DNA from: an uncultured Verrucomicrobiaceae bacterium
GTDB lineage: Bacteria; Pseudomonadota; Gammaproteobacteria; Pseudomonadales; CAMLJR01
Direction of reading: 5' to 3'
NCBI GenBank assembly: GCA_964500675.1
Contig: CAZCNY010000003.1
Location: 240,129 to 304,128 of the forward strand
Length of the DNA stretch: 64,000 nucleotides
Program-made: the position numbers and the translations under genes
In this document: positions 1 to 64,000 of the stretch, piece after piece
How the letters are laid out: every line of letters begins with the position of its first letter
How positions within the stretch are numbered: the first letter of the stretch is position 1
Notes under the pieces: model-generated
Databases searched by the model: none
Told to the model about the DNA's origin: nothing
What the model saw: only the letters and a program-made list of their open reading frames with translations

Positions 1-2758
1 TGTGGAGATCCGCGGTGCGCGCGGCTTGCTCCAGCGTCGCAAACAAGCCCCCAAGCTGTTGCGCACCGACATTGCCAAAACCGGATTTAGCGCTGTGTGC
101 GACGCGCGCTATTTGATCGAAGTCGCGCCGCTGAATGGCTTCGTTAAGGGTTTCCAGCGTTTGTGCGTGACTGTCGAGCAAGGAGCAAATGACTTTGCGT
201 ATTATCTCGCTGCCTTTGCTTGGATTCAGATTGAATAGACGATCGAGTACCGCCGATGAAATATGACGGTAGGTCGGCGGGGCTGCGGCTTCATCGTCGC
301 GGGGCGCGCTTACCGGCGTGGCCGGCAACCACAATTTCAACGCCGCTTCGAGCGTCGCGAATTCAAAAGGTTTGGTGATGTAATCGTTCATGCCCGCTTC
401 GATACAGCGCTCGCGGTCGCCCTTCACGGCATTCGCCGTCAGCGCGATAAGCGGCAGTGCCGCAGCCGAAATACCCAGCTCGCCGCGCACGCGCCGCGCG
501 ACTTCGTAGCCATCCATAAGCGGCATGTGCACGTCGAGCAGCAACAGATCGTAGCGATGTTTGCGCAGCGCGGCGATGGCGTCGACTCCGGTTTCGACAA
601 CATCGGTATTGAGGTTGAGCGCGGCCAGCATCGCGGTGACGACGGCTTGATTGGTGCGATTATCTTCAGCGATCAGAATGCGGTAGCCATTCTGATTTTC
701 CAGCACAAGGTTTTTCGACTGCTCCTCGACGGCGTCTGGCAATGCGTTGTCGAGCTTGCTGATGCAGCGGAACAGCTGCGTGTGCAAAATAGGTTTGGTC
801 AGCTGGCAAATAAAAAGCGCCGGGTCGATCTCCCGCGTTTCGGTTGATGATGTCAGTATCAGTTGCAAATTGCGCAGCGACTCTGTGTTGCGAATGCGTT
901 TGGCCAGCTCTGGCCCGCTGCAGCGCGGCATATGCATATCGATGATGGCGGCCGTGAATGGATGCATCGCTGCGGCGTGACTCAGCGCATCGAGCAGCGC
1001 CTCGGGTTCGACGAATATGGAGACTTCCGCGCCGAGTTCTACCAACATTTCTTGCATGATGTGCAAGTTCGTCGGGTTGTCGTCGATAACGGCGATGCGC
1101 TTGTTGACAAGGCTCGGGCGCTTCGATGGCACATGAGTTTTTTCGGTGTTGTCGACATTTTGCAGCGGTACTTTCAGCCAAAATGTCGAACCGGCTCCGA
1201 GCGTCGATTTGACGCCGATGCTGCCGCCGAGCATGGCTGCCAGCGTCTGACAGATCGCGAGACCGAGACCGGTGCCGCCAAAACGGCGCGTGGTTGAATT
1301 GTCAGCCTGCTCGAATGCATTGAAGATCCGCTGCTGTTGTTCGGGCGCGATGCCGATACCGGTGTCGCGCACAGAAAATGTGGCGAGTGTGTGTTCGTGA
1401 TTCAACGGTTCGAGTTGCAACTCGACGACGATTTCGCCATGTTCGGTGAATTTGGTGGCGTTGCTGATGAAGTTGTTGAGGATCTGCCCGATGCGCTGTG
1501 CATCGGCGCAAAAAATCAGCGACTCCGCCACCGGCATCGACAGCATCAAATCGACACCCTTGCGACGCACGGCATCGGCGGCGAGCACCACGGAATCTTC
1601 GAGCAATTCTCGCAGATCGAAATGTTCGATCGACAACTCCATTTTGCCCGCTTCGATTTTTGAAAAGTCGAGAATGTCGTTGATGAGTTTGAGCAATGTT
1701 TTACTCGAATAACTCAACGTTTCCACGAAGCGGCGCTGGCGCTCATCGAGCTCGGACATTCTCAATAGTTCGGCGGTACCAATAATGCCGTTCATGGGGG
1801 TGCGGATCTCGTGACTCATCGTCGCGAGAAACTCGCTTTTCGCGCGACTCGACGCTTCCGCTTGCTCCTTCGCTTCCTGCAAGTGGCCAATGGTTTCAGA
1901 AAGTTTAGTGTTGGTGGTTACAAGTGCGTGCGTACGCTCCTGTACTTCTTGTTCAAGTTGACCGCGATGTTCGCGCAGTTCTTTATCTTGCTCTTCGATG
2001 CGATCGAGCATGTGATTGAAACCGCTGACCAGATCGCCGATTTCATCGCCGCGTGTGCCGGCTTTATCGTTTTGAGTAACGCTGGCGCGCTGCGAATAAT
2101 TGCCGTGCTCGGACACTTGCCGCATCGTGCTTTGCAGCTCCAGCAGCGGTTGCGTGACGGTCTGTTGCAGCCGGCGCGCGATGACAAGAGCGAGCAGCGT
2201 GAGCACCGCGGTCAGCGCGATGGCAAGAGCGGTGGTGCGGGCCAGAATCTCACGCAATTGTTCCTGTTGATGCACCAGTACGAGATAGCCCAGCACATCG
2301 GAGTTTTGCCGGATCGGCGTCAGTACCAGCAAGCGTTCGTGCCATGCCGACATGGGCAGGTAGACGTGCTTCATATCGCCACGTTGGGCGAGCAGCGCGT
2401 CTTTAATTTGCATCGACATTTCTGGCGAGGTTTGAGGAAATTTGTCGGTGCGATATTCGGCCAGCGCTTTGCCATTTTTGTCGAAGGCTTCGGCAAGGCT
2501 AATTTCGGGCACGGTGCGTAATGTTGTGAGCAGCTCTTTCGCGGTGGAGCTGTCCCCGAATACAACAGCGGCTTGCAGGTTGGCGGCGATCAGCTCCGCC
2601 AGATTTTCGGTAACACCCAGATTCTCATCGCGTTGCGCGCGATATTGTGCCGAGGCCATGATGCTCAATCCCAAAACCGTCGCGAGCAACACCAAGCCGC
2701 CGCTGATGAGGACCAGTTTGGTGCGAATGCTGAGTGAGCGCCGGGATGGACTGTGCAT
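1..2758 (-). CDS. hybrid sensor histidine kinase (TM/periplasmic sensor, HAMP, HisKA, HATPase, two receivers, HPt); its 3' end runs off the window
   Basis: Absent from the ORF track because there is no stop inside the window. My reverse-strand translation from ATG 2758 stays open to position 2. It reads [21 protein letters not shown]..., H-box [18 protein letters not shown], receivers IIDMHMP and [13 protein letters not shown]...TKP, and HPt [11 protein letters not shown]. The + strand ORFs 263-847, 863-1297 and 1811-2521 are its antisense shadows. Confidence 0.85.
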
Positions 2759-2760
2759 GG

Positions 2761-3285
2761 TTAATTTTCCGGTAATGCCAGTTGCAGCAGTTTGGCGTTG
2801 ATGTTCAGATGAAATTTTTCGGCGAGCTCCTGATTGATGCGAAAGCGTTGGCGATCTTCCACCACGATGAGTTGAACCATGCCGCCGAGCGCGAGAAAAC
2901 TCGGCGCATCGCTGATGGTCAGTGTTGCCTCGTGGTTATCGGTGAGAATGGTTGAAATCGCAGCCATGCGCACGACGTCATCGGGCGCGATGTAGAGGAC
3001 GCGACACCCGGATAGATCGCCATCGCGTCGAACCGGCCGCACGGTGACGGATAATCCGTTGAGCGGTTTGCCTGCCAGTGCCATCAGTGCATCGGCGATC
3101 AAGTTATCGCCAACGGTGCAGATGTCAAAATCGGCGTTCTTGATTGCGGTGCGCGGCCACTGCACGAAACGAGCGATGTTGAAAATCACGGCCGCGCGCA
3201 GCTCTGCTTCCGTCGCAGCGCGCGCGAATGCGGGAGCGATTGCCAGCAACAGGCAAAATAGTAAGGAGTAAATAGAGGGGCGCAT
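2761..3285 (-). CDS. YfiR-like periplasmic protein (DUF4154 family)
   Basis: Signal peptide [23 protein letters not shown] is followed by [18 protein letters not shown], which is typical of YfiR/DUF4154. Its stop lies 2 nt before the kinase ATG. The track start at 3303 is a GTG overlapping the receptor stop; I prefer ATG 3285. Confidence 0.75.
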
Positions 3286-3290
3286 CGAAC

Positions 3291-5360
3291 TCAGAAATTC
3301 CACGTCGCCCTGACGTACGCGGCGCGGCGTACTTCGGTGGGCTTGGCGCCAGCCTCGCTGGAGAATTCGAGGCGCGAATTGTCGAGCAGATTTTTACCCA
3401 ATAAAGCGAGTTGTAATTGCGTCGTGATCTGCCACCTGACATTCAAATCGCAATCGAGATAACTGGGAACTTTCTGGTTTTCCAGCAGCGTTGCATTGTA
3501 TGGATGATCGAGCTCCGAAACATATTTGAGTTGCAGCTGGGTTGACCAGCGATTGGCAAAATCCCAATCGGTGCGCAGCCCCAGCTGGTGTTTCGGCGAT
3601 GAGTGATTGACGTCATCCGAAAATTTAAAGCCGGATTCCTGGATGGTAATGGAGTTCAGTGCGACATGGGTCTCGCTCCAGAATGCCTGCAGGCGCAGCG
3701 TGCTCAGCGGCGCCCAACTCGTTACCAGTTCGCCGCCATAGACGTCGCCGTCCATGGCGTTGCCGAAGGGCATTTGCGCGATAATCTGCCCATCGGGGGT
3801 GGTTGTAAAATCGCCGTTGTACTCGACGACGCGTAAGCTATCGTAGCGATTCCAGTAAAGGGCAAGGTCGATCGAGACGCTCTCGATGGGCTGTAATCGA
3901 TATCCCAGTTCGTACGACAGCATTTCCTCGGTTTTTAAATCTTTGCTTCCGCGCAGTTGCAGTGTTATCGGTAATACCCCGTATGGGGGTACATCGAATG
4001 AGCTGGGAAAATCCGCGGCGAGATCGCGATCGACGCGCGAAGGTGTGCGCGCCGCGCGCGATATGGCGCCCCATAATTTCTGGCGATCGCTCACATTCCA
4101 AAGCGCGCGCAGGCTGGGCTGGAGCACCCAATGGTGTTGTGCATCGTATTCGAGCCGCGCGCCCGCGGTTGTGCGCACGCGCCCGCCCGCAAACATGAGT
4201 TCATCCTGAAAAAATAAGCTGCTGTCGCTGTCATTTGCACTCGCGGGGTCCAGGCTGAACGCAGCTGTTGGCTTGGTTTCGTCGGTTCTATAGCGGATAT
4301 CGGCGCCCCAGACCAAGTCGTGTCCTGCCCACGGTTGGAAATGGTGCTGAAAGTCAAAATCGTAGTTGTCCTCCGATATCGCTAAAAACTCATCGCGCTT
4401 GGAATGGCTCCACGCGAACTGTGCCGACCACTCCGAGGTGAGTGTATAGGCGTGCGTGAGATTCAATAACAGCGAGTTGCCGTGCACGGTTGATGCGGGC
4501 GTGACCGCCGCGCCGACGGTAAAAGTGTTCGGAGGCAAATGTGTAGGGTCTAGCGGATTGTTATTAGTGTCCAATTGATAGGCATCGCCTTGCGCCATTA
4601 ATCGTGTGCCGGTGGCTAAATCCCAATCGCCGCGAAACCCGGTGCGCAAGCCATCCCATGCGTCGTCGGCCTTGCCTGAGGGAGATGCGGCGGAGTTACC
4701 GTGTTTCTCGCCGCTCGCATACATGCGCGCAAAGCCGCCTTCACCGATTTGAAAACCCTGCTGAGCGAGCAGGTCGCGGTTATCGTTGCTGCCAATGCTG
4801 CTCCGCAACAAGGTGCCCTGCGTTGCTCCGCTGTTGCGCGTAATGATATTGATAACGCCATTGACCGCATTGGAGCCCCATAGCGCTGCATTGGCACCGC
4901 GAATGACCTCGATGCGCTCGATGTCTTCGAACGGGATATTGTACGAATCCCAGTAAACACCGGAGAAAGTTCGTGTGTAGATGGAGCGGCCATCGATAAG
5001 CACTTCCAGCTTATTGCTCCATTGCCCGCCGAGACCGCGAATACCGATGGCCGCGCTATGGCTGTTGATGGCGCCGCCTTCGACGCCGGGCACCGAAAGC
5101 AGGAGTTCCGGCAGTGTGGTGGCGCCGGAGCGCATGATGTCGTCGTGCGTCAATACAAAAACCGCCGCTGGGGTTTCCGAGAGCTTTTGCTCTTTTTTGG
5201 AGGCGGTGGTGATCTCCATGTTCAACAGTTGATCGATGCTGAGATCGGCCAGATCGTTAGCGGCAAATACAGAATTGCATACCGCCATCAGTAACCACGG
5301 AAATAGAACGCGCTTTATTATCTTGGTTGCACCTACGCGGTAATCTTTCATAACGACCAA
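3291..5360 (-). CDS. TonB-dependent outer-membrane receptor
   Basis: 689 aa with a signal peptide. Plug-region motifs are DLSIDQLLNMEITTASKKEQ and ETPAAVFVLTHDDIMRSGATTLPELL. The rest looks like a long beta-barrel and ends in a C-terminal aromatic residue (...RATWNF). Confidence 0.9.
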   Translation of the reverse strand: MVVMKDYRVGATKIIKRVLFPWLLMAVCNSVFAANDLADLSIDQLLNMEITTASKKEQKLSETPAAVFVLTHDDIMRSGATTLPELLLSVPGVEGGAINSHSAAIGIRGLGGQWSNKLEVLIDGRSIYTRTFSGVYWDSYNIPFEDIERIEVIRGANAALWGSNAVNGVINIITRNSGATQGTLLRSSIGSNDNRDLLAQQGFQIGEGGFARMYASGEKHGNSAASPSGKADDAWDGLRTGFRGDWDLATGTRLMAQGDAYQLDTNNNPLDPTHLPPNTFTVGAAVTPASTVHGNSLLLNLTHAYTLTSEWSAQFAWSHSKRDEFLAISEDNYDFDFQHHFQPWAGHDLVWGADIRYRTDETKPTAAFSLDPASANDSDSSLFFQDELMFAGGRVRTTAGARLEYDAQHHWVLQPSLRALWNVSDRQKLWGAISRAARTPSRVDRDLAADFPSSFDVPPYGVLPITLQLRGSKDLKTEEMLSYELGYRLQPIESVSIDLALYWNRYDSLRVVEYNGDFTTTPDGQIIAQMPFGNAMDGDVYGGELVTSWAPLSTLRLQAFWSETHVALNSITIQESGFKFSDDVNHSSPKHQLGLRTDWDFANRWSTQLQLKYVSELDHPYNATLLENQKVPSYLDCDLNVRWQITTQLQLALLGKNLLDNSRLEFSSEAGAKPTEVRRAAYVRATWNF

Positions 5361-5544
5361 ACTCAGGCAATGTTATTGGAGCGCGTAAACCCGAGTTTTG
5401 CCGTGAGCGTCGCGTCGCGCAAATCGGGTGGTTTTTGATGCAGTGTAGTGTCGATTCGGTTCCTCTGCCTGCTGATCGAGCGGGGAAATAACCAGAACCG
5501 ATTTCAAATTCGAAAATCAAGAATTTAGCTATAAAAATTCAGAG

Positions 5545-6087
5545 CTAGTTTTTGACGGGATATTTTTGCAATTTGCGTTGCAGTGTGCGGCGATGCATGC
5601 CGAGTGCGCGCGCAGTGGCGGAGATATTGCCTTGATGGTCGAGCAATACTTTTTGTATATGTTCCCATTCGAGCCGGTCGACCGAATGTGGTTGGACTGG
5701 TATCGGAGGCGCGACAGCGTGAGCCTGGCCATCGAATGCTGCGAGAATCTCGTCGATTCCGGCTGGTTTGCACAGGTAATTCAGTGCGCCGCGCTTTACC
5801 GCTTCGACCGCTGTAGCGATGCTCGAATAGCCTGTCAGCATGACGATTTCAATTGTCGGCGCTATTTGTTTTAGCGCAGCGATAATGTCGAGGCCGGATT
5901 CGTGCGTCAATTTCAGATCGATTAAGGCGCGTTGCGGGTGATGAGCCCGCGCGAGTGTCAATGCTGCGTTGCCGTCGCTCGCATCGCACACAGTAAAACC
6001 GCGGCGTTGCAGCGCGCGCGTGAGCGCTTCGCGAAAACTCGCATCATCATCGACGATCAAAAAGTCGTGATTTGCCATCGCCGCCAT
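5545..6087 (-). CDS. regA: RegA/PrrA/RoxR-type response regulator (receiver plus Fis-type HTH)
   Basis: Receiver motifs FLIVDDD...IDLKL...MLTGY are present. The C-terminal HTH reads NISATARALGMHRRTLQRKL. I prefer the internal ATG at 6087 (MAAMANHDF), which lies 13 nt after the kinase stop; the track's 6207 start overlaps the kinase. Confidence 0.85.
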   Translation of the reverse strand: MAAMANHDFLIVDDDASFREALTRALQRRGFTVCDASDGNAALTLARAHHPQRALIDLKLTHESGLDIIAALKQIAPTIEIVMLTGYSSIATAVEAVKRGALNYLCKPAGIDEILAAFDGQAHAVAPPIPVQPHSVDRLEWEHIQKVLLDHQGNISATARALGMHRRTLQRKLQKYPVKN

Positions 6088-6100
6088 TTTTGATTTTCCT

Positions 6101-7390
6101 TCAGATTTTCCGTTGTGAATTTGCGTCCACAATCGGTAATCGCAGCACGGCTTCGGTGCCGCCCGCAGGGTGGTTGAATAAACGAATATCTCCGCCGCAG
6201 CGCTCAATGGTGGCGTGACTCAAAAATAAACCGAGGCCCAGGCCGCTGCGTTTATTCGTGACAAACGGTTTACCCAATTGCTCGGCGATGTCGAGCGGAA
6301 TGCCGGGGCCGTGATCGCGAATACGCAACTCGATCATTCGCGTATCCCGGCCCAGCTGTAATTCGAGCGGCCCGCTCCGCGTGTCGGCAGCATTATCGAG
6401 CAAATGCATGAGCGCTTGCCGTAAAGCTTCGTCGATGCGAATTTGCGGCATTGGTGTCGAATCGATATTCAGTTGATAGCGCGCGTCGGGGCGCACGATC
6501 TGCCAGCGTTCGAGCAACTCTTGAAGAAATACATCCGCGCGCTGCGGAATATATTGTTGTTGACGATGTGTCTCCGCGGTATCGACCAATTTTTTCAGTG
6601 TTGCGCGGCATATTTGCGCCTGTTGTTTGAGTGTGGCGATATCGACGCGCAATTGCGCATCAGTGTTATGTGTTACATCCAGTTCATGTTGTATTTCATC
6701 TAACACCAGCGTCATGGTGTTGAGTGGCGTGCCGAGTTCGTGCGCGGTGCCTGCGGCCAGTGTCGCGACTGCCAGCAGTTGTTCACTGTGCAGCGCATTT
6801 TCGCGGCGCATGTTTAATTCGAGTTGTTGCTCGCGCAGTGCGTTCGCCATGCGCACGACCACAATCGCAATCAGCGCAGCCGACAGCGCGAAATTGCACC
6901 ACATACCCAAGATATGCGGATTGATAGCGCCGTTGTGGTGGATATGTTCGGGCGAGAGGGAAAATAACGGCAGCGGCACATAAAAAAATAACAGCGCGCT
7001 GTAAGCGCCGATGCAGATCAGCGCAAGAGTTAACGTATAGCGCCACGGCAAAATCGTCGCCGCGATCACCAGCGGCACCAGGTAGTACGACACAAACGGA
7101 TTGGTGGCGCCACCGCTGGCGTAAAGCAGCGTGCTGAGACCGCCGACATCGATGAGCAATTGCGAGAAGAATTCGAGATCGGTGACAGGCCATGACTGAC
7201 CGAGGCGCCAGAAGGTGAAAATGGTTGCGAGCAGCATCGCGCATACAGTGCCGATCAGCCACGGATAATCCAGCGGCGCACGCAGCCAACCGAAGGCATA
7301 CAGCATGGCGGCGATCTGCGCGGTGATAACGATGAGCCGTGCCAGCGCGAGACGTTGCAGGTTAGCTCTGACTGCGGTCAACGACGCCAT
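6101..7390 (-). CDS. regB: RegB/PrrB/RoxS-type redox-sensing histidine kinase
   Basis: Multi-TM N-terminus contains GGATNPF, matching the GGxxNPF quinone-site motif of RegB. The H-box is AAGTAHELGTPLNT, with a Cys downstream (QAQICRATL). An ATPase domain follows (GLGLGLF). Confidence 0.85.
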   Translation of the reverse strand: MASLTAVRANLQRLALARLIVITAQIAAMLYAFGWLRAPLDYPWLIGTVCAMLLATIFTFWRLGQSWPVTDLEFFSQLLIDVGGLSTLLYASGGATNPFVSYYLVPLVIAATILPWRYTLTLALICIGAYSALLFFYVPLPLFSLSPEHIHHNGAINPHILGMWCNFALSAALIAIVVVRMANALREQQLELNMRRENALHSEQLLAVATLAAGTAHELGTPLNTMTLVLDEIQHELDVTHNTDAQLRVDIATLKQQAQICRATLKKLVDTAETHRQQQYIPQRADVFLQELLERWQIVRPDARYQLNIDSTPMPQIRIDEALRQALMHLLDNAADTRSGPLELQLGRDTRMIELRIRDHGPGIPLDIAEQLGKPFVTNKRSGLGLGLFLSHATIERCGGDIRLFNHPAGGTEAVLRLPIVDANSQRKI

Positions 7391-7575
7391 AACACCTGTA
7401 AAGACATAACAACCATAAATAAAAGAGAAAGTTTTTGGGAGGTGGAAGATTATACGCGATCGCTGTATCGCGCTCGCTGCGGCGCAATGTCGCAGGCGAT
7501 ATCAGGTGCGATTCATTTTTTCGTAACGTAAATAGCGCAGCATCGAGCGCGACGATTTTTCTAGGAGAACGCACG

Positions 7576-9042
7576 ATGAACAAAAAAATGCTGCCGTTAT
7601 TTATTTCTGCTGCGTTGCTGGCGGGTTTGGCGCATGCCGAAGTCAACTTGATCGCGATCGGTGGCATCGATGGCGCGTATGAGGACTTGGCCACGAAAAC
7701 CGCCGCGCCGCTTGAAAATGGCGTGCCGGGCAATCGCCTCGGCGGCATCGGTTCCGGTTTGGCGTATGCGGGCGGTAGCAGCTTTCTGGCGCTGCCGGAT
7801 CGCGGACCGAATGCCAATGCCTACAACAGCGCGGTCGACGACACCGTGTCATACATCGCGCGCTTTCAAACGCTCAATTTGAGCCTCGCGCCGAGCGATG
7901 CGGGTTCGGCACTGCCGTTCACGCTGACGCCAACGCTGCGCGACACCACCTTGTTGTCGAGCCGCGAACCGCTGGTTTACGGCAGTGGCGATGGTCTCGG
8001 TTATCGCATCGATGGCGTAACGCCGCTCGGCTCCGGCGCGCCCGCGCTCAACGCCATAAACCATACACACTACTTCACGGGCCGCTCGGATAATTTCGAT
8101 CCGTCGCAGCCGTCGACGAATCCGCTCAATGCGCGTCTCGATCCCGAAAGTCTCCGCGTGTCTCCGGATGGCCGCCGCGTCTATGTGTCCGATGAATACG
8201 GTCCTTACGTCTATGAATTCGACCGCGTCAGCGGTCAGCGTCTGCGCGCCTTCGCGCTGCCGGCCAATCTCGCGATCGCGACGTTGAGCGCGCAGAAAGG
8301 TGTCGAGATTGCCAGCAATACGGTAGGTCGCGTTACTAACAAGGGCATGGAAGGTCTCGCGATTACTCCCGATGGCCGTATGCTTGTCGGCATCATGCAG
8401 GCCAATCTCGAACAGGATAAGAAAAAGAGTTTGCGCCTCGTTACGATCGATACGCGCACGGGCGCCAGCCATGAATACGCCTACAAGCTGACCGACGGTT
8501 CGGGCGTGAGCGACATTGTCGCGGTCAATGATCATCAGTTTCTGGTCGATGAGCGCGATGGCAATGGTCTGGCGGATACACCGCTGCTAACTGATACCGC
8601 GTCCGCAGCCAAGGTGAAAAAATTGTATTTAATCGATCTCGATGGCGCCCAGGATGTCACCGATTTGAGCGGCGATCTTTCCGCCTACGCAGTTAGCAAG
8701 AGCGCGACGCCATTTCTCGATGTCGTCGCCACACTCACTGCAACGGGTATCAACAGCTATTTGATTCCGTCGAAAATCGAAGGCATCGCGTTCGGGCAGG
8801 ATATCGTTATCAACGGCGTTACCAAGCACACCTTGTTTATCGCCAACGACAATGATTTCCTGGCGACGATCGCGGATCCGCTGAAATTGCCGGGTGATCC
8901 GAGTCGCGGCATGGTGGCGAACCCGAATCAATTTTATGTATTCGCGTTCGACGACAGCGATTTGCCGGGTTATGTTCCGCAGAAAATCCGCGAACTTAAA
9001 GATGACGGTGGCTGCGGTTGGCACGGCAAATTCGATTTTTAA
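7576..9042 (+). CDS. secreted protein of the 'esterase-like activity of phytase' family
   Basis: AGGAGA RBS at 7564-7569 precedes ATG 7576. Signal peptide is MNKKMLPLFISAALLAGLAHA. Repeated beta-propeller-like blocks occur (EGLAITPDGR, SKIEGIAF, FIANDNDF). The family call is from pattern memory only. Confidence 0.6.
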   Translation: MNKKMLPLFISAALLAGLAHAEVNLIAIGGIDGAYEDLATKTAAPLENGVPGNRLGGIGSGLAYAGGSSFLALPDRGPNANAYNSAVDDTVSYIARFQTLNLSLAPSDAGSALPFTLTPTLRDTTLLSSREPLVYGSGDGLGYRIDGVTPLGSGAPALNAINHTHYFTGRSDNFDPSQPSTNPLNARLDPESLRVSPDGRRVYVSDEYGPYVYEFDRVSGQRLRAFALPANLAIATLSAQKGVEIASNTVGRVTNKGMEGLAITPDGRMLVGIMQANLEQDKKKSLRLVTIDTRTGASHEYAYKLTDGSGVSDIVAVNDHQFLVDERDGNGLADTPLLTDTASAAKVKKLYLIDLDGAQDVTDLSGDLSAYAVSKSATPFLDVVATLTATGINSYLIPSKIEGIAFGQDIVINGVTKHTLFIANDNDFLATIADPLKLPGDPSRGMVANPNQFYVFAFDDSDLPGYVPQKIRELKDDGGCGWHGKFDF

Positions 9043-9116
9043 AATCAGCGTATTACTTTTTAAAACCGACGCACTATCAAGGGTGTAGCGCACCGCGCCA
9101 GACCCTGTTTCGCGAC

Positions 9117-9151
9117 ACGGCAGCGTCAATACATACCGCTGCCGTTTTTTG
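9117..9151 (+). terminator. rho-independent terminator after the phytase-like gene
   Basis: Stem ACGGCAGCG (9117-9125) pairs with CGCTGCCGT (9137-9145), followed by TTTTTT. Confidence 0.6.
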
Positions 9152-9299
9152 TTTTCCGCATATCTCTCTTGCGCATCGCTCCCTGCTGTGTGGCGGTTTC
9201 GAGTATCATTACGCGCTTTTTCCGGCCTGCGGTCCAGCTATGTATGTCTCGATACTTCGGGAGCATTTGCGCAGCGCGGGCAACGATAGAGATGTGACT

Positions 9300-9380
9300 A
9301 TGGCCGATAGCAAATTGCTGGATGAAGTGAAAGCGCGACGCACGTTCGCTATCATCTCCCACCCCGACATTATCCTCTGA
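9300..9380 (+). pseudogene. prfC: displaced native 5' end of prfC (26-codon stub)
   Basis: Encodes [23 protein letters not shown], then IIL-stop. It is colinear with the first 23 residues of the intact RF3 at 10926 ([23 protein letters not shown]). Its codons are GC-rich like the host. Confidence 0.85.
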
Positions 9381-9494
9381 GTCATGTGTAGCCAACCCAA
9401 GACATATTCCCAATTAATCTTTTGTTTTTATTGAAAAATAATTCCTCCGCCGCGACAATCTGAGTCAAGCCAAGACAAGCCGAGACAGCAAAAA

Positions 9495-9554
9495 CGTGTA
9501 CACATCCGTGTACATAAAACGGCAATTTGGCGCTTCCGAAATATCGTGTACACA
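9495..9554. repeat. three CGTGTACA(C/T)A palindromic motifs at the left end of the element
   Basis: GTGTACAC at 9496-9503, GTGTACAT at 9508-9515 (12-bp spacing) and GTGTACAC at 9546-9553, the last 14 bp before the integrase-fragment ATG. Confidence 0.75.
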
Positions 9555-9566
9555 GCCGGGGAGTTT

Positions 9567-9773
9567 ATGGCGATTTCAGATGCGTGGTTGAAGGCCAACC
9601 ACGGAAAGACACGCGCATCACGCGAAGAGAGAATGGACCGTGATGGTTTTGGTATTCGCATTACGCCTGCTGGAAAAATAATTTTTCAGATGCGTTATCG
9701 CTACAACAGCAAAAATCCAAAGCGTCTTGATGTTGGCTCCTATCCTTTAATGTCTTTAAAAGAGGCGCGTGTA
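9567..9773 (+). pseudogene. P4-type tyrosine integrase, N-terminal arm-binding fragment only
   Basis: MAISDAWLKANHGK...DGFGIRITPAGKIIFQMRYRY...KRLDVGSYPLMSLKEARV follows the DUF4102/P4-integrase N-terminal pattern. Homology stops at a T8 run (9779-9787), and no catalytic domain follows. Confidence 0.7.
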
Positions 9774-9836
9774 TCCGCATTTTTTTTGTGCGGGAGGAAA
9801 GTGATATTAACGATGCAGATACATATTTCGGGGTCG

Positions 9837-10055
9837 ATGACAATTAAGCAGCTCAAGCAGACTTTATTTGAGAAATTGAACGAAGTGCACGACGAATATG
9901 CAGTAGGCCATGTGAAAGGTGCGACGCTGTATTTTCACCCCACCGACGAAATTGGCCAAGAAGTAATTTTGATGAAGGCAGGTCGGCGCGTGAATAAAAT
10001 TCTCACGAACGGCCCTTACAAATGCGCTGCGGACGAATACTCCATGGGGGGCTAA
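9837..10055 (+). CDS. hypothetical small protein (72 aa; alternative start at 9813)
   Basis: It is in the same frame as the integrase fragment but unrelated in sequence (MTIKQLKQTLFEKLNEVHDEY...). It is AT-rich element DNA. I recognise no family. Confidence 0.35.
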   Translation: MTIKQLKQTLFEKLNEVHDEYAVGHVKGATLYFHPTDEIGQEVILMKAGRRVNKILTNGPYKCAADEYSMGG

Positions 10056-10061
10056 TTAATT

Positions 10062-10334
10062 ATGAAGATACCTAATTATATTGGACTGGAAGAAGCGAGA
10101 ACAACGCTCGCAGAAATTGGTGTTCACCTCTCACAGAGGCAAATCAAACGAGCAGCAGAACCCGATGCTAACGGAAAAAGAAAGCTCCCGTTTTTTGTTG
10201 ATCCCATTGAAGGAAAACTGAAAATCGAAAAGGGCGTTCTCCTCGAAATCTATACGCGCTGCCAAGTGCATGCCGAAAATAATGCACATATAAACCCGGC
10301 CAATATTCGAGAAGTGTTTGACCCCAGAAGGTAG
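10062..10334 (+). CDS. hypothetical small protein, possibly an Xis/AlpA-like DNA-binding protein
   Basis: 90 aa with a G-rich RBS directly upstream. The segment IGVHLSQRQIKRAAE...GKRKLPFFVDPIEGKLKI loosely resembles excisionase-type HTH/wing patterns. This assignment is weak. Confidence 0.35.
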   Translation: MKIPNYIGLEEARTTLAEIGVHLSQRQIKRAAEPDANGKRKLPFFVDPIEGKLKIEKGVLLEIYTRCQVHAENNAHINPANIREVFDPRR

Positions 10335-10351
10335 CTGCGATATGGGGAATC

Positions 10352-10798
10352 ATGTCGGATATCAGGAAAAGAAAAGGCACTAAAGGCACGACCTATCAGG
10401 TACGTTACGCCAACCCGCATACAAAAGCGGGCTATTCCTACAAGTCATTCAGCACCCTTGCACAAGCGAAAGCGTTCAGTGAAGACGGCAGCACTCGCAA
10501 GACAGCGCGTGAGCACGGCTCAATCGTATCTGTCGAAGACGCAATACAGCGCTGGTTAGATACTTGCGAAAAAGAAGGGCGCAGCGGCAAAGACCCGGTT
10601 TCAAAGGCTACTTTTGCAGTGTACGAGACACGCGCGGATATTATGCGCGCCTATACCCTTTTTTTACATGCGCTCAAGAAACATATTGGATATGATCTTC
10701 AAAAAATGAACGAACGCCGGGCGCAGTACCTTGCGGCACTTCGCGCTGCGGACGCAGGAGGTTACGCTCCGTTACTGGCTTTTACGGGCGCGGAGTAG
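10352..10798 (+). pseudogene. second, different tyrosine-integrase N-terminal fragment
   Basis: KGTKGTTYQVRYANPHTKAGYSYKSFSTLAQAKAF looks like an arm-binding domain. VEDAIQRWLDTCEKEGRSGKDPVSKATFAVYETRADIMRAY looks like a core-binding SAM-like domain. There is no catalytic R..HxxR..Y region, and the C-terminal tail is unrelated. Confidence 0.6.
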
Positions 10799-10887
10799 AG
10801 GTTTTCGCATTAAGAGCTGACGCGGATTCAGGTATCATTGCGGCCCTTTCACCGGGACACTTCATTGGCCCGGGGTACTTTGCAATT

Positions 10888-10911
10888 TGTGTACATATGC
10901 GTGTACACATG
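10888..10911. repeat. two (C/T)GTGTACA motifs at the right end of the element, just upstream of the functional prfC start
   Basis: GTGTACAT at 10889-10896 and GTGTACAC at 10901-10908. They have the same 12-bp spacing as the left pair but in mirrored order. Confidence 0.75.
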
Positions 10912-10925
10912 TCGGGTAGCTTTCA

Positions 10926-12530
10926 ATGTCAGACCAGAATTTAATTAATGAAATCAATAGCAGAAGAACTTTTGCTATTATATCGCACCCCGATGCCGGT
11001 AAAACCACGATCACCGAGAAGTTGTTGTTATTCGGGAATCTGATTCAGATCGCAGGCACGGTGAAGGGCAAGAAATCCGATCGCCACGCGACCTCCGATT
11101 GGATGGCGATGGAGCAGGAGCGGGGAATTTCGGTGACCTCTTCCGTGATGCAATTTCCGTATCGCGAGCGCATCGTCAATCTGCTCGATACGCCCGGTCA
11201 CGAAGATTTCTCGGAAGATACTTATCGCACGCTCACTGCAGTTGATTCGGCGCTGATGATTATCGACGGCGCCAAAGGCGTTGAAGAGCGCACGATTAAA
11301 TTAATGAATGTGTGTCGTCTGCGCGATACGCCGATTTTAAGTTTCATCAACAAACTCGACCGCGATATTCGCGACCCGATCGAATTGCTCGATGAAATCG
11401 AAAGCGTATTGAAAATTGCCGCAGCGCCGATCAATTGGCCGATCAGCTCGGGTCCGGATTTTCGCGGCGTGTACAACCTTTACACCGACACGATTCACGT
11501 GTTCGTGAGAGGTCAGGGCCATACGATTCCCGACGATATTCAAATCAAAGGACTCGACAGCGTAGAAGCGCGGCAACTGCTCGGCGACGAAGTCGATAGT
11601 TTTGCCGAGCAGATCGAGCTCGTGCGCGGTGCGAGCCACGAGTTCAACCTCGAAAGCTATTTGGCCGGAAAATTAACGCCGGTATTTTTCGGCACTGCGC
11701 TCGGCAATTTCGGCGTGCGCGAAATGCTTGATGGTTTTGTCGAGTGGGCGCCCGCGCCATTGCCGCGCTTTGCTGACCTTACTGGAAAAGGCGAAAGTCG
11801 TGAAGTCGCGCCGACCGAAACCAAGTTTTCGGGTTTTGTGTTTAAAATCCAGGCCAATATGGACCCGAAACATCGCGACCGCATTGCATTTCTGCGCATC
11901 TGTTCTGGCACATACACCAAAGGTTTGAAAATGCGCCATGTGCGCATCGGCAAAGAGGTAAAAATTGCCGATGCGGTGACGTTCAAGGCGGGCGAGCGCG
12001 AAATGGTCGAGGAGGCGTTCAGCGGCGACATCATCGGTCTGCACAATCACGGTACGATACAAATAGGCGATACGTTCACGGAAGGCGAGGAATTAAAATT
12101 CACGGGCGTGCCGCATTTCGCGCCGGAAATGTTCCGCCTGATTCGGTTAAAGGATCCGATGAAATCAAAGCAGCTGCAAACGGGCTTGAAGCAGTTATCG
12201 GAAGAGGGTTCGACGCAGGTATTCATGCCGTTGCGCAATAACGATCTTGTCGTCGGCGCGGTCGGTATGTTGCAGTTCGAAGTTGTCTCGTATCGCTTGA
12301 AAGATGAATACAAAGTCGATGCGTTTTACGACACCGTGAATGTTTATACCGCGCGCTGGATCGAATGCAGCGATGCGAAAAAATTGGAAGAATTCAGGCA
12401 GAAGGCTTACGAAAACCTCGCGCTCGATGGCGGTGGTCATCTTACCTATCTCGCGCCGACGCGCGTGAATCTGGCGCTGATGGAAGAGCGCTGGCCGGAA
12501 ATTCAATTCCGAGCCACGCGCGAGCACTAG
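10926..12530 (+). CDS. prfC: peptide chain release factor 3 (hybrid gene: element-derived first ~23 codons)
   Basis: 534 aa with GTPase motifs [20 protein letters not shown] and NKLD, and full-length RF3 colinearity. Confidence 0.97.
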
Positions 12531-12550
12531 TGCTTTGAGGACGGTGCGGG

Positions 12551-13243
12551 CTAGACGAAACGTCGCGCCGCGATGAGGCCGCAGGCACCGATAAATAACA
12601 GAGCCAAGGCGCTCGGTTCCGGCACGCTAGCCGCGGGTTTCGTATCGTCCTGCGCATCGCTTTGCGGCGTGTGATTGGACTCGTCTTGAGTGCGGTGTTG
12701 TGGTCCGGGCACGGGCGGATTGTGCTCATCGGATGGCTGCGAGCCGGATTGCCCATTCGGTCCGCTGGCTTGTGCATGATCGGCGTGATCCTGCGGCGTG
12801 CTGGAGGATGGCGATCCGCCGGTGCCAGTACCGCCAGCGAAACCTGCGCCCAGCGCGCCGAAAATACGGGTATCGGAGTCGCTGCCAGATGCGCTGCGGC
12901 CATCGTTCTCGTTCACGGCGAAAGTTGTACGCCCGTCGAAATTGTCATGTTTGGGCTCGGCGCGGGGTTCGGTCGGCGCAACCTGTTGTTCGGGTTGTGC
13001 CGATTGCGGTGCGGTTGGCTGTGCGGGAAAGGTTTTCTGGTATCGCGGTGGTTGCGGTTGCGGTCGCAGGGCATTCGAGTTGCGTTTAGGCTCATCGGCG
13101 CTGGCAATTGTGTTGCTCGCAGCATGAGTTAACGTTGGGGCCGGGTTGGCGCCGGCGTGGAAGATCGGCGCGAAGGCTAGGTTGGCGAGGATGACAAAAA
13201 TACCGCTCCCCACGGTTTTAACGGCGAGTTTGCGCTGATTCAT
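12551..13243 (-). CDS. PEP-CTERM sorting-domain protein, low-complexity and Pro/Ala/Gln-rich
   Basis: N-terminal signal peptide. The C-terminus SVPEPSALALLFIGACGLIAARRFV is a PEP motif plus TM helix plus basic tail. Confidence 0.8.
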   Translation of the reverse strand: MNQRKLAVKTVGSGIFVILANLAFAPIFHAGANPAPTLTHAASNTIASADEPKRNSNALRPQPQPPRYQKTFPAQPTAPQSAQPEQQVAPTEPRAEPKHDNFDGRTTFAVNENDGRSASGSDSDTRIFGALGAGFAGGTGTGGSPSSSTPQDHADHAQASGPNGQSGSQPSDEHNPPVPGPQHRTQDESNHTPQSDAQDDTKPAASVPEPSALALLFIGACGLIAARRFV

Positions 13244-13346
13244 ATAGGTCCCTACGACATAACCACGACATACGATCTGGTTTTCTAATATTCAGGAATT
13301 GGGCCACAAGAGCTTTCTCCTTCAATAACAATTGATTAGGATGCTG

Positions 13347-13366
13347 TGTGTGAATTGCATCACACA
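13347..13366. promoter_or_regulatory. perfect CRP/Vfr/Clp-type palindrome TGTGA-N6-TCACA
   Basis: tgTGTGAattgcaTCACAca, with TGTGA at 13349-13353 and TCACA at 13360-13364. It lies in the divergent intergenic region between the PEP-CTERM gene and rsuA. Confidence 0.5.
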
Positions 13367-13423
13367 TGGCTGACAAAAATTTCGACGCCGCGAGTCAAGC
13401 GGCCTCACCGGTAAAGAATTGTC

Positions 13424-14131
13424 ATGCGTTTGGATAAATTTATTGCCAGCGTCACCGATTTATCGCGGAGCGATGCCAAGCGCGCAATTAAATCAGGTGT
13501 CGTGCGGGTAGAAGGTATTGTCGCCGACGATCCGCAGCACGAAGTCACCCCGATCACGTGTGTCGAGCTTGAGGGGCGCACGTTACGCGCGGCGGTCAAC
13601 CGCTATTTCATGTTGCACAAGCCGATCGGCTTTGTCTGTGCGGCGAAAGATCGCCAGCATCGCACTGTGCTTGAATTGCTCGATGAGGATAATGTCGAGC
13701 TGTTGCACATCGCCGGTCGTCTCGATATCGATACCACGGGGCTGGTATTGTTGACCGATGATGGTCGGTGGTCGCATCGCATCACTTCGCCCAAATCCGA
13801 TTGCGAGAAAACCTATTGGCTGCAAACCGCCGAGCCAATTCCTGCAACAGCGGTCGAGCAATTTGCGCGGGGATTGTTCTTGCATGAAAAAAAAACGCAT
13901 AGCGAAAAACAGCGGCTGCTGCCCGCACGTTTGGAAATCATCGATGATTGCACCGCGCACCTGACTATTCGCGAAGGCAAATACCATCAGGTCAAACGCA
14001 TGTTCGGCGCGATTGGCGGCGCGGTGGTGAAGTTGCATCGCGAGCGGATCGGCGCGGTGACGCTCGATCCGCAATTGGCACCGGGCGAGTATCGCGAACT
14101 CCGCTCCGACGAAATCGCCGCCTTCGATTAA
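13424..14131 (+). CDS. rsuA: 16S rRNA pseudouridine(516) synthase
   Basis: S4 domain MRLDKFIA..., catalytic GRLDIDTTGLVLLTDDG, and EGKYHQVKRMF. It is colinear with E. coli RsuA. Confidence 0.9.
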   Translation: MRLDKFIASVTDLSRSDAKRAIKSGVVRVEGIVADDPQHEVTPITCVELEGRTLRAAVNRYFMLHKPIGFVCAAKDRQHRTVLELLDEDNVELLHIAGRLDIDTTGLVLLTDDGRWSHRITSPKSDCEKTYWLQTAEPIPATAVEQFARGLFLHEKKTHSEKQRLLPARLEIIDDCTAHLTIREGKYHQVKRMFGAIGGAVVKLHRERIGAVTLDPQLAPGEYRELRSDEIAAFD

Positions 14132-14263
14132 AAGCGATCGCTTAAGAAAATCTTAAGATTGTTTGAATGTTCTTTTAGCAATCGTCAAGCCTCATTCTCC
14201 TTACACTGTGCGTCATGATCCGCTGTAATGGATCGGTAAATGACTACTGATGAAGGAGCCGAC

Positions 14264-14956
14264 ATGACGCAAACCAATTCTCTACCCCGCTACGATATGT
14301 ACATGGCGATTCACAAAGCCATGCGCGCGTGCATGAACGAAACACTGATGACGCTTGGTCGCATGGATGTTGACGATGAGAGCGAAGTTGCCGCCGCGCT
14401 GGCACAGTTACGCGAACTGCTGCATCTTTGCAGCAAGCATTTGCAAAAAGAAAATCAATTCGTGCATGCGGCGATGGAAAAACGCAAACCCGGTAGCACC
14501 GCGGATTGTGCCAGTGAGCATATTGAACACGAATGCGCTATCGAGCGGCTGCAACATGCGAGAGGGATCGTAGGCGCTGCGAGCGGGCTGCAGCGCCGTG
14601 AGCTGGCTCTGCGGCTGTATCGCGATGTGGCATTATTCATTGCGCATAATTTCGAGCACATGCGTTACGAGGATATCGAACACAACGCGGTGCTGTGGTC
14701 GGCGTTTAGCGATGCCGAATTGATTGCAATCGAGAATGCGCTGAAGGCGTCAATTCCACCGCAGGATATGGCTATCTTCGCGCGCTGGTTGCTTTGCGCA
14801 AATGATCACGCATTTCGCGTGGGCATGCTGGGCGGTGTGCGCGCGCATGCGCCTGCCGACGTGTTCGAGATGTTGCTCGGTATTGCGCGCGCCAATTTGA
14901 GCGAGCGCGATTGGCGGAAGCTTGCGCAAAGCCTGGAGCTGCCGCTCGCGGCGTGA
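14264..14956 (+). CDS. hemerythrin-like (HHE cation-binding) domain protein
   Basis: GAAGGAG RBS precedes ATG 14264. His/Glu-rich helices are spaced as in this family (AIHKAMR, HLQKENQFVHAAME, EHIEHE, HNFEHMRYEDIEHN). Confidence 0.5.
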   Translation: MTQTNSLPRYDMYMAIHKAMRACMNETLMTLGRMDVDDESEVAAALAQLRELLHLCSKHLQKENQFVHAAMEKRKPGSTADCASEHIEHECAIERLQHARGIVGAASGLQRRELALRLYRDVALFIAHNFEHMRYEDIEHNAVLWSAFSDAELIAIENALKASIPPQDMAIFARWLLCANDHAFRVGMLGGVRAHAPADVFEMLLGIARANLSERDWRKLAQSLELPLAA

Positions 14957-14975
14957 ATGCCGCGGCGCGAAAATC

Positions 14976-16316
14976 TCATGGCTTGCTGGCGGCGGCGATC
15001 AGCGTCAGCGGTCGCTGCACACAAAGTTGAAATTGACCGCGCCCGCATTTTTCGATGCGGACGCACGCGTCGCGTTCCGTCAGTCGTTTGGCGAGCAAAA
15101 TCAAGCGCGCTTCGAGATTGTCGCTCAATTCGGGCAGGTGAATGCGCGCGTCAAGGCGCAATTGACGGTTGCTGAAAATGCGTTTGCCCTGACCGACGTA
15201 ATCGCTTGCGAGCGCCCAAAAAATTGCGCCGGCTACGCCTTTGATTAGGTAGTCGCCATCGATAAAGACGCTGCTGTTTTCGGCATAATAACGAATTTCA
15301 GCGGGATTGCCGCTCGGTGTTGACGTCGGCGCAGATGCCGTGAGCGGTTCGCTATCTGCCGCGTTTTGCAATTGCTGTATCGATAAACCTAATTGCGCCG
15401 CGAGGGCAAACAGTGCGTCTTCATCATCGTAACCGAAGCGTGAATCCTGCGGGCTTTCGACATACAGCACACCGAGCAGGTGTGCGAAAGCGGTGATCGG
15501 TAGCGCCATTTGACTGCGCGATTCCGGCAGACCGGGGAGCGGAATTTCGGTGCATAACGTCTGCGCCAAACCCGCTTCGGCGGTTGCGGCACGCACCGCG
15601 CGGCCATAATTGTATTCGCTCGTCATGTGGCCGATGCGAATCGGCGTGCGAGTCTGCGCGGCCACGCCGATGACACCTTCGCCGAGCGCCATCTCGCCGC
15701 CTACGCCGGAGTTTTCATAACCGTTGCTCGCCACCGCATATAGGCGTTGCGAATGGTTGTCGAGCAACAAAATCATCGCGTGTTGAATGGCAAATTCGCG
15801 CTCCAGCAGCTGTAGCGTGCGACTGAGCAGCGCATCGAGATCGATACATAAACGCAGTTGTTCACTGCTTTTCCTGAGTGCTGCGAGCACGCTGTGCGAC
15901 GGCTGCGGGGTTTCGATAGCGTCGCCGATTTGTGCGATCGCATGTACGCGATAAATATCCGCGCCACGCAATTTGAAAATACCGGTCATGCCCATGTGCG
16001 AAGCGATGCCCGCCAATTTCGCCTTCATGCGCTCAAACAACGGGCCCTCGGTTTCGGTGCGCAGGTATTCGATGTCGAGACGATACGTTGCGCCGCTGAC
16101 GGGATCGGCAAGCAGCATTTGCGCGTACGGATTGGCGAGCACATTCGCGCGCGTTTTGTTGAAAAATTGATACGACAGCGCGATGTGCTGCGCATCGATG
16201 TAGTCGACTTGTGACAGGTACGCGACATTCGGCGTGCCGTCTTTAGCGCACGTCGCCATCGTGGCGGGAATGGCGCCTTCCAGGCAGCGGCGGAGGCTAT
16301 CAACCGTGAGCGTCAT
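14976..16316 (-). CDS. PNPOx-like split-barrel plus GAF domain protein with a winged-helix-like C-terminus (putative regulator)
   Basis: I take the start at ATG 16316 (MTLTVDS), which overlaps the upstream stop (ATGA). The N-terminus ATCAKDGTPNVAYLSQV...FFNKTRANVLANP is PNPOx-like. The centre HAMILLLD...LYAVASNGY...GEGVIGVAAQTRTPIRI is GAF. The C-terminus SDNLEARLILLAKRL...IEKCGRGQFQL follows an OmpR/PhoB-type pattern. Confidence 0.6.
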   Translation of the reverse strand: MTLTVDSLRRCLEGAIPATMATCAKDGTPNVAYLSQVDYIDAQHIALSYQFFNKTRANVLANPYAQMLLADPVSGATYRLDIEYLRTETEGPLFERMKAKLAGIASHMGMTGIFKLRGADIYRVHAIAQIGDAIETPQPSHSVLAALRKSSEQLRLCIDLDALLSRTLQLLEREFAIQHAMILLLDNHSQRLYAVASNGYENSGVGGEMALGEGVIGVAAQTRTPIRIGHMTSEYNYGRAVRAATAEAGLAQTLCTEIPLPGLPESRSQMALPITAFAHLLGVLYVESPQDSRFGYDDEDALFALAAQLGLSIQQLQNAADSEPLTASAPTSTPSGNPAEIRYYAENSSVFIDGDYLIKGVAGAIFWALASDYVGQGKRIFSNRQLRLDARIHLPELSDNLEARLILLAKRLTERDACVRIEKCGRGQFQLCVQRPLTLIAAASKP

Positions 16317-16807
16317 GCCGGCATCGCCAGTGCCGCCCCCGCATTGGGGCCAGGTGTTTGATCGAAAGCGGTGTCGGGAGTGAATTGCAGCGCCACGGCG
16401 TCGCTGACGGGAATGGAAAAAAAGACGCGCAACATATCGGGCGCAAATCCGAGCGGTGTGATGTGCGCGATCATGCGTTCGCAATAATTGGCGATCAAAA
16501 TCGCGTCGTCGCGTTGCAGGTGCACTATCCCGGCATCGCGCGTTTTCAGTTGTATGGCCTTGTGATTGCCGGGCAGCGAAAATACCACCGCGAGCGTGCG
16601 GTGCGCGCGCACCGCTTCAAGCAGGGCGGCGGCGCGCGCGGCGCTAAGAAAAATCGTGACGAGATTATTTTTTACGTCGACACGACAACCCGCCGCGCGC
16701 GCGATTTGCGGCGACAAATCCGTGCCCGTGGCGGCGGCATAAATCGTCACATTGCCGCGGATGAAGGCGATTTGTTCGGCGCTGAGCGCGATGGATGCTT
16801 CATTCAT
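16313..16807 (-). CDS. small PNPOx-like / flavin-binding split-barrel family protein (tentative)
   Basis: 164 aa from ATG 16807, which overlaps the upstream stop (ATGA). LSAEQIAFIRGNVTIYAAATG... resembles the start of PNPOx-family proteins. Confidence 0.45.
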   Translation of the reverse strand: MNEASIALSAEQIAFIRGNVTIYAAATGTDLSPQIARAAGCRVDVKNNLVTIFLSAARAAALLEAVRAHRTLAVVFSLPGNHKAIQLKTRDAGIVHLQRDDAILIANYCERMIAHITPLGFAPDMLRVFFSIPVSDAVALQFTPDTAFDQTPGPNAGAALAMPA

Positions 16808-17274
16808 GAGAAGGTCGACTCGCGCGCCAACCGTTGGATGTGGTCGACAAAACTCGGATCCTCGCCGCGCAATAAAACGGGCAGCAGTGCGCGAAAATCG
16901 CCGCGGCTCAGCCATTCCGACATGTAGTCCTCCCACGAGCTCCAACGTCTGCGCTGTTTGGTCGACATATTGTTTTCGTAGAGCAACAGATAGGCGCGCT
17001 CGAACAGCGAAATCAGCATGCTGAAAATAATTTGCATGCGCTCCTTTTGCTCATCCGACAATTCCGGTGTTTCGGTGGCCGCGAACAGGCGCAAGTCGGA
17101 GTTTTCGAGCGTTATTTTTAAAAAATCCTGATAATTATCCGATAGCAGCTGGTAGACATTTTCCTCTTCGTTATCGCGCTCCTTGCGCTGTTCGAAGATG
17201 AAAACGAACATCGCCAGCGGCAGGCCGAACACGGTGACGATATAGCTGGCGAGTTCCCAGAAATTTTTATCCAT
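16804..17274 (-). CDS. hypothetical membrane-anchored protein (one N-terminal TM helix)
   Basis: 156 aa from ATG 17274 (MDKNFWELASYIVTVFGLPLAMFVFIF). It is visibly more AT-rich than its neighbours. I recognise no family. Confidence 0.45.
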   Translation of the reverse strand: MDKNFWELASYIVTVFGLPLAMFVFIFEQRKERDNEEENVYQLLSDNYQDFLKITLENSDLRLFAATETPELSDEQKERMQIIFSMLISLFERAYLLLYENNMSTKQRRRWSSWEDYMSEWLSRGDFRALLPVLLRGEDPSFVDHIQRLARESTFS

Positions 17275-17304
17275 CGCGATCGTGTGCCCGGTCTGTTCAA
17301 GTCC

Positions 17305-17318
17305 GCAATTTAAATTGC
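17305..17318. promoter_or_regulatory. perfect 14-bp palindrome GCAATTTAAATTGC upstream of the three-gene operon
   Basis: It lies 31-44 bp upstream of ATG 17274, in the divergent region shared with rsmC. Confidence 0.4.
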
Positions 17319-17449
17319 AGTGCCGCGCGGGATTGCGCTTATGAGGGATGGCATCGAGCCGTAATTGTGCAATTCGATCTGACAGGTCCGCAAGGGTACA
17401 ATGGTGTCGAGATTCAACCGACCGTACGGTTTGCTTACCCGACAATATT

Positions 17450-18481
17450 ATGATGGATGCCGCGACGCAACTTCTGCTGAACCATCTCCGCAATTTGCCC
17501 GGATCGACGCTCTGGTTGGCCGATGAGCAGATCGATCGCGCGGTGATCGCGTCGGCCCCGACGCGTCCAGATCTATTCGCGCTGAGTAATCGCTATGATG
17601 TGGTGGCGGCACTGCGCGCGCGCGGCATCGCGGCAACGCTCAGCGATTTCGATTTGGCGACAGTGCCGCCATTCGCAAGCGCGGTGTTTCGCGTGGCCAA
17701 GGAAAAAGCGGTGGTCCACCATATCATCAATGCGACGCTCGAAAAATTGCCGCCGGGCGGCACATTGACGTTGAGCGGCTACAAAAACGAGGGCGCCAAA
17801 ACCTACTTCGAAAAAGCGGCGATGCGCGCGCGGTGCGAGGTGCGGATCGAACGCGGTAGCGGCGCGCTGCTCGGCGTTATCACGCGCGCTGAAACATTGG
17901 GTGCTGCGCTGGAAGATCAGAATTATGCGCAACCGCGGCAGATGACGGCGGACGGCGATTTCACCGTATGGAGCAAGCCCGGTATTTTTGGCTGGCAAAA
18001 AATCGATGCGGGTTCCGTGTTTCTCGGCGAGCATTTGGCCGAAGTCTGGCCGCGCGCGCCGCAGAGCGTGCTCGATTTAGGTTGCGGTTATGGCTATCTG
18101 ACGATGCACGCTGCGCTGTTATGGCCGGGCGCAAATTTTGTCGCGACCGATAACAACATCGCGGCCACGCAAATTTGCGCGCGCAACATGCAGGAGCGTC
18201 GCATCGATGGCCGTGTTGAGTGCTGCAATTGTGGCGACACGATTCAGAAAACCTTCGATGCGATTCTCTGCAATCCACCATTTCACCAAGGCTTTGCGCA
18301 CGAGAGCGAATTGACCGAAATGTTTTTGCGGCAAACGCAGCGGTTGCTACGGCGCGATGGTCGTGCCATGTTCGTCGTCAATCAATTTATCGCGCTGGAG
18401 AAAATCGCCGAGCCGTTGTTCAAACGCACTGAAATTATCGCGCGCAATAAAAGCTTCAAGCTCATCATGCTGGAGCGCTAG
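17450..18481 (+). CDS. rsmC: 16S rRNA (guanine(1207)-N2)-methyltransferase
   Basis: 343 aa from ATG 17450. The SAM site is VLDLGCGYGYL and the catalytic motif is CNPPFHQG. Confidence 0.85.
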   Translation: MMDAATQLLLNHLRNLPGSTLWLADEQIDRAVIASAPTRPDLFALSNRYDVVAALRARGIAATLSDFDLATVPPFASAVFRVAKEKAVVHHIINATLEKLPPGGTLTLSGYKNEGAKTYFEKAAMRARCEVRIERGSGALLGVITRAETLGAALEDQNYAQPRQMTADGDFTVWSKPGIFGWQKIDAGSVFLGEHLAEVWPRAPQSVLDLGCGYGYLTMHAALLWPGANFVATDNNIAATQICARNMQERRIDGRVECCNCGDTIQKTFDAILCNPPFHQGFAHESELTEMFLRQTQRLLRRDGRAMFVVNQFIALEKIAEPLFKRTEIIARNKSFKLIMLER

Positions 18482-18482
18482 C

Positions 18483-19712
18483 GTGAATGCTGGCTGCAGC
18501 GATCGTGTGCGCGCGGTCTGGCGCGACGAGGCGCTGAGCGGGCATTTCGAGCGATTAACCGAATTGCTCAAAGCGGGCGAACAGTTCTGGCGCCATCACG
18601 CTTTCAAATATTTGCAGTTGCCGTGGGAAAGCGAATTTCCCGAATTGTCGAAGCACCTGCGCGCGTTGTTGCCGGTGGATGCGGAGCGCTTCGCGCGCAA
18701 CGATGCGGCGTTGCGCGCTTCGCTTTGTCAGTATTTGCCGGAGTTGTCTGCGGTGGGAAGCGCCTGTGCAATCGGCGCATTCGATGTCGCACCGCTGCCG
18801 GCGGACGCCGAGCCGCGCGACGTGCCGGGACGCAAATGGCAGCAGATTCGCCACTTCGCACCGTGTGTGCCTGAAAATGAATTTGCGCTGTTGGAGTGGT
18901 GTTCCGGCAAGGCGCATCTCGGACGCATGCTTGCCAAGGGGCGCAATTCATCGATAACCGCACTGGAATACGATGCTGGTCTTGTCGAGGCGGGAAAAAA
19001 ACAAGCGGCGCGCGATCGTGTCGCTATCGATTTTCGCTGTATCGATGTGATGAGCGCCGCAGCGGCCGATGTAATTGGCGAACAGCACAACGCTATCGCG
19101 CTGCATGCGTGCGGTGACTTGCATGTGCGGTTGCTGGCGCTGTGTGCACAAAAAAGAACGCGCACTGTCACGCTCGCGCCGTGTTGCTATCAATTAACTG
19201 GCGATGAAGCGCGCTATACCGTTTCGCAGGCGGCGCGGGTCAGCGGTTTGCGCTTGCAGCGCGATGATCTGCGCACCGCTGTGCACGGCACCGTCACCGC
19301 CGCACCGAGAGAAAGTCGCGCGCGCGAACAATTGCAGGCATGGCGCCTCGGTTTCGATGTGTTGCAGCGCGAGGTGCGAGGGTGCGATGAATACCTGCCG
19401 ACGCCTTCGTTATCGGTGAATGCGCTGAAAGCTGGCTTCGCCACATTTTGTTGCACGCTTGCGGAAATGAAACAAATTAAATTGCCGGACACAGCTGACT
19501 ATCTTCGCTATGAGCGCGCGGGCTACGAGCGTCTGCGCGAAGTCACGGCGCTCGACTTGCCGCGCCTTGCATTCCGGCGCGCGCTGGAGTTGTGGCTGGC
19601 GCTGGATCGCGCCGCGTTCTTGCGCGAGCAGGGTTATGCAGTGACTCTGGGAATGTTCTGCGGGCGCAAATTGACGCCGCGCAACATCCTTATACGGGCG
19701 GAGCGGCGATAG
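18483..19712 (+). CDS. SAM-dependent methyltransferase-like protein of unknown target (Methyltransf_32-like)
   Basis: GTG 18483 lies 1 nt after the rsmC stop. LLEWCSGKAHLGRMLA...ALEYD...ALHACGDLH matches the pattern of this uncharacterised methyltransferase family. The track's upstream start at 18357 would overlap rsmC. Confidence 0.55.
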   Translation: MNAGCSDRVRAVWRDEALSGHFERLTELLKAGEQFWRHHAFKYLQLPWESEFPELSKHLRALLPVDAERFARNDAALRASLCQYLPELSAVGSACAIGAFDVAPLPADAEPRDVPGRKWQQIRHFAPCVPENEFALLEWCSGKAHLGRMLAKGRNSSITALEYDAGLVEAGKKQAARDRVAIDFRCIDVMSAAAADVIGEQHNAIALHACGDLHVRLLALCAQKRTRTVTLAPCCYQLTGDEARYTVSQAARVSGLRLQRDDLRTAVHGTVTAAPRESRAREQLQAWRLGFDVLQREVRGCDEYLPTPSLSVNALKAGFATFCCTLAEMKQIKLPDTADYLRYERAGYERLREVTALDLPRLAFRRALELWLALDRAAFLREQGYAVTLGMFCGRKLTPRNILIRAERR

Positions 19713-19841
19713 ACTTGGCCGTCTAATGATTAGACGCTTACTCGGTATCGATTGCTTGCGCTCGCGCAAACATTTTTCGATCAGGTCGAAGTAAGATCGC
19801 CCAGCTATAATTCGCGCTCGCTCGGACTTTGATGCTCACTT

Positions 19842-20756
19842 ATGCCGATATCGACCACCAAGCTTGTTCTCATTGCGGTATTCGTCGCCTCGGCGGTGTA
19901 CGTGCATTATCGCGGGCGCGTGCGCCATAAGTTCTGGCGCCAGGCATCCGATCATTCGACGCTGATGGCGCCGGTCAACGCATTCATGTACCTGTTCTCG
20001 CGCGTGCCGACCACGCCGTTCGTCGATGTCGCCCGGTTTCCAACCCTGCAAATCCTCGATGCCAACTGGCGCGACATCCGCGAGGAGGCGACGGCGTTGA
20101 TGCGCGCAGGGCAGGTTAAGGCTTCGGATCAGTACAACGATGTCGGCTTTAACTCGTTTTTTAAAAGCGGTTGGAAGCGCTTCTATTTGAAGTGGTACGA
20201 CGACAGTCATCCCTCGGCCAAGGCGCTGTGCCCGAAAACCGTGGCGCTGCTTCAACAGATTCCCGAAGTGAAGGCGGCGATGTTCACGGAATTGCCGCCG
20301 GGCAGCCGGCTCGTGCGCCATCGCGATCCTTACGCGGGTTCGTTGCGCTATCATCTCGGACTCGTCACGCCGAATGCCGAAGGTTGCTACATCGATGTCG
20401 ACGGCGAGCGCTACGCGTGGCGCGACGGCGAAAGTGTGATGTTCGACGAGACGTACATTCACTACGCCGAAAATACCACGCAGCAAGACCGCCTGATTTT
20501 ATTTTGCGATATCGAGCGTCCGCTCAAATACCGTTGGGCGCAGGCTTTCAATCATTGCTTCGGCCGCTATGTAGTAGCGGCGGCGTCGTCGCCGAATGCC
20601 GACAGCGATCGTACGGGCGGCATCAATAAAGTCTTCAAATACCTGTACGCGATACGTCAGTACGGTAAGCGTTTAAAAAAATGGAATCGACACGTCTATT
20701 ATGCGGTGAAATGGCTGTTATTCGGAGCAATAGCTGCTTTACTGATTTTTGCCTGA
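19842..20756 (+). CDS. lpxO: aspartyl/asparaginyl beta-hydroxylase family dioxygenase, LpxO-like lipid A hydroxylase
   Basis: 304 aa with an N-terminal TM helix and a C-terminal TM helix. Motifs include NDVGFNSFFKSGWKRFYLKWY, LVRHRDPYAGSLRYHLGL and MFDETYIHYAEN. Confidence 0.85.
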   Translation: MPISTTKLVLIAVFVASAVYVHYRGRVRHKFWRQASDHSTLMAPVNAFMYLFSRVPTTPFVDVARFPTLQILDANWRDIREEATALMRAGQVKASDQYNDVGFNSFFKSGWKRFYLKWYDDSHPSAKALCPKTVALLQQIPEVKAAMFTELPPGSRLVRHRDPYAGSLRYHLGLVTPNAEGCYIDVDGERYAWRDGESVMFDETYIHYAENTTQQDRLILFCDIERPLKYRWAQAFNHCFGRYVVAAASSPNADSDRTGGINKVFKYLYAIRQYGKRLKKWNRHVYYAVKWLLFGAIAALLIFA

Positions 20757-20817
20757 TTTAAAAATTGTGATATCGATGCACAATAAATTCAAATAGCTCA
20801 ATTGTGTGGAGAACATG

Positions 20818-21069
20818 ATGTCAGTCGAAAGCAAGGTGCGCGCATACATCGCCGAGAATTTTTTGTTTGCCAGCGACACCGTCGATCTGCCCAACGATGC
20901 CTCGTTTCTCGATATGGGCATCATCGATTCCACGGGTATTCTCGAAATTATCTTTTTTATCGAAGAAGAATTTGGCATCAAGGTGCAGGATCACGAAATG
21001 CTGCCCGAAAATCTCGATTCGGTGAACAACATCACGCGCTTTGTCGAAGCGCGGCAGCACGCAAAATGA
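20818..21069 (+). CDS. stand-alone acyl/peptidyl carrier protein
   Basis: GGAG at 20808-20811. The phosphopantetheine site is LDMGIIDSTGILEII. Its stop overlaps the ligase ATG (ATGA). Confidence 0.85.
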   Translation: MSVESKVRAYIAENFLFASDTVDLPNDASFLDMGIIDSTGILEIIFFIEEEFGIKVQDHEMLPENLDSVNNITRFVEARQHAK

Positions 21070-22649
21070 CAGCGCAGCGTCTACTGCACGATAGTTTGTT
21101 TGCCAGCGCGGCGGAATTTTCCGGCAAAAATGCGCTCGTCATCGAGGGTCATCCACACACGTATGCGCAATTGCAGGATGCAACGCTGCGACTGGCCGCG
21201 GCATTGCGCACACGCGGATTGCAGCGTGGCGATCGCGTGGCGATTTACATGGACAACACGTGGCCCTGCGTGGTGTCGATCTTTGCGACGCTGGCGGCCG
21301 GCGGCGTTTTTCTCGTTATCAACCCGCAGACCAAGGCCGATAAACTCGAATTCATTTTGCGCGATAGCGGCGCCAGAATTTTATTGAGCGACGGCCATCT
21401 CGCGCCCGTATTGACACCGGTATTAAAAGAGATCGATTTGCTGCAAGCGGTCATTTGCTCGGGCAAAGCTTTCGCGACCGATGTCGCCGTCGAAGCGTTC
21501 GATGACGTGGTCGCCGCAGCGGAACCGATGGCGCCCGCGCGCGACATCATTCCGCTCGATCTCGCGGCGTTGATTTACACATCGGGCAGCACGGGCAATC
21601 CGAAGGGCGTGATGCAGACACATCAGTCGATGGTGTTTGCGGCCGGCAGCTTGATCGAATATCTACGCCTCGGCGCGCACGATAAAATTTTGTGCGTTCT
21701 ACCCGTCGCATTCGATTACGGCTTGTATCAATTGCTGATGGCGATCCGTCTTGGCGCGACGCTCGTGCTCGAACGCTCATTCACTTATCCCGCGCAAATT
21801 TTTGCGCGCATGCACGAGCAGGGCGTGACGGTATTTCCGGGCGTGCCGACGATTTTCGCGATGCTGCTATCGACGCATAGCCGCAGCCCGCTGCAATTTC
21901 CCGCAGTTACGCGCGTGACGAATACCGCGGCGGCGCTGCCCGACGATTTTGTCGTGCGCCTGCGCGAAATTTTTCCAAATGCGTTGATCTACAAAATGTA
22001 CGGCCTCACCGAGTGCAAGCGTGTGAGTTATCTCGAACCTGAGCTGGCCGACAGCAAACCCGGTTCGGTGGGCAAAGCGATTCCGGGCACCGAGGTGTAT
22101 TTGTTGTCGCCCGAAGGCGAGCCGGTGCCTCGGGGTGAAAGCGGCATTTTGTATGTGCGCGGTCCGCACGTAATGGTGGGGTATTGGAATCGTCCCGATC
22201 TCAGCGGACACATGCTCAAACCCGGCAAACTGCCGGGCGAGCGCGTGTTGTGCACGCAGGATTTTTTTCGCATGGATGCGGAAGGTTTTTTGTATTTCGT
22301 CGGCCGCAGCGACGACATCATCAAAACGCGCGGTGAAAAAGTCAGCCCTGCTGAAGTTGAGAATGTACTTCATGGCATCCCCGGTGTGCGCGAAGCGGCT
22401 GTGATCGGTATTCCCGACGAATTGCTCGGGCAGGCGATCAAGGCGTTCATCGTGCGGGAGCCTTCAGCGCAATTGACCGATAAACAGATTCGTTTGCAGG
22501 CCGCCGCGAAATTGGAAAATTTCATGGTGCCGAAGGAAATTGTTTTCTGCGACGATTTGCCGAAGACGGCGACGGGGAAGGTCAGCAAAAAACTGCTGCT
22601 GGAACAAAAAGAATCGGTGTCGGAACAAAAAGAATCAGGGTCGAAATAA
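21066..22649 (+). CDS. AMP-forming acyl-CoA/acyl-carrier-protein ligase (adenylate-forming enzyme)
   Basis: LIYTSGSTGNPKGV, YGLTE, GRSDDIIKTRGEKVSPAEVE and PKTATGKVSKK are present. The true start is ATG 21066 (MTAQRLL); the track's extension to 20802 overlaps the carrier-protein gene. Confidence 0.9.
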   Translation: MTAQRLLHDSLFASAAEFSGKNALVIEGHPHTYAQLQDATLRLAAALRTRGLQRGDRVAIYMDNTWPCVVSIFATLAAGGVFLVINPQTKADKLEFILRDSGARILLSDGHLAPVLTPVLKEIDLLQAVICSGKAFATDVAVEAFDDVVAAAEPMAPARDIIPLDLAALIYTSGSTGNPKGVMQTHQSMVFAAGSLIEYLRLGAHDKILCVLPVAFDYGLYQLLMAIRLGATLVLERSFTYPAQIFARMHEQGVTVFPGVPTIFAMLLSTHSRSPLQFPAVTRVTNTAAALPDDFVVRLREIFPNALIYKMYGLTECKRVSYLEPELADSKPGSVGKAIPGTEVYLLSPEGEPVPRGESGILYVRGPHVMVGYWNRPDLSGHMLKPGKLPGERVLCTQDFFRMDAEGFLYFVGRSDDIIKTRGEKVSPAEVENVLHGIPGVREAAVIGIPDELLGQAIKAFIVREPSAQLTDKQIRLQAAAKLENFMVPKEIVFCDDLPKTATGKVSKKLLLEQKESVSEQKESGSK

Positions 22650-22678
22650 AACTAATCAAGGCGGGAGCGAAACGAATC

Positions 22679-23614
22679 ATGAGCGATGCGGCGCTTTACG
22701 AAAATTTGAAAAATCAACTCGCGGCGCAATTGCAGTTTCTGCCCGACAAACCCGAAGAAACACTCGATAGCACCGCGCACGCGCTGTGGCACGCCGCTGC
22801 GGGTGCACCTGTTTCCGCGGAATTGGCGCTGCAAATGCCGCTGGAAATACTCGACGCGAAGCAGCAGCAGCGTTTGCGCGAATTGACGCAGCAGCGCCTC
22901 GATGGCATTCCGCTATCGCATATCACGGGCCGTCAGCATTTCATGGGACTCGAAATGTTGGCGACACCTCAAGCGCTGGTACCGCGCCGCGAAACCGAAT
23001 TGCTCGCGCGCACGGCCATCGACCTGGCGCAGCAAATGGTGGAAGCGGCGCGGCAACTCGGCGCCCAGAAAACAGGTGAACAGCCGCCGCACGTTACTGT
23101 GATCGATGTCTGCACCGGCTCGGGCAACGTTGCGCTCGCGATCGCGCAGCATGTCGCCAATGCGCGAGTGTACGCCGCCGATCTCAGCGAAGATGCGGTG
23201 GCATTGGCGCTACGCAACGCGGTGCATTTGGGATTGACGGCGCGCGCGGAATTTCGCGCGAGCGATTTGCTCGCGGCGTTCGATACGCCAGAGTTTTTGG
23301 GAAAAATCGATTTGCTGACGTGCAATCCCCCCTACATCAGCAGCTCGAAAGTCGAGCAGATGCACAGTGAAATTTCCGCGCACGAACCGCATCTCGCGTT
23401 CGATGGCGGTCCCTTCGGCGTGGCGATTTTGATGCGCCTGCTGCAAGAGGCGCCGCGTTTTGTGCGCAGCGGCGGCTGGCTTGCATTCGAAGTCGGTCTC
23501 GGCCAAGGGCCGGCCATGCTTAAGCGCATGGAAAAAAATTCCGCGTTTGCCGAGGCGCGCGCACTGCGCGATGCGGCCGGCGATGTGCGCGCCATTGCAG
23601 CGCGGATCGCCTAA
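22679..23614 (+). CDS. HemK/PrmC-family N-methyltransferase of unknown substrate
   Basis: GRQHFMGLEMLATPQALVPRRETELL, VIDVCTGSGNVALA and the catalytic CNPPYISS are present. Confidence 0.8.
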   Translation: MSDAALYENLKNQLAAQLQFLPDKPEETLDSTAHALWHAAAGAPVSAELALQMPLEILDAKQQQRLRELTQQRLDGIPLSHITGRQHFMGLEMLATPQALVPRRETELLARTAIDLAQQMVEAARQLGAQKTGEQPPHVTVIDVCTGSGNVALAIAQHVANARVYAADLSEDAVALALRNAVHLGLTARAEFRASDLLAAFDTPEFLGKIDLLTCNPPYISSSKVEQMHSEISAHEPHLAFDGGPFGVAILMRLLQEAPRFVRSGGWLAFEVGLGQGPAMLKRMEKNSAFAEARALRDAAGDVRAIAARIA

Positions 23615-24870
23615 TGGAGCCTCTGCGCAAATTGCGCGGCATGCTGCCGTATCTGATCGCGATGTTCATGAATGCCTTCGTCGATCTCGGTCACAAAATC
23701 GTTATCCAAAATACCGTGTTCAAAATTTACGACGGCAATCGTCAGGTCGTGCTCACGGCGATCGTCAACGGTTTGATCCTGCTGCCGTATATCGCATTGT
23801 TCAGTCCCGCGGGTTTTATCTCGGATCGCTTCGCGAAAAATCGCGTGATGCGAATCTCCGCCTGGATTGCGGTGTTGATTACCGCGCTGATTACGCTGTG
23901 CTATTACCAGGGTTGGTTCGTACTGGCGTTTGCGTTGACGCTCGCGCTCGGCGCGCAGGCCGCGATTTATTCGCCGGCGAAATACGGTTATTTAAAACCG
24001 CTCGTTGGCAAGGACCGCTTGGCCGAAGGCAATGGCGCCGTGCAGGCCGTGACCATCGTGGCAATTCTCGCCGGTACCTTCGTATATTCGATTTTATTCG
24101 AGCAGCGTTTCGATCGTTTTGGCGGCGATAACGCGGCGGATATTCTGCGTGCGATCGCACCGCTCGGCTGGTTGCTCGTCATCAACAGTGCGATCGAATT
24201 GTTTTTCACGTATCGCCTGCCGCAGCTTGAAGATGGCGATCCGAGCTTGCGCTTCGTACTCGGCGATTATGCTCGCGGTCGCGTGCTGCGCGGCAATCTT
24301 GCGCCGCTGCGCAAGCGCGCGGTGATTCGCTTATCGATCATCGGGCTCGCGGTATTTTGGGCCGTCAGTCAAGTCATGCTCGCGGCGTTTCCCGCGTTTG
24401 CTAAAGCGTCGCTCGCCATTCACAACACCGTATTGCTGCAGGGCATGTTGGCGACGAGCGGCATCGGCATCATCATCGGTTCGATGCTCGCGGCACATTG
24501 GTCGAAACAGCATATCGAAACCGGTTTGATTCCGGTCGGCGCGCTCGGCATCGCGCTCGGCCTGTCGTGGTTGCCCGCGCTGCACTCGATCGCATTGCAC
24601 TGCGCGAATTTTTTATTTATCGGCGTCATGGGTGGATTGTTCATCGTGCCGCTCAATGCGCTGATTCAATTTCATGCCGGCGAGCACGAGATGGGTCGAG
24701 TGCTCGCCGCCAATAATCTCGTGCAGAACATCGCGATGCTGGGCTTTCTGATTATCACTGCACTTGCCGCAGTGAGCGGCGTCAGCGAGGTGTTGTTACT
24801 GTGGATGATCGCACTCGTGGCGATTATCGGTATGGGGTATACCGTATTCAAATTGCGACGGTCGTGTTAA
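23614..24870 (+). CDS. MFS transporter, LplT-like (lysophospholipid transporter family)
   Basis: Its start overlaps the methyltransferase stop (TAATG). It has about 12 TM helices. NAFVDLGHKIVIQN, SPAGFISDRFAKNRVM and AAIYSPAKYGYL parallel E. coli LplT (ADSFAKGRVM, AAAYSPAKYG). Confidence 0.8.
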   Translation: MEPLRKLRGMLPYLIAMFMNAFVDLGHKIVIQNTVFKIYDGNRQVVLTAIVNGLILLPYIALFSPAGFISDRFAKNRVMRISAWIAVLITALITLCYYQGWFVLAFALTLALGAQAAIYSPAKYGYLKPLVGKDRLAEGNGAVQAVTIVAILAGTFVYSILFEQRFDRFGGDNAADILRAIAPLGWLLVINSAIELFFTYRLPQLEDGDPSLRFVLGDYARGRVLRGNLAPLRKRAVIRLSIIGLAVFWAVSQVMLAAFPAFAKASLAIHNTVLLQGMLATSGIGIIIGSMLAAHWSKQHIETGLIPVGALGIALGLSWLPALHSIALHCANFLFIGVMGGLFIVPLNALIQFHAGEHEMGRVLAANNLVQNIAMLGFLIITALAAVSGVSEVLLLWMIALVAIIGMGYTVFKLRRSC

Positions 24871-24974
24871 TGCCTCTTATCGGCCAATTCCCGTCTTTAA
24901 GTGCAGGCATAAATTGCCGAAATGAACGGCCGCAATATACTTTTCATGTGCCATTGGAAAACCTCTGCCGGTGC

Positions 24975-26012
24975 TTAGATATCGATAACGATCTTGCCGA
25001 TGTGGGTACCCACCTGAAGGTAATGGAAAGCATCAGCCAATCGTTCAAGCGGAAACGTTTTGCCAATCACGGGCTTAATATTATTTGCTTCGATCGCGCG
25101 CACCATATCGATTTGGTCCCGGCGGCTGCCGACAGTTACTGCTTGTAAACAAAGACGCTTGGCTTGAACGATGGCAAATGGCATGGTGTCGATATCGAAA
25201 CCGCCGACTGCGCCGATGATCGCGATATGCCCGCCGGTGCGAGCGGCGACGAAAGACTGACCGATTGTATGCGGACCGCCGACCTCGATCACATGTTCAA
25301 CTCCAATCCCACCCGTTAGCGCCAGCACAGCCTCGCCCCATTTCGGGATCTCGCGGTAATTGATCACATGATCGGCACCTAGCGCTTTTAATTGTTCGAG
25401 CTTTTCAGCACTCGACGATGTAGCGATGACGGTGGCTCCCGCAGCCTTGGCAATCTGCAATGCGAACAGCGAGACACCTCCGCTGCCTTGAACCAGTACG
25501 CGCTCGCCGGGTTTTACCCTGCCGTTGGTAATCAGCGCACGCCACGCGGTGACGCCGACACAGGTGAGCGTAGCACTCTCGGCATGTGTCAGCCCCTTTG
25601 GCGCATGCGTGAAGTGCGTGGCTGGACGCGTGGCGAATTCGCAGGCGAAACCATCGGCCGGCCCGCCGGGCGAATTGCTGAGCTCAGCGCGGTCTATGTG
25701 ATCGCCCAGCCATTTCGGGTGGAAGGTGGAGATAACGGCATCACCGACTTTAAATTCTGTCACACCTTCACCGACTTCAATAACTTCGCCAGCACCATCG
25801 GAGAGCGGGATCAATCCGTCGACGACGGGAAAGAAACCATTAGCGACAAGCCCATCGCGAAAATTCAGAGACGCTGCGCGAATTCGCACTTTGATTTCGT
25901 TGTGACCCGGCGCAGGCGCTTCGGCAGTGTCGAGATAAATATTCTTTAAGCTGGCTGGTTTGCGGACCCGCATCGCTCTCATTCGATAAATCTCCTCGTT
26001 GTTGAGAGCCAC
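24975..26012 (-). CDS. zinc-type alcohol dehydrogenase / quinone oxidoreductase (MDR superfamily)
   Basis: HNEIKVRIRAASLNFRD and the Rossmann motif VLVQGSGGVSLFALQIAK are present. The start may instead be an internal Met at 25982 or 25973. Confidence 0.85.
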   Translation of the reverse strand: MALNNEEIYRMRAMRVRKPASLKNIYLDTAEAPAPGHNEIKVRIRAASLNFRDGLVANGFFPVVDGLIPLSDGAGEVIEVGEGVTEFKVGDAVISTFHPKWLGDHIDRAELSNSPGGPADGFACEFATRPATHFTHAPKGLTHAESATLTCVGVTAWRALITNGRVKPGERVLVQGSGGVSLFALQIAKAAGATVIATSSSAEKLEQLKALGADHVINYREIPKWGEAVLALTGGIGVEHVIEVGGPHTIGQSFVAARTGGHIAIIGAVGGFDIDTMPFAIVQAKRLCLQAVTVGSRRDQIDMVRAIEANNIKPVIGKTFPLERLADAFHYLQVGTHIGKIVIDI

Positions 26013-26291
26013 AAGAAAACTGATGACATAACGTAGCTTAAAACCATGTCAATCTGAAATGGTCTCTTTTCAATTTAAATTTGTCGGATGACTACTATGG
26101 CCCAAGATCAGTCTATCGAAATCTAAATGCGCATGTCCGCTCCTATTCCAGAAACTGACATTGAGTGCGAAAAGGTTGAAAGACCGCAATGGGTCGAAAC
26201 CAGCAACCTGTTTTCCAAGACTTTTTTAACGTAATCGACATCATGCGCTGATCAGCGCTGCGATTAATTTTCAGTGCAACGCCGCTCGGCT

Positions 26292-27932
26292 TTAAGCGCT
26301 GCCAAGCGAAGCCAATACGATGCAATTGCGGCCGCTGCCTTTGGCGGCGTAGAGCGCCGAGTCGGCCTGATGCACGAGTTCGCGCGAAGTCTCCGTCGGG
26401 CCAGGCGTGAGCGCGGCAACACCGATGCTGACAGTCAACGTGCGCGCCACTGCGGAATAATCGTGCGGTATGGCTGTCGCCGCTAATTCTTGCTGGATAC
26501 GTTCGGCAATTTTTTGCGCGCTCAATTCCGACGTGTCGGGCAACAAAATGGCAAACTCTTCGCCGCCGTAACGCGCAGCGATATCGGATTGGCGCACGAC
26601 AACACGGCGAATAACGGCCGCAACTTGTTTCAGCGCTTCGTCGCCATGTTGGTGGCCGTAGTGATCGTTGTAATTTTTAAAGTAATCGACGTCGAGCATG
26701 GCCAGTGCGAGCGGTGTGCGCGCGCGCTGCGCAAGTGCCCAATTGTCGGTGAGCGCCTGATCGAAGCGGCGGCGATTGGCGAGCCCGGTTAATCCGTCTT
26801 GAAACGACAGCGCCTGCATTTCTCGGGTCTGCGCCTGCAACTGTTGTTGTTGCACGTGCACGTGTTGTACGAGTGCATCGATGTCGCGACTGAGTTCGCC
26901 GAGTTCGTTGCGCAGCTTGCTGTCGAGCCGCTGTGTGTAATCATCGTTCTCGCGCACTTGACGCAAATAATTGCCGATACCGAGCAAGGGTTGCACGAGG
27001 TGACGTTGCAGCAGGATCAGCACGCCGAGAGCGCCGATCAATCCAGTGATAAACGAGACGGCGAGGGGTAGCGCCCACAAGTCGAGATCGTAGCTGCGTT
27101 GCGGCAGCGTCAGAATCAGTTTCAGCACGGGATTGTTATGGTTATCGCGCAGCAGCCAGCTCAAGCGATTGTTATCGTCGCGATACACCGCATCCTCGGC
27201 GACGACGGGAGCGGTTTTGTCCGCCGCGGTGAGCGGAGCGAAGACGATGGGGATTTGCGCATTTTCTTTGATTTCGTTGCGCAACTCCGCGTCGAAATAG
27301 GTTCCAAATAGCAGGTTCGCGTCGGCTTCGCTGTTGCTGTCGCTGCGCATCACGCTGGCGATGGCGAAGAGCAACGGGCCATCGGCGGTATTGACAAAGC
27401 CGCTGTCGAATATCGGCGCGCGCGGACGCACCTTGCTCAAATCGATGAGGTAAGGCGACAGTGCGGCAAGCGGTATTGGTTTGTCGACAAACTTGGCTTG
27501 CTGTTCGTCGATCACGCGCTGTTCGATGATGCGGTTATTGCGATCGAGCAATGCGACGATGTCGATGTTGAAATTCGTCAGCGTATCGAGCGGAAAACCG
27601 CTTTCAAAAAAACGTTTGTTGAAAAAATGACTGTTGTACGCATTGCTGTTGAAAACGCTGCCTTCGGATTTATCGGCAAATTCGTACATGCCATCCCAAA
27701 TGGCGTCTTTGTACGCGAGGGTGACCAATTGCAATTTTTTGGCATCGATCGCCAGTAGCACCCGGCGCAAATCCTTGTGATCGCTTTGAGCTTCCATTTC
27801 GCGCAGTTTTGGCAGCACGAACCAGTAACGCGTGGCCACTGCCGCGGCGAGGCTCAGGGTCAGCAAACCGGCAGCGACGGCCAGAATGAGTGGCAGCAGT
27901 CGCAGGTTCAGCAGATTGCGCGTGCCCGGCAA
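26292..27932 (-). CDS. membrane diguanylate cyclase with a CHASE4-like periplasmic sensor
   Basis: Two TM helices flank a sensor of about 250 aa (AYKDAIWDGMYEF). A coiled coil follows, then GGDEF (RYGGEEFAILL). The only in-frame start is TTG 27932, 6 nt after the gpx stop. Confidence 0.88.
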   Translation of the reverse strand: MPGTRNLLNLRLLPLILAVAAGLLTLSLAAAVATRYWFVLPKLREMEAQSDHKDLRRVLLAIDAKKLQLVTLAYKDAIWDGMYEFADKSEGSVFNSNAYNSHFFNKRFFESGFPLDTLTNFNIDIVALLDRNNRIIEQRVIDEQQAKFVDKPIPLAALSPYLIDLSKVRPRAPIFDSGFVNTADGPLLFAIASVMRSDSNSEADANLLFGTYFDAELRNEIKENAQIPIVFAPLTAADKTAPVVAEDAVYRDDNNRLSWLLRDNHNNPVLKLILTLPQRSYDLDLWALPLAVSFITGLIGALGVLILLQRHLVQPLLGIGNYLRQVRENDDYTQRLDSKLRNELGELSRDIDALVQHVHVQQQQLQAQTREMQALSFQDGLTGLANRRRFDQALTDNWALAQRARTPLALAMLDVDYFKNYNDHYGHQHGDEALKQVAAVIRRVVVRQSDIAARYGGEEFAILLPDTSELSAQKIAERIQQELAATAIPHDYSAVARTLTVSIGVAALTPGPTETSRELVHQADSALYAAKGSGRNCIVLASLGSA

Positions 27933-27938
27933 GGCGTG

Positions 27939-28421
27939 TTAACCCAGCGCAGCTGCGATGGCCTTTTCAATCTTTTCAGGTTTGGTGGCTGGCGCAAAGC
28001 GCGCGACCACATCGCCGTTGCGATTGATCAGGAACTTGGTGAAATTCCATTTGATCTTCTGACTGCCGAATACGCCCGGCGCAGCCTGCTTTAAGTGCTG
28101 GAACAGCGGATGCGTGGCCGGTCCGTTGACATCGATTTTTGCGAACATTGGAAAGCTCACACCGTAATTGAGCTGACAGAATTGTTCGATTTCGGCATTG
28201 CCGGCGGGATCCTGTTGCGCGAATTGATTGCAGGGAAAGCCGAGAACCGAAAAACCGCGATCGCGGTATTTCTCGTACAATTTTTCCAGGCCATCGAATT
28301 GCGGCGTGAGACCGCATTTGCTCGCGGTATTCACAATGAGCAGCACCTGTCCGCGGTAATTTTCTAGCGCTACCGAATTGCCTTTGATATTGGACGCGTC
28401 AAAGTTGTAAATACTGGTCAT
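27939..28421 (-). CDS. glutathione peroxidase
   Basis: LIVNTASKCGLTPQ, GFPCNQF and WNFTKFL are present. I prefer the start at ATG 28421 (MTSIYNF). Confidence 0.9.
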   Translation of the reverse strand: MTSIYNFDASNIKGNSVALENYRGQVLLIVNTASKCGLTPQFDGLEKLYEKYRDRGFSVLGFPCNQFAQQDPAGNAEIEQFCQLNYGVSFPMFAKIDVNGPATHPLFQHLKQAAPGVFGSQKIKWNFTKFLINRNGDVVARFAPATKPEKIEKAIAAALG

Positions 28422-28654
28422 CGCAATGCTGTTCCAGATCAGTGAAGGGGTTGAGTTGAGTGCGTGCAGGCGCATAGTAGCGCATTGCCGGAGCCGTCGC
28501 GAGCAAACGCGTGCGGTGCTCGCTTCAATGCGGGTCGATATCGCGCTGCGCTTAAGACGTTAGTTGCAACGGGTGGGGGCACGCGCCGGCAAGGCGCGCA
28601 TGAGTTTGCACCGGCAACGTGCGCCGGTGCGTCATTACTTAAATTGCCGTGCGA

Positions 28655-29800
28655 TTACACAAGTTGCAATGTGAGTTGATGCAACCTTTTGCGTTGCAGC
28701 TTGAGCGCGTATTCGAGTTCCTCTAGACGCGAGCTGATTGTGGTCTGGCGCCATTTCTGCTGTAGCTGCGCGGTTTTTTCGGCGAGCTGCATGCGCTTCT
28801 GCTCGTACCATTGTTGGCGCAGGGCATTCCATTCATGCAGGCTGGCGAGAAAATGCTGATACTCGCGTTCGAGGTGTTCGCGCCAGACATCGGCATTCGT
28901 CGCATTCGCGAGACGGTGCTGCGCGCGTTTGAATTGCATGTCGAGCAGCGCTTTTTGAATTTTGAAATCGGGCACACGATTGAGATTGCGTGCCAAGCCG
29001 CACCAGCGCGCGGCATTGATGAACCATTTGGTGGGGTCAAACTGCCACCAGCGCACGCCGTTGCGGTAATCGATTTGGAACAGGTGATGAAAATTGTGAT
29101 AGCCCTCGCCATAAGTGACGAGCGCCAGCCAAAAATTATCGCGTGCCGTGTTGTCGTCGGTATACGGCTGTTTGCCCCAAATGTGCGCGAGCGAATTGAT
29201 GAAAAACGTGACGTGATGGTTGACGACGAGACGCAAAAATCCCATCAGCAACAAATAGCCCCAGATGTCGTCTGCAATTGCGCCAATGCACAGTGGCGGC
29301 ACCAAGTTCGCGGCAATCGCAAGCGGCGCGTAGTGTTTGTGTTGCCACATCACAATCGGATCGCGCTGCAAATCGGCGACGTTGTTGAAGTCGAGTTTGC
29401 CCGTTGGATAGTCGCGCAGCATCCAGCCGATATGCGAGAACCAGAATCCGCGTCGCGCCGAATAGGGATCGTTCGCGTTGTCATCGACATGACGATGATG
29501 GCGGCGATGGCCGGACGCCCACACCAAAATGCTGTTCTGTGTGGCGGCGGCGCCACACAGCGCAAAAAACCATTTCAGCAGCGGCTGTGCCGCATAAGTA
29601 TTGTGCGCGAACAGGCGATGATAACCTGCGGTGATCGACAGTCCATTGCACGCCAAAAACAACCCGAAGGCGAGCCAATTACCCCAGCTGTAGCCATGCG
29701 TAAAGCCGTACCAGGGGACGAGCGTAATCGCGACAATAAACGTGCCGGTCAGAACGGTTGCGGGCAGCCACATGATCGGCGGTTTGGCGGTGTTGGGCAT
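28655..29800 (-). CDS. acyl-CoA (delta-9 type) fatty-acid desaturase
   Basis: Three His boxes are present: HRLFAH, HRRHHRHVD and HNFHHLF. It has four TM helices and a C-terminal coiled-coil tail. Confidence 0.9.
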   Translation of the reverse strand: MPNTAKPPIMWLPATVLTGTFIVAITLVPWYGFTHGYSWGNWLAFGLFLACNGLSITAGYHRLFAHNTYAAQPLLKWFFALCGAAATQNSILVWASGHRRHHRHVDDNANDPYSARRGFWFSHIGWMLRDYPTGKLDFNNVADLQRDPIVMWQHKHYAPLAIAANLVPPLCIGAIADDIWGYLLLMGFLRLVVNHHVTFFINSLAHIWGKQPYTDDNTARDNFWLALVTYGEGYHNFHHLFQIDYRNGVRWWQFDPTKWFINAARWCGLARNLNRVPDFKIQKALLDMQFKRAQHRLANATNADVWREHLEREYQHFLASLHEWNALRQQWYEQKRMQLAEKTAQLQQKWRQTTISSRLEELEYALKLQRKRLHQLTLQLV

Positions 29801-29990
29801 GGTAAACGGTTCTCTAACAGTCAGTGCTGGTCAACGTTTCGATGGTAGACCAATTTCCATGAGCGGCCTAGTTCGGAAAAATACGCACCACGCTATTTGG
29901 CTGGCGAGCGCCCGACCTTTAGCCGCACCTTCGGCGATGGCATCGACCGCGCATAACGCGATGCGGTTCGTGGTCATACGCTGTTCGCGG

Positions 29991-30986
29991 TCAAATGTTG
30001 GGGCTCGGTAATTCCAGCGCGTGGCAAATCGTCGCGGCATTGATCTCGACGCAGGTGCGGCCAGCGCTAATCGCCTCTGCGGCGCGATGGTATTCAAGCA
30101 GGCCGATGTGAGCGACGTGCGGCAACAACATCACGTCGGGCGGTTCGCCCGCCAGCCGGCTGCGTGTGATGCGATCCTGCATGATCGTGATCGCACTCTG
30201 CATGACTTCGAGCGTAGCGGGGCGTTCCTGGCGGTCAGACCACTGTTCTTGATAATCGGACAAGAGTCGGCGGATCGGATTGGCGGCACCGCGCAACGCG
30301 CTGCCGAGGCGGCCGAGCAAATTGGGGTTTTCGCTATTTTCTTCTTCGTCTTCGGGTTGCTCGTCTTCCTCGAGGGTCAATTGCAGCTGCGTGGTCGAGC
30401 GTCGCATCAGCGTACTTGGATTGACTGCGATGACAAGATCGGCCCCCAATGCACGACAAACCGAGACGGGCACGGGATTTACCAGGGCGCCATCGACGAG
30501 CCAGCGGCCGCGTTCAAGTACGGGAGTGATCATGCCTGGAATCGCGATCGACGCGCGTACGGCATCCCAGAGCGATCCGTCCTGCAGCCAGATTTCGCGC
30601 CCTGTGCGCAGATCGGTAGCGATTGCTGCGAAGGCTTTGTTCAAGCTGCTGATATCGGGGTTGCCGTGACTCTTGCTGAGGTGTTCGATCAGCGCCGTGG
30701 CTTCTGCCACCCCGCCTCGCGCCAGCGGCCGGATGCCGAGGTAGCGCAGCACATCGCGAGTGCCGAGCGCGCTGACCCAGGTCGCGAATTCGTGCAGCTG
30801 CCCGGTAACATAACTGGCGCCGACCAATGCGCCGATCGAACAACCGCAGATGATATGCGGTTCAATGCCCATTCTCTGCAGGGCTTGCAGTACGCCGATA
30901 TGTGCAATGCCGCGCGCGGAGCCGGCGCCCAGCGCAATGCCGATTTTTTTATCGCCAAGCGCCGCGGAGCGATTAACTGTGTGCAT
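29991..30986 (-). CDS. patatin-like phospholipase (RssA-like)
   Basis: Oxyanion motif GAGSARG, nucleophile elbow GCSIG and catalytic Asp in VDGALVNP. Confidence 0.9.
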   Translation of the reverse strand: MHTVNRSAALGDKKIGIALGAGSARGIAHIGVLQALQRMGIEPHIICGCSIGALVGASYVTGQLHEFATWVSALGTRDVLRYLGIRPLARGGVAEATALIEHLSKSHGNPDISSLNKAFAAIATDLRTGREIWLQDGSLWDAVRASIAIPGMITPVLERGRWLVDGALVNPVPVSVCRALGADLVIAVNPSTLMRRSTTQLQLTLEEDEQPEDEEENSENPNLLGRLGSALRGAANPIRRLLSDYQEQWSDRQERPATLEVMQSAITIMQDRITRSRLAGEPPDVMLLPHVAHIGLLEYHRAAEAISAGRTCVEINAATICHALELPSPNI

Positions 30987-31078
30987 CGATCAAAGTCCCG
31001 AGAAGCGATTTACAGCAAAAGGACTTTTACCTTGTTTTGCGGCATCGACGCAATCACGCTTAGCTTAAAGCGCGCAAA

Positions 31079-31357
31079 TTATGGTGTAGCTTCCTCCACC
31101 AACAGGGCGCGTTCAGCGTCATCGAGGAGACGTTGTTTTTCGGTGTCGTCGAGTTGTGTCCAATGCAAATCGAGCAGTGCGCAGTGCAGAGAGTAAAGGA
31201 GTACTTTGGAAACCTTGATGCCGCGTTGGCGAATGCGATTGTACGCTTCGATTGCGCCAACGCGCGCGAGATCGTCACCGCTATGAATGCCGATCGCGAG
31301 CAGCCAGTTGACAGAGGTGTTGCCTAAATTCTTCAATGCCATCAAATCAGTTTGCAT
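31079..31357 (-). CDS. TfoX/Sxy C-terminal-domain-only protein
   Basis: LKNLGNTSVNWLLAIGIHSGDDLARVGAIEAYNRI...LLYSLHCALLDLHW matches the TfoX_C pattern. An alternative start is at 31396. Confidence 0.7.
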   Translation of the reverse strand: MQTDLMALKNLGNTSVNWLLAIGIHSGDDLARVGAIEAYNRIRQRGIKVSKVLLYSLHCALLDLHWTQLDDTEKQRLLDDAERALLVEEATP

Positions 31358-31500
31358 GGTTGAGACTTCAATTTGCGGATCACCGGAGCGGTTCACTCGT
31401 TGTTGGTTGGAGTTTTTATGTCAACCGATACTATTTTTACCAAATTATTATGTTAAAACCCGTAAGATGTCGCAAACAGTTTGCGTAAGAAATAACTGAA

Positions 31501-32247
31501 ATGAATAGCGTTCCATTGCTGACTGCTGATGTGCTGACCGGGCGCGATGATAATTTCATCGAACATGCGGGTCTCGAGAGGCCGGTGCATCGCGACATCG
31601 TAGAGCCTTTTTTGGCGTTGCGTGCAGCGGCAGCGGCGGCGGGTTTCGATCTCGCAATCGCCAGCGGCTATCGCAATTATCATCGGCAACTTGCGATCTG
31701 GAACGCCAAAGCTCGCGGCGAGCGCCCGGTGTATACCCGCGATAGTTTTGCGCTCGATATCGCTGCGCTGAGCGAGCGCGAACTCGCTTTCGCCATTTTG
31801 CGTTGGTCGGCGTTGCCGGGTGCATCGCGGCATCACTGGGGCACCGATATCGATATTTACGATCGCGCCGCGGTAGCGGATGACTACGTGTTGCAATTGA
31901 ATCACGGCGAGGTCGCCGACAGCGGTCCATTCGGTCCATTACACCGCTGGCTCGACGAACGCATTGCGAGCGACAGCGCGTTTGGTTTTTTTCGCCCTTA
32001 TCAAATTGATCGCGGCGGTGTGCTGCCGGAGCGCTGGCATCTCAGCTATGCACCACTGGCGGCGCGTTATCAGCGCTGCTTGAAAGTCGAAACGCTTTGG
32101 CGGGCAATCGATGTACCGGGTTTGGCGTTGCGCACGGTGGTTGCGGACAATTGGCCAATAATTTTCGAGCGTTTTATTTGGGTATCGCCGCAACTCTACC
32201 CGGCGGCATTGCGCGAGCGTGTCGCAGGAGTTGGCGAGTCATTATGA
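31501..32247 (+). CDS. M15-family (VanY-like) D,D- or L,D-carboxypeptidase
   Basis: ASGYRNYHRQLAIWN and SRHHWGTDIDI are zinc-ligand motifs. Its stop overlaps the cysE ATG (ATGA). Confidence 0.75.
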   Translation: MNSVPLLTADVLTGRDDNFIEHAGLERPVHRDIVEPFLALRAAAAAAGFDLAIASGYRNYHRQLAIWNAKARGERPVYTRDSFALDIAALSERELAFAILRWSALPGASRHHWGTDIDIYDRAAVADDYVLQLNHGEVADSGPFGPLHRWLDERIASDSAFGFFRPYQIDRGGVLPERWHLSYAPLAARYQRCLKVETLWRAIDVPGLALRTVVADNWPIIFERFIWVSPQLYPAALRERVAGVGESL

Positions 32248-33035
32248 GCGAGCGCAACTCGAATTGGTTGTGGGCGCAGATTCGGCGCGAAGGCGCGGAG
32301 CTGGTAAGAAGCGAGCCTCTGCTCGCGAGCTTTTATCACACGGCGTTGTTGAATCACGCGTCGATGCAATCGGCGTTGGCATTTTTGCTGGCTAATCAAT
32401 TGGGCAATAGCGATGTGCAGCCGATGTTGGTGCGACAGGTTTGCGATGAAGCGTACGCGGCCGAGCCGCAAATTATCGATGCCGCGACGGCCGATAGTCT
32501 CGCCCACTTCGATCGCGATCCCGCGTGCAAGTATTATTCGATGCCGCTATTGCACTTCAAAGGCTTTCACGCGGTGCAGGCGTATCGTGTCGCGCATTGG
32601 TTGTGGCGGCAACAGCGGCGGTCGCTCGCGTTGTTTTTGCAAAATCGTATCGCCGCTGTGTTCGATATCGATATTCATCCAGCCGCGACAATCGGGCGCG
32701 GTTTGATGCTCGATCATGGTACCGGTGTGGTGATCGGAGAAACGGCGGTGCTTGGCGATGATATTTCGATGTTGCACTCGGTGACACTGGGCGGTTCTGG
32801 CACGGACGCCGCGCGTCGCCACCCGCGCATTGGCGATGGGGTGTTGATCGCGAGCGGTGCGAAATTGCTTGGCGCCATCGCGATAGGCCGCGGTGCGAAA
32901 ATTGCCGCCGGCAGTGTCGTGCTCGATGATGTTCCCGAATTCAGCACGGTTGCCGGCGTGCCCGCGCGTATTGTCGGTGTACCGCATAAGCACGCATCGG
33001 CACTCGACATGGATCAGTGTCTCGATGACGGTTGA
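32244..33035 (+). CDS. cysE: serine O-acetyltransferase
   Basis: The SATase N-domain (FDRDPACKYYSMPLLHFKGFHAVQAYRVAHWLW) is followed by hexapeptide repeats (IHPAATIGRGLMLDHGTGVVIGETAVLGDD). Confidence 0.9.
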   Translation: MSERNSNWLWAQIRREGAELVRSEPLLASFYHTALLNHASMQSALAFLLANQLGNSDVQPMLVRQVCDEAYAAEPQIIDAATADSLAHFDRDPACKYYSMPLLHFKGFHAVQAYRVAHWLWRQQRRSLALFLQNRIAAVFDIDIHPAATIGRGLMLDHGTGVVIGETAVLGDDISMLHSVTLGGSGTDAARRHPRIGDGVLIASGAKLLGAIAIGRGAKIAAGSVVLDDVPEFSTVAGVPARIVGVPHKHASALDMDQCLDDG

Positions 33036-33322
33036 GCTATTCACCCGACATCTCATGTATCTCGCTTGCATTAGCGTGCCGGCGACATTTGAAGCCCGCC
33101 TGAAAACTGCGTACAAAAGTTGTGCAAACTCACTGTTATCCGTTACATTTAGCGCGATCGCGCGCAAGCCGCAGCCTTATTTTAAAAATCATTAGCGGCT
33201 GAAATTTCGAGGGGCGATCTTCTGTACTGCACGGTTTCACGGAATGGCCGTTGCGGGCGCATCGATTCATGGATGGTGCCTGCCGAGCAATGGGGGGCGG
33301 GCAGATAAATCCGGAGTGAGAC

Positions 33323-33811
33323 GTGAGCGTTAAATTATTAGATAACGACGCTTTTTACGGGTATCGCGTGCGACGCACCGTGAATGGCAAGTTGTATCAG
33401 GAATATTTTTCCCTAAAGCAGAATGGCGACAGAATGCAGGGGCGCAATAAGAAACTTATCGAGCAGGCGGCTTTGCGGCGCGATGAGGAGCTAGCGCAAT
33501 TGCAGGATAAAACGCGCGAAAAACTCAAGAGCGATCGCTGCTTCAATAGCGATGGTTCCGTGCGTGGCATCAGTTATCTCTTGAAAACTGAAAAAAGCGG
33601 TGCGGTCACGCCGATTTTCCAGTTGGGGATTGCGTCCGAGCTGGAGCAGAAAATTGTCTGCACGAGTTTTTCGCTCAATGCACACGGCAGCGAAGAAGCG
33701 TGGCGCAAAGCGGTCGATACTTACGCCAAACATAAGGTCATTCGCAAAAACACCAAACTGTACAAGCAATTGCTTGCGGCGAAGCCGTCGAAAAACGCCG
33801 CGAAAAAATAA
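33323..33811 (+). CDS. hypothetical protein with two AP2/integrase-type DNA-binding-like repeats (tentative)
   Basis: GTG start. YGYRVRRTVNGKLYQEYFSL...KKLIEQAALRRDEE and VRGISYLLKTEKSG...TSFSLNAHGSEEAWRKAVDTYAKH both follow a three-strand-plus-helix pattern. The tail is basic. GC content is lower than in the neighbours. Confidence 0.45.
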   Translation: MSVKLLDNDAFYGYRVRRTVNGKLYQEYFSLKQNGDRMQGRNKKLIEQAALRRDEELAQLQDKTREKLKSDRCFNSDGSVRGISYLLKTEKSGAVTPIFQLGIASELEQKIVCTSFSLNAHGSEEAWRKAVDTYAKHKVIRKNTKLYKQLLAAKPSKNAAKK

Positions 33812-33889
33812 TGATTAACCCCGCATTGCGAGATGCCGGGCTAATCAATCGGTTTGAAATAGTTTAATCGACTGGATGTGGTCGTTGCG

Positions 33890-33925
33890 TCCCGCCGCAG
33901 CTCGCAGCGGGATATTGCATTTTTC
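33890..33925. terminator. probable bidirectional terminator between the hypothetical gene and ppa
   Basis: Stem TCCCGC (33890-33895) pairs with GCGGGA (33907-33912), followed by T-rich tracts. Confidence 0.4.
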
Positions 33926-33928
33926 GTT

Positions 33929-34456
33929 TTATTTTTTGTAGGCGGCGGCAGCTTTCGTAATTGCGGCACGCGCGGCATCGGCACCTTGCCAGCTGTCGAC
34001 TTTTACCCATTTGCCCGGTTCGAGATCTTTGTAGTTCTCGAAGAAGTGCTGAATTTGTTTGAGCAGCAATTCGGGTAGATCGGTGTATTCCTGCACATGT
34101 TTGTAGAGCACGGTGAGTTTGTCGTGCGGAACCGCAACGACTTTTGCATCCTGGCCCGATTCGTCGCTCATGTTGAGCACGCCGACCGGGCGTGCGCGAA
34201 TGACCGAACCCGGCGCAACGGGATACGGCGTCACGACCAGCACGTCGAGCGGATCGCCGTCGTCGCCTAATGTCTGCGGAATAAAGCCATAGTTGGCGGG
34301 GTAAAACATCGGCGTCGCCATGAAGCGATCGACGAACAGCGCATCGGCATCCTTATCGATCTCGTATTTGATCGGTGTGCTATTCGCCGGAATTTCGATG
34401 GCGACATAAATATCGTTGGGAAGATCTTTGCCGGCGGGAATCTTATCGAAGCTCAT
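33929..34456 (-). CDS. ppa: inorganic pyrophosphatase
   Basis: [40 protein letters not shown] and 175 aa. Confidence 0.97.
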
Positions 34457-34637
34457 GATGGGCCTTTCACGGATAAATAAAGGGATTGGGGGCGGCGATT
34501 ATAGCGGCAGACCTCTGCGTTTCGGAACCGTCCAGCCCGCTTAAAAGTAAGGGCGGCGCAGCCTTCCACCGCAATCGACAGCTCGAGTCCGTATGCTAGG
34601 ATGATTATGTCCGAGCGTTGTTGGGAAGGAAGTCTCT

Positions 34638-34919
34638 GTGTCGCCAGATAATAATCGCCGTTTTCCGCGCACGCGCCTGCGCGCTGAAGTGAAGTTGAAT
34701 CACCCCGAGATTGGCGAGCAGCACGCGCATACGCGCGATATTTCGGAAGGAGGTGCCTTCGTGCTCAACGAAGGTATCCAGTTGCCCGCCATCGGCGAAA
34801 TCATCGAGGTGCAGGTACAGGGAATGCCGGGTGAGGCGGCGCCCATCGTGCGCATGCAGGTGGTGCGTATCGATCGCGAGGGCATCGGTCTGGAGTTCCT
34901 CAAAGACGGCGACGAATAA
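34638..34919 (+). CDS. stand-alone PilZ domain protein (c-di-GMP receptor)
   Basis: RRFPR (the RxxxR motif) and DISEGGAF (the D/NxSxxG motif) are present. GTG start with a GGAAGGAAG RBS. Confidence 0.8.
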   Translation: MSPDNNRRFPRTRLRAEVKLNHPEIGEQHAHTRDISEGGAFVLNEGIQLPAIGEIIEVQVQGMPGEAAPIVRMQVVRIDREGIGLEFLKDGDE

Positions 34920-35075
34920 CGCCAATTTTCCCTTGCCAGTTCGTTCAATAATTTCTCTACCTGCCGCGCGCTTTGCGTCGATGCTACTATCGCGACTGCA
35001 TTTGTATTATCGCGGCTAGCTTTGAACGATCCCAGCCGGGCCACCCTCGCGGCCCCGACAATAAGACGAGTTGGT

Positions 35076-36452
35076 ATGCATATTCACATTCTCGGCATCT
35101 GCGGTACCTTCATGGGCAGTCTCGCGATTTTGGCGCGCGAGCTCGGACACACTGTGACGGGCTCCGACACGGGTGTGTACCCGCCCATGAGCACGCAGCT
35201 TGAAGCGCAGGGTATTCGTCTGCGGGAAGGCTACGATCCCGCTCATCTCGATCCGCAACCCGATCTCGTCGTCATCGGCAATGCGCTGTCGCGCGGCAAT
35301 CCCGCGGTAGAGTACGTGCTCGATCGCGATATTCCGTATGTATCGGGGCCGCAGTGGCTCAGCGATCAGGTGCTGCAAAAACGCTGGGTATTGGCGTGCG
35401 CCGGCACGCACGGCAAGACCACGACAAGCAGCTTGTTGACGTGGCTGCTCGAAGCCAATGGCTACAACCCCGGCTATTTAATCGGTGGCGTGCCCGAGAA
35501 TTTCGCGGTGTCGGCGCGCCTCACCGACAGCCATTTTTTTGTGATCGAGGCGGATGAATACGATTGCGCATTTTTCGACAAGCGTTCGAAGTTTGTGCAC
35601 TACCGGCCGCGCACAGCCGTATTAAATAATCTCGAATACGATCACGCCGATATTTTTCCCGACCTCGCCGCGATTCAGCGCCAGTTTCACCATCTCGTGC
35701 GCACGATTCCGGCGAGTGGCCGCATTATTTATCCCGCGTCGGAAAATGCGCTGCAAGAAGTGCTCGCGATGGGGTGCTGGTCCGAGTGTGAAACGACCGG
35801 CATGCGCGAAGACGTCGATTGGCAGGCACGTTTGCACGCCGATGATGGCAGTGCATTCGACGTGTTGCAGCGCGGTGAATTGCGCGGCCGCGTCGAATGG
35901 AATCACACCGGTTTGCACAATGTGCAGAATGCGTTGAGCGCGATCGCGGCCGCGCATCATGTCGGCGTGCGCGCGGCCGATGCGATTGCAGCGTGCAACG
36001 ATTTTGCCGGCGTGAAGCGCCGCATGGAGTTGCTCGCCGCTATCGATGGCATCCATGTGTACGACGATTTTGCGCATCACCCAACCGCGATCGCGACCAC
36101 GCTTGCAGGCCTGCGCGCGCGCGTTGGCCGAGAAAATATCATCGCTGTCATCGAACCGCGTTCGAATACGATGCGACTCGGCGTGCATTTGCAAAAACTG
36201 GCACCATCGACACAAGCTGCCGACCGCGTGATTTGGTATCAGCCGCCGGGACTCGATTGGTCGCTCGGTGAGGTGATTGCGGCGAGCGCGAAACCGGCGC
36301 AGCTTTATGACAATATCGATCGCATCGTCGCCGATCTAACGCTTCAACTTAAGCGCGACGATCACGTCGTATTTATGAGCAACGGCGGTTTTGGCGGTAT
36401 TCATCAGAAACTTGTGCGCGCGCTGCAGCAGCGCACACAGCAGCAACAATGA
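35076..36452 (+). CDS. mpl: UDP-N-acetylmuramate:L-alanyl-gamma-D-glutamyl-meso-DAP ligase
   Basis: MHIHILGICGTFMGSLA...YPPMSTQLE...GTHGKTTT is colinear with E. coli Mpl. Confidence 0.92.
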   Translation: MHIHILGICGTFMGSLAILARELGHTVTGSDTGVYPPMSTQLEAQGIRLREGYDPAHLDPQPDLVVIGNALSRGNPAVEYVLDRDIPYVSGPQWLSDQVLQKRWVLACAGTHGKTTTSSLLTWLLEANGYNPGYLIGGVPENFAVSARLTDSHFFVIEADEYDCAFFDKRSKFVHYRPRTAVLNNLEYDHADIFPDLAAIQRQFHHLVRTIPASGRIIYPASENALQEVLAMGCWSECETTGMREDVDWQARLHADDGSAFDVLQRGELRGRVEWNHTGLHNVQNALSAIAAAHHVGVRAADAIAACNDFAGVKRRMELLAAIDGIHVYDDFAHHPTAIATTLAGLRARVGRENIIAVIEPRSNTMRLGVHLQKLAPSTQAADRVIWYQPPGLDWSLGEVIAASAKPAQLYDNIDRIVADLTLQLKRDDHVVFMSNGGFGGIHQKLVRALQQRTQQQQ

Positions 36453-36476
36453 TGCGGCAATGAGACGCTAAAGCGA

Positions 36477-37097
36477 ATGGAATTTTCTCGTACAGTTACA
36501 TTGGCGATCACAGGAGCATCGGGTGCGCAATACGGTTTGCGTCTGCTCGAATGTCTGCTCGCCGCGCGCTGCCGTGTGTATCTGCTGATTTCGGGTGCTG
36601 CGCAGGTCGTGCTTGCCACCGAGACCGATGTGCATTTGCCGGAATTTTCACAATGGCAAGCGTATTTCAGAGAGCGGTTTAATGTCGCCCCGCAACAACT
36701 AGAGATTTTTTCGCGCGATGACTGGATGGCGCCCGTCGCATCGGGATCGAGCGCGCCGGCCAGCATGGTGATCTGTCCGTGCAGCATGGGTACGTTGGCG
36801 GCGATTGCATGCGGTGTCAGCAACAATTTGATCGAGCGCGCGGCCGATGTGACGCTCAAGGAGCGGCGGCAACTGATTTTGGTGCCGCGCGAAATGCCGT
36901 ATTCGCAAATTCATTTGGAAAATATGTTGTCGCTGACCAAAATGGGCGCGCTGGTGTTGCCCGCGAGTCCTGGCTTTTATCAGCGGCCGGCGCGGGTCGC
37001 GGAACTTATCGATTTCGTCGTCGCGCGAATTCTCGATCAGCTCGGCATCGAACAGCATTTGCTGGCGCGTTGGGGTGAAAATCAAACGACGCAGTAA
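36477..37097 (+). CDS. ubiX: flavin prenyltransferase
   Basis: [24 protein letters not shown] and LILVPREMP are present. Confidence 0.92.
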
Positions 37098-37109
37098 TGG
37101 AGAAAAAGC

Positions 37110-37484
37110 ATGACGAACGACGCTGACTTTCTGCCCGCGGTTGGGCCGACAAAACCGGAACGCACATGGGCGATGCTGTGTCATCTGTGCATCGTCGCTG
37201 AAATTTTTTTGCCGATTCTCGTGTTGGGCCCGCTCGTGATCTGGCTGATAAAAAGCGATCAGTTGCCGTTCGTGAAAGTGCAGGGCAAGGAGGTGCTGAA
37301 TTTTCAAATCACATTATTTCTTGCGGGTATCGTCTGCTGGATCTTGGTGCTCGCATTGGGGCTTGGATTGTTGTTGATGTTCCTGCTGGGAATTTATTCG
37401 GTCATCGCCGGCGTGATCGGTGCGGTCAAAGTGAACGAAGGTGTGTCGTATCGCTACGCAATCAATTTGCGTCTGATCAGCTGA
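37110..37484 (+). CDS. DUF4870-family membrane protein
   Basis: TWAMLCHL...LGPLVIWLIK...VKVQGKEVLNFQITL matches the family pattern. Confidence 0.7.
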   Translation: MTNDADFLPAVGPTKPERTWAMLCHLCIVAEIFLPILVLGPLVIWLIKSDQLPFVKVQGKEVLNFQITLFLAGIVCWILVLALGLGLLLMFLLGIYSVIAGVIGAVKVNEGVSYRYAINLRLIS

Positions 37485-37786
37485 TGCGCGCTGCGAATAC
37501 CGCGATATCGAATTTCATGCCGTGCCGCGCGGGCTGCGGTGCGTGCTGCATCGCGCTCAGTATCAGTTCGGCGATTCCGGGTATGCCCAATGGCAAGCCA
37601 GCGGGTGTGCGTTGCGTGCAGCTCGACGACGAAAACCGTTGCCGCATTTTTGGTAAACCCGAACGTCCGCAGGTGTGCTCGGATTTTCAAGCGGAGCTTG
37701 AATTTTGCGGTACGACGCGCGCGGAAGCATTGGAGCGTATGTTTTCGCTGGAACTGATAACACGCACCGCAAGCGATGGCGCGTGA
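37484..37786 (+). CDS. YkgJ-family cysteine-cluster protein
   Basis: CRAGCGACC...RCVQLDDENRCRIF...VCSDF. Its start overlaps the upstream stop (TGATG). Confidence 0.7.
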   Translation: MRAANTAISNFMPCRAGCGACCIALSISSAIPGMPNGKPAGVRCVQLDDENRCRIFGKPERPQVCSDFQAELEFCGTTRAEALERMFSLELITRTASDGA

Positions 37787-37792
37787 CAGGGT

Positions 37793-38392
37793 GTGCGCAT
37801 GACTGAGCTGCCGTTGTTTCCATTGCGGTCGGTACTTTTTCCGTATGGACGCATACCGCTGCGCATTTTTGAGCCGCGCTATGTCGATTTGGTGCGCGAT
37901 TGCCTGAAGCGCGAACGCGAGTTCGGAGTGGTGTGGATTCGCGAGGGTGGCGAAGTGGTTGTCGATGCCGAGCACGCGATGCCGAAGCTCGGACAAATCG
38001 GCTGCACGGCGCGCATTGTCGATTGGGATGCGCTGCCCAATGGCCGTCTTGGTATCACGATCGAGGGCGGCGCTAAATTTCGCGTCCTCGCGACGCAGCA
38101 GCGGCCCGATTACCTCGTCGTCGCGGATATCGAGATGCTGCCAGCCGAGGAGGCGCTCGCGGTGCCTGAGCGCGCCTGCGATTTAATCGAATTGCTGCGC
38201 CAGTTGATCGCACATCCACTGGTCGCGCGCCTCAAACTGACACCGCAAACCGGCGATGCGGGCCGCCTGGCCGATCAGGTTGCGCAATTGCTGCCGATTC
38301 CCGAAGCGGAAAAGTTCGCGCTGCTGGCTGAAACCGATCCGTTGCGACGACTGGATCGCATGTTGCTTATCCTTGAACAGCTTTCGGATTGA
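37793..38392 (+). CDS. Lon N-terminal (LON substrate-binding) domain protein
   Basis: LPLFPLRSVLFPYGRIPLRIFEPRYVDLV is present. Confidence 0.8.
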   Translation: MRMTELPLFPLRSVLFPYGRIPLRIFEPRYVDLVRDCLKREREFGVVWIREGGEVVVDAEHAMPKLGQIGCTARIVDWDALPNGRLGITIEGGAKFRVLATQQRPDYLVVADIEMLPAEEALAVPERACDLIELLRQLIAHPLVARLKLTPQTGDAGRLADQVAQLLPIPEAEKFALLAETDPLRRLDRMLLILEQLSD

Positions 38393-38469
38393 TGGCCGCG
38401 CGGCTATTGGATTTATCTAACGGTAACACTAAGCGGATAGAGTGGCGGCATCAGCACAAGGGATGGCGA

Positions 38470-38988
38470 ATGACTCCTGTGATACTCGATATCGAAGCCT
38501 CGGGTCTTGGTCGCGGCAGCTACCCGATCGAGGTCGGCTATGTGGTGGCGGACGGCCGCAGCAATTGTTTGTTGATTAAACCGCTCGACGACTGGCGCAT
38601 GTGGAGCGCCGACGCCGAACAATTGCACGGTATTTCGCGCGCGCAATTGCAGTTGCACGGCCTCGATGTGGCCACCGTGGCGGAAACGCTTAACCGTGAG
38701 CTCGGCGGCATGACGGTATATTCCGATGCGTGGGGCAACGATCAGAGCTGGCTGGCGCTGCTATTCGATCGCGCCGAGCGCGCGCAGGGATTTCGGCTTG
38801 AAGCGCTGCGCGCATTGCTGAGCGAAACGCAGCTGAGTGTGTGGACGAAAACCAAGCAGGCGGTGGGGCGCGAGCTGGCGCTCGGCCGCCATCGCGCCAG
38901 CAACGACGCGCGCGTGCTTCAGCAAACCTATTTGCGCACGTTGAATGCCGGCGGCGATCTTCCAGTGCAGCGCGCCCTGCGTTTTTAA
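38470..38988 (+). CDS. DEDD-type 3'-5' exonuclease
   Basis: VILDIEASGL, YSDAWGNDQSW and HRASNDARVL are present. I prefer ATG 38470, which has an AGGGA RBS; the track start 38389 is a TTG. Confidence 0.65.
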   Translation: MTPVILDIEASGLGRGSYPIEVGYVVADGRSNCLLIKPLDDWRMWSADAEQLHGISRAQLQLHGLDVATVAETLNRELGGMTVYSDAWGNDQSWLALLFDRAERAQGFRLEALRALLSETQLSVWTKTKQAVGRELALGRHRASNDARVLQQTYLRTLNAGGDLPVQRALRF

Positions 38989-39089
38989 TGTTGCGTTTCC
39001 GAGTCGAGTAACATCCATCGGCGTGCATCCTCGTCGCGATGCGGCTAGCATGCAGTAGACAGCGAATGCAGCTGATGGTGAGGTGTTTT

Positions 39090-39965
39090 GTGAGCAAAGT
39101 ACTCGATGATGTTATCGCGGCCAATCGCCTTGAGCGGCTCGATGATAATCTGTTTCGCGGCTACGGCAATTGGGGGCCGGCGGTCCGACTTTATGGCGGT
39201 CAGGTGATGTCGCAGGCGATGAGTGCCGCACAGCAAACCGTGCAGGGCAATTTCATTCTGCATTCGATGCATGCTTACTTCATGCGTCCGGGCGATCCCA
39301 AGCGCGCGGTGATTTACGATGTCGAACTCATTCGCGACGGCAAGAGTTTTTTTACCCGGCGTGTCACCGCGCGCCAATACGGTCACGCGATTTTCAGTTG
39401 TCAGCTCTCCTATCAGAAACCCGAACAGGGTTTTGATCATCAGGCGCCGATGCCGCAGGTGGTCGGCCCCGAAGAGTTGCGCAGCGAGGCGGAGTATCTA
39501 GCGGGGGAGTTTCGGCGCGGCGCGTTGTCCGTACCCGAGAAGAGCGTGCCGACTGAGTGGCCGATCGAGTTTCGCGCCATCGACCCGGTCGATTTCCGCC
39601 ATCCCAAGCCGCAGGCGCCGCTCAATCGCGCCTGGGTGCGCGCGCCCACGCCCCTGCCCGACGATCTTGCGCTGCATCAGCAATTGCTGGCGTTCGCTTC
39701 CGATCACAATATTTTGATCACCGCGCTGCGGCCGCATGGCGTGACTTTCATGACGCCAGGCCTGCAATTCGCCACGATTGATCACGCGATCTGGTTTCAC
39801 CGCCCGTTTCGCATCGACGACTGGCTGCTCTACGAAACCGAAAGCCCCTCGGCATCGAATGCGCGCGGTTTTGCGACCGGGCGGGTGTATCGACGCGACG
39901 GGACTCTCGTGGCATCGGTGACCCAGGAAGGTTTGTTGCGCCAGCATTCACTCCTACCTGAATAG
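39090..39965 (+). CDS. tesB: acyl-CoA thioesterase II
   Basis: LERLDDNLFRG...GGQVMSQA...HSMHAYFMRPGDPKRAVIYDVELIRDGKSF parallels E. coli TesB. The start is uncertain: GTG 39090, ATG 39066 or ATG 39075. Confidence 0.85.
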   Translation: MSKVLDDVIAANRLERLDDNLFRGYGNWGPAVRLYGGQVMSQAMSAAQQTVQGNFILHSMHAYFMRPGDPKRAVIYDVELIRDGKSFFTRRVTARQYGHAIFSCQLSYQKPEQGFDHQAPMPQVVGPEELRSEAEYLAGEFRRGALSVPEKSVPTEWPIEFRAIDPVDFRHPKPQAPLNRAWVRAPTPLPDDLALHQQLLAFASDHNILITALRPHGVTFMTPGLQFATIDHAIWFHRPFRIDDWLLYETESPSASNARGFATGRVYRRDGTLVASVTQEGLLRQHSLLPE

Positions 39966-40001
39966 GTGCGCACGCGTATAATCGCCTCGGAAGTTTTAGT
40001 T

Positions 40002-40022
40002 CCCTCTCCCTGCGGGAGAGGG
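40002..40022. repeat. REP-like hairpin CCCTCTCCC-TGC-GGGAGAGGG
   Basis: A perfect 9-bp stem lies between tesB and proA. Related copies are at 52931-52969 and, in degenerate form, at 50211-50236. Confidence 0.6.
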
Positions 40023-40049
40023 GAGTAATAAAGTTTTGTAGGTAACGCG

Positions 40050-41306
40050 ATGGACGTGAAATCGTATATGCAATCTCTCGGGCGCGCGGCGCGACAGGCA
40101 TCGCGTGTGCTTGCGCGCGCGGAAACGGCGCAGAAAAATCGCGCGCTGCTCGCTACGGCGGACGCCATCGCCGCGCAGTGCGAAGCCATTCTTGCGGCGA
40201 ATCGCAACGATATGGAGCGCGCTGCTGCCAATGGTCTCGACAGCGCCATGCTCGATCGGCTCGAACTCAAACCGAAAAGCATCGAGGCGATGATCGAAGG
40301 TTTGCAGCAGGTCGCCGCGCTGCCCGATCCGATCGGCGCCATCACCGATCTTGTCTATCGCCCCAGCGGCATTCAGGTCGGCCGCATGCGCGTGCCGCTC
40401 GGCGTCATCGGCATCATTTACGAAGCGCGTCCCAACGTCACGGTCGATGCCGCGAGCCTGTGTTTGAAATCGGGCAACGCGACGATTTTGCGCGGCGGCT
40501 CGGAGGCGATCGAATCGAATCGCGCGATTGCGCAATGTCTGCGCGGTGGACTCGTCGCCGCAGGTTTACCGGAAACGGCGGTGCAGGTGGTCGACACCAC
40601 CGATCGCGCCGCGGTCGGCGAATTGATCGCGATGCCGGAATTCGTCGATGTCATCGTGCCGCGCGGCGGCAAAGGTTTGATCGAACGCATTTCGAAAGAT
40701 GCGCGCGTGCCTGTGATCAAACATCTCGACGGCATCTGTCATGTCTTCATCGACGACAGCGCCGATCTCGATAAAGCATTTCGCGTGGCGATGAATGCAA
40801 AAACGCAGCGCTACGGCACGTGCAACACAATGGAAACCTTGCTCGTCGCGAATGCTGTTGCGCCGAAAATTTTGCCGCGCCTCGCTGAAGCGCTGATCGA
40901 AACAGGCGTCGAACTGCGCGGCTGCGAACGCACGCGCGCGCTTATTGCAAACGCCAAGGCGGCAACGGAAGAGGATTGGCGCACCGAATATCTCGCGCCG
41001 ATTTTATCGATTCGCATCGTCGACACGCTCGACGACGCCATCGACCACATCAACACCTACGGCTCGCAACATACCGACAGCATCGTCACGGAAAATTACA
41101 CGCGCGCGCGCCGCTTCCTGCGCGAAGTCGATTCGAGCTCGGTGATGATCAACGCCTCGACGCGGTTTGCCGATGGCTTCGAATACGGTCTCGGCGCCGA
41201 GGTCGGTATTTCCACCGATAAATTTCACGCGCGCGGGCCGGTCGGCCTCGAAGGTCTCACCTCGCAAAAATTCGTCGTGCTCGGCGATGGCCACGTTCGT
41301 CAATAA
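40050..41306 (+). CDS. proA: glutamate-5-semialdehyde dehydrogenase
   Basis: 418 aa, colinear with ProA ([26 protein letters not shown]). Confidence 0.95.
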
Positions 41307-41346
41307 CATGCGCGCCGATAGCGAATTTTTGTTAATGACTGCGCAT

Positions 41347-41388
41347 GCGTTGTGCGTTATGCATTGGGCATTGGGCATTGGGCGTTGC
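41347..41388. repeat. heptanucleotide tandem array (6 units, 3 of them perfect GCATTGG)
   Basis: GCGTTGT GCGTTAT GCATTGG GCATTGG GCATTGG GCGTTGC, between proA and nadD. Confidence 0.75.
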
Positions 41389-41413
41389 GCGGTTGAATAA
41401 CCTTGAGCGTAGC

Positions 41414-42088
41414 GTGGGCAGCGCTGAGCGAGCCATAAACAGCTCTGAGTCTGCGATAGCCAGCCTCGCGATTTTCGGCGGGACCTTCGATCCCATCCAT
41501 ATCGGCCATCTGCGCTCGGCGATCGAAGTGCGCGAGCTGCTCGCGTGCGATGAATTGCGTTTCATTCCGAGCTGTCAGCCACCGCACCGCGCCGAACCCA
41601 TCGCAACTAGCGAGCAACGCTTGCGCATGCTTGAACTCGCGATTGGCGATGAACCGAGGCTGGCAGTCGATGCGCGCGAAATCGAACGCAACGGACCTTC
41701 CTATACCATCGATACGCTGACGGAGTTGCGCGCAGAAATCGGCGCTCAATGCGCGCTGTATTTAATTCTTGGTATGGACGCTTTCGCGAGCCTCGCTACT
41801 TGGAAGCGCTGGCGCGAATTGTTGAGTTTCGCTCATATCGTGGTGATGCAACGGCCCGGGCGCGAGTTGCCGAAAAGTGGAGCCGTGGCGGAGTTGTTAC
41901 AGCAGCACCGCGTCGATGCTGCGGCTTTGCGCACCGCCGCCCACGGCGCGATCGCGGTGGTGCAATTGACGCGACTGCCGATTTCTGCGTCGGCGATCCG
42001 CGATTTGATTCGCTCGCAGCGCTCACCGCGTTACCTGTTGCCCGATGCGGTTTTGCAGTTCATTCGCACCAACCGTTTGTATATCTAA
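41414..42088 (+). CDS. nadD: nicotinate-nucleotide adenylyltransferase
   Basis: IFGGTFDPIHIGHL is present. The start is uncertain: GTG 41414 is preferred, because the track's ATG 41345 would place the heptamer array inside the CDS. Confidence 0.85.
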   Translation: MGSAERAINSSESAIASLAIFGGTFDPIHIGHLRSAIEVRELLACDELRFIPSCQPPHRAEPIATSEQRLRMLELAIGDEPRLAVDAREIERNGPSYTIDTLTELRAEIGAQCALYLILGMDAFASLATWKRWRELLSFAHIVVMQRPGRELPKSGAVAELLQQHRVDAAALRTAAHGAIAVVQLTRLPISASAIRDLIRSQRSPRYLLPDAVLQFIRTNRLYI

Positions 42089-42121
42089 ATGCTATTTTTT
42101 TAAGGAGATACCATTTCCAAT

Positions 42122-42496
42122 ATGACCACCGACGAATTGAAACCAATCGTAATCGCCGCGCTCGAAGATTTGAAAGGGCGCGAAATTGTCGCGCTCGATG
42201 TGCGCGCGCTCACCAATGTTGCCGATTGCATGATTTTTTGCAGCGGCACGTCGAATCGCCACGTCAAATCGCTGGCCGACAATGCGATGATGGAAGCAAA
42301 AAAACGCGGCGCGCATGTGCTCGGTGTTGAAGGCGAAGACGCGGGCGAGTGGGTGCTCGTCGATTTCGGCGATATCGTGCTGCACGTCATGCTGCCGGAG
42401 ACGCGTGCGTTTTACGATCTCGAGCGCATGTGGTCGGCGCCGGCGACAGCGCGCGAGACCGAGTCCGCGAAAACCGAGTCGACACAAAAGCAATAA
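42122..42496 (+). CDS. rsfS: ribosome silencing factor
   Basis: DLKGREIVALDV...CDCMIFCSGTSNRHV-type pattern and DFGDIVLHVM are present. Confidence 0.92.
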   Translation: MTTDELKPIVIAALEDLKGREIVALDVRALTNVADCMIFCSGTSNRHVKSLADNAMMEAKKRGAHVLGVEGEDAGEWVLVDFGDIVLHVMLPETRAFYDLERMWSAPATARETESAKTESTQKQ

Positions 42497-42502
42497 CAGC
42501 CA

Positions 42503-43003
42503 ATGCAAGTTCGTTTGATTGCGGTGGGCACGCGCATGCCTGGCTGGATCGAGGCCGGTATCGCTGAATACCGCAAGCGTCTGCCGCCCGAAATTCAATT
42601 TGAAATTCGCGAAATCGCACTCGCGCAACGCAGTAAAAAAAACAGCGGCCAAAAAAACGGCGGTAATAATGCCGATATCGCGCGGGCGTTGCAGCAAGAG
42701 GGTGCCGCGATGGCAGCGGCGCTCGGCGCGCGCGATTACGTGATCGCGCTCGATGTCAAAGGCAAAATGTTATCCACCGAACAATTCGCGATCGAGCTTG
42801 CGCAGTGGCAGCGGCACGGCGATGCGATCAGTGTGCTGGTCGGTGGCCCCGACGGTTTGGCGCCCGCATGTCTTGAGCGCGCGCGGCAGCGCTGGTCGTT
42901 GTCGGCGCTGACGTTGCCGCATCCGCTCGTGCGCGTGGTGTTCGCCGAGCAGTTGTATCGCGCCTGGAGCATCAACAGCAATCATCCCTACCATAGAGGT
43001 TAG
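42503..43003 (+). CDS. rlmH: 23S rRNA (pseudouridine1915-N3)-methyltransferase
   Basis: It follows the SPOUT pattern, ending LSALTLPHPLVRVVFAEQLYRAWSI. Confidence 0.92.
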   Translation: MQVRLIAVGTRMPGWIEAGIAEYRKRLPPEIQFEIREIALAQRSKKNSGQKNGGNNADIARALQQEGAAMAAALGARDYVIALDVKGKMLSTEQFAIELAQWQRHGDAISVLVGGPDGLAPACLERARQRWSLSALTLPHPLVRVVFAEQLYRAWSINSNHPYHRG

Positions 43004-43046
43004 GGAATCTGACTAATATCTATTGCGATGTTTGAAACTGATTGGC

Positions 43047-44927
43047 ATGACCGAACGACTCGTTCTTAAAGATCCTTACAGCGAAGTGCGCACGTTCACC
43101 GCGCGCATGATCGTCGCCGCGATGGTTGTGCTGGTGCTGTTCGGCGTGCTCGTTTTTCGCTATTTCGATTTGCAAATCAAACAGTACGAAAAATACCGCA
43201 CCGAATCGTATCGCAATCGCGTACAGCTGCAACCGCTGCCGCCCAAGCGCGGCCTGATTTACGATCGCAATGGCGTGGTGCTTGCCGACAATACGCCGAG
43301 TTACAGTCTTACGATCACCAAGGAGCAGGTGCCCGATCTCAATAAAACGATCGCGCTATTGCGCTCGCTGATAACGATCGACGATGACGATGTCGATAAA
43401 TTCATGGATCGCCTCGAAGATCGCTATCCGTATGAATCGGTGCCGATAAAATTCCGCCTCACCGAAGAAGAAATCGCGGTGCTCGCGATCAATCGCTATC
43501 GCTTGCCCGGCGTTGAAGTCGAGGCCGAACTGGTGCGCAGTTATCCGCACGGCGCATTGCTCGCGCATGCGCTCGGCTATGTCGGCCGCATCAGCGAAAA
43601 AGATTTGAAATCTTTCACGGCAGACCAGGCGCAGAATTACAGCGGCACGCACTATATCGGCAAAATCGGCGTCGAACGCTATTACGAAGATGTGTTGCAC
43701 GGCAAAGTCGGCTATCAAAATGTCGAAACCAACGCGCGCGGCCGTGTGTTGCGCGTGCTCGAACGCAGCGAAGCGACACCGGGCGAAGATATTCAATTGT
43801 ATCTCGACGTGAAGTTGCAGAAAGTCGCGCAGGAGGCATTTGGCGATAATCGCGGCGCGGCCGTTGCAATCGATCCGAAAACGGGCGGCGTGCTCGCGCT
43901 GGTGAGCACGCCATCGTTCGATCCGAATTTATTCGTCACCGGCATCAGCAACCCGGTCTACGCCGCGCTGCGCGATTCGCCCGATATGCCGCTCTTTAAT
44001 CGCGCGTTGCAGGGCACGTATCCGCCTGGTTCGACGATAAAACCAATCTACGCGCTCGCGGGTTTATTTTACGGCGCGGTGACGCCGACAACGCATGTGT
44101 TCGATCCCGGTTTTTATCAATTGCCGAACGATACGCGCCTCTATCGCGATTGGCGCAGAGGCGGTCACGGCAGCGTCGATGTGTACGATGCCATCGAGCA
44201 ATCGTGCGATGTGTATTTTTACGATCTCGCGCATAAATTAACTATCGATAAGCTGCACGACTTCGCCGTACAATTTGGCTTCGGTGCGCCAACCGGTATC
44301 GATAACACGTACGAGCGCGGAGGTTTGATGCCATCGCGCGAATGGAAACGCAAAACCATGAAGCAGGCCTGGTTTCCGGGCGAAACCTTGAGCGCGGGCA
44401 TCGGCCAGGGTTATGTGCTCGCGACACCGCTGCAGCTTGCCGTCGCCACCGCGACGATTGCCAACCGCGGCGAACGCTTCGAGCCGCGCCTCGTCAAAAG
44501 TGTCGGCGGTCACGATATTCCCGTGCCCGCGGCACAACACATCGATTTACCGAAAGACGTGTGGAACGCGGTCATCGAAGGCATGCGCGAGGTTGTGCAC
44601 GGCGAGCGCGGCACTGCGAAAGTCATCGGCAAAGATTTGGCGTATACGATGGCGGGCAAAACGGGTACCGCGCAGGTGGTGGGTTATGCGCAGGGCATTA
44701 AATACGACGCCTCGCAGGTCGCGTTGCGCAAACGCGATCATGCGTTATTCATTGCATTTGCTCCCGTCGAAGATCCGAAAATCGCCATCGCCGTCATCGT
44801 CGAAAACGGCGAACACGGCGCGTCCACGGCGGCGCCGATCGCACGTAAAATCGCCGATATGTATTTGCTTGGCGCCGAACAAAAACACAGCGACGAAAAA
44901 ATCGAGAGCGGAGGTTCGCTCGAATGA
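43047..44927 (+). CDS. mrdA: penicillin-binding protein 2 (elongasome transpeptidase)
   Basis: PGSTIKP (the SxxK motif) and KTGTAQ are present. It has an N-terminal TM helix and is adjacent to rodA. Confidence 0.92.
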   Translation: MTERLVLKDPYSEVRTFTARMIVAAMVVLVLFGVLVFRYFDLQIKQYEKYRTESYRNRVQLQPLPPKRGLIYDRNGVVLADNTPSYSLTITKEQVPDLNKTIALLRSLITIDDDDVDKFMDRLEDRYPYESVPIKFRLTEEEIAVLAINRYRLPGVEVEAELVRSYPHGALLAHALGYVGRISEKDLKSFTADQAQNYSGTHYIGKIGVERYYEDVLHGKVGYQNVETNARGRVLRVLERSEATPGEDIQLYLDVKLQKVAQEAFGDNRGAAVAIDPKTGGVLALVSTPSFDPNLFVTGISNPVYAALRDSPDMPLFNRALQGTYPPGSTIKPIYALAGLFYGAVTPTTHVFDPGFYQLPNDTRLYRDWRRGGHGSVDVYDAIEQSCDVYFYDLAHKLTIDKLHDFAVQFGFGAPTGIDNTYERGGLMPSREWKRKTMKQAWFPGETLSAGIGQGYVLATPLQLAVATATIANRGERFEPRLVKSVGGHDIPVPAAQHIDLPKDVWNAVIEGMREVVHGERGTAKVIGKDLAYTMAGKTGTAQVVGYAQGIKYDASQVALRKRDHALFIAFAPVEDPKIAIAVIVENGEHGASTAAPIARKIADMYLLGAEQKHSDEKIESGGSLE

Positions 44928-44956
44928 CGGTTAATTTAAACGATGGGTTTATTTAG

Positions 44957-46102
44957 GTGAAATACGGCGATTTCGTGCGCAGTATGCCGGCGGGCACCGC
45001 GGATTTGTCGCGGCGGCCGAGCTTGCTGGCGCGGCTCAATATCGACTGGCTTTTGTTGTTGATCTTGCTCGCGCTGACCGCCTATGGGCTCATTGTTTTA
45101 TACAGCGCCAGCGATCGCAGTATCGCCACCGTGTACAAGCAGGGGCGATTTTTTCTGATCGCGTATGTATTGATGGTGTTCATCGCGCAACTCGATCTTG
45201 AGCGCGTGAAGCGTTTTGCGCCGTGGGTTTATCTCGGCGGTTTGGTTTTGTTGTTGCTCGTGCCGGTGATCGGGTCGCACGCGAAAGGCGCAACGCGCTG
45301 GCTCAGCATCGGCGGTTTTCAATTTCAGCCGTCGGAAATCATGAAGCTCGCGGTGCCGATGGCGGTGGCGTGGTATCTCGCTTCGCGCGTGTTGCCGCCG
45401 CGGTTTAAATATATCGTCGTCGCACTGGCGATAATTTTCATTCCGGCGCTGCTCGTTGCGAAGCAGCCGGATTTGGGCACGGCGATTTTGATCGCGGCGG
45501 CCGGCTCGTTCGTATTATTGCTCGCGGGTTTGAGTTGGCGCTATCTGACCGCGGCGGTAGCAGTGTTTGGTGCGGCTGCATATCCGCTGTGGCAATACGT
45601 GCTGCACGATTATCAACGCAAACGCATTCTGACGCTGCTCGATCCCGAAGAAGACAAACTCGGCGCCGGCTGGAATATTATTCAATCGAAAACCGCGATT
45701 GGCTCCGGTGGTTTTTACGGCAAAGGCTGGTTGCACGGCACACAATCGCACCTCGATTTTTTGCCGGAAGGCCACACCGATTTTATTATCGCGGTGTTGT
45801 CGGAGGAGTGGGGGTTGCGCGGCGTGTTATTTTTACTCACGCTTTATTTGGCGCTGATCGCGCGCGGGATGTGGGTCGCCGTGCATGCGCAGCACTGTTT
45901 CGCGCGCTTGCTGGCGGGCTCGATGGTGCTCACATTCGTCGTCTACGTGTTCGTCAACATGGGCATGGTGGCGGGGCTGCTGCCGATCGTCGGTGTGCCG
46001 TTACCGCTGATCAGTCAGGGCGGCACCGCGCTTGTTATTTTATTTGCGGGCTTCGGTTTGTTGATGGCTATTGCGAGCGAAAAGCGCATTGTGGTGCAAT
46101 GA
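44957..46102 (+). CDS. mrdB: rod shape-determining SEDS glycosyltransferase RodA
   Basis: Polytopic membrane protein. Motifs QPSEIMKL, DFLPEGHTDFI and PLPLISQGGTA are present. Confidence 0.92.
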   Translation: MKYGDFVRSMPAGTADLSRRPSLLARLNIDWLLLLILLALTAYGLIVLYSASDRSIATVYKQGRFFLIAYVLMVFIAQLDLERVKRFAPWVYLGGLVLLLLVPVIGSHAKGATRWLSIGGFQFQPSEIMKLAVPMAVAWYLASRVLPPRFKYIVVALAIIFIPALLVAKQPDLGTAILIAAAGSFVLLLAGLSWRYLTAAVAVFGAAAYPLWQYVLHDYQRKRILTLLDPEEDKLGAGWNIIQSKTAIGSGGFYGKGWLHGTQSHLDFLPEGHTDFIIAVLSEEWGLRGVLFLLTLYLALIARGMWVAVHAQHCFARLLAGSMVLTFVVYVFVNMGMVAGLLPIVGVPLPLISQGGTALVILFAGFGLLMAIASEKRIVVQ

Positions 46103-46155
46103 TTTTTATTCGGGTCGAGATTTGATCCGTGATTAATTTTGATAGGCAGTTGTGA

Positions 46156-47160
46156 ATGCAGCGTACTCGAACCGGAAAAAAACTAGCGCCGGTGCTCGGC
46201 AAAATAGCGTTGTGCATGTCATTCGCGCTCCCGGCGTTGGCGGATTACAGCGAGCATCCGCTCGCGAAAGATTTTGTCGATGATATGGTGAAACAGCACG
46301 GCTTCAAGCGCGAAGAAATCATGCAGATGCTCGCACGCGCCGAGCGTCAGCAATCGATTCTCGATGCGATCGCGCGCCCTGCGGAAAAGGCCAAGCCGTG
46401 GAAGGACTACCGCAAATTATTCGTGACCAACGATCGCATCGTGCAAGGTGTGGCGTTTTGGCGCGATCATGCCGCGGCGCTCGCGCGCGCCGAGCGCGAA
46501 TCGGGAGTGCCTGCATCGATCATTATTGCGATTCTCGGCGTGGAAACGCGCTACGGCCGCAACACCGGCAATTACCGCGTGCTCGACGCACTGTCGACGC
46601 TGAGTTTCGATTATCCGCCGCGCGCCGATTTCTTTCGCGGTCAGCTCGCCGAGTTTTTTCTAATGGCGCGCGAACAAAAATTCGCACCCGATCATATTCT
46701 CGGCTCGTACGCGGGGGCGATGGGCTTCGGACAATTCATGCCGAGCAGCTATCGCAAATACGCGGTCGATTTCGATGGCGATGGCGTCATCGACATCATC
46801 AACGATATCGATGACGCGATCGGCAGCGTCGCCAATTACCTCAAGGGTTACGGCTGGCAGCGCGGCGCGCCGATCGCGGTGCGCGCCGCGGTGCAGGAAC
46901 CATTGCCGGATGGCTTATTGCGCGAAACGCTCGAACCCGTGACGACGCTGCGCGATTACAAAGCCAAAGGCATTGCGCCGCAAACTGCGCTGCCCGAGGA
47001 TACGCGTGCCGCGCTATTCATGCTGGAGGGTGACAATGGCAATGAGTATTGGCTCGCGCTGAATAATTTTTATGTGATTACGCGTTACAACCGCAGTCAA
47101 CTGTATTCGATGGCGGTGCTGCAATTGAGTCAGGAGATTAGCGCCCAGTGGTCGCGCTGA
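46156..47160 (+). CDS. mltB: lytic murein transglycosylase B
   Basis: ILGVETRYG and GSYAGAMGFGQFMPSSY are present, with a signal peptide. Confidence 0.88.
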   Translation: MQRTRTGKKLAPVLGKIALCMSFALPALADYSEHPLAKDFVDDMVKQHGFKREEIMQMLARAERQQSILDAIARPAEKAKPWKDYRKLFVTNDRIVQGVAFWRDHAAALARAERESGVPASIIIAILGVETRYGRNTGNYRVLDALSTLSFDYPPRADFFRGQLAEFFLMAREQKFAPDHILGSYAGAMGFGQFMPSSYRKYAVDFDGDGVIDIINDIDDAIGSVANYLKGYGWQRGAPIAVRAAVQEPLPDGLLRETLEPVTTLRDYKAKGIAPQTALPEDTRAALFMLEGDNGNEYWLALNNFYVITRYNRSQLYSMAVLQLSQEISAQWSR

Positions 47161-48056
47161 TCGGGCGGCGGGGCATTGCGTTATTGATGCTGGCGCTGCT
47201 GTTGGCGGCGTGCGGCATTTCGCCATCGCGCGACGGTGCGCCGCCGCGCAAATTGAATCCCGATGAAATTAAAGATGCGGTGCCCAGGCGCGAGCCGGTT
47301 ACGAGTGCGGGCAACAAAAGCCCTTACACTGTGCTCGGTCAGACGTATGTGCTGTTGCCCACCGCGAAGGGCTATCACGCCACCGGTATCGCGTCGTGGT
47401 ACGGCACCAAGTTTCACGGACAGAGCACGTCGAATGGCGAAAAATACGATGTGTATGAGATGACGGCTGCGCACAAAACACTGCCGATTCCGTGCTATGT
47501 GCTCGTGACCAATCTCGAAAACAACAAGCAGGCGATTGTGCGCGTCAACGATCGCGGTCCGTTCGTGAGCAATCGGCTCATCGATCTGTCCTACGCGGCG
47601 GCGGTGAAGCTGGGTTATGCCGACAAAGGCACGGCGTTTGTGGAAGTGACGGCGATCGATGTGGACAATTGGCCGCCGCGCGGCACACCCGACGCGCCGC
47701 CCGCCGTTTCGCCGCCGCTCGCGCCGGTGGCGCCGCTGAGTCAGTCCGTTAGTCCGGCGCCGGTACCGGCAGCGTCTGCCACCGCGCCGCTGCCAGCGGC
47801 GGCGGCCGTACCCGCGGGCAGATTTTATGTGCAGGCGGGCGCGTTCAGCGAGCGTCGCGCGGCGGAGACATTGCGCGAGCGTCTCGCGCAAGTGCAGAGC
47901 GACGCGGTGACGCTGCAACCAACGCCGTCGCATCCGGTCTTATACCGCGTGCGTATCGGTCCGCTGCGCGATCGTGCAGCCGCCGAGCGATTGCGTAACC
48001 AACTGATCGCCAATCATATGAGCGAAGCCGCGCGCGTTGTCGATGTGGACGAATAA
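47148..48056 (+). CDS. rlpA: septal-ring lytic transglycosylase RlpA (DPBB plus SPOR domains)
   Basis: Lipobox LLAACG. ASWYGTKFHGQSTSNGEKYD, VRVNDRGPF and the C-terminal SPOR motif FYVQAGAFSERRAAE are present. Confidence 0.88.
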   Translation: MVALIGRRGIALLMLALLLAACGISPSRDGAPPRKLNPDEIKDAVPRREPVTSAGNKSPYTVLGQTYVLLPTAKGYHATGIASWYGTKFHGQSTSNGEKYDVYEMTAAHKTLPIPCYVLVTNLENNKQAIVRVNDRGPFVSNRLIDLSYAAAVKLGYADKGTAFVEVTAIDVDNWPPRGTPDAPPAVSPPLAPVAPLSQSVSPAPVPAASATAPLPAAAAVPAGRFYVQAGAFSERRAAETLRERLAQVQSDAVTLQPTPSHPVLYRVRIGPLRDRAAAERLRNQLIANHMSEAARVVDVDE

Positions 48057-48122
48057 TCCAGGTCGAAACGCAGTTAACGCGGCCGCATAAACATAATCAC
48101 TCGCTATCGAATGGGAGCCCCA

Positions 48123-49343
48123 ATGAAAAAATCAATGATGCTACTTGCTGTGTTGGTGTTATTCACCGGCGGGCAAGAAGTCGCATTTGCGCAACAAATC
48201 TCTTCACAGCAACAGCTGCCTCCACAACAGCCGGTACCGATTTCTAATCCGGTGCCGTCGCCGCCCGGCATCGCCGCCAAGTCTTACATCATGATCGACG
48301 CCGACAGCGGCCGCGTGCTCGTCGAGGACAATGCCGACGAGCGTTTACCGCCGGCCAGTCTGACCAAGCTGATGACGAGCTACATATTGTCCTACGAACT
48401 CAATCAGGGGCATGTGCATAACAGCGATCTGGTGACGATCAGCAAATCGGCGTGGACGCAAAATCCCGAGTTCAAGGATTCGTCGCTGATGTTTATTCGC
48501 GCCGGTACGCAGGTGTCGCTGCACGATTTGCATCAGGGGCTCGTGGTGTCGTCCGGTAACGACGCCGCTACTGCGATCGCCGAGTACCTCGCGGGCAGCG
48601 AAAGCGCATTTGTCGATATGATGAACCAGCAGGCGCAGCGTCTTGGCATGACCAATACGCATTACATGAACCCGCACGGCCTGCCCGATCCGGATCACTA
48701 CACCACCGCGCGCGATTTGGCAAAACTGACGCAAGCCATCGTCAAATTTCCCCAGGAGTACGCGCTGTACAAAGAACAGGAGTTCACTTACAGCGGTATT
48801 CGCCAACGCAATCGCAATGGTTTGTTGGCGCGCGATCCGAGTGTCGACGGATTGAAAACCGGTCACACGCAGGAGGCGGGATATTGTCTGGTCTCATCGG
48901 CAGTTCGCAATGGCATGCGCCTGATCACGGTGTTGCTCGGTGCCGACAGCGCCAATTTGCGCGAACAGGAAACCGAGAAACTGCTCTCGTACGGTTTCCG
49001 TTATTTTGAGACGAGCAAAGTGTATCAAGCCGGTGCCGAAGTGGCGCAGCCGCGCGTGTGGGGGGGTGACAAAGACACAGTAAAACTCGGTGTCGATAAC
49101 GATGTCGTGCTGACGTACCCGCGCGGCAAACACGATCAGCTCAAGGCGGTGATGAATATCGATAAATACCTGCACGCTCCGATCGTCGCCAAACAGAAGG
49201 TTGGGGAAATCGTGGTGTCGCTGGACGGCGAAACGCTGTACAGAGCGCCCATCGTTGCGTTTGAATCGGTCAATAATGGCGGTTTGTTCCATCGCTTGTG
49301 GGACGCGCTGGTATTATTCCTCACCAAGTTGTTGAGCCATTAA
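48123..49343 (+). CDS. dacC: D-alanyl-D-alanine carboxypeptidase (PBP5/6 type)
   Basis: SLTKLMT, SGND and KTGHT are present, with a signal peptide from MKKSMMLL. Confidence 0.88.
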   Translation: MKKSMMLLAVLVLFTGGQEVAFAQQISSQQQLPPQQPVPISNPVPSPPGIAAKSYIMIDADSGRVLVEDNADERLPPASLTKLMTSYILSYELNQGHVHNSDLVTISKSAWTQNPEFKDSSLMFIRAGTQVSLHDLHQGLVVSSGNDAATAIAEYLAGSESAFVDMMNQQAQRLGMTNTHYMNPHGLPDPDHYTTARDLAKLTQAIVKFPQEYALYKEQEFTYSGIRQRNRNGLLARDPSVDGLKTGHTQEAGYCLVSSAVRNGMRLITVLLGADSANLREQETEKLLSYGFRYFETSKVYQAGAEVAQPRVWGGDKDTVKLGVDNDVVLTYPRGKHDQLKAVMNIDKYLHAPIVAKQKVGEIVVSLDGETLYRAPIVAFESVNNGGLFHRLWDALVLFLTKLLSH

Positions 49344-49367
49344 GCGCGCGTCGCGGTAGGTTGGGGT

Positions 49368-50225
49368 ATGGGCACCGTCTATTTAAATGGCGAGTATCTT
49401 CCGCTAGAGCTGGCGAAAGTCTCGGTCATGGACCGCGGCTTTTTGTTCGGCGACGGTGTCTACGAGGTGATCCCCGTATTCGGCGGCAAGGCGTTTCGCG
49501 TCGACGAGCATCTGCAGCGGCTCGATTACAGCTTGCGCGAAACCGGCATTCCGCAACCGCATACGCCAGCGCAATGGCGTGCGTTGTTCGAGCGTTTGAT
49601 CGCACTTACTGGTGAAGGCGGCGGCGATCAGGCGATTTATTTGCAGATCACGCGCGGTGTCGCGGCTCAGCGCGAACATAAATTTCCGCAGCCTTGCGTG
49701 CCGACCGTGTTTGCGATGTCGCGCGTATTGGCGGCGGCGCCAGCGGAAATTCCCGAGCCGATCGCGTGCATCGCCGTGCCCGATATCCGCTGGCAGCGCT
49801 GCGATATCAAAAGCATTTCGCTGCTCGGCAGTGTGATGTTGACGCAACAGGCCGTTGCGGCGGGTGCGCGGGAAGCGATTCTCGTGCGCGATGGCGTCGT
49901 GCTCGAAGGCGCGAGCAGCAATGTCTTCGCGGTGGTCGACGGCGTGCTGCGCACGGCGCCGAAAGACAAGCACATTCTTGCCGGCATCACGCGCGATTTG
50001 ATCGTCGAGCTCGCGCGGCAGCATGGATTGGATGTGCGCGAAGAAGCCGTGACGATCGCGCAACTGCATGCGGCGAGCGAAGTGTGGATCAGCAGCTCGA
50101 CGCGCGAGATGGTTCCCGTCGCGACGCTCGACGGTCGGCGTGTTGGAAATGGCGGCGCCGGCCCCATATTCAAGCGGATATGGCAGTGGTATCGAGCGTT
50201 TCGCTCTAAGTTCCCTCTCTCGTAG
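49368..50225 (+). CDS. class IV aminotransferase, probably D-amino-acid aminotransferase
   Basis: VMDRGFLFGDGVYEVIPVF is present, with the Lys in CDIKSISLL. It sits in a cell-wall gene context. Confidence 0.8.
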   Translation: MGTVYLNGEYLPLELAKVSVMDRGFLFGDGVYEVIPVFGGKAFRVDEHLQRLDYSLRETGIPQPHTPAQWRALFERLIALTGEGGGDQAIYLQITRGVAAQREHKFPQPCVPTVFAMSRVLAAAPAEIPEPIACIAVPDIRWQRCDIKSISLLGSVMLTQQAVAAGAREAILVRDGVVLEGASSNVFAVVDGVLRTAPKDKHILAGITRDLIVELARQHGLDVREEAVTIAQLHAASEVWISSSTREMVPVATLDGRRVGNGGAGPIFKRIWQWYRAFRSKFPLS

Positions 50226-50253
50226 GGAGCGGAGAGTTATTTGAGTATGATAT

Positions 50254-50523
50254 ATGTCTGACGTAATACCGCCCAAAATCGAGTTTCCGTGCGCGTATCC
50301 GTTAAAAATTATCGGTCACGCCGCCGATGATTTTCGCGAATTCGTGATCTCGGTGCTCGAACGTCACACCGATCGCATTTATGAAGAAACCATCGATTTG
50401 CGCGCGAGCAGCGGCGGGCGTTATATCTCGGTGCGCGTGACGATCACCGCAACGGGCGAAGAACAGTTGAACAATATTTTCACCGAATTCAAAACCTCGG
50501 GGCGCGTGCAGGCAGTCATTTGA
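50254..50523 (+). CDS. ybeD: YbeD-family (DUF493) protein
   Basis: [13 protein letters not shown] is present, and it lies directly upstream of lipB. Confidence 0.85.
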
Positions 50524-51212
50524 TGCAATTGAAAATCCGAAAACTCGGCTTGATTGATTATCAGGTTTGTTGGGACGCGATGCGCGACTTCACCGAAACG
50601 CGCGATAAAAATACGCTCGACGAAATTTGGTTTTTGCAACACCCGCGCGTATTCACGCAGGGTCAGGCCGGCAAAGCCGAGCATGTGATCGCACCGGGCG
50701 ATATTCCCGTGATTCAGGTCGATCGCGGCGGGCAGGTTACGTATCACGGTCCCGGGCAAATCGTCGGCTATATGATGATCGATTTGCGTCGGCGCGGGCT
50801 CGGCATTCGCTGGCTCGTCAACGGCATCGAGGACAGCATCATCGCGGTATTGGCGCAATACGGCGTGAAAAGTTTCGCCAAACCCGAAGCACCCGGCGTG
50901 TATCTCGACGGCGCGCAAGGACAAGGCCGCGACGGCGCGAAGATCGCCGCGCTGGGCATGCGAGTGCGCCGCGGTTGCACGTTTCACGGGCTCAGTTTGA
51001 ATATCGATATGGATCTCGAACCGTATGCGCGCATCAATCCGTGCGGCTTCAGCGGCTTGGCGGTGGCGCAATTGCGCGACCTCGTCGACAATGCGCCGAC
51101 GCTCGAAACCGTCGAGGAGCAATTGATGCAAGCGTTGTGTGCACAGCTCGACTACGATCCCCAAAATTTATTGCTCGAAACCCGGTTGCCCGCGCAATCG
51201 AAAAAATTATGA
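50523..51212 (+). CDS. lipB: lipoyl(octanoyl) transferase
   Basis: [13 protein letters not shown] and [14 protein letters not shown] are present. Confidence 0.93.
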
Positions 51213-52195
51213 GTGAAGAAACCGTGCCTGAAGAAAATAAGGTAAAACCCGTCGTGCGCGGCGAAAAGCTGCGCGGTGCCGACAAGGTTGCGCGCATTCC
51301 GGTCAAGGTGATTCCGACCGTCGAATTGCCAAAAAAGCCGGATTGGATCCGCGTGAAAATGTCGACCGGTCCCGAAGTGTCGCGCATCAAAAATTTATTG
51401 CGCAAGCACAAGCTCGCGTCGGTCTGCGAAGAGGCACAGTGTCCGAATCTCGGTGAATGCTTCAGCGGCGGCACCGCGACCTTCATGATCATGGGAGAAA
51501 TTTGCACGCGGCGCTGTCCGTTCTGCGATGTCGCGCACGGCCGCCCGAATCCGCTCGATGCGAACGAGCCGGTCGAACTCGCCAACGCGATCGCCGAAAT
51601 GCAATTGAAGTACGTCGTCATCACCTCGGTCGATCGCGACGATTTGCGCGATGGCGGCGCGCAGCATTTTGCCGACTGCATTCGCGAAACGCGCACGCTG
51701 TCGCCCGGTATTCGTATCGAAGTGTTGGTGCCCGATTTTCGCGGGCGCATGGATATTGCGCTCGATACCCTCGAAAGCGAAGCGCCCGACGTGTTCAATC
51801 ACAATCTTGAAACGGTGCCGAGCCTGTACACCAAAGTGCGGCCCGGTTCCGATTACGCATGGTCGTTACAGTTGCTGAAAAAATACAAACAGCGTCGTCC
51901 CGATGTGCTGACGAAATCGGGTTTGATGCTGGGTCTTGGCGAAACGCGCGAAGAGTTGTTGCAGGTGCTGCGCGATATGCGCGCACACGACATCGACATG
52001 CTCACGCTGGGTCAATATTTACAGCCGAGCCGCGAGCATCTGCCCGTCGAGCGTTTTGTGCATCCCGATGAATTCGAGGAATTCGCGCGCATCGCCGACG
52101 AACTCGGTTTCAAAAGTGTGGCGAGCGGTCCGCTCGTGCGCTCTTCCTATCATGCCGACAAGCAGGTCGATCTCAGTTTGCTGACATCGAATTGA
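51209..52195 (+). CDS. lipA: lipoyl synthase
   Basis: [13 protein letters not shown] and the radical-SAM motif CTRRCPFC are present. The true ATG 51209 overlaps the lipB stop; the track's 522-aa ORF from 50627 is a spurious extension. Confidence 0.96.
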
Positions 52196-52249
52196 TCTGT
52201 TATTCAAGAAGCCGAAGCGTTTCCATATTGCGTTATCTGAATAAAATAT

Positions 52250-52278
52250 AACAGCGCTCGTCACGGCGCTGTTGTTTT
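52250..52278 (+). terminator. rho-independent terminator after lipA
   Basis: AACAGCGC (52250-52257) pairs with GCGCTGTT (52266-52273), followed by GTTTT. Confidence 0.65.
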
Positions 52279-52491
52279 AACTACCGCGCGCATACACTTC
52301 TACAGCTAATTGAAAAACAATAAAAAGCTGTCAAAAAAACCAATAGGCGTGGGCTATTCAGCTCATTGGCAAATTCAATTTCAAATAGTCGCGGCGGCGG
52401 CTCTAATATCAATCTCGGATCGATAAGCATCATTCCCAAGTCACTATTCACACAGCGTTCTTTACTTATACAACAACCGCGGAGGTGTAAG

Positions 52492-52914
52492 ATGGCAGCA
52501 CTCAAAGGTTCCAAGACCGAGAAAAATCTGAAAGATGCATTTGCCGGTGAATCGCAGGCCAATCGTCGCTACCTGTATTTCGCAGCAAAAGCCGATGTCG
52601 AAGGTTACAACGATGTGGCGGCGGTGTTTCGCTCAACGGCGGAAGGCGAGACCGGACATGCGCACGGCCATCTCGAATATCTCGAAGAGGTCGGCGATCC
52701 GGCGACGGGCTTGCCGATCGGCGCCACATCGTCGAATTTGAAAGCGGCAATCGCGGGTGAAACGCACGAATACACCGATATGTATCCGGGCATGGTGAAA
52801 GCCGCGCGCAGCGAAGGTTTCGATGAAATCGCCGATTGGTTTGAAACGCTCGCGAAGGCGGAGCGCAGCCACGCCAATCGTTTCCAAAAGGCGCTCGACA
52901 CATTGGGCGCGTAA
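52492..52914 (+). CDS. rubrerythrin-family diiron protein (no rubredoxin domain)
   Basis: GGAGG RBS. E/ExxH ligand helices are present: [25 protein letters not shown] and AERSHANRF. Confidence 0.85.
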
Positions 52915-52930
52915 TTCTCCTCTCGACCTA

Positions 52931-52969
52931 ACCCTCTCCTTTGAACCCATCAGGGTTCGCGGGGAGAGG
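52931..52969. repeat. REP-like compound hairpin
   Basis: The outer stem CCCTCTCC...GGAGAGGG encloses the inner stem GAACCC-ATCA-GGGTTC. Confidence 0.55.
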
Positions 52970-53000
52970 GATCCCATTTGCCTTCGTAAGAGTCACTCCC

Positions 53001-54395
53001 ATGAGCGATGAGAAATTGACCCCGACAATGTCTAACGCGGGTGTCACGGAAACGAAGCGCGAGGGCAGTCTCGATGCGCCGACGCGTCATGCGCTCGAAT
53101 GGCAATCTCCAGCGTTTTATGACGAAACCGCGCTCAATAAAGAATTGGAGCGTGTGTTCGATATCTGTCACGGCTGTCGTCGCTGCGTCAGTTTGTGCAA
53201 ATCGTTTCCGACGTTATTCGATTTGATCGACGCATCGCCGACCATGGAAATGGACGGCGTCGATAAAGCCGATTACATCAAGGTGGTCGATCAGTGTTAT
53301 CTGTGCGACCTCTGTTATATGACTAAATGTCCGTATGTGCCGCCACATGAATGGAATGTGGATTTTCCGCATTTGATGCTGCGCGCGAAAGCTGTGAAAT
53401 TCAAACAGGGCGAAACGAAGTTGCGCGACCGCTTTCTCACGAGCACCGATATGGTCGCGAAAATGGTGACGACGATCCCGCTGGTCGATACCACGGTGAA
53501 TTATTTCAACGCGCAAAAACCCGTGCGCAAGCTCATGGAAAAAACGCTCGGCGTTCACGCCGATGCGACGCTGCCGAAATATCATCGCAATACGCTGCGC
53601 AAGCGCGTGCTCGATAAAACGCAAAAAATTACACCGACGTCGACTGCGCAGACGCGCGGCAAAGTCGCGTTGTTCGCGACGTGTTACGGCAATTACAACA
53701 GCCCGTGGCTCGGCGATGACTTTTTTAAAGTATTTCAGCACAACGGTATCGAAATTATTCTGGTGCCCAGCGAAAAATGCTGCGGTATGCCCAAGCTCGA
53801 ACTCGGCGATCTCGACGCGGTGGCGCGGCTTAAAGAAATCAATATTCCCGTGCTTGCGCAGCTAATTGACGATGGTTACGACATTATTGCGCCGGTACCG
53901 TCGTGCGTGCTGATGTTCAAGCAGGAGCTGCCATTGATGTTTCCGGGCGATATGGATGTATTGAAAGTGAAAAAAGGCATTTTCGATCCGTTCGAGTATT
54001 TGATGCTGCGCCATAAGGCCAATCTGTTAAAAATCGATTTTAAAAACCCGCTCGGCGATATCAGCTATCACGTCGCGTGTCACCTGCGCGTGCAAAATAT
54101 CGGCTTGAAAACGCGCGATATTTTGCAGCTGATCCCAAACACTAACGTGAATGCGATAGAGCGCTGCTCGGGTCACGACGGTACGTATGCCGTTAAAAAA
54201 GAATTTCATGAAGCATCGGTGCAAATTGCCACGCCGGTCGCGCGCAAGGTCGATCAGGCTTATGCGGAAAAAGCCGGTGAAATACATTTTGCCAGCGATT
54301 GTCCGATGGCGGCGACGCATATCGCGGATGTCGCGACGGGTGAGGTGATGCCGGAACATCCGATGACATTGTTGCGCATCGCGTACGGTTTGTAA
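53001..54395 (+). CDS. HdrD/GlpC-like Fe-S oxidoreductase (two 4Fe-4S motifs plus CCG domains)
   Basis: CHGCRRCVSLC, CYLCDLCYMTKCPY, CCGMP and ERCSGHDG are present. I prefer the start at ATG 53001. Confidence 0.8.
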   Translation: MSDEKLTPTMSNAGVTETKREGSLDAPTRHALEWQSPAFYDETALNKELERVFDICHGCRRCVSLCKSFPTLFDLIDASPTMEMDGVDKADYIKVVDQCYLCDLCYMTKCPYVPPHEWNVDFPHLMLRAKAVKFKQGETKLRDRFLTSTDMVAKMVTTIPLVDTTVNYFNAQKPVRKLMEKTLGVHADATLPKYHRNTLRKRVLDKTQKITPTSTAQTRGKVALFATCYGNYNSPWLGDDFFKVFQHNGIEIILVPSEKCCGMPKLELGDLDAVARLKEINIPVLAQLIDDGYDIIAPVPSCVLMFKQELPLMFPGDMDVLKVKKGIFDPFEYLMLRHKANLLKIDFKNPLGDISYHVACHLRVQNIGLKTRDILQLIPNTNVNAIERCSGHDGTYAVKKEFHEASVQIATPVARKVDQAYAEKAGEIHFASDCPMAATHIADVATGEVMPEHPMTLLRIAYGL

Positions 54396-54419
54396 TACGG
54401 CGGTGGGGGTTCGATCATT

Positions 54420-54998
54420 ATGAAAAAGTTGACGCGTAAGGATTTGTTTGGTCTTGAGCAGTATGCCGAGCGCCGCTCGCAAATTCGCAGCGAGGTCATC
54501 GCGCATAAAAAGCCGCGTCAGGTTGCTTTGGGTGAGCATCTGCGTCTGCTGTTCGAGGACCGGTTGACGATTCAGTATCAAATTCAGGAAATGCTGCGCG
54601 CCGAACGGATTTTCGAGGCGGCGGCAATTCAGGAGGAAATCGATGCCTACAATCCATTGATTCCCGATGGTGGAAATTTAAAAGCCACGATGCTGCTCGA
54701 ATACGAAGACGTCGAGCAGCGCCGTGTGGCGCTCGAACAATTAAAAGGCATCGAGGATCGGATTTACGCGCGCGTCGGTGAGCAACGGATTTATGCGATT
54801 GCCGATGAAGACCTGGAACGCGAAAACGATTCAAAAACCGCGAGCGTGCATTTTCTGCGTTTGCAGTTCGATAAAAATGCGATCGAGCGTCTGCGCCGAG
54901 GCGGAGAATTTATCATCGGTGTCGATCATGCGCAGTATTGCGAAGAAGCTACGCTTGATGATTCGCAGCGGCGGGCGCTATTGGCTGATTTCGACTGA
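54420..54998 (+). CDS. DUF3501-family protein
   Basis: 192 aa. The pattern LLFEDRLTIQYQIQEMLRAERIF, and its position after the rubrerythrin and Fe-S genes, match what I remember of DUF3501 neighbourhoods. Confidence 0.6.
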   Translation: MKKLTRKDLFGLEQYAERRSQIRSEVIAHKKPRQVALGEHLRLLFEDRLTIQYQIQEMLRAERIFEAAAIQEEIDAYNPLIPDGGNLKATMLLEYEDVEQRRVALEQLKGIEDRIYARVGEQRIYAIADEDLERENDSKTASVHFLRLQFDKNAIERLRRGGEFIIGVDHAQYCEEATLDDSQRRALLADFD

Positions 54999-55018
54999 AC
55001 GCACTTTACGGTGTGTCG

Positions 55019-55360
55019 TCAGCGGTCGAGCGCGTGTCCTCCCAGAAGCAATGTGCGCGCATCTCCATTCGCGCGAAACGTTGCGATAAAAATATAGGCG
55101 AGAGTAAATACACTGCCAAAAACGCCTGCAAGAGCTGCGCAGATTACCCCGGCCCATAACCTGGGCTCGCGATAAATGATCCACAAAACCACCAACACCA
55201 CATGTACGGAGAAGTCGGCATAGAATTGCGCCCGCCACGGATGCGCAAAATCAGAAATAAAGACATTCGCTCCATCGAGCCCCAGTTGCTGAAACGCACG
55301 TAGGGTGATGACTACGAGAACCGCCCATACGACTCCGAGTGCGATACGAAATAAATTCAT
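55019..55360 (-). CDS. small integral membrane protein, function unknown
   Basis: 113 aa with 3-4 predicted TM helices. Its ATG overlaps the holA stop (ATGA). Confidence 0.5.
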   Translation of the reverse strand: MNLFRIALGVVWAVLVVITLRAFQQLGLDGANVFISDFAHPWRAQFYADFSVHVVLVVLWIIYREPRLWAGVICAALAGVFGSVFTLAYIFIATFRANGDARTLLLGGHALDR

Positions 55361-56403
55361 GTTTTTCCTCCGCTACTTTCTGTTGTTGGTTTTTTTCGCG
55401 CGGATTGCCCGCATATACCCAGAATAAGGCGATCGAGCAGCAGCCAGGGGTCGTCGCCAGAGCCTTTTACCGCCGAATCGATTTGCTGTGATAGGCGCAA
55501 TAAATTTTCGATGCGTTTGCGCGATAGACGTTGTGCCGCGGCGCGCACGAGCGGTTTGCGCTTATCCCACACGCCCGCGCTATCGAGCGCGCGATCGATC
55601 GATTGACCTTGTTCAACTGCGTCCGCGCATTTGTGCAGCGTGCGCAATTCCTTCGTTAATGCCCACAGAATCACCGGCGGTTCTTCGCCTTCGCCGCGCA
55701 ATCCCGCAATTGCGCGCAATGCCTGCGCGCAATTGCCGAGCAGGGTTTGATCGGCGAGATTGAAAATATCGAAACGCGCGCTATCGGCAACCGTTGCGTT
55801 GATGGTGGCTGCATCGATCATTTTGGCGTCGGTGTAAAGCTGTAGTTTTTCAATCTCCTGCGCGCACGCAAGCAGGTTGCCCTGCACGCGCTCGGCGAGA
55901 ATTTGGATCGCATCGGCGCTCGCGCTCAACCCGCGTTGCCGCAAACGCTGTTCAATCCAGCGCGGTAATTGTTGCGGTTCGACGGGCCAGATCGGAATGG
56001 TCACGCCGCAGGCATCGACGGCTTTGTGCCATTTCGCGCGCGCGGCGCTGCCGTCGAGCTTGTTGCAGATAATCAGTAATGCGGTATCGGCGTTGGTGTT
56101 CGCGCAATAGCTTTCGAGTGCAGCGGTGCCGGCGTCGCCGGGTTTGCCGCTCGGCATGCGCAATTCGATGAGCTTTTTATCGGCGAATAGCGACATCGAC
56201 GCCGTTTCGTCGAGCAGAACTTGCCAATCGAAATTCGCATCGGCATGAAAAACCTGGCGCTCGCTGAAGCCGTGTTGACGGCACGCGGTGCGAATCGCAT
56301 CGGCGCACTCCTGCACCAGCAGTGTTTCGTCGCCGGAAATTAAATAGACGGGAGCGAGCGCCTGCGCGGCGTGTTTTTCGATTTGATCCGCGCGCAGACG
56401 CAT
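55357..56403 (-). CDS. holA: DNA polymerase III delta subunit
   Basis: APVYLISGDETLLVQE is present, and the lptE-holA synteny supports the call. Confidence 0.9.
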   Translation of the reverse strand: MRLRADQIEKHAAQALAPVYLISGDETLLVQECADAIRTACRQHGFSERQVFHADANFDWQVLLDETASMSLFADKKLIELRMPSGKPGDAGTAALESYCANTNADTALLIICNKLDGSAARAKWHKAVDACGVTIPIWPVEPQQLPRWIEQRLRQRGLSASADAIQILAERVQGNLLACAQEIEKLQLYTDAKMIDAATINATVADSARFDIFNLADQTLLGNCAQALRAIAGLRGEGEEPPVILWALTKELRTLHKCADAVEQGQSIDRALDSAGVWDKRKPLVRAAAQRLSRKRIENLLRLSQQIDSAVKGSGDDPWLLLDRLILGICGQSARKKPTTESSGGKT

Positions 56404-56405
56404 GA

Positions 56406-57017
56406 TCAGTTGTGCGATGCGGGAGGTTGTGGCGTGCCGGTGTTCGACGACTCATGCGTTGTTGCTTGATTGTCAGCGGCGGGCGCCGTCGGTTGGCCGG
56501 ATAGCTTGTTGGTGGCGTAGGCGCCGAGTCGACGCACGATTTGCGCGGCAAGCACCTGTTCCATATCTTGGCGCACGATACCAACATCTTGAAATGTGGT
56601 CAGAGCATTGTCCGGGTTGTTGGTAATGGTGCGGCGTTCGTCGAGCTTTTGTGGACCGAGCACCAGCCGGTTGAGTTTATCGCGCAGCTCGAATTCCACG
56701 CTCAAGGTGAGGCCGTATTCGGCGGCGAGGCCGCGCCGATCGAGCGAAATAATGCGTTGATCCTGGGTTTCGCTCAATAGCATTACTTGATACGCCGCCT
56801 GCGCTGAATACTCGGTAACTTCGGTGTTCGAATTGGTAAGCTGGTAGCGAAGCTTGCGGCCGAGTGAACTGTTGCCGACTGACCCGCCGATATAAATCGG
56901 CGCCAGCGCGCTCGGCATCGATGCCGAATTGCGCAGATGAAAACCACACGCGCTTGCGCCAATTAGTACAGCAGAAATAGTGATCGAGCGAAAAATATTT
57001 TTCATTATGCGCTTCAT
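56406..57017 (-). CDS. lptE: LPS-assembly lipoprotein LptE
   Basis: The lipobox ASACGFHLR is present, and its position between leuS and holA supports the call. Confidence 0.85.
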   Translation of the reverse strand: MKRIMKNIFRSITISAVLIGASACGFHLRNSASMPSALAPIYIGGSVGNSSLGRKLRYQLTNSNTEVTEYSAQAAYQVMLLSETQDQRIISLDRRGLAAEYGLTLSVEFELRDKLNRLVLGPQKLDERRTITNNPDNALTTFQDVGIVRQDMEQVLAAQIVRRLGAYATNKLSGQPTAPAADNQATTHESSNTGTPQPPASHN

Positions 57018-57023
57018 TAAGAG

Positions 57024-59516
<2,493 letters not shown>

Positions 59517-59548
59517 TTAGGGCCGCAATTTTAACAGCTTGCGCTGCT

Positions 59549-61027
59549 TTAACGCACGCTGCGTCCTCGCACCACGCAGTGCGCGATAAGTGCAAAAGAT
59601 AGCGTCAAGATCGGCCACGAGCCAAACCGCGCGAATGGCGTAAGTCCCGTATAGCCCTGCACGCTGCCCGTCAACACCGCGCGCTCGAATTGCGGAATGC
59701 GCGCGGTGATCTGTCCCTTTGCGTCGATTAACGCGGTGACGCCGTTCACGGTGGCGCGCACGAATGGACGGCCCATTTCGAGCGCGCGCATTTGCACCAT
59801 CTGCAAATGTTGCAGCGGGCCGATCGAGTGGCCGAACCAGGCGTCGTCGCTCAAGGTGAGCAACACATCGGCGCGCGCGTGGCGCACGAGATCGGCGTAC
59901 ACCACTTCGTAGCAAATGAACGGCGCGAAGGTTAAACCGGCGGCTCGTATCGGCGCTTGGCCGGCGGAGCCGGCTTGAAAATCCGACATGGGCAGATTGA
60001 AAAATTCGATCAAGCCGCGTAGATATTTTTCGAGCGGCACGTATTCGCCGAACGGTACGAGATGTTGTTTGTGATAAACGCCGCTGCCGTTGCCGAGCGC
60101 GATCGCGCTGTTGAACGCTCCGTCGTCGGGCGAGCGATAGGGAACGCCGCTGATCAACGCGTGGCCGTAGCGATTTGCGTACCCCACGTTTTCGTCGAAG
60201 AACGGTTTCGCACTGTCATAAAAGGCGGGGATTGCCGCTTCGGGCCAAAACACAATGTCGTTATCGCGCCACAGCGGTGCGCTGAGTTTGCGATAAATGT
60301 CGAGCGTGCTGCGAAAATTATCGGGATCCCATTTCATCGATTGCGGAATATCCGCTTGCACCAGCGCGACTTTGATCGGTGCACCTTGCGGTTGCGTCCA
60401 TGCGATCGATTGCAATCCAAAGCCCGCGAGCCATAACGCGGCAGCGATCGCAGCGGGAATCCATCGGCGCTCAAACAACAGAGAAATTGCGGCGGCACTG
60501 AGTGCGGCGATAAAGCTCAGTGTGTAAATACCGCCAAGCGGCGCCCAGCCGCTGAGCGGCGTCGTTAGATGCGCGTAGCCGACATAGAGCCACGGAAAAC
60601 CCGTGAGCAACCAGTAGCGCACCCATTCCCACAACACCCACCACGCCGCGAAGCCGAGCCAGCGTCCAAGTTTTGCAGCGCGAATCCAGCGCGCATAACC
60701 GTAGCCGAGCAGTGCGTGCATGAGCGCGAGCAGCAGACAAAATCCGCCTGCGAGAAACGCGCCGAGCAGTAACGATGCACCGCCGAAGTCGTGAATGCTC
60801 ACATAGAGCCATGATGCGCCGCTTAAAAATAATCCCGCACCGAAACACCAGCCGCGCCAGGCGGCGCGTGCAGGCGAAATGTCTTCGAGCAGGCGGTGCA
60901 ATGCGACGAGCGCGAGCAGGCCGCACGGCCAGAGATTAAACGGGGCGAGTGAGAATGTGATGAGCGCACCGGCGATGGCGGCAGAGGCATCGCCCAACCA
61001 GAGACGTTTTAGCAGGCGATTGATCAT
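59549..61027 (-). CDS. lnt: apolipoprotein N-acyltransferase
   Basis: Multi-TM N-terminus followed by a nitrilase-like domain (VFWPEAA, ICYE). Confidence 0.93.
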   Translation of the reverse strand: MINRLLKRLWLGDASAAIAGALITFSLAPFNLWPCGLLALVALHRLLEDISPARAAWRGWCFGAGLFLSGASWLYVSIHDFGGASLLLGAFLAGGFCLLLALMHALLGYGYARWIRAAKLGRWLGFAAWWVLWEWVRYWLLTGFPWLYVGYAHLTTPLSGWAPLGGIYTLSFIAALSAAAISLLFERRWIPAAIAAALWLAGFGLQSIAWTQPQGAPIKVALVQADIPQSMKWDPDNFRSTLDIYRKLSAPLWRDNDIVFWPEAAIPAFYDSAKPFFDENVGYANRYGHALISGVPYRSPDDGAFNSAIALGNGSGVYHKQHLVPFGEYVPLEKYLRGLIEFFNLPMSDFQAGSAGQAPIRAAGLTFAPFICYEVVYADLVRHARADVLLTLSDDAWFGHSIGPLQHLQMVQMRALEMGRPFVRATVNGVTALIDAKGQITARIPQFERAVLTGSVQGYTGLTPFARFGSWPILTLSFALIAHCVVRGRSVR

Positions 61028-61040
61028 GTGAGATTTCTTT

Positions 61041-61071
61041 TTATTCGTGGTTCAATTTATTCGTGGTTCAA
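61041..61071. repeat. tandem duplication of TTATTCGTGGTTCAA (two copies, period 16)
   Basis: Copies at 61041-61055 and 61057-61071, in the corC-lnt intergenic region. Confidence 0.75.
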
Positions 61072-61106
61072 CGTCAGTTGTCGTGCCGCGCGGCGATTTA
61101 TCGGGA

Positions 61107-61973
61107 TCAGCCCGATTCATCATGAAAATGCAGTGGGCTTACGCGCAGCAAATGAATCTGGCGTTTGTCGGCATTCATCACTTTGAATTGAAAGCGGCCG
61201 ATGGCCGTGACCTCGCCACGCTGCGGCAAGTGGCCGAGCTTGCGCAGGACGAGGCCGCCGATGGTGTCGACCTCATCGTCGCTCAAATCGGCGTTGAGCG
61301 TTTCGTTGAATTCTTCGATCGTGGTCAGCGCCTTCACGAGAAAATCGGTATCGGAAGCGCGCTTGATGTTGCCGACTTCCTCGACATCGTATTCGTCTTC
61401 GATATCGCCGACGATTTCTTCAAGTACGTCTTCAATCGTCACGAGTCCGGCAACGCCGCCGTATTCGTCGATGACGATCGCCATGTGATTGCGGTTCTCG
61501 CGAAACTCGCGCAGCAGTACGTTGAGGCGTTTGCTTTCAGGTACGAACACGGTGGGACGCATAAGTTTTTTAATATCGAAATGATCGGTGCCTTTGAGCA
61601 CCTGTGGCAGCAAATCTTTGCTGAGCAAAATGCCGAGAACTTCATCCTTGCTCTCGCCGATCACCGGATAGCGCGAGTGCGCGCTCTCGATGATGATAGG
61701 TAGAATATTTTGCAGCGGCTCGTCGGCTTTGATCACTTCCATCTGCGCGCTCGCGACCATGATTTCGCGCACCTGCATGTCGCCGACGTGCAGTGCGCCC
61801 TCCATGATTTTCAACGCATCGCGGTCGATGATTTCGTTGCGCTCGGCTTCGACAAGTATATCGTGTATGTCGTCGCGGCTTTTCGGTTCGCCTGAAAATA
61901 TGTCGGCGATTTTTTCCAGCCAGGATTTTTCTTCGTTGTCCTGGCTTAATCGATCTTCAGACATGATTGACAA
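61107..61973 (-). CDS. corC: CorC/HlyC-family CBS-domain magnesium/cobalt efflux protein
   Basis: A CBS pair is followed by the CorC_HlyC C-terminus. The ybeZ-ybeY-ybeX-lnt synteny supports the call. Confidence 0.9.
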   Translation of the reverse strand: MSIMSEDRLSQDNEEKSWLEKIADIFSGEPKSRDDIHDILVEAERNEIIDRDALKIMEGALHVGDMQVREIMVASAQMEVIKADEPLQNILPIIIESAHSRYPVIGESKDEVLGILLSKDLLPQVLKGTDHFDIKKLMRPTVFVPESKRLNVLLREFRENRNHMAIVIDEYGGVAGLVTIEDVLEEIVGDIEDEYDVEEVGNIKRASDTDFLVKALTTIEEFNETLNADLSDDEVDTIGGLVLRKLGHLPQRGEVTAIGRFQFKVMNADKRQIHLLRVSPLHFHDESG

Positions 61974-62454
61974 TGTTGTCCTCTAGGTAGGGATTTGCAA
62001 AATTCAGTTGGCGTAAAATATCGATTTCGAGTGCTTCCATGATTTCGGCATCGGCATCGTCGACATGATCGTAGCCGAGCAGATGCAGCGTGCCGTGCAC
62101 CACCATGTGCGCCCAATGCGCCTCGCTCGACTTATTTTGCGCGCGTGCCTCGCGTTCGACCACTTCGGCGCAAATGACGATATCGCCCAAGTGTGGCAGT
62201 TTTAATTCAGGCGGCAGATCGGCCGGAAACGACAGCACGTTCGTTGCATAATCCTTACCGCGATACTGCCGATTGAGCATTTCTATTTCTTCTGCATCGG
62301 TGATGCGCACACTTAGTTCGGCCTTGTCGCGCCGCGCGCCGATCGCGGCGCTGATCCAGCGCTTGAATGCGGCGTTGCCCGGTACTTTTTCGCCGCTGGC
62401 ATTTTCGATGTCAACGCGCACACGCGCCGGCTTGCCGCTCATGATGTCGTTCAC
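61957..62454 (-). CDS. ybeY: rRNA maturation endoribonuclease YbeY
   Basis: The zinc motif HGTLHLLGYDH is present. Confidence 0.93.
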   Translation of the reverse strand: MNDIMSGKPARVRVDIENASGEKVPGNAAFKRWISAAIGARRDKAELSVRITDAEEIEMLNRQYRGKDYATNVLSFPADLPPELKLPHLGDIVICAEVVEREARAQNKSSEAHWAHMVVHGTLHLLGYDHVDDADAEIMEALEIDILRQLNFANPYLEDNIVNHV

Positions 62455-63530
62455 GATGAAATGTTATCGCCGCGATTTTTATCGCTGTAATTTTTGTCGC
62501 CGGTGCTTTTAAACGACGCGGATTTGTCGAGCGTGGCGTTTTCGCTCTCGAACGCTTCGTAGGCTTCGACAATCGTCTGTACGAGCGGGTGGCGCACGAC
62601 GTCGCGCGCGGAAAAATAGGTGAAGCTGATGCCGTTGATACCGTCGAGTACTTTCATCGAGTGTGTGAGTCCCGACGGGGTGCCGCGCGGTAAATCGATT
62701 TGCGTGGCATCGCCCGTGATCACGGCGGTCGAACCGAAACCGATGCGCGTCAAAAACATTTTCATCTGCTCGCGTGTGGTGTTCTGTGCTTCATCGAGAA
62801 TGATGAACGAATCGTTGAGCGTGCGGCCGCGCATATAGGCGAGCGGTGCGATTTCGATGACATTGCGCTCGATAAGTTTCGTCACGGCCTCAGCGCCGAG
62901 CATTTCGTAGAGCGCATCATAAAGAGGGCGCAAATAGGGATCGATTTTCTGCGCCAGATCGCCCGGCAAAAATCCAAGTTTCTCGCCCGCTTCGACGGCG
63001 GGCCGCACCAACAAAATGCGACTGACTTTATCGGTGAGCAGCGCTTCGACCGCGCAGGCAACCGCGAGATAAGTTTTGCCCGTGCCCGCCGGGCCGATGC
63101 CGAAATTTACAGCGTGCGTTTGCACCGCGCGGACATAGCCTTGCTGATTTTTGCCGCGCGGTTTGATCGTGATTTTTTTTGCGCGGATGATGGGAATCGC
63201 GGCGACGTTATCTTCTTCAGCTTCGGTGATACCGCTTGCCGCTGGAAAAAAGTGGCGCAGATGCAGGTGGACGAGTTCGGATGAGATAGCGGTGCCACTT
63301 TGTGCATCGGCCAGAAGTGCTAGCAGAGTTTGACGCGCGGCAGAGATATGCGTTGCGTCGCCGCTGATGTCGAACACGCTGCCGCGCGCGTTGATCGCCA
63401 CGTGCAGGCGCTGTTCGATTTGGCGCAGATGCTCGTTGAGTGGCCCGCACACATTCGCCAGCAGGCGCGTATCGGCGGGTTCCAAAGTGAGCTGAAGCGA
63501 TTCAGCCGGTGGTTGGGATGCGTTGTCCAA
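62451..63530 (-). CDS. ybeZ: PhoH-family ATPase
   Basis: The Walker A motif GPAGTGKTYLA and LDEAQN are present. Confidence 0.92.
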   Translation of the reverse strand: MDNASQPPAESLQLTLEPADTRLLANVCGPLNEHLRQIEQRLHVAINARGSVFDISGDATHISAARQTLLALLADAQSGTAISSELVHLHLRHFFPAASGITEAEEDNVAAIPIIRAKKITIKPRGKNQQGYVRAVQTHAVNFGIGPAGTGKTYLAVACAVEALLTDKVSRILLVRPAVEAGEKLGFLPGDLAQKIDPYLRPLYDALYEMLGAEAVTKLIERNVIEIAPLAYMRGRTLNDSFIILDEAQNTTREQMKMFLTRIGFGSTAVITGDATQIDLPRGTPSGLTHSMKVLDGINGISFTYFSARDVVRHPLVQTIVEAYEAFESENATLDKSASFKSTGDKNYSDKNRGDNISS

Positions 63531-63618
63531 AGCAAACCGATAGTGGCGGCACGGGCACTTAGGATAACTCCGCGCGACGCTTGGGGGAAACCCCGTCTAT
63601 TGGGTTTCCAGCAGCGGC

Positions 63619-64000
63619 TTATGAAATGATCATCAATTCTCCACGCAGACTATTTGGCAGCGCCTCGCCAATCACGACATCGGCAAATTCGCCGATCAGG
63701 CTCGCATCGGCTGCGCGGAAGTTGACCACGCGGTTGTTTTCGGTGCGCCCGCTCAGTTCGCCGGGGTCTTTGCGCGACGCGCCCGTGACGAGAATGCGCT
63801 GCGTGGAGCCGACCATGCCGGCACCGATGCGCTGGACGTTCTGAATGATGCGCGCCTGCAAAATGGCGAGGCGCTGTTTCTTGATCTCGGCCGGCGTGTC
63901 GTCGGCGAGTTGCGCCGCGGGGGTTCCCGGGCGCGCGCTGAAAATGAAGCTGAACGAGTTGTCGAAGCCGACCGTGTTGATGAGCTGCATGGTGTCGGCA
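63619..64000 (-). CDS. miaB: tRNA-2-methylthio-N6-dimethylallyladenosine synthase, C-terminal part only (5' end off-window)
   Basis: [14 protein letters not shown] and a TRAM-like end are present. The frame stays open upstream of the track's Met at 63990, through ...ADT at 63991-63999. Confidence 0.9.

Follow-up and report, generated by a model that had tools for sequence, protein, structure and literature searches.

Why the coding sequence for RF3 should begin twice is the question raised by this locus. Two versions of the prfC 5' end lie within the window, i.e., the whole 64-kb stretch of DNA that was analysed. The first (9300–9368) runs for 23 codons and then into IIL-stop, which ends at 9378–9380, while the second (10926–10994) is AT-rich and opens an intact RF3 of 534 amino acids; both had been proposed in the initial annotation and both were confirmed. 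The 1.62 kb between 9368 and 10985 were interpreted as the remnant of one integrative genomic island in prfC, a reading to which we assign a probability of about 0.85. As had been suggested, the element is decayed, being a 1.6-kb remnant without an intact integrase; its insertion left the native start stranded, and the working first 23 codons come from the element, together with a promoter-like region that probably drives them. The features are listed in Table 1.

Table 1. Features of the prfC locus; positions are counted from the first base of the window.
Feature	Position	Strand	Remarks
Likely native prfC -10 box, TATCAT	9204..9209	+	91 nt 5' of stranded ATG; putative, from alignment
Stranded native prfC 5' end	9300..9380	+	23 host-style codons, then element-derived IIL-stop
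attL core ATCATCTCCCACCCCGA	9351..9367	+	Codons 18-23, IISHPD
Element arm of attL	9368..9566	+	Presumed arm-type integrase sites; binding putative
Int1 remnant	9567..9773	+	Codons 1-69, encoding the arm-binding domain; full-length tyrosine integrases of this type (prfC-targeting, IntSXT/cdtI) have ~400-412 aa
Deletion junction 1	9774..9815	+	Int1 codon 69 fused to intergenic DNA just 5' of orf79
orf79, intact small conserved element gene	9816..10055	+	Homologs start MQI.., i.e., at 9816
orf90, intact small conserved element gene	10062..10334	+	55-70% identity in 12 relatives
Int2 remnant	10352..10660	+	First ~102 codons of a second tyrosine recombinase (391-393 aa), 3' of orf90 in intact elements
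Deletion junction 2, approximate	10657..10685	+	Int2 codon ~102 fused in frame to 3' end of another gene
Tail of Fic-type 'mobile mystery protein B' gene	10685..10798	+	Probably the final ~35 codons; TIGR02613, E = 7.3e-6
Element-borne promoter-like site, TTAAGA-17-TATCAT	10810..10838	+	88 nt 5' of working ATG; consensus scan, putatively active
GTACA-N7-GTACA pair of attR arm	10891..10907	+	19 nt before working ATG
Element-derived first 23 codons of working prfC	10926..10994	+	Starts MSDQNLI..; 33% GC; includes attR core
attR core ATTATATCGCACCCCGA	10977..10993	+	Inside the element-derived 23 codons
Working hybrid prfC (RF3, 534 aa)	10926..12530	+	Pfam GTP_EFTU, EF-G_D2, RF3_C

Comparison of the two prfC starts

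When translated, each start comprised exactly 23 codons up to HPD, as had been noted. The two had 15 of 23 residues and 43 of 69 nucleotides in common, and the final DNA shared by both was CACCCCGA (at 9360–9367 and 10986–10993), after which homology to prfC stopped. The similarity of 9300–9368 to prfC was not due to chance: the RF3 N-terminus of a related locus (L002) matched it with 78% identity over 23 amino acids (E = 5.6e-9), while the next matches other than RF3 starts in this search had E values of at least 0.04. Base composition separated the two copies, G-C content being 55% in the native 23 codons (70% at third codon positions, GC3) and 53% in the remainder of prfC (GC3 64%), as against 33% in the new 23 codons (GC3 35%). 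Nucleotide identity to L002 was 62% for the new codons and 79% for the gene body.

The RF3 of the window was 84–92% identical to the closest relatives listed (P0002–P0020), and members of its 90%-identity cluster bear the label Spongiibacteraceae. RF3 N-termini were highly variable, even inside a single 90%-identity cluster, and native or element origin therefore could not be assigned from protein similarity alone. Instead, assignment was based on GC content, GTACA repeats and flanking genes; no GTACA pair was found upstream of the stranded native start. The putative native -10 box falls within a block (GGTATCAT-GCGC-GCTTT) that alignment showed to be kept 5' of prfC in all relatives examined, and the element-borne TATCAT block likewise aligned with the block preceding prfC in relatives.

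Attachment sites and arm repeats

The attL core was compared with published att cores and proved identical to the 17-bp attR repeat of ICEPmiChn5, a member of SXT/R391 (PMC10130350); the attB/attP sequences of ICESh392 occupy the same position and differ from it by 1–2 nt (PMC6541609). The insertion logic of SXT/R391, invoked for this locus in the initial annotation, was thus borne out, in that target gene, 5' end and position of the 17-bp core were all the same.

On the element side of attL, the arm contained CTCTGAGTCA/..AGACA repeats, a GTACA-N7-GTACA pair (9498–9514) and a third GTACA (9548–9552) just 5' of the int start. The arm between core and int was kept motif by motif across genera, its layout being found in approximately 28 related loci from many genera and in the attP of phage cdtI. 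Only two GTACA-N7-GTACA pairs occurred in the 64 kb, one at each end of the interval. The pair at attR lay downstream of the element-borne -10 box and ahead of the prfC ATG, and the same pair was seen 20–22 nt 5' of the ATG in L001, L089 and the cdtI attP. The GTACA repeats are probably the arm sites of Int.

Gene content of the interval

A G-C content of 37–40% had been given for the interval; this applied to some 100-nt windows (9%), whereas the interval as a whole (9369–10925) had 47.1%, which was the lowest value for any stretch of this size across the 64 kb, where the mean was 56.0% (sd 2.5%).

Both of the integrase fragments previously proposed (9567–9773 and 10352–10798) were real. The first, Int1, matched Arm-DNA-bind_3 (PF13356; E = 1.1e-11) and represents the N-terminus of a family of integrases of about 400 amino acids, with 57–63% identity to full-length integrases and 65–72% to the int of prfC-inserted loci. 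The closest characterised integrase to these 69 codons, and the best phage match of the family, was the Int of phage cdtI (49% over the 68 surviving residues, E = 1e-21). The gene is cut after codon 69, so that the PF00589 catalytic domain with the active-site tyrosine is missing. The Int1 match stopped at 9773–9788, and because there is no stop codon at this first junction, an ORF from 9546 to 10055 reads through in frame into orf79. A recurrent fusion of the Int1 N-terminus to orf79 was considered and ruled out; the short database proteins that matched the first fragment were heterogeneous truncations.

Both orf79 and orf90 were full length and without frameshifts. The former was 38–52% identical to the gene in the same position in 12 intact relatives, while 349 relatives of the latter were found in metagenomes; neither had a match among Pfam, NCBIfam, PHROG or PDB sequences. 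A single-sequence AlphaFold model of orf90 (pLDDT 66) had a beta-alpha-alpha-beta-beta-alpha topology, and a fold search with it gave no significant match, the best being the RacA winged helix (E = 0.6). The product of orf90 may be a candidate winged-helix DNA binder or recombination directionality factor.

Over residues 1–109, the second fragment, Int2, matched the N-terminal end of a Sinorhizobium meliloti protein annotated as a site-specific integrase (45% identity, E = 1e-22), and the remnant showed 47–56% identity to full-length PF00589 genes in L010, L012 and L114. The Int2 match stopped at 10657 and a TIGR02613 match began at residue 112 (10685), covering profile positions 153–185 of 186. 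This one partial NCBIfam match, on the right side of the second junction, tentatively suggests that 10685–10798 is the tail of a Fic-type gene that belonged to the element's right end; tblastn against plasmids and the fetched loci gave no support for it.

No relaxase, T4CP or T4SS genes were present in the interval, and both recombinases were truncated. Neither an intact member of the Int family nor another cognate integrase was found in the 64 kb. A weak integrase-like match at 35166–35321, inside an ORF of 476 amino acids (35022–36452), was probably a chance match, the ORF having no other similarity to integrases. A search of the window against Rfam gave no matches.

The arrangement is not confined to one assembly, since the Logan assembly of SRR11845634 was 100% identical over positions 1–11888 of the window. 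An exact look-up of the window RF3 in assemblies found nothing.

Related loci

A word-indexed homology search with the 69-residue Int1 fragment returned two short proteins only, and it was an exhaustive search that recovered the family. A truncated prfC 5' end was located upstream of int in 47 of the 80 closest genome loci of this family, at a distance of 222–256 bp in 46 cases and 146 bp in one; the distance in the window is 222 bp. The truncated ends continued with unrelated residues and then, mostly, a stop within a few codons. One integrase match from Acinetobacter baumannii (H5/L086) did not adjoin prfC, and part of the family therefore uses other sites. The 12 intact relatives, which came from Pseudomonas, Burkholderiaceae, Marinobacterium, Thiodiazotropha and Micavibrio, carried int1, orf79, orf90 and int2 in the order and on the strand seen in the window, with a gap of 0.5–5.3 kb between int1 and orf79. 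Int2 was full length with PF00589 in L010 and L012, the two of the 12 that were scanned.

Three loci resembled different states of a prfC site. In L002, a HK gene was followed by prfC with a GC-rich start (MTDSKLL..) and no GTACA pair, as at an empty site; in L001, relaxase and T4CP genes lay directly 5' of an AT-rich prfC start with the GTACA pair, as at an occupied site; and L089 had the AT-rich start and GTACA pair only, which represents a more decayed state. The empty site that the initial annotation had called for was not found in the same species, as a degenerate nucleotide pattern encoding the native N-terminus (MADSKLLDEVKARRTFA) drew no matches from metagenome contigs. L002, whose RF3 was the closest with a DSKLL-type start (only 86% identical), lacked the phytase-like gene. 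A search with the phytase-like neighbour recovered the same genome only.

Comparison with known elements

Hochhut and Waldor reportedly found in 1999 that SXT brings prfC a new 5' coding end and promoter. The element described here resembles SXT/R391 in that it restores the prfC reading frame, and in that its integrase is the first gene beside attL and has a DUF4102/PF13356 arm domain. The presence of this domain at the N-terminus of 9567–9773 places Int1 in the IntSXT subgroup, which it defines (Smyshlyaev et al. 2021, PMC8138268). Assignment to the SXT/cdtI (prfC) cluster is supported by the 47 of 80 closest relatives beside a truncated prfC and by cdtI Int as the best phage match.

However, the element is not a member of the SXT/R391 family. 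None of the 47-kb backbone of that family, with its 52 core genes (tra, setCDR, bet/exo and others; PMC5812530), was present in the interval, which held only the two integrase fragments, orf79, orf90 and the Fic-type tail. Moreover, the related intact elements carry other cargo and mobilization genes, including a PF03432 relaxase and T4CP (L001) and RTX, SNF2, DUF4391 and methylase genes (L114), as well as the second recombinase module, orf79-orf90-int2, and the host belongs to Spongiibacteraceae, rather than to Vibrionaceae or Enterobacterales. Near-identity of Int1 to IntSXT (about 98–99%) is unlikely, because the SXT int PCR primer (PMC8386438) had no matches in 85 fetched loci (80 with family integrases) or viral contigs, and because cdtI Int was only 49% identical; this judgement concerns the 69 surviving codons and was made through the primer and cdtI Int.

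Phage cdtI was similar in two respects. Its Int is homologous, with 41.6% full-length identity to one family member (P0146), and its attP has the layout of the window: a GTACA-N7-GTACA pair about 20 nt before an ATG, an RF3 mimic of approximately 21–23 codons, the core after the mimic, and then, beyond about 190 bp, GTACA repeats and int. Yet cdtI and the Stx prophages in E. coli prfC are complete temperate phages, whereas the window and its closest relatives were without phage genes, and what the window retains is a 1.6-kb remnant in which neither recombinase is complete.

Farrugia and colleagues are said to have described, in 2015, dusA-targeting islands that insert in the 5' end of the gene and supply a replacement 5' end. 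The logic is analogous, in that site-specific insertion gives a conserved housekeeping gene a replacement 5' end from the element, although the target gene and the integrase clade are different. In part, PMC8409611 also touches on dusA targeting.

Proposed origin and decay of the remnant

The anatomy, the homologies, the geometry shared within the family and the derivation from a single element are shown by the comparisons above; beyond these, the following history is proposed. A P4-like tyrosine integrase, Int1, of the clade targeting the prfC 5' end (which includes phage cdtI and, by published accounts, SXT/R391), would have recombined the attP of its island with the 17-bp core in codons 18–23 of prfC. 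Besides its own promoter, this attP would have contained 23 codons that imitate the RF3 start and a core flanked on either side by GTACA arm repeats. Insertion would have left the native promoter and the original 23 codons (9204–9380) cut off at attL, and joined the promoter-like region (10810–10838) and 23 codons (10926–10994) of the island to the prfC body at attR. Two internal deletions probably followed, one beginning at Int1 codon 70 and stopping just short of orf79, the other beginning at about Int2 codon 103 and reaching into the Fic-type gene beside attR, of which the last ~35 codons were left, and would have removed the catalytic domains of both recombinases with all cargo and transfer genes. 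The island can no longer excise itself, and RF3 is therefore now made from island-derived DNA. Excision, were it to occur, would yield a restored junction (...CGCTATCATCTCCCACCCCGATGCCGGTAAAACC...), with the native start and prfC body, and a circle junction (...GCTATTATATCGCACCCCGACATTATCCTCTGAG...).

The initial annotation had gone further in describing the hybrid as an essential gene that is now fixed. The first claim was not supported, Delta-prfC strains of E. coli being viable and in use as recipients (PMC2791158; PMC5812530). Nor was the second; there is no intact integrase in the 64 kb, yet both 17-bp cores and all of the GTACA repeats remain intact at the interval ends, and for this reason the remnant may be excisable in trans by a related element. 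Because attL and attR persist with their arm repeats while no intact integrase does, the scar fits the definition of a cis-mobilizable element, or CIME (PMC5704250). It differs from other CIMEs derived from decayed ICEs and IMEs, e.g., those of streptococci, in that it lies at the start of a protein-coding gene, not at the 3' end of a tRNA or protein gene, and the host gene would therefore depend on element DNA for its promoter and start.

A live CIME, rather than a dead scar, could be excised or co-transferred when a related island provides Int (and Xis) in trans, or could offer incoming elements a docking site and so grow by accretion. Such a reading overlaps with the remnant reading preferred here and differs from it only in present-day activity. 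In its favour are the intact att sites, the undamaged state of orf79 and orf90, the frequency of intact related elements among Gamma- and Betaproteobacteria, and the occupied site in a close relative (L001). We nevertheless consider it doubtful: the cognate integrase is absent from the 64 kb, no excised or restored junction was found among metagenome contigs, no match in PDB-sequence or fold searches marks orf90 as a directionality factor, and the intact small ORFs may simply reflect recent decay. A broader proposal seemed improbable, namely that the scar is retained and functional, being mobilized in trans, docking or blocking incoming prfC-targeting islands, or modulating RF3 expression through arm-binding proteins, and that mobile elements repeatedly and permanently replace the RF3 promoter and N-terminus in Spongiibacteraceae. 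Its first part could draw on the complete att sites, the two intact small genes, the Int1 arm-domain ORF in frame with orf79 and the GTACA repeats 5' of the working prfC start, and its second on orphan element-type 5' ends, as in L089.

The initial annotation had ascribed the two integrase fragments to two successive, unrelated elements, inserted in tandem or serially and then decayed. The fragments are indeed of different types, with the PF13356 arm domain in Int1 but not Int2, and SXT/R391 elements are known to form tandem arrays at prfC and to undergo deletions there (PMC5812530). However, wherever any of orf79, orf90 or int2 occurred among the fetched genome loci, all three were present with int1, in the order and orientation of the window (12 of 12), each locus had only one prfC-type core, and a search with the RF3 N-terminus found no third prfC 5' copy in the window. 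Serial insertion is therefore very improbable, and because the 12 intact relatives keep the order int1-orf79-orf90-int2, both fragments are explained by two deletions within a single element. Finally, a prfC start duplicated locally, or a chimeric assembly, without any mobile element, would place the same short coding segment twice on one strand, 1.6 kb apart, but deserves almost no credence when the copies are only 62% identical in DNA and very different in GC content, the interval holds two integrase N-termini and element genes, the geometry is shared with 47 independent genomes, and a second assembly on record is identical.

Conclusions

The scar in the window is a decayed example of a known and widespread kind of prfC-targeting element, and does not overturn known biology. 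It indicates that a core translation gene can become permanently dependent on the promoter and N-terminal codons of a mobile element once that element has lost its exit. Targeting of the prfC 5' end with a built-in mimic of the RF3 start is not limited to SXT/R391 ICEs and E. coli phages; the islands that share it are a large group, so far poorly described, from Pseudomonas, Acinetobacter, Marinomonas, Cellvibrionales, Burkholderiaceae and other taxa, and many carry orf79-orf90-int2 as a second recombinase module. For genome annotation, scars of this kind account for spurious short ORFs, pseudogenes labelled 'integrase domain' and RF3 proteins with aberrant N-termini.

Probable crossover between two prfC starts

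Two 5' ends of prfC, the gene for release factor 3 (RF3), were found, one stranded and one working (see table). These 69-nt segments had 43 of 69 nt and 15 of 23 residues in common, and the final DNA shared by both was CACCCCGA (9360–9367 and 10986–10993). Using the RF3 N-terminus of a host relative (L002) as a query against the 64 kb, the stranded copy was recovered with 78% identity (E = 5.6e-9), while the best matches other than RF3 starts had E values of at least 0.04. The native start was host-like in composition (55% G-C, GC3 70%); the working start had 33% G-C (GC3 35%) and the remainder of prfC 53% (GC3 64%). DNA identity to L002 was 75% for the stranded copy and 79% for the gene body, but only 62% for the working copy. 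Positions 1–11888 were 100% identical in a further recorded assembly (Logan, SRR11845634). Alignment showed a TATCAT block, approximately 90 nt 5' of the ATG, to be common to native and element-borne prfC copies, and promoter scoring identified a promoter-like site in the element copy.

The two starts differed on both flanks of CACCCCGA, being host-type versus element-type on the left, with the types swapped on the right; this is the pattern expected from a crossover inside the octamer, where the initial annotation had placed it. Its proposed comparison with the cores of SXT/R391, the ICEs inserted in prfC, was also borne out: positions 9351–9367 (prfC codons 18–23, IISHPD) read ATCATCTCCCACCCCGA, which is one of the 17-bp repeats of ICEPmiChn5, ATTATTTCCCACCCTGA and ATCATCTCCCACCCCGA (PMC10130350). 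Positions 10977–10993 read ATTATATCGCACCCCGA; in ICESh392, attP is ATCATCTCTCACCCTGA and attB is ATCATCTCTCACCCGGA (PMC6541609). The window element therefore resembles SXT/R391 and the prfC phages in integration logic and core, and to that extent the original match stands; however, the SXT backbone is absent and relatives of the element carry different modules, and therefore it is not a member of SXT/R391.

The interval between the two starts (9369–10925) had been described, from two 100-nt samples, as about 37–40% G-C. Over its full length it is 47.1%, with 100-nt windows at or below 40% making up only 9%, but no other stretch of equal length in the window is as poor in G-C (mean for such stretches 56.0%, sd 2.5%).

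Features of the prfC locus
Feature	Position	Content	Evidence
Stranded RF3 start	9300–9368	23 codons, then IIL-stop	translation
GTACA-N7-GTACA, left	9498–9514		
Int1 fragment	9567–9773		Arm-DNA-bind_3 (PF13356), E = 1.1e-11
Deletion junction 1	9774–9815	Int1 codon 69 joined to spacer before orf79 ATG (9816)	
Deletion junction 2	~10657–10685	Int2 codon ~102 joined in frame to TIGR02613-like tail	
Promoter-like site	10810–10838	TTAAGA-17-TATCAT	promoter scoring
GTACA-N7-GTACA, right	10891–10907	19 nt 5' of working ATG	
Working RF3 start	10926–10994	continues as 534-aa protein	GTP_EFTU, EF-G_D2, RF3_C domains

Attachment sites

The recombinase homology suspected of the first integrase remnant (Int1) was confirmed; besides its arm-binding domain (see table), the fragment aligned to residues 1–69 of integrases of approximately 400–412 aa, with 57–63% identity. 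A genome-wide scan using Int1-family integrases provided 80 loci, from Pseudomonas, Acinetobacter, Marinomonas, Cellvibrionaceae, Burkholderiaceae, Methylobacter, Shewanella and others. In 47 of these, a truncated prfC 5' end was present on the int strand, 222–256 bp 5' of the int ATG (146 bp in one case), and ran into unrelated residues, mostly with a stop within a few codons; the distance in the window is 222 bp. The DNA between core and int was conserved motif by motif among related loci, with CTCTGAGTCA/..GACA repeats, a GTACA-N7-GTACA pair approximately 150 nt past the core and a third GTACA right before the int start. Positions 9369–9566 show exactly this layout. The left end is an attL of canonical form for a large family of integrases that target prfC, and the window integrase falls within the IntSXT subgroup, which bears DUF4102. 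Truncated copies of the Int1 family are common in databases.

Approximately 30 of the 80 closest integrase relatives had no prfC fragment upstream (these include L027, L039–L041, L043, L054, L056, L059, L064, L066–L069, L071, L072, L074–L076, L079–L082, L084 and L086); many were from Acinetobacter, including a probable A. baumannii prophage. Some clades of the Int1 family therefore use other target sites.

At the right end lies the second of only two GTACA-N7-GTACA pairs in the 64 kb. Phage cdtI has been cited as a prfC inserter, clustering with SXT integrases (PMC8138268). Its sequence contains TTGTACATATGATTGTACA, then an ATG with a 23-codon RF3 mimic ending in a stop and, approximately 190 bp beyond the mimic, GTACA repeats and then int. 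The cdtI integrase was 49% identical to the Int1 fragment (E = 1e-21), and was the best phage match of the family member P0146 (41.6%). Given the right-end match and the complete attP of cdtI, joining 10800–10993 to 9368–9566 therefore reconstructs an attP of the cdtI type.

The placement of GTACA pairs was compared at window 10833–10925, L001 5240–5343 and L088 2150–2209. The prfC leaders of the window and of L001, a host relative, are element-borne; in both, the GTACA pair follows a presumed -10 box and precedes the start codon. The same pair lies approximately 20 nt 5' of the mimic's ATG in cdtI, and in attL a GTACA immediately precedes the int start. From this placement, integrase binding could therefore, speculatively, also regulate prfC and int.

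One element with internal deletions

The ORFs of the interval were searched by tblastn against the fetched loci. In 12 intact relatives (L010, L012, L013, L015, L016, L019, L020, L021, L024, L025, L029 and L035), int1, 0.5–5.3 kb, orf79, orf90 and int2 were found on one strand and in window order, and no locus had more than one prfC-type core. The two integrase fragments had been attributed to two successive elements, but these relatives hold both integrases in one series beside one core; what the window shows is therefore a pair of internal deletions. Int2 was full length (391–393 aa, PF00589 recombinase) in all three relatives scanned (L010, L012, L114).

Both orf79 and orf90 are intact in the window. 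Junction 1 has no stop codon, so that an ORF (9546–10055) reads through; it comprises the Int1 arm-binding domain, a 14-codon spacer and orf79 in frame (169 aa; annotated with 162 aa in L091). No recurrent Int1-orf79 fusion turned up in database searches. The tail at junction 2 matched the final 33 positions of TIGR02613 (E = 7.3e-6), and is tentatively identified as 'mobile mystery protein B' (Fic type).

On the right of orf90, the related intact islands continue for more than 10 kb, and their cargo varies: a HATPase_c_3/HSDR_N_2 protein in L012 and, in L114, a 1449-aa RTX-repeat protein, SNF2 helicase, DUF4391 and N6_N4 DNA methylase (4279–8631 and 12032–18162). The last three resemble a restriction- or defence-type system. 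In many islands (L010, 7739–9489; L012; L114; nine others), orf79, orf90 and a 391-aa tyrosine recombinase form a conserved three-gene module alongside the prfC-specific integrase; for orf90 alone, 349 relatives were counted in metagenome contigs, many of which do not adjoin prfC. Mobilization or conjugation genes were present in L001. In Vitreoscilla stercoraria (L058, 5850–10290), a small, IS-invaded element of approximately 4.3 kb, which carries an IS3-type transposase and an intact integrase of the family, lies directly 5' of an intact prfC; there is no stranded prfC 5' end, and this is therefore a different decay route.

The prfC locus in host relatives

RF3 homologs placed the host in Spongiibacteraceae/Cellvibrionales. 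Synteny was retained, in the order minus-strand pair of response regulator and histidine kinase (RR-HK), variable genes, prfC and pseudouridine synthase gene, with a small PEP-CTERM-type gene between the last two in most of these loci. In L002 and L090, prfC has a GC-rich start without the GTACA pair; L002, where the histidine kinase (HK) is followed by 204 bp and then MTDSKLLHEIETRR.., is like an empty site. L001 (RF3 92% identical) represents an occupied site that the contig end truncates; a relaxase (PF03432) and a T4CP gene lie immediately 5' of an AT-rich prfC start bearing the GTACA pair. L089, from the same 90% RF3 cluster, also has an AT-rich prfC start (9860–10069; 32% versus 56% G-C), with a GTACA-N7-GTACA pair 20 nt 5' of it, but within 10 kb there is no integrase, element gene or stranded native start; the state is thus more decayed, and the start looks like an orphan element-derived 5' end.

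Eleven RF3 proteins of the 90%-identity cluster, more than 90% identical overall (P0001, P0273–P0282), had eleven different N-termini of unequal lengths, which may be due to recurrent replacement by elements or just to weak constraint. A phytase-like (PF13449) gene (7435–9042, probable start 7573) separates the histidine kinase from the native prfC promoter; homologs 75–84% identical occur in very distant taxa (Variovorax, Opitutaceae), and none of the relatives examined has it at this place. Between HK and prfC, each relative carried different genes (DNA ligase/Fapy, acyl-CoA dehydrogenase cluster, OmpA, others), so that the interval looks like a hotspot of gene turnover.

Status of the element

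[quoted passage not shown] The hybrid prfC had been called an essential gene, which is overstated because prfC is dispensable in E. coli (PMC2791158; PMC5812530); it is 'fixed' only insofar as the element cannot excise itself. The scar is an ordinary but instructive and well-supported example of a prfC-targeting element of known type, new only as a further instance.

Follow-up and report, generated by a model that had tools for sequence, protein, structure and literature searches.

PrmC (HemK) is the release-factor N5-glutamine methyltransferase. The exosortase-A-associated ligase family TIGR03098 is associated with the PLP decarboxylase TIGR03099 (TIGRFAM description), and in vicenistatin biosynthesis another PLP decarboxylase, VinO, acts after the ligase VinN. 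In the AlmEFG system, a hydroxylated acyl chain receives glycine through an ester bond. VinN binds 3-methylaspartate or aspartate as a beta-amino acid, and the roles of its pocket residues have been described (PMC11253843). Single-ORF LplT-Aas fusions have been mentioned as uncharacterized proteins (PMC11416262). A literature search found no description of the carrier–ligase–methyltransferase cassette presented below.

Gene organization of the locus

We analyzed a 64-kb stretch of DNA (hereafter the window) containing five linked genes, which are listed here with the surrounding genes relevant to the analysis:

lpxO: 19842-20756, + strand, 304 aa, lipid A 2-hydroxylase (NF033391 equivalog)
Carrier protein (ACP): 20818-21069, + strand, 83 aa, PP-binding, first gene of the trio
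Adenylating enzyme (ligase): 21066-22649, + strand, 527 aa, AMP-binding and AMP-binding_C, VinN-like
PrmC/HemK-like N-methyltransferase: 22679-23614, + strand, 311 aa, HemK/PrmC match
LplT-like MFS protein: 23614-24870, + strand, 418 aa, about 12 TM segments, N-terminal part of PRK08633
RsmC-like methyltransferase (upstream backbone): 17450-18481, + strand, Pfam MTS, 142 bits
Methyltransf_32 protein (upstream backbone): 18483-19712, + strand, Pfam Methyltransf_32, 63 bits
Zinc-type alcohol dehydrogenase/quinone reductase: 24975-25982, - strand, ADH_zinc_N and ADH_N, ORF extending to a GTG at 26012
CHASE4-GGDEF protein (downstream backbone): 26292-27932, - strand, syntenic in L007, L027 and L028
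Glutathione peroxidase (downstream backbone): 27939-28475, - strand, syntenic in the relatives L007, L027 and L028
PEP-CTERM protein: 12551-13243, - strand, PF07589, 24.2 bits versus 20.7

LpxO scored 540.3 bits against NF033391 (cutoff 500) and 176 bits against Pfam Asp_Arg_Hydrox, and the ACP matched PP-binding with 25 bits (threshold 20.8). The ACP ORF as listed opens with a GTG at 20806 and contains ATG codons at 20815 and 20818; the start at 20818 was chosen by an independent gene call, and a GGAG at 20808-20811 precedes both ATG codons. The ACP stop and the ligase start overlap in ATGA (21066-21069), the methyltransferase stop and the MFS start overlap in TAATG (23612-23616), and the 29 nt between the ligase and the methyltransferase include a GGGAG. 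No terminator-like sites were found within the intergenic gaps of the five-gene locus. The common strand, the tight spacing and the TAATG overlap are compatible with a single transcript. The motifs IIDSTG, CNPPYI and AIYSPAKYG were located in the ACP, the methyltransferase and the MFS protein, respectively, and IIDSTGxLEL and PENLDS are conserved across 64 distinct ACP homologues.

The preliminary description of this DNA had listed five tightly linked genes on one strand with both overlaps: an LpxO-type hydroxylase directly upstream, an adenylating enzyme with its own carrier protein, a HemK/PrmC-type NPPY methyltransferase and an MFS protein of the LplT/Aas kind. All the ORFs and both overlaps are present in the sequence, and the profile matches agree with each of these assignments. 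In the vicinity there are also genes for a fatty-acid desaturase and a patatin-like phospholipase. The prfC gene, encoding RF3, lies 8 kb upstream and is syntenic in relatives without the methyltransferase. ProA is 90% identical to proteins of Spongiibacteraceae MAGs.

Comparison with related genomes

Three other assemblies (L007, L024 and L026) have the order LpxO-ACP-ligase-methyltransferase found in the window. With or without the adjoining MFS gene, this order is therefore kept in four assemblies, whose proteins are 76-89% identical. The five genes are under purifying selection (dN/dS 0.03-0.17), with values of 0.06-0.07 for the ACP and the ligase and 0.10-0.17 for the methyltransferase, and all ORFs are intact in the four assemblies, at a dS of about 0.9-1.5 for the trio. 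The values for the trio point to functional genes. The recurrence of the gene order in three assemblies, together with purifying selection, indicates that the ORFs are not juxtaposed by chance; since the four assemblies are close relatives, their common order may be plain inheritance.

In L028 and L029, LpxO directly adjoins the MFS gene with no trio in between, and in L027 the backbone is present without LpxO and without the trio. Upstream of the locus, the RsmC-like/Methyltransf_32 pair is present in L026, L027, L028 and L029, with or without the trio. On the downstream side, the GGDEF gene is also found in L029, and in L024 it is the sole downstream backbone gene before the contig end. These comparisons show that lpxO and the LplT-like MFS gene are resident local backbone, forming an envelope-lipid neighborhood, and that the trio is a three-gene module between them, without a counterpart there in three relatives. 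On balance, we favor the explanation that the locus combines two units and is not one conserved lipid system. The first unit is that of the host, a Spongiibacteraceae-like gammaproteobacterium, with lpxO followed by an lplT-aas fusion gene for a lysophospholipid flippase and re-acylation enzyme, of which the flippase-type MFS alone survives here. Proximity to lpxO and lplT may give the trio co-expression, with no conserved functional coupling, and a clade-specific functional link of the trio to the lipid genes may exist.

Truncation of the LplT-Aas fusion gene

The MFS protein aligns to positions 5-410 of PRK08633 with 444.6 bits and scores 137.5 bits against the LplT equivalog, the cutoff of which is 297. 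In L007 and L024, the MFS gene encodes a full LplT-Aas fusion (MFS, PlsC and acyl-ACP synthetase) of 1154 and 1153 aa, respectively; against PRK08633 (cutoff 1221), the fusion of L007 reaches 1545 bits. The window MFS protein is 87-89% identical to the MFS portion of these two fusions. Both DNA and protein homology to them stop at position 24865, which corresponds to the linker between MFS and PlsC: the window protein ends with FKLRRSC and a stop codon, whereas the fusions run on with (F/V)KLPQSFVRF. Where the fusions encode PlsC and AAS, positions 24871-26012 of the window hold a 104-nt spacer and the dehydrogenase gene, a replacement segment without a counterpart in L007, L024, L027 and L028, and synteny picks up again at about 26306-26320, at the GGDEF gene. 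The PlsC and acyl-ACP-synthetase domains of the fusion have been deleted here, and no PlsC-type acyltransferase was found within the 64-kb window. Three lineages have MFS copies that stand alone and end at the MFS-PlsC linker; they keep about 12 TM segments and have dN/dS values of 0.12-0.19.

The carrier–ligase–methyltransferase trio is the core of a widespread cassette

Co-occurrence was determined for 32 loci in which the methyltransferase gene is flanked by 4 kb or more in each direction. Within 4 kb of it, 31 of them have an ACP gene, 29 a NadE-like gene, 28 an AsnB-like gene and at least 27 the ligase; LpxO and an MFS gene were each found once, LpxO being absent from all 31 cassette loci outside the window clade. 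The trio thus forms the core of a cassette with two further genes, for an AsnB-type and a NadE-type amidating enzyme. This five-gene cassette is found across many phyla in polysaccharide loci of the EPS or PEP-CTERM type, often with weak GNAT-like or SGNH-like genes on its 3' side. Copies consisting of the trio only were found between nadA and another ligase gene in a Spongiibacteraceae MAG (L110) and next to an M20 peptidase gene (L101). In a neighbor-joining tree of ligase and methyltransferase, calculated without support values, the window clade is nested among full cassettes, beside L005 and L001. The trio-only copies are reduced forms that have arisen several times.

These results bear on the preliminary reading of the locus as a single envelope-lipid remodeling cluster. 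This reading was not sustained, because LpxO and the MFS protein each occur in one of the 32 loci and relatives lacking the trio keep the backbone; neighborhood analysis found no co-conservation of ACP, ligase, HemK-like and MFS genes outside one narrow clade. An acyltransferase had rightly been described as missing, but the methyltransferase does not sit in its place: in the sister genomes, the acyltransferase is encoded by the 3' portion of the MFS gene, and it is missing here because this gene stops directly behind the MFS domain. The alternative offered at the time, namely that carrier and ligase pairs also belong to exosortase/EPS loci and that a PEP-CTERM protein is encoded nearby, is favored by the contexts of the cassette, and the PEP-CTERM gene is indeed present.

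The methyltransferase scored 204.5 bits against TIGR03534 (cutoff 199.1) and 83 bits, with about 25% identity, against E. coli PrmC (2b3t). Its AF2 model (pLDDT 87) has the full two-domain PrmC fold (TM 0.72/0.81), and the active-site motifs PR(x)ETE and NPPY are present. The subfamily has near-invariant motifs, LPDKP(E/G/D)E in the N-terminal part, C(N/A)PPYI, EPxLAFDGG and EVGLGQ. The window enzyme shares 47-66% identity with its counterparts from Gemmatimonadota, Ignavibacteriota, Burkholderiales and Xanthomonadales, and those of Gemmatimonadota, Burkholderiales and Xanthomonadales lie in the same cassette. Such identity across phyla, compared with about 25% to E. coli PrmC, indicates an accessory, horizontally spread paralogue. 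The enzyme belongs to a distinct, cassette-bound PrmC-type subfamily.

Predicted specificity of the ligase

The ligase scored 309 bits against AMP-binding, and its best NCBIfam match was TIGR03098 (440 bits, cutoff 592). Over its whole length, the best PDB matches were A domains of NRPSs (287 bits) and VinN (270 bits); for the specificity segment, VinN scored 91 bits and the next match 38. Neither AlmE nor DltA was among the best 60 PDB matches. The VinN segments WDFGLYK, TNSAAALP and MYGQTECKRI align with FDYGLYQ, TNTAAALP and MYGLTECKRV of the window ligase, in which D230, K330 and R331 of VinN are identical, and F231 and S299 are conservatively replaced by Tyr and Thr, respectively. Each of the 20 cassette ligases compared, the most distant at 45% identity, has the cores FDYGLYQ, TNTAAAL and TE(C/S)KR. 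From the five aligned residues and by analogy to VinN as the one solved enzyme, we predict that the ligase loads an aspartate-type acid onto the carrier via the side-chain carboxyl, and the pocket shared with the EPS-cassette ligases suggests that the same acid is loaded by all of them.

Proposed chemistry and alternative explanations

We propose that a carrier-bound beta-aspartyl-type group is N-methylated for use on a surface glycan. The VinN-like ligase would adenylate the side-chain carboxyl of the aspartate-type acid and then attach the acid to the carrier as a thioester, yielding beta-aspartyl-S-ACP, in which the alpha-amino group and the alpha-carboxylate would stay free. In full cassettes, the AsnB-type and/or the NadE-type enzyme would turn the free carboxylate into a primary amide. 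The PrmC-like enzyme, relatives of which methylate the carboxamide of glutamine in a protein substrate, would N-methylate the carrier-bound group, probably on this amide; the amine would be a less likely target, and even a protein target is conceivable. An acyltransferase encoded elsewhere would pass the group to the glycan. No AsnB-type or NadE-type partner and no transferase were found within the 64-kb window, so that the proposed amide has no visible source here.

It seems rather unlikely that all five genes act together in a clade-specific, AlmEFG-like aminoacylation of envelope lipids, in which LpxO would make an acyl-chain hydroxyl on lipid A, an N-methylated aminoacyl group would come from the ligase and carrier, and a PlsC-type (MFS-fused in the sister genomes) or other acyltransferase would esterify lipid A or an imported lysophospholipid. 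The compact same-strand arrangement, the order kept in four assemblies under constraint (dN/dS at most 0.17) and the neighboring desaturase and phospholipase genes agree with this proposal, the loss of the amidating partners would fit a change of use, and a precedent exists in AlmE and AlmF, which load glycine for V. cholerae LPS (PMC11253843). However, the order was perhaps merely inherited among these close relatives, LpxO and MFS occur together without the trio (L028 and L029), and the trio occurs without both (L110, L101 and about 30 cassette loci). Moreover, the ligase pocket is that of the EPS-cassette ligases, AlmE is missing from the 60 best PDB matches, and the window genome has lost the sole PlsC domain of the locus, which in the fusion is part of a bona fide Aas-type protein.

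There is only a small probability that the trio no longer functions and is what a rearrangement has left behind of an EPS cassette, next to a decaying MFS fragment. The AsnB-like, NadE-like and transferase partners are missing and the MFS gene is visibly truncated through deletion and replacement, but all ORFs are intact in four diverged assemblies, with constraint on the trio (dN/dS 0.06-0.17), neither the ligase pocket nor the methyltransferase motifs have changed, and the stand-alone MFS copies of three lineages are constrained as well. That the methyltransferase is the housekeeping PrmC of the organism, located here by chance, is very unlikely indeed. It passes the equivalog cutoff by 5 bits, it has the complete fold including the N-terminal domain and NPPY, JGI and PGAP name its homologues release factor glutamine methyltransferase, and prfC is close by. 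Against this, relatives sharing the backbone lack the enzyme at this position, a dedicated ACP gene adjoins it in 31 of 32 loci, with ligase and amidating enzymes in most, and both the cross-phylum identities and the subfamily's own N-terminal LPDKPEE set it apart from E. coli PrmC. As for prfC, RF3 is not known to be a PrmC substrate, and the gene keeps its place in relatives without the methyltransferase.

Comparison with known systems

The composite locus that we favor shares parts with several known systems. The window MFS protein corresponds to the LplT-like domain of an LplT-Aas fusion (E. coli; single-ORF fusions PRK08633), lacking the PlsC and acyl-ACP-synthetase domains that the sister genomes retain. 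With PrmC/HemK (2B3T from E. coli, 1NV8 from T. maritima), the window enzyme has in common the two-domain fold, SAM motif I, PRxxTE, NPPY and the flexible post-NPPY loop, but its subfamily has its own N-terminal motif, is linked to carrier and ligase genes and not to prfA, and shows a patchy distribution across phyla; its presumed substrate would be a carrier-tethered amide instead of the GGQ loop of RF1/RF2. In AlmEFG and in DltABCD (D-alanylation), to which the trio can be likened, a carrier protein and an amino-acid-activating ligase serve to modify a polymer or lipid of the envelope (PMC11253843), whereas the window has no AlmG-type or DltB/D-type transferase, includes a methyltransferase, and encodes a ligase with a VinN-like pocket (Lys-Arg loop), not one of the Gly or D-Ala type. 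The full cassette shares the EPS/PEP-CTERM context with the XrtA-associated ligase TIGR03098, although the window ligase is below the cutoff of this family and the partners are the methyltransferase and amidating enzymes, not the decarboxylase TIGR03099. As in VinN/VinL of vicenistatin biosynthesis, a stand-alone ligase is combined with its own small carrier protein, and VinN is by far the closest to the window ligase over the specificity segment, at a modest overall identity; here the enzyme that follows is a PrmC-like methyltransferase (with AsnB-type and NadE-type enzymes in full cassettes) and not VinO, and in place of a polyketide synthase, which is absent, the context is that of polysaccharide loci or, in the window, of lipid genes.

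Organization of the locus

Five open reading frames were found on the forward strand between positions 19842 and 24870 of the window, all at the coordinates of the preliminary description:

19842-20756, + strand: LpxO, 304 aa
20818-21069, + strand: carrier protein (ACP), 83 aa, with a PP-binding match
21066-22649, + strand: AMP-ligase, 527 aa
22679-23614, + strand: HemK/PrmC-like methyltransferase, 311 aa
23614-24870, + strand: MFS protein, 418 aa

The overlaps reported for the ACP stop and ligase start (ATGA) and for the methyltransferase stop and MFS start (TAATG) were confirmed in the sequence, and 29 nt separate the ligase and methyltransferase genes. LpxO scores above the cutoff of the equivalog NF033391 (540.3 bits versus 500, positions 1-296 of 297) and contains an Asp/Asn beta-hydroxylase-type dioxygenase domain (PF05118, 176 bits). 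A terminator-like site is located upstream of lpxO (19756-19769) and none was found in the intergenic gaps inside the locus. The frequency of promoter-like sites did not exceed that in shuffled sequence. Neither tRNA scans nor Rfam at gathering thresholds revealed an RNA element anywhere in the window.

The window is otherwise core chromosome (prfC, proA, nadD, mrdA, rodA, mltB, rlpA, dacA and lipA). Its ProA shares 90% identity with proteins from Spongiibacteraceae MAGs, and the host is therefore a Cellvibrionales-type gammaproteobacterium. The PEP-CTERM protein noted earlier in the vicinity was located at 12551-13243 on the reverse strand; it has 230 aa and a canonical C-terminal sorting signal (...VPEPSALALLFIGACGLIAARRFV; PF07589, 24.2 bits), and the organism therefore possesses an exosortase system. 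Despite this protein, no EPS locus was found inside the 64-kb window. Genes for a fatty-acid desaturase and a patatin-like phospholipase (28655-30986, reverse strand) form a small lipid-related neighbourhood around lpxO and the lplT-type gene.

The locus joins two separate units

We collected the genomic contexts of methyltransferase homologues from assemblies, GTDB genomes and JGI metagenomes and compared them by tblastn. The GTDB genome scan, made with a single protein query, returned 16 loci only, and the alignment-based scan of JGI metagenomes identified at least 484 stretches encoding a relative of the methyltransferase (484 of 600 among the stretches listed). Homologues of the methyltransferase are numerous and unusually conserved, the best 120 being 59-100% identical to the window protein. 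Co-occurrence was counted within 4 kb of the methyltransferase gene in the 32 loci that extend at least 4 kb on both sides.

Table. Genes found within 4 kb of the methyltransferase gene
Dedicated ACP: 31/32 loci
NadE-like ATP-pyrophosphatase (PRK00876, 459 bits): 29/32 loci
AsnB-type glutamine amidotransferase: 28/32 loci
Cognate ligase: at least 27/32 loci
LpxO: 1/32 loci
LplT-like MFS protein: 1/32 loci

The proposal of a single lipid-remodelling cluster does not agree with these counts, LpxO and the MFS protein each being near the methyltransferase in one locus of 32 only; that locus, the same for both, is a sister of the window. The five-gene cassettes (ACP, ligase, methyltransferase, AsnB-type and NadE-type genes) are surrounded by glycosyltransferases, Wzy/Wzx-type genes, polysaccharide deacetylases, FemAB-like acetyltransferases and PEP-CTERM proteins, and a weakly GNAT-like or SGNH-like protein often comes next after the cassette. 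Their hosts include Rhodanobacteraceae, Dokdonella, Methylibium, Aquabacterium, Rhodocyclaceae, Gemmatimonadota, Acidobacteriota and Ignavibacteriota, and some carriers, such as Rhodanobacter fulvus Jip2, are culturable. The other reading offered in the preliminary description, a carrier/ligase pair of the EPS type, is supported and sharpened.

In three sister assemblies (L007, L024 and L026) the order LpxO-ACP-ligase-methyltransferase is the same as in the window, with methyltransferases 76-80% identical to that of the window; dN/dS of the five genes relative to the window is 0.03-0.17 at dS of about 0.8-2.5. A search with the MFS protein as the query revealed the chromosomal backbone of the site, in which an RsmC-like methyltransferase gene and a gene for a Methyltransf_32 protein precede the locus and a GGDEF gene on the reverse strand follows it. 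Three relatives, L027, L028 and L029, have this backbone and lack the trio of ACP, ligase and methyltransferase genes; L027 and L028 additionally carry a glutathione peroxidase gene on the reverse strand. In L028 lpxO is followed 6 nt on by the MFS gene, in L029 it is followed by MFS-PlsC-AAS, and in L027 the MFS gene alone occupies the locus. Because lpxO and the lplT-type gene are adjacent in relatives without the trio, they are neighbours in their own right, and only in the clade of the window is the trio situated between them. The desaturase and patatin genes of the window follow immediately downstream of this backbone; a desaturase gene is also present in L028 and L029, and a patatin gene in L029.

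The trio also occurs alone elsewhere: in L110, from a Spongiibacteraceae MAG, it is flanked by nadA and another ligase gene, and in the trio-only locus L101 it is next to an M20 peptidase gene. In a neighbor-joining tree of ligase and methyltransferase the window clade is nested among full cassettes and the trio-only copies are scattered. Neither flanking repeats nor a compositional break marks an insertion of the trio. What appeared to be an exotic lipid-remodelling operon is mostly the junction of two units.

The MFS gene is the remaining half of an LplT-Aas fusion

The likeness of the MFS protein to LplT holds at the level of the domain: it matches the MFS domain of PRK08633 (positions 5-410, 444.6 bits, E 7e-133), a family of LplT-type fusions, but with 137.5 bits versus a cutoff of 297 it falls below the stand-alone LplT equivalog NF008397. 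The methyltransferase gene of L007 and L024 is followed by one that encodes an MFS-PlsC-AMP-ligase fusion of 1154 or 1153 aa, a full member of PRK08633 ("acyl-[ACP]--phospholipid O-acyltransferase"; 1545 bits versus a cutoff of 1221). LplT-Aas fusions of this kind have been mentioned as uncharacterised (PMC11416262). The window MFS protein is 87-89% identical to the MFS part of the two fusions, and DNA homology with them ends at position 24865, five bases ahead of the stop codon. There the window protein terminates with ...FKLRRSC, and the fusions run on (...KLPQSFVRFIVAYLL...) into the PlsC domain; where 2.2 kb have been lost, the window has an alcohol-dehydrogenase gene on the opposite strand. 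Since the acyltransferase that was lost was the C-terminal part of this fusion, encoded downstream, the methyltransferase does not stand in its place, as had been suggested.

The MFS/PlsC linker, cut at 24860-24975 in the window, is also cut in L027 (...IKLPR, about 11240-11251) and in L028 (...KNLWSLL, about 11245-11257). As the C-terminal tails of these three proteins differ although the linker is the same, there have been at least three losses of the Aas half. The truncated MFS protein has kept about 12 hydrophobic segments, with dN/dS of 0.12-0.19. No PlsC-like sequence was found in the 64 kb, where the sole AAS-like match is the trio ligase (30% identity). That the flippase half was kept while the Aas half was lost repeatedly bears on the question of whether LplT has an Aas-independent role. 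In the nanopore-derived contig L029 (name suffix np1212; 10001-13461), MFS and PlsC-AAS are called as two genes and the C-terminus of the MFS protein is garbled; the fusion gene is probably intact here and split by a frameshift error.

The ligase has a VinN-like substrate pocket

Placement of the ligase, for which an Aas-like or FadD-like origin had been considered, gave neither: its identity to the AAS domain of the fusions is 25-30%, and its score with FadD13 is 195 bits versus 287 bits for NRPS adenylation domains and 270 bits for VinN, the nearest relatives among solved structures. At the A4 position it has an FD motif, not one of the fatty-acyl type, a difference that we take as distinguishing it from fatty-acyl ligases. 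The best named family is that of exosortase-A-associated ligases, TIGR03098, with 440.4 bits, below the cutoff of 592.35, and neither the window nor any of the cassette loci examined contains a TIGR03099 decarboxylase. A search with the specificity segment (residues 213-349) returned VinN as the best match with 91 bits, the next match having 38. The motif pairs of the window ligase and VinN are FDYGLYQ and WDFGLYK, TNTAAALP and TNSAAALP, and MYGLTECKRV and MYGQTECKRI.

VinN binds L-Asp as well as (2S,3S)-3-methylaspartate, in the manner of a beta-amino acid; its pocket, which F231 and S299 shape, holds the amino group through D230, and K330 and R331 are the key residues of a shortened beta13-beta14 loop (PMC11253843). 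At the corresponding positions (D230, aromatic 231, S/T 299 and K330-R331) the residues of the window ligase are D, Y, T, K and R, and the cores FDYGLYQ, TNTAAAL and TE(C/S)KR are kept in 20/20 cassette ligases compared, including those only 45-50% identical. The K330/R331 pair would presumably hold the alpha-carboxylate. As judged from these residues, the ligase may load an aspartate-type acid onto the carrier through the side-chain carboxyl, which would leave the alpha-amine and the alpha-carboxylate free.

The ligase ends (22587-22649) in two imperfect tandem copies of a short repeat, (EQKESxS)x2, with GGAACAAAAAGAATC... occurring twice in the coding DNA, a tail that is not found in most homologues. 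The Dokdonella MAG locus L003 (1-2752) contains a second ACP/ligase pair, whose VinN-like pocket is closely similar (FDYGLYQ, TNTAAAL, MYGMTESKRC); this pair adjoins a gene for a PALP-family PLP enzyme and lies 7 kb upstream of an AsnB-ACP-methyltransferase-NadE set that has no ligase of its own. For the window ACP, the best NCBIfam match was to the OlsH/OlsI carrier, which we rejected (56 bits versus a cutoff of 130); OlsH belongs to the GH3-type enzymes (PMC12493201), and no such enzyme was found at the locus.

The methyltransferase is a PrmC relative with accessory behaviour

The methyltransferase scores marginally above the cutoff of the PrmC equivalog TIGR03534 (204.5 bits versus 199.1), as does the Dokdonella cassette copy (204.1 bits). 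The whole of its AlphaFold2 model (pLDDT 87), with the N-terminal protein-docking domain, superposes on PrmC (Foldseek versus 2b3t_A, TM 0.72/0.81), and the motifs CNPPYI, DVCTGSG (SAM motif I) and the PRxETE + NPPY active site are present. The subfamily has a near-invariant N-terminal motif of its own, LPDKPEE, and copies from other phyla are 47-66% identical to the window protein, versus only about 25% (83 bits) for E. coli PrmC. The gene is missing from the syntenic site in L027, L028 and L029, and its linkage to an ACP gene together with its non-vertical distribution does not follow the pattern of a housekeeping orthologue, which is inherited vertically, usually linked to prfA/hemA and present once per genome. 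Strong indirect evidence from sequence and gene context thus argues against this enzyme being the housekeeping PrmC.

The Dokdonella copy (L003:10001-10891) and many of the protein homologues bear the PGAP/JGI name 'peptide chain release factor N(5)-glutamine methyltransferase', which they receive because the subfamily marginally passes TIGR03534. This naming is probably a systematic mis-annotation; the subfamily behaves in genomes as an accessory tailoring enzyme, and the automatic PrmC labels affect the whole of this widespread group.

The gene for release factor 3, prfC (10926-12530, + strand), is located 8 kb upstream of the methyltransferase gene. We rejected this proximity as evidence of a role in translation, since prfC is syntenic in L027 and L029, which lack the methyltransferase; to our knowledge, RF3 is not a PrmC substrate. 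Relative to family members of 296-299 aa, the window methyltransferase has about 12-15 residues inserted into the helix after PRRETE (about 23030-23075, residues about 118-133); the insertion is shorter in the homologue P0003. The ACP was rejected as a methylation target in its own right because no Gln is conserved in 64 ACP homologues. Hydroxylation of carrier-bound Asp by LpxO, which we take to belong to the Asp/Asn beta-hydroxylase superfamily, was likewise rejected, since LpxO scores as a true equivalog and accompanies the MFS gene without the trio in L028 and L029.

Proposed chemistry of the trio and its parent cassette

The group that PrmC methylates is a Gln carboxamide presented by a protein, in the GGQ motif of RF1/RF2. 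The chemistry that we infer for the trio and cassette as a whole would begin with the VinN-like ligase placing an aspartate-type acid on the ACP by its side-chain carboxyl. In the full cassette, the AsnB-type and NadE-type enzymes would be well placed to turn the free carboxylate into a primary amide, and this carboxamide, on the phosphopantetheine arm of the carrier, would be a natural analogue of the Gln carboxamide of PrmC and hence a candidate substrate of the methyltransferase. It is possible, if rather doubtful, that a PrmC paralogue has in this way switched from a termination protein to a carrier-tethered acyl group, N-methylating the amide of an isoasparaginyl-type (beta-aspartyl alpha-amide) thioester to give an N-methyl-amide on an exopolysaccharide or, in this clade, on an envelope lipid. 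Neither AsnB-type and NadE-type partners nor any transferase were found within the 64-kb window; in this genome they may act in trans, or the methyltransferase may have another target, for example a free amine.

A related possibility is that in the window clade the trio serves an aminoacyl modification of lipids, similar to that by AlmEFG, which esterifies a hydroxylated acyl chain of lipid A with glycine. The glycine with which V. cholerae LPS is modified comes from the AlmEFG ligase and carrier (PMC11253843). This precedent, the tight packing of the genes on one strand, their order conserved in four assemblies and the loss of the amidating partners here all agree with such a use. However, the four assemblies are close relatives, the lipid unit and the trio each occur independently elsewhere, the ligase pocket is the same as in the EPS cassettes, and the window has lost the sole acyltransferase domain of the locus. 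We consider this use of the trio improbable.

The interest of the locus lies in the trio and its parent cassette, which predicts a specific surface decoration: an aspartate-derived, amidated and N-methylated acyl group. We know of no prior description of an aspartate-derived N-methylated decoration of this kind. Our literature search found no paper on an ACP/ligase/methyltransferase/AsnB/NadE cassette in polysaccharide or exosortase contexts; among AsnB genes, a paper on Rubrivivax EPS lists only those of the wbpS type.

Comparison with known systems

The trio and the cassette share the logic of a stand-alone adenylation enzyme and a carrier with VinN/VinL, Dlt, Alm and the XrtA-associated ligase. 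AlmEFG and Dlt have a dedicated transferase (the LPLAT-type AlmG, or the MBOAT protein DltB with DltD), whereas none was found in the window. The trio and cassettes also differ from the TIGR03098 system, of which they match neither the score cutoff nor the TIGR03099 decarboxylase. The trio and its parent cassette, of which we found no description, are a variant of the stand-alone adenylation enzyme and carrier logic, with a recruited PrmC paralogue.
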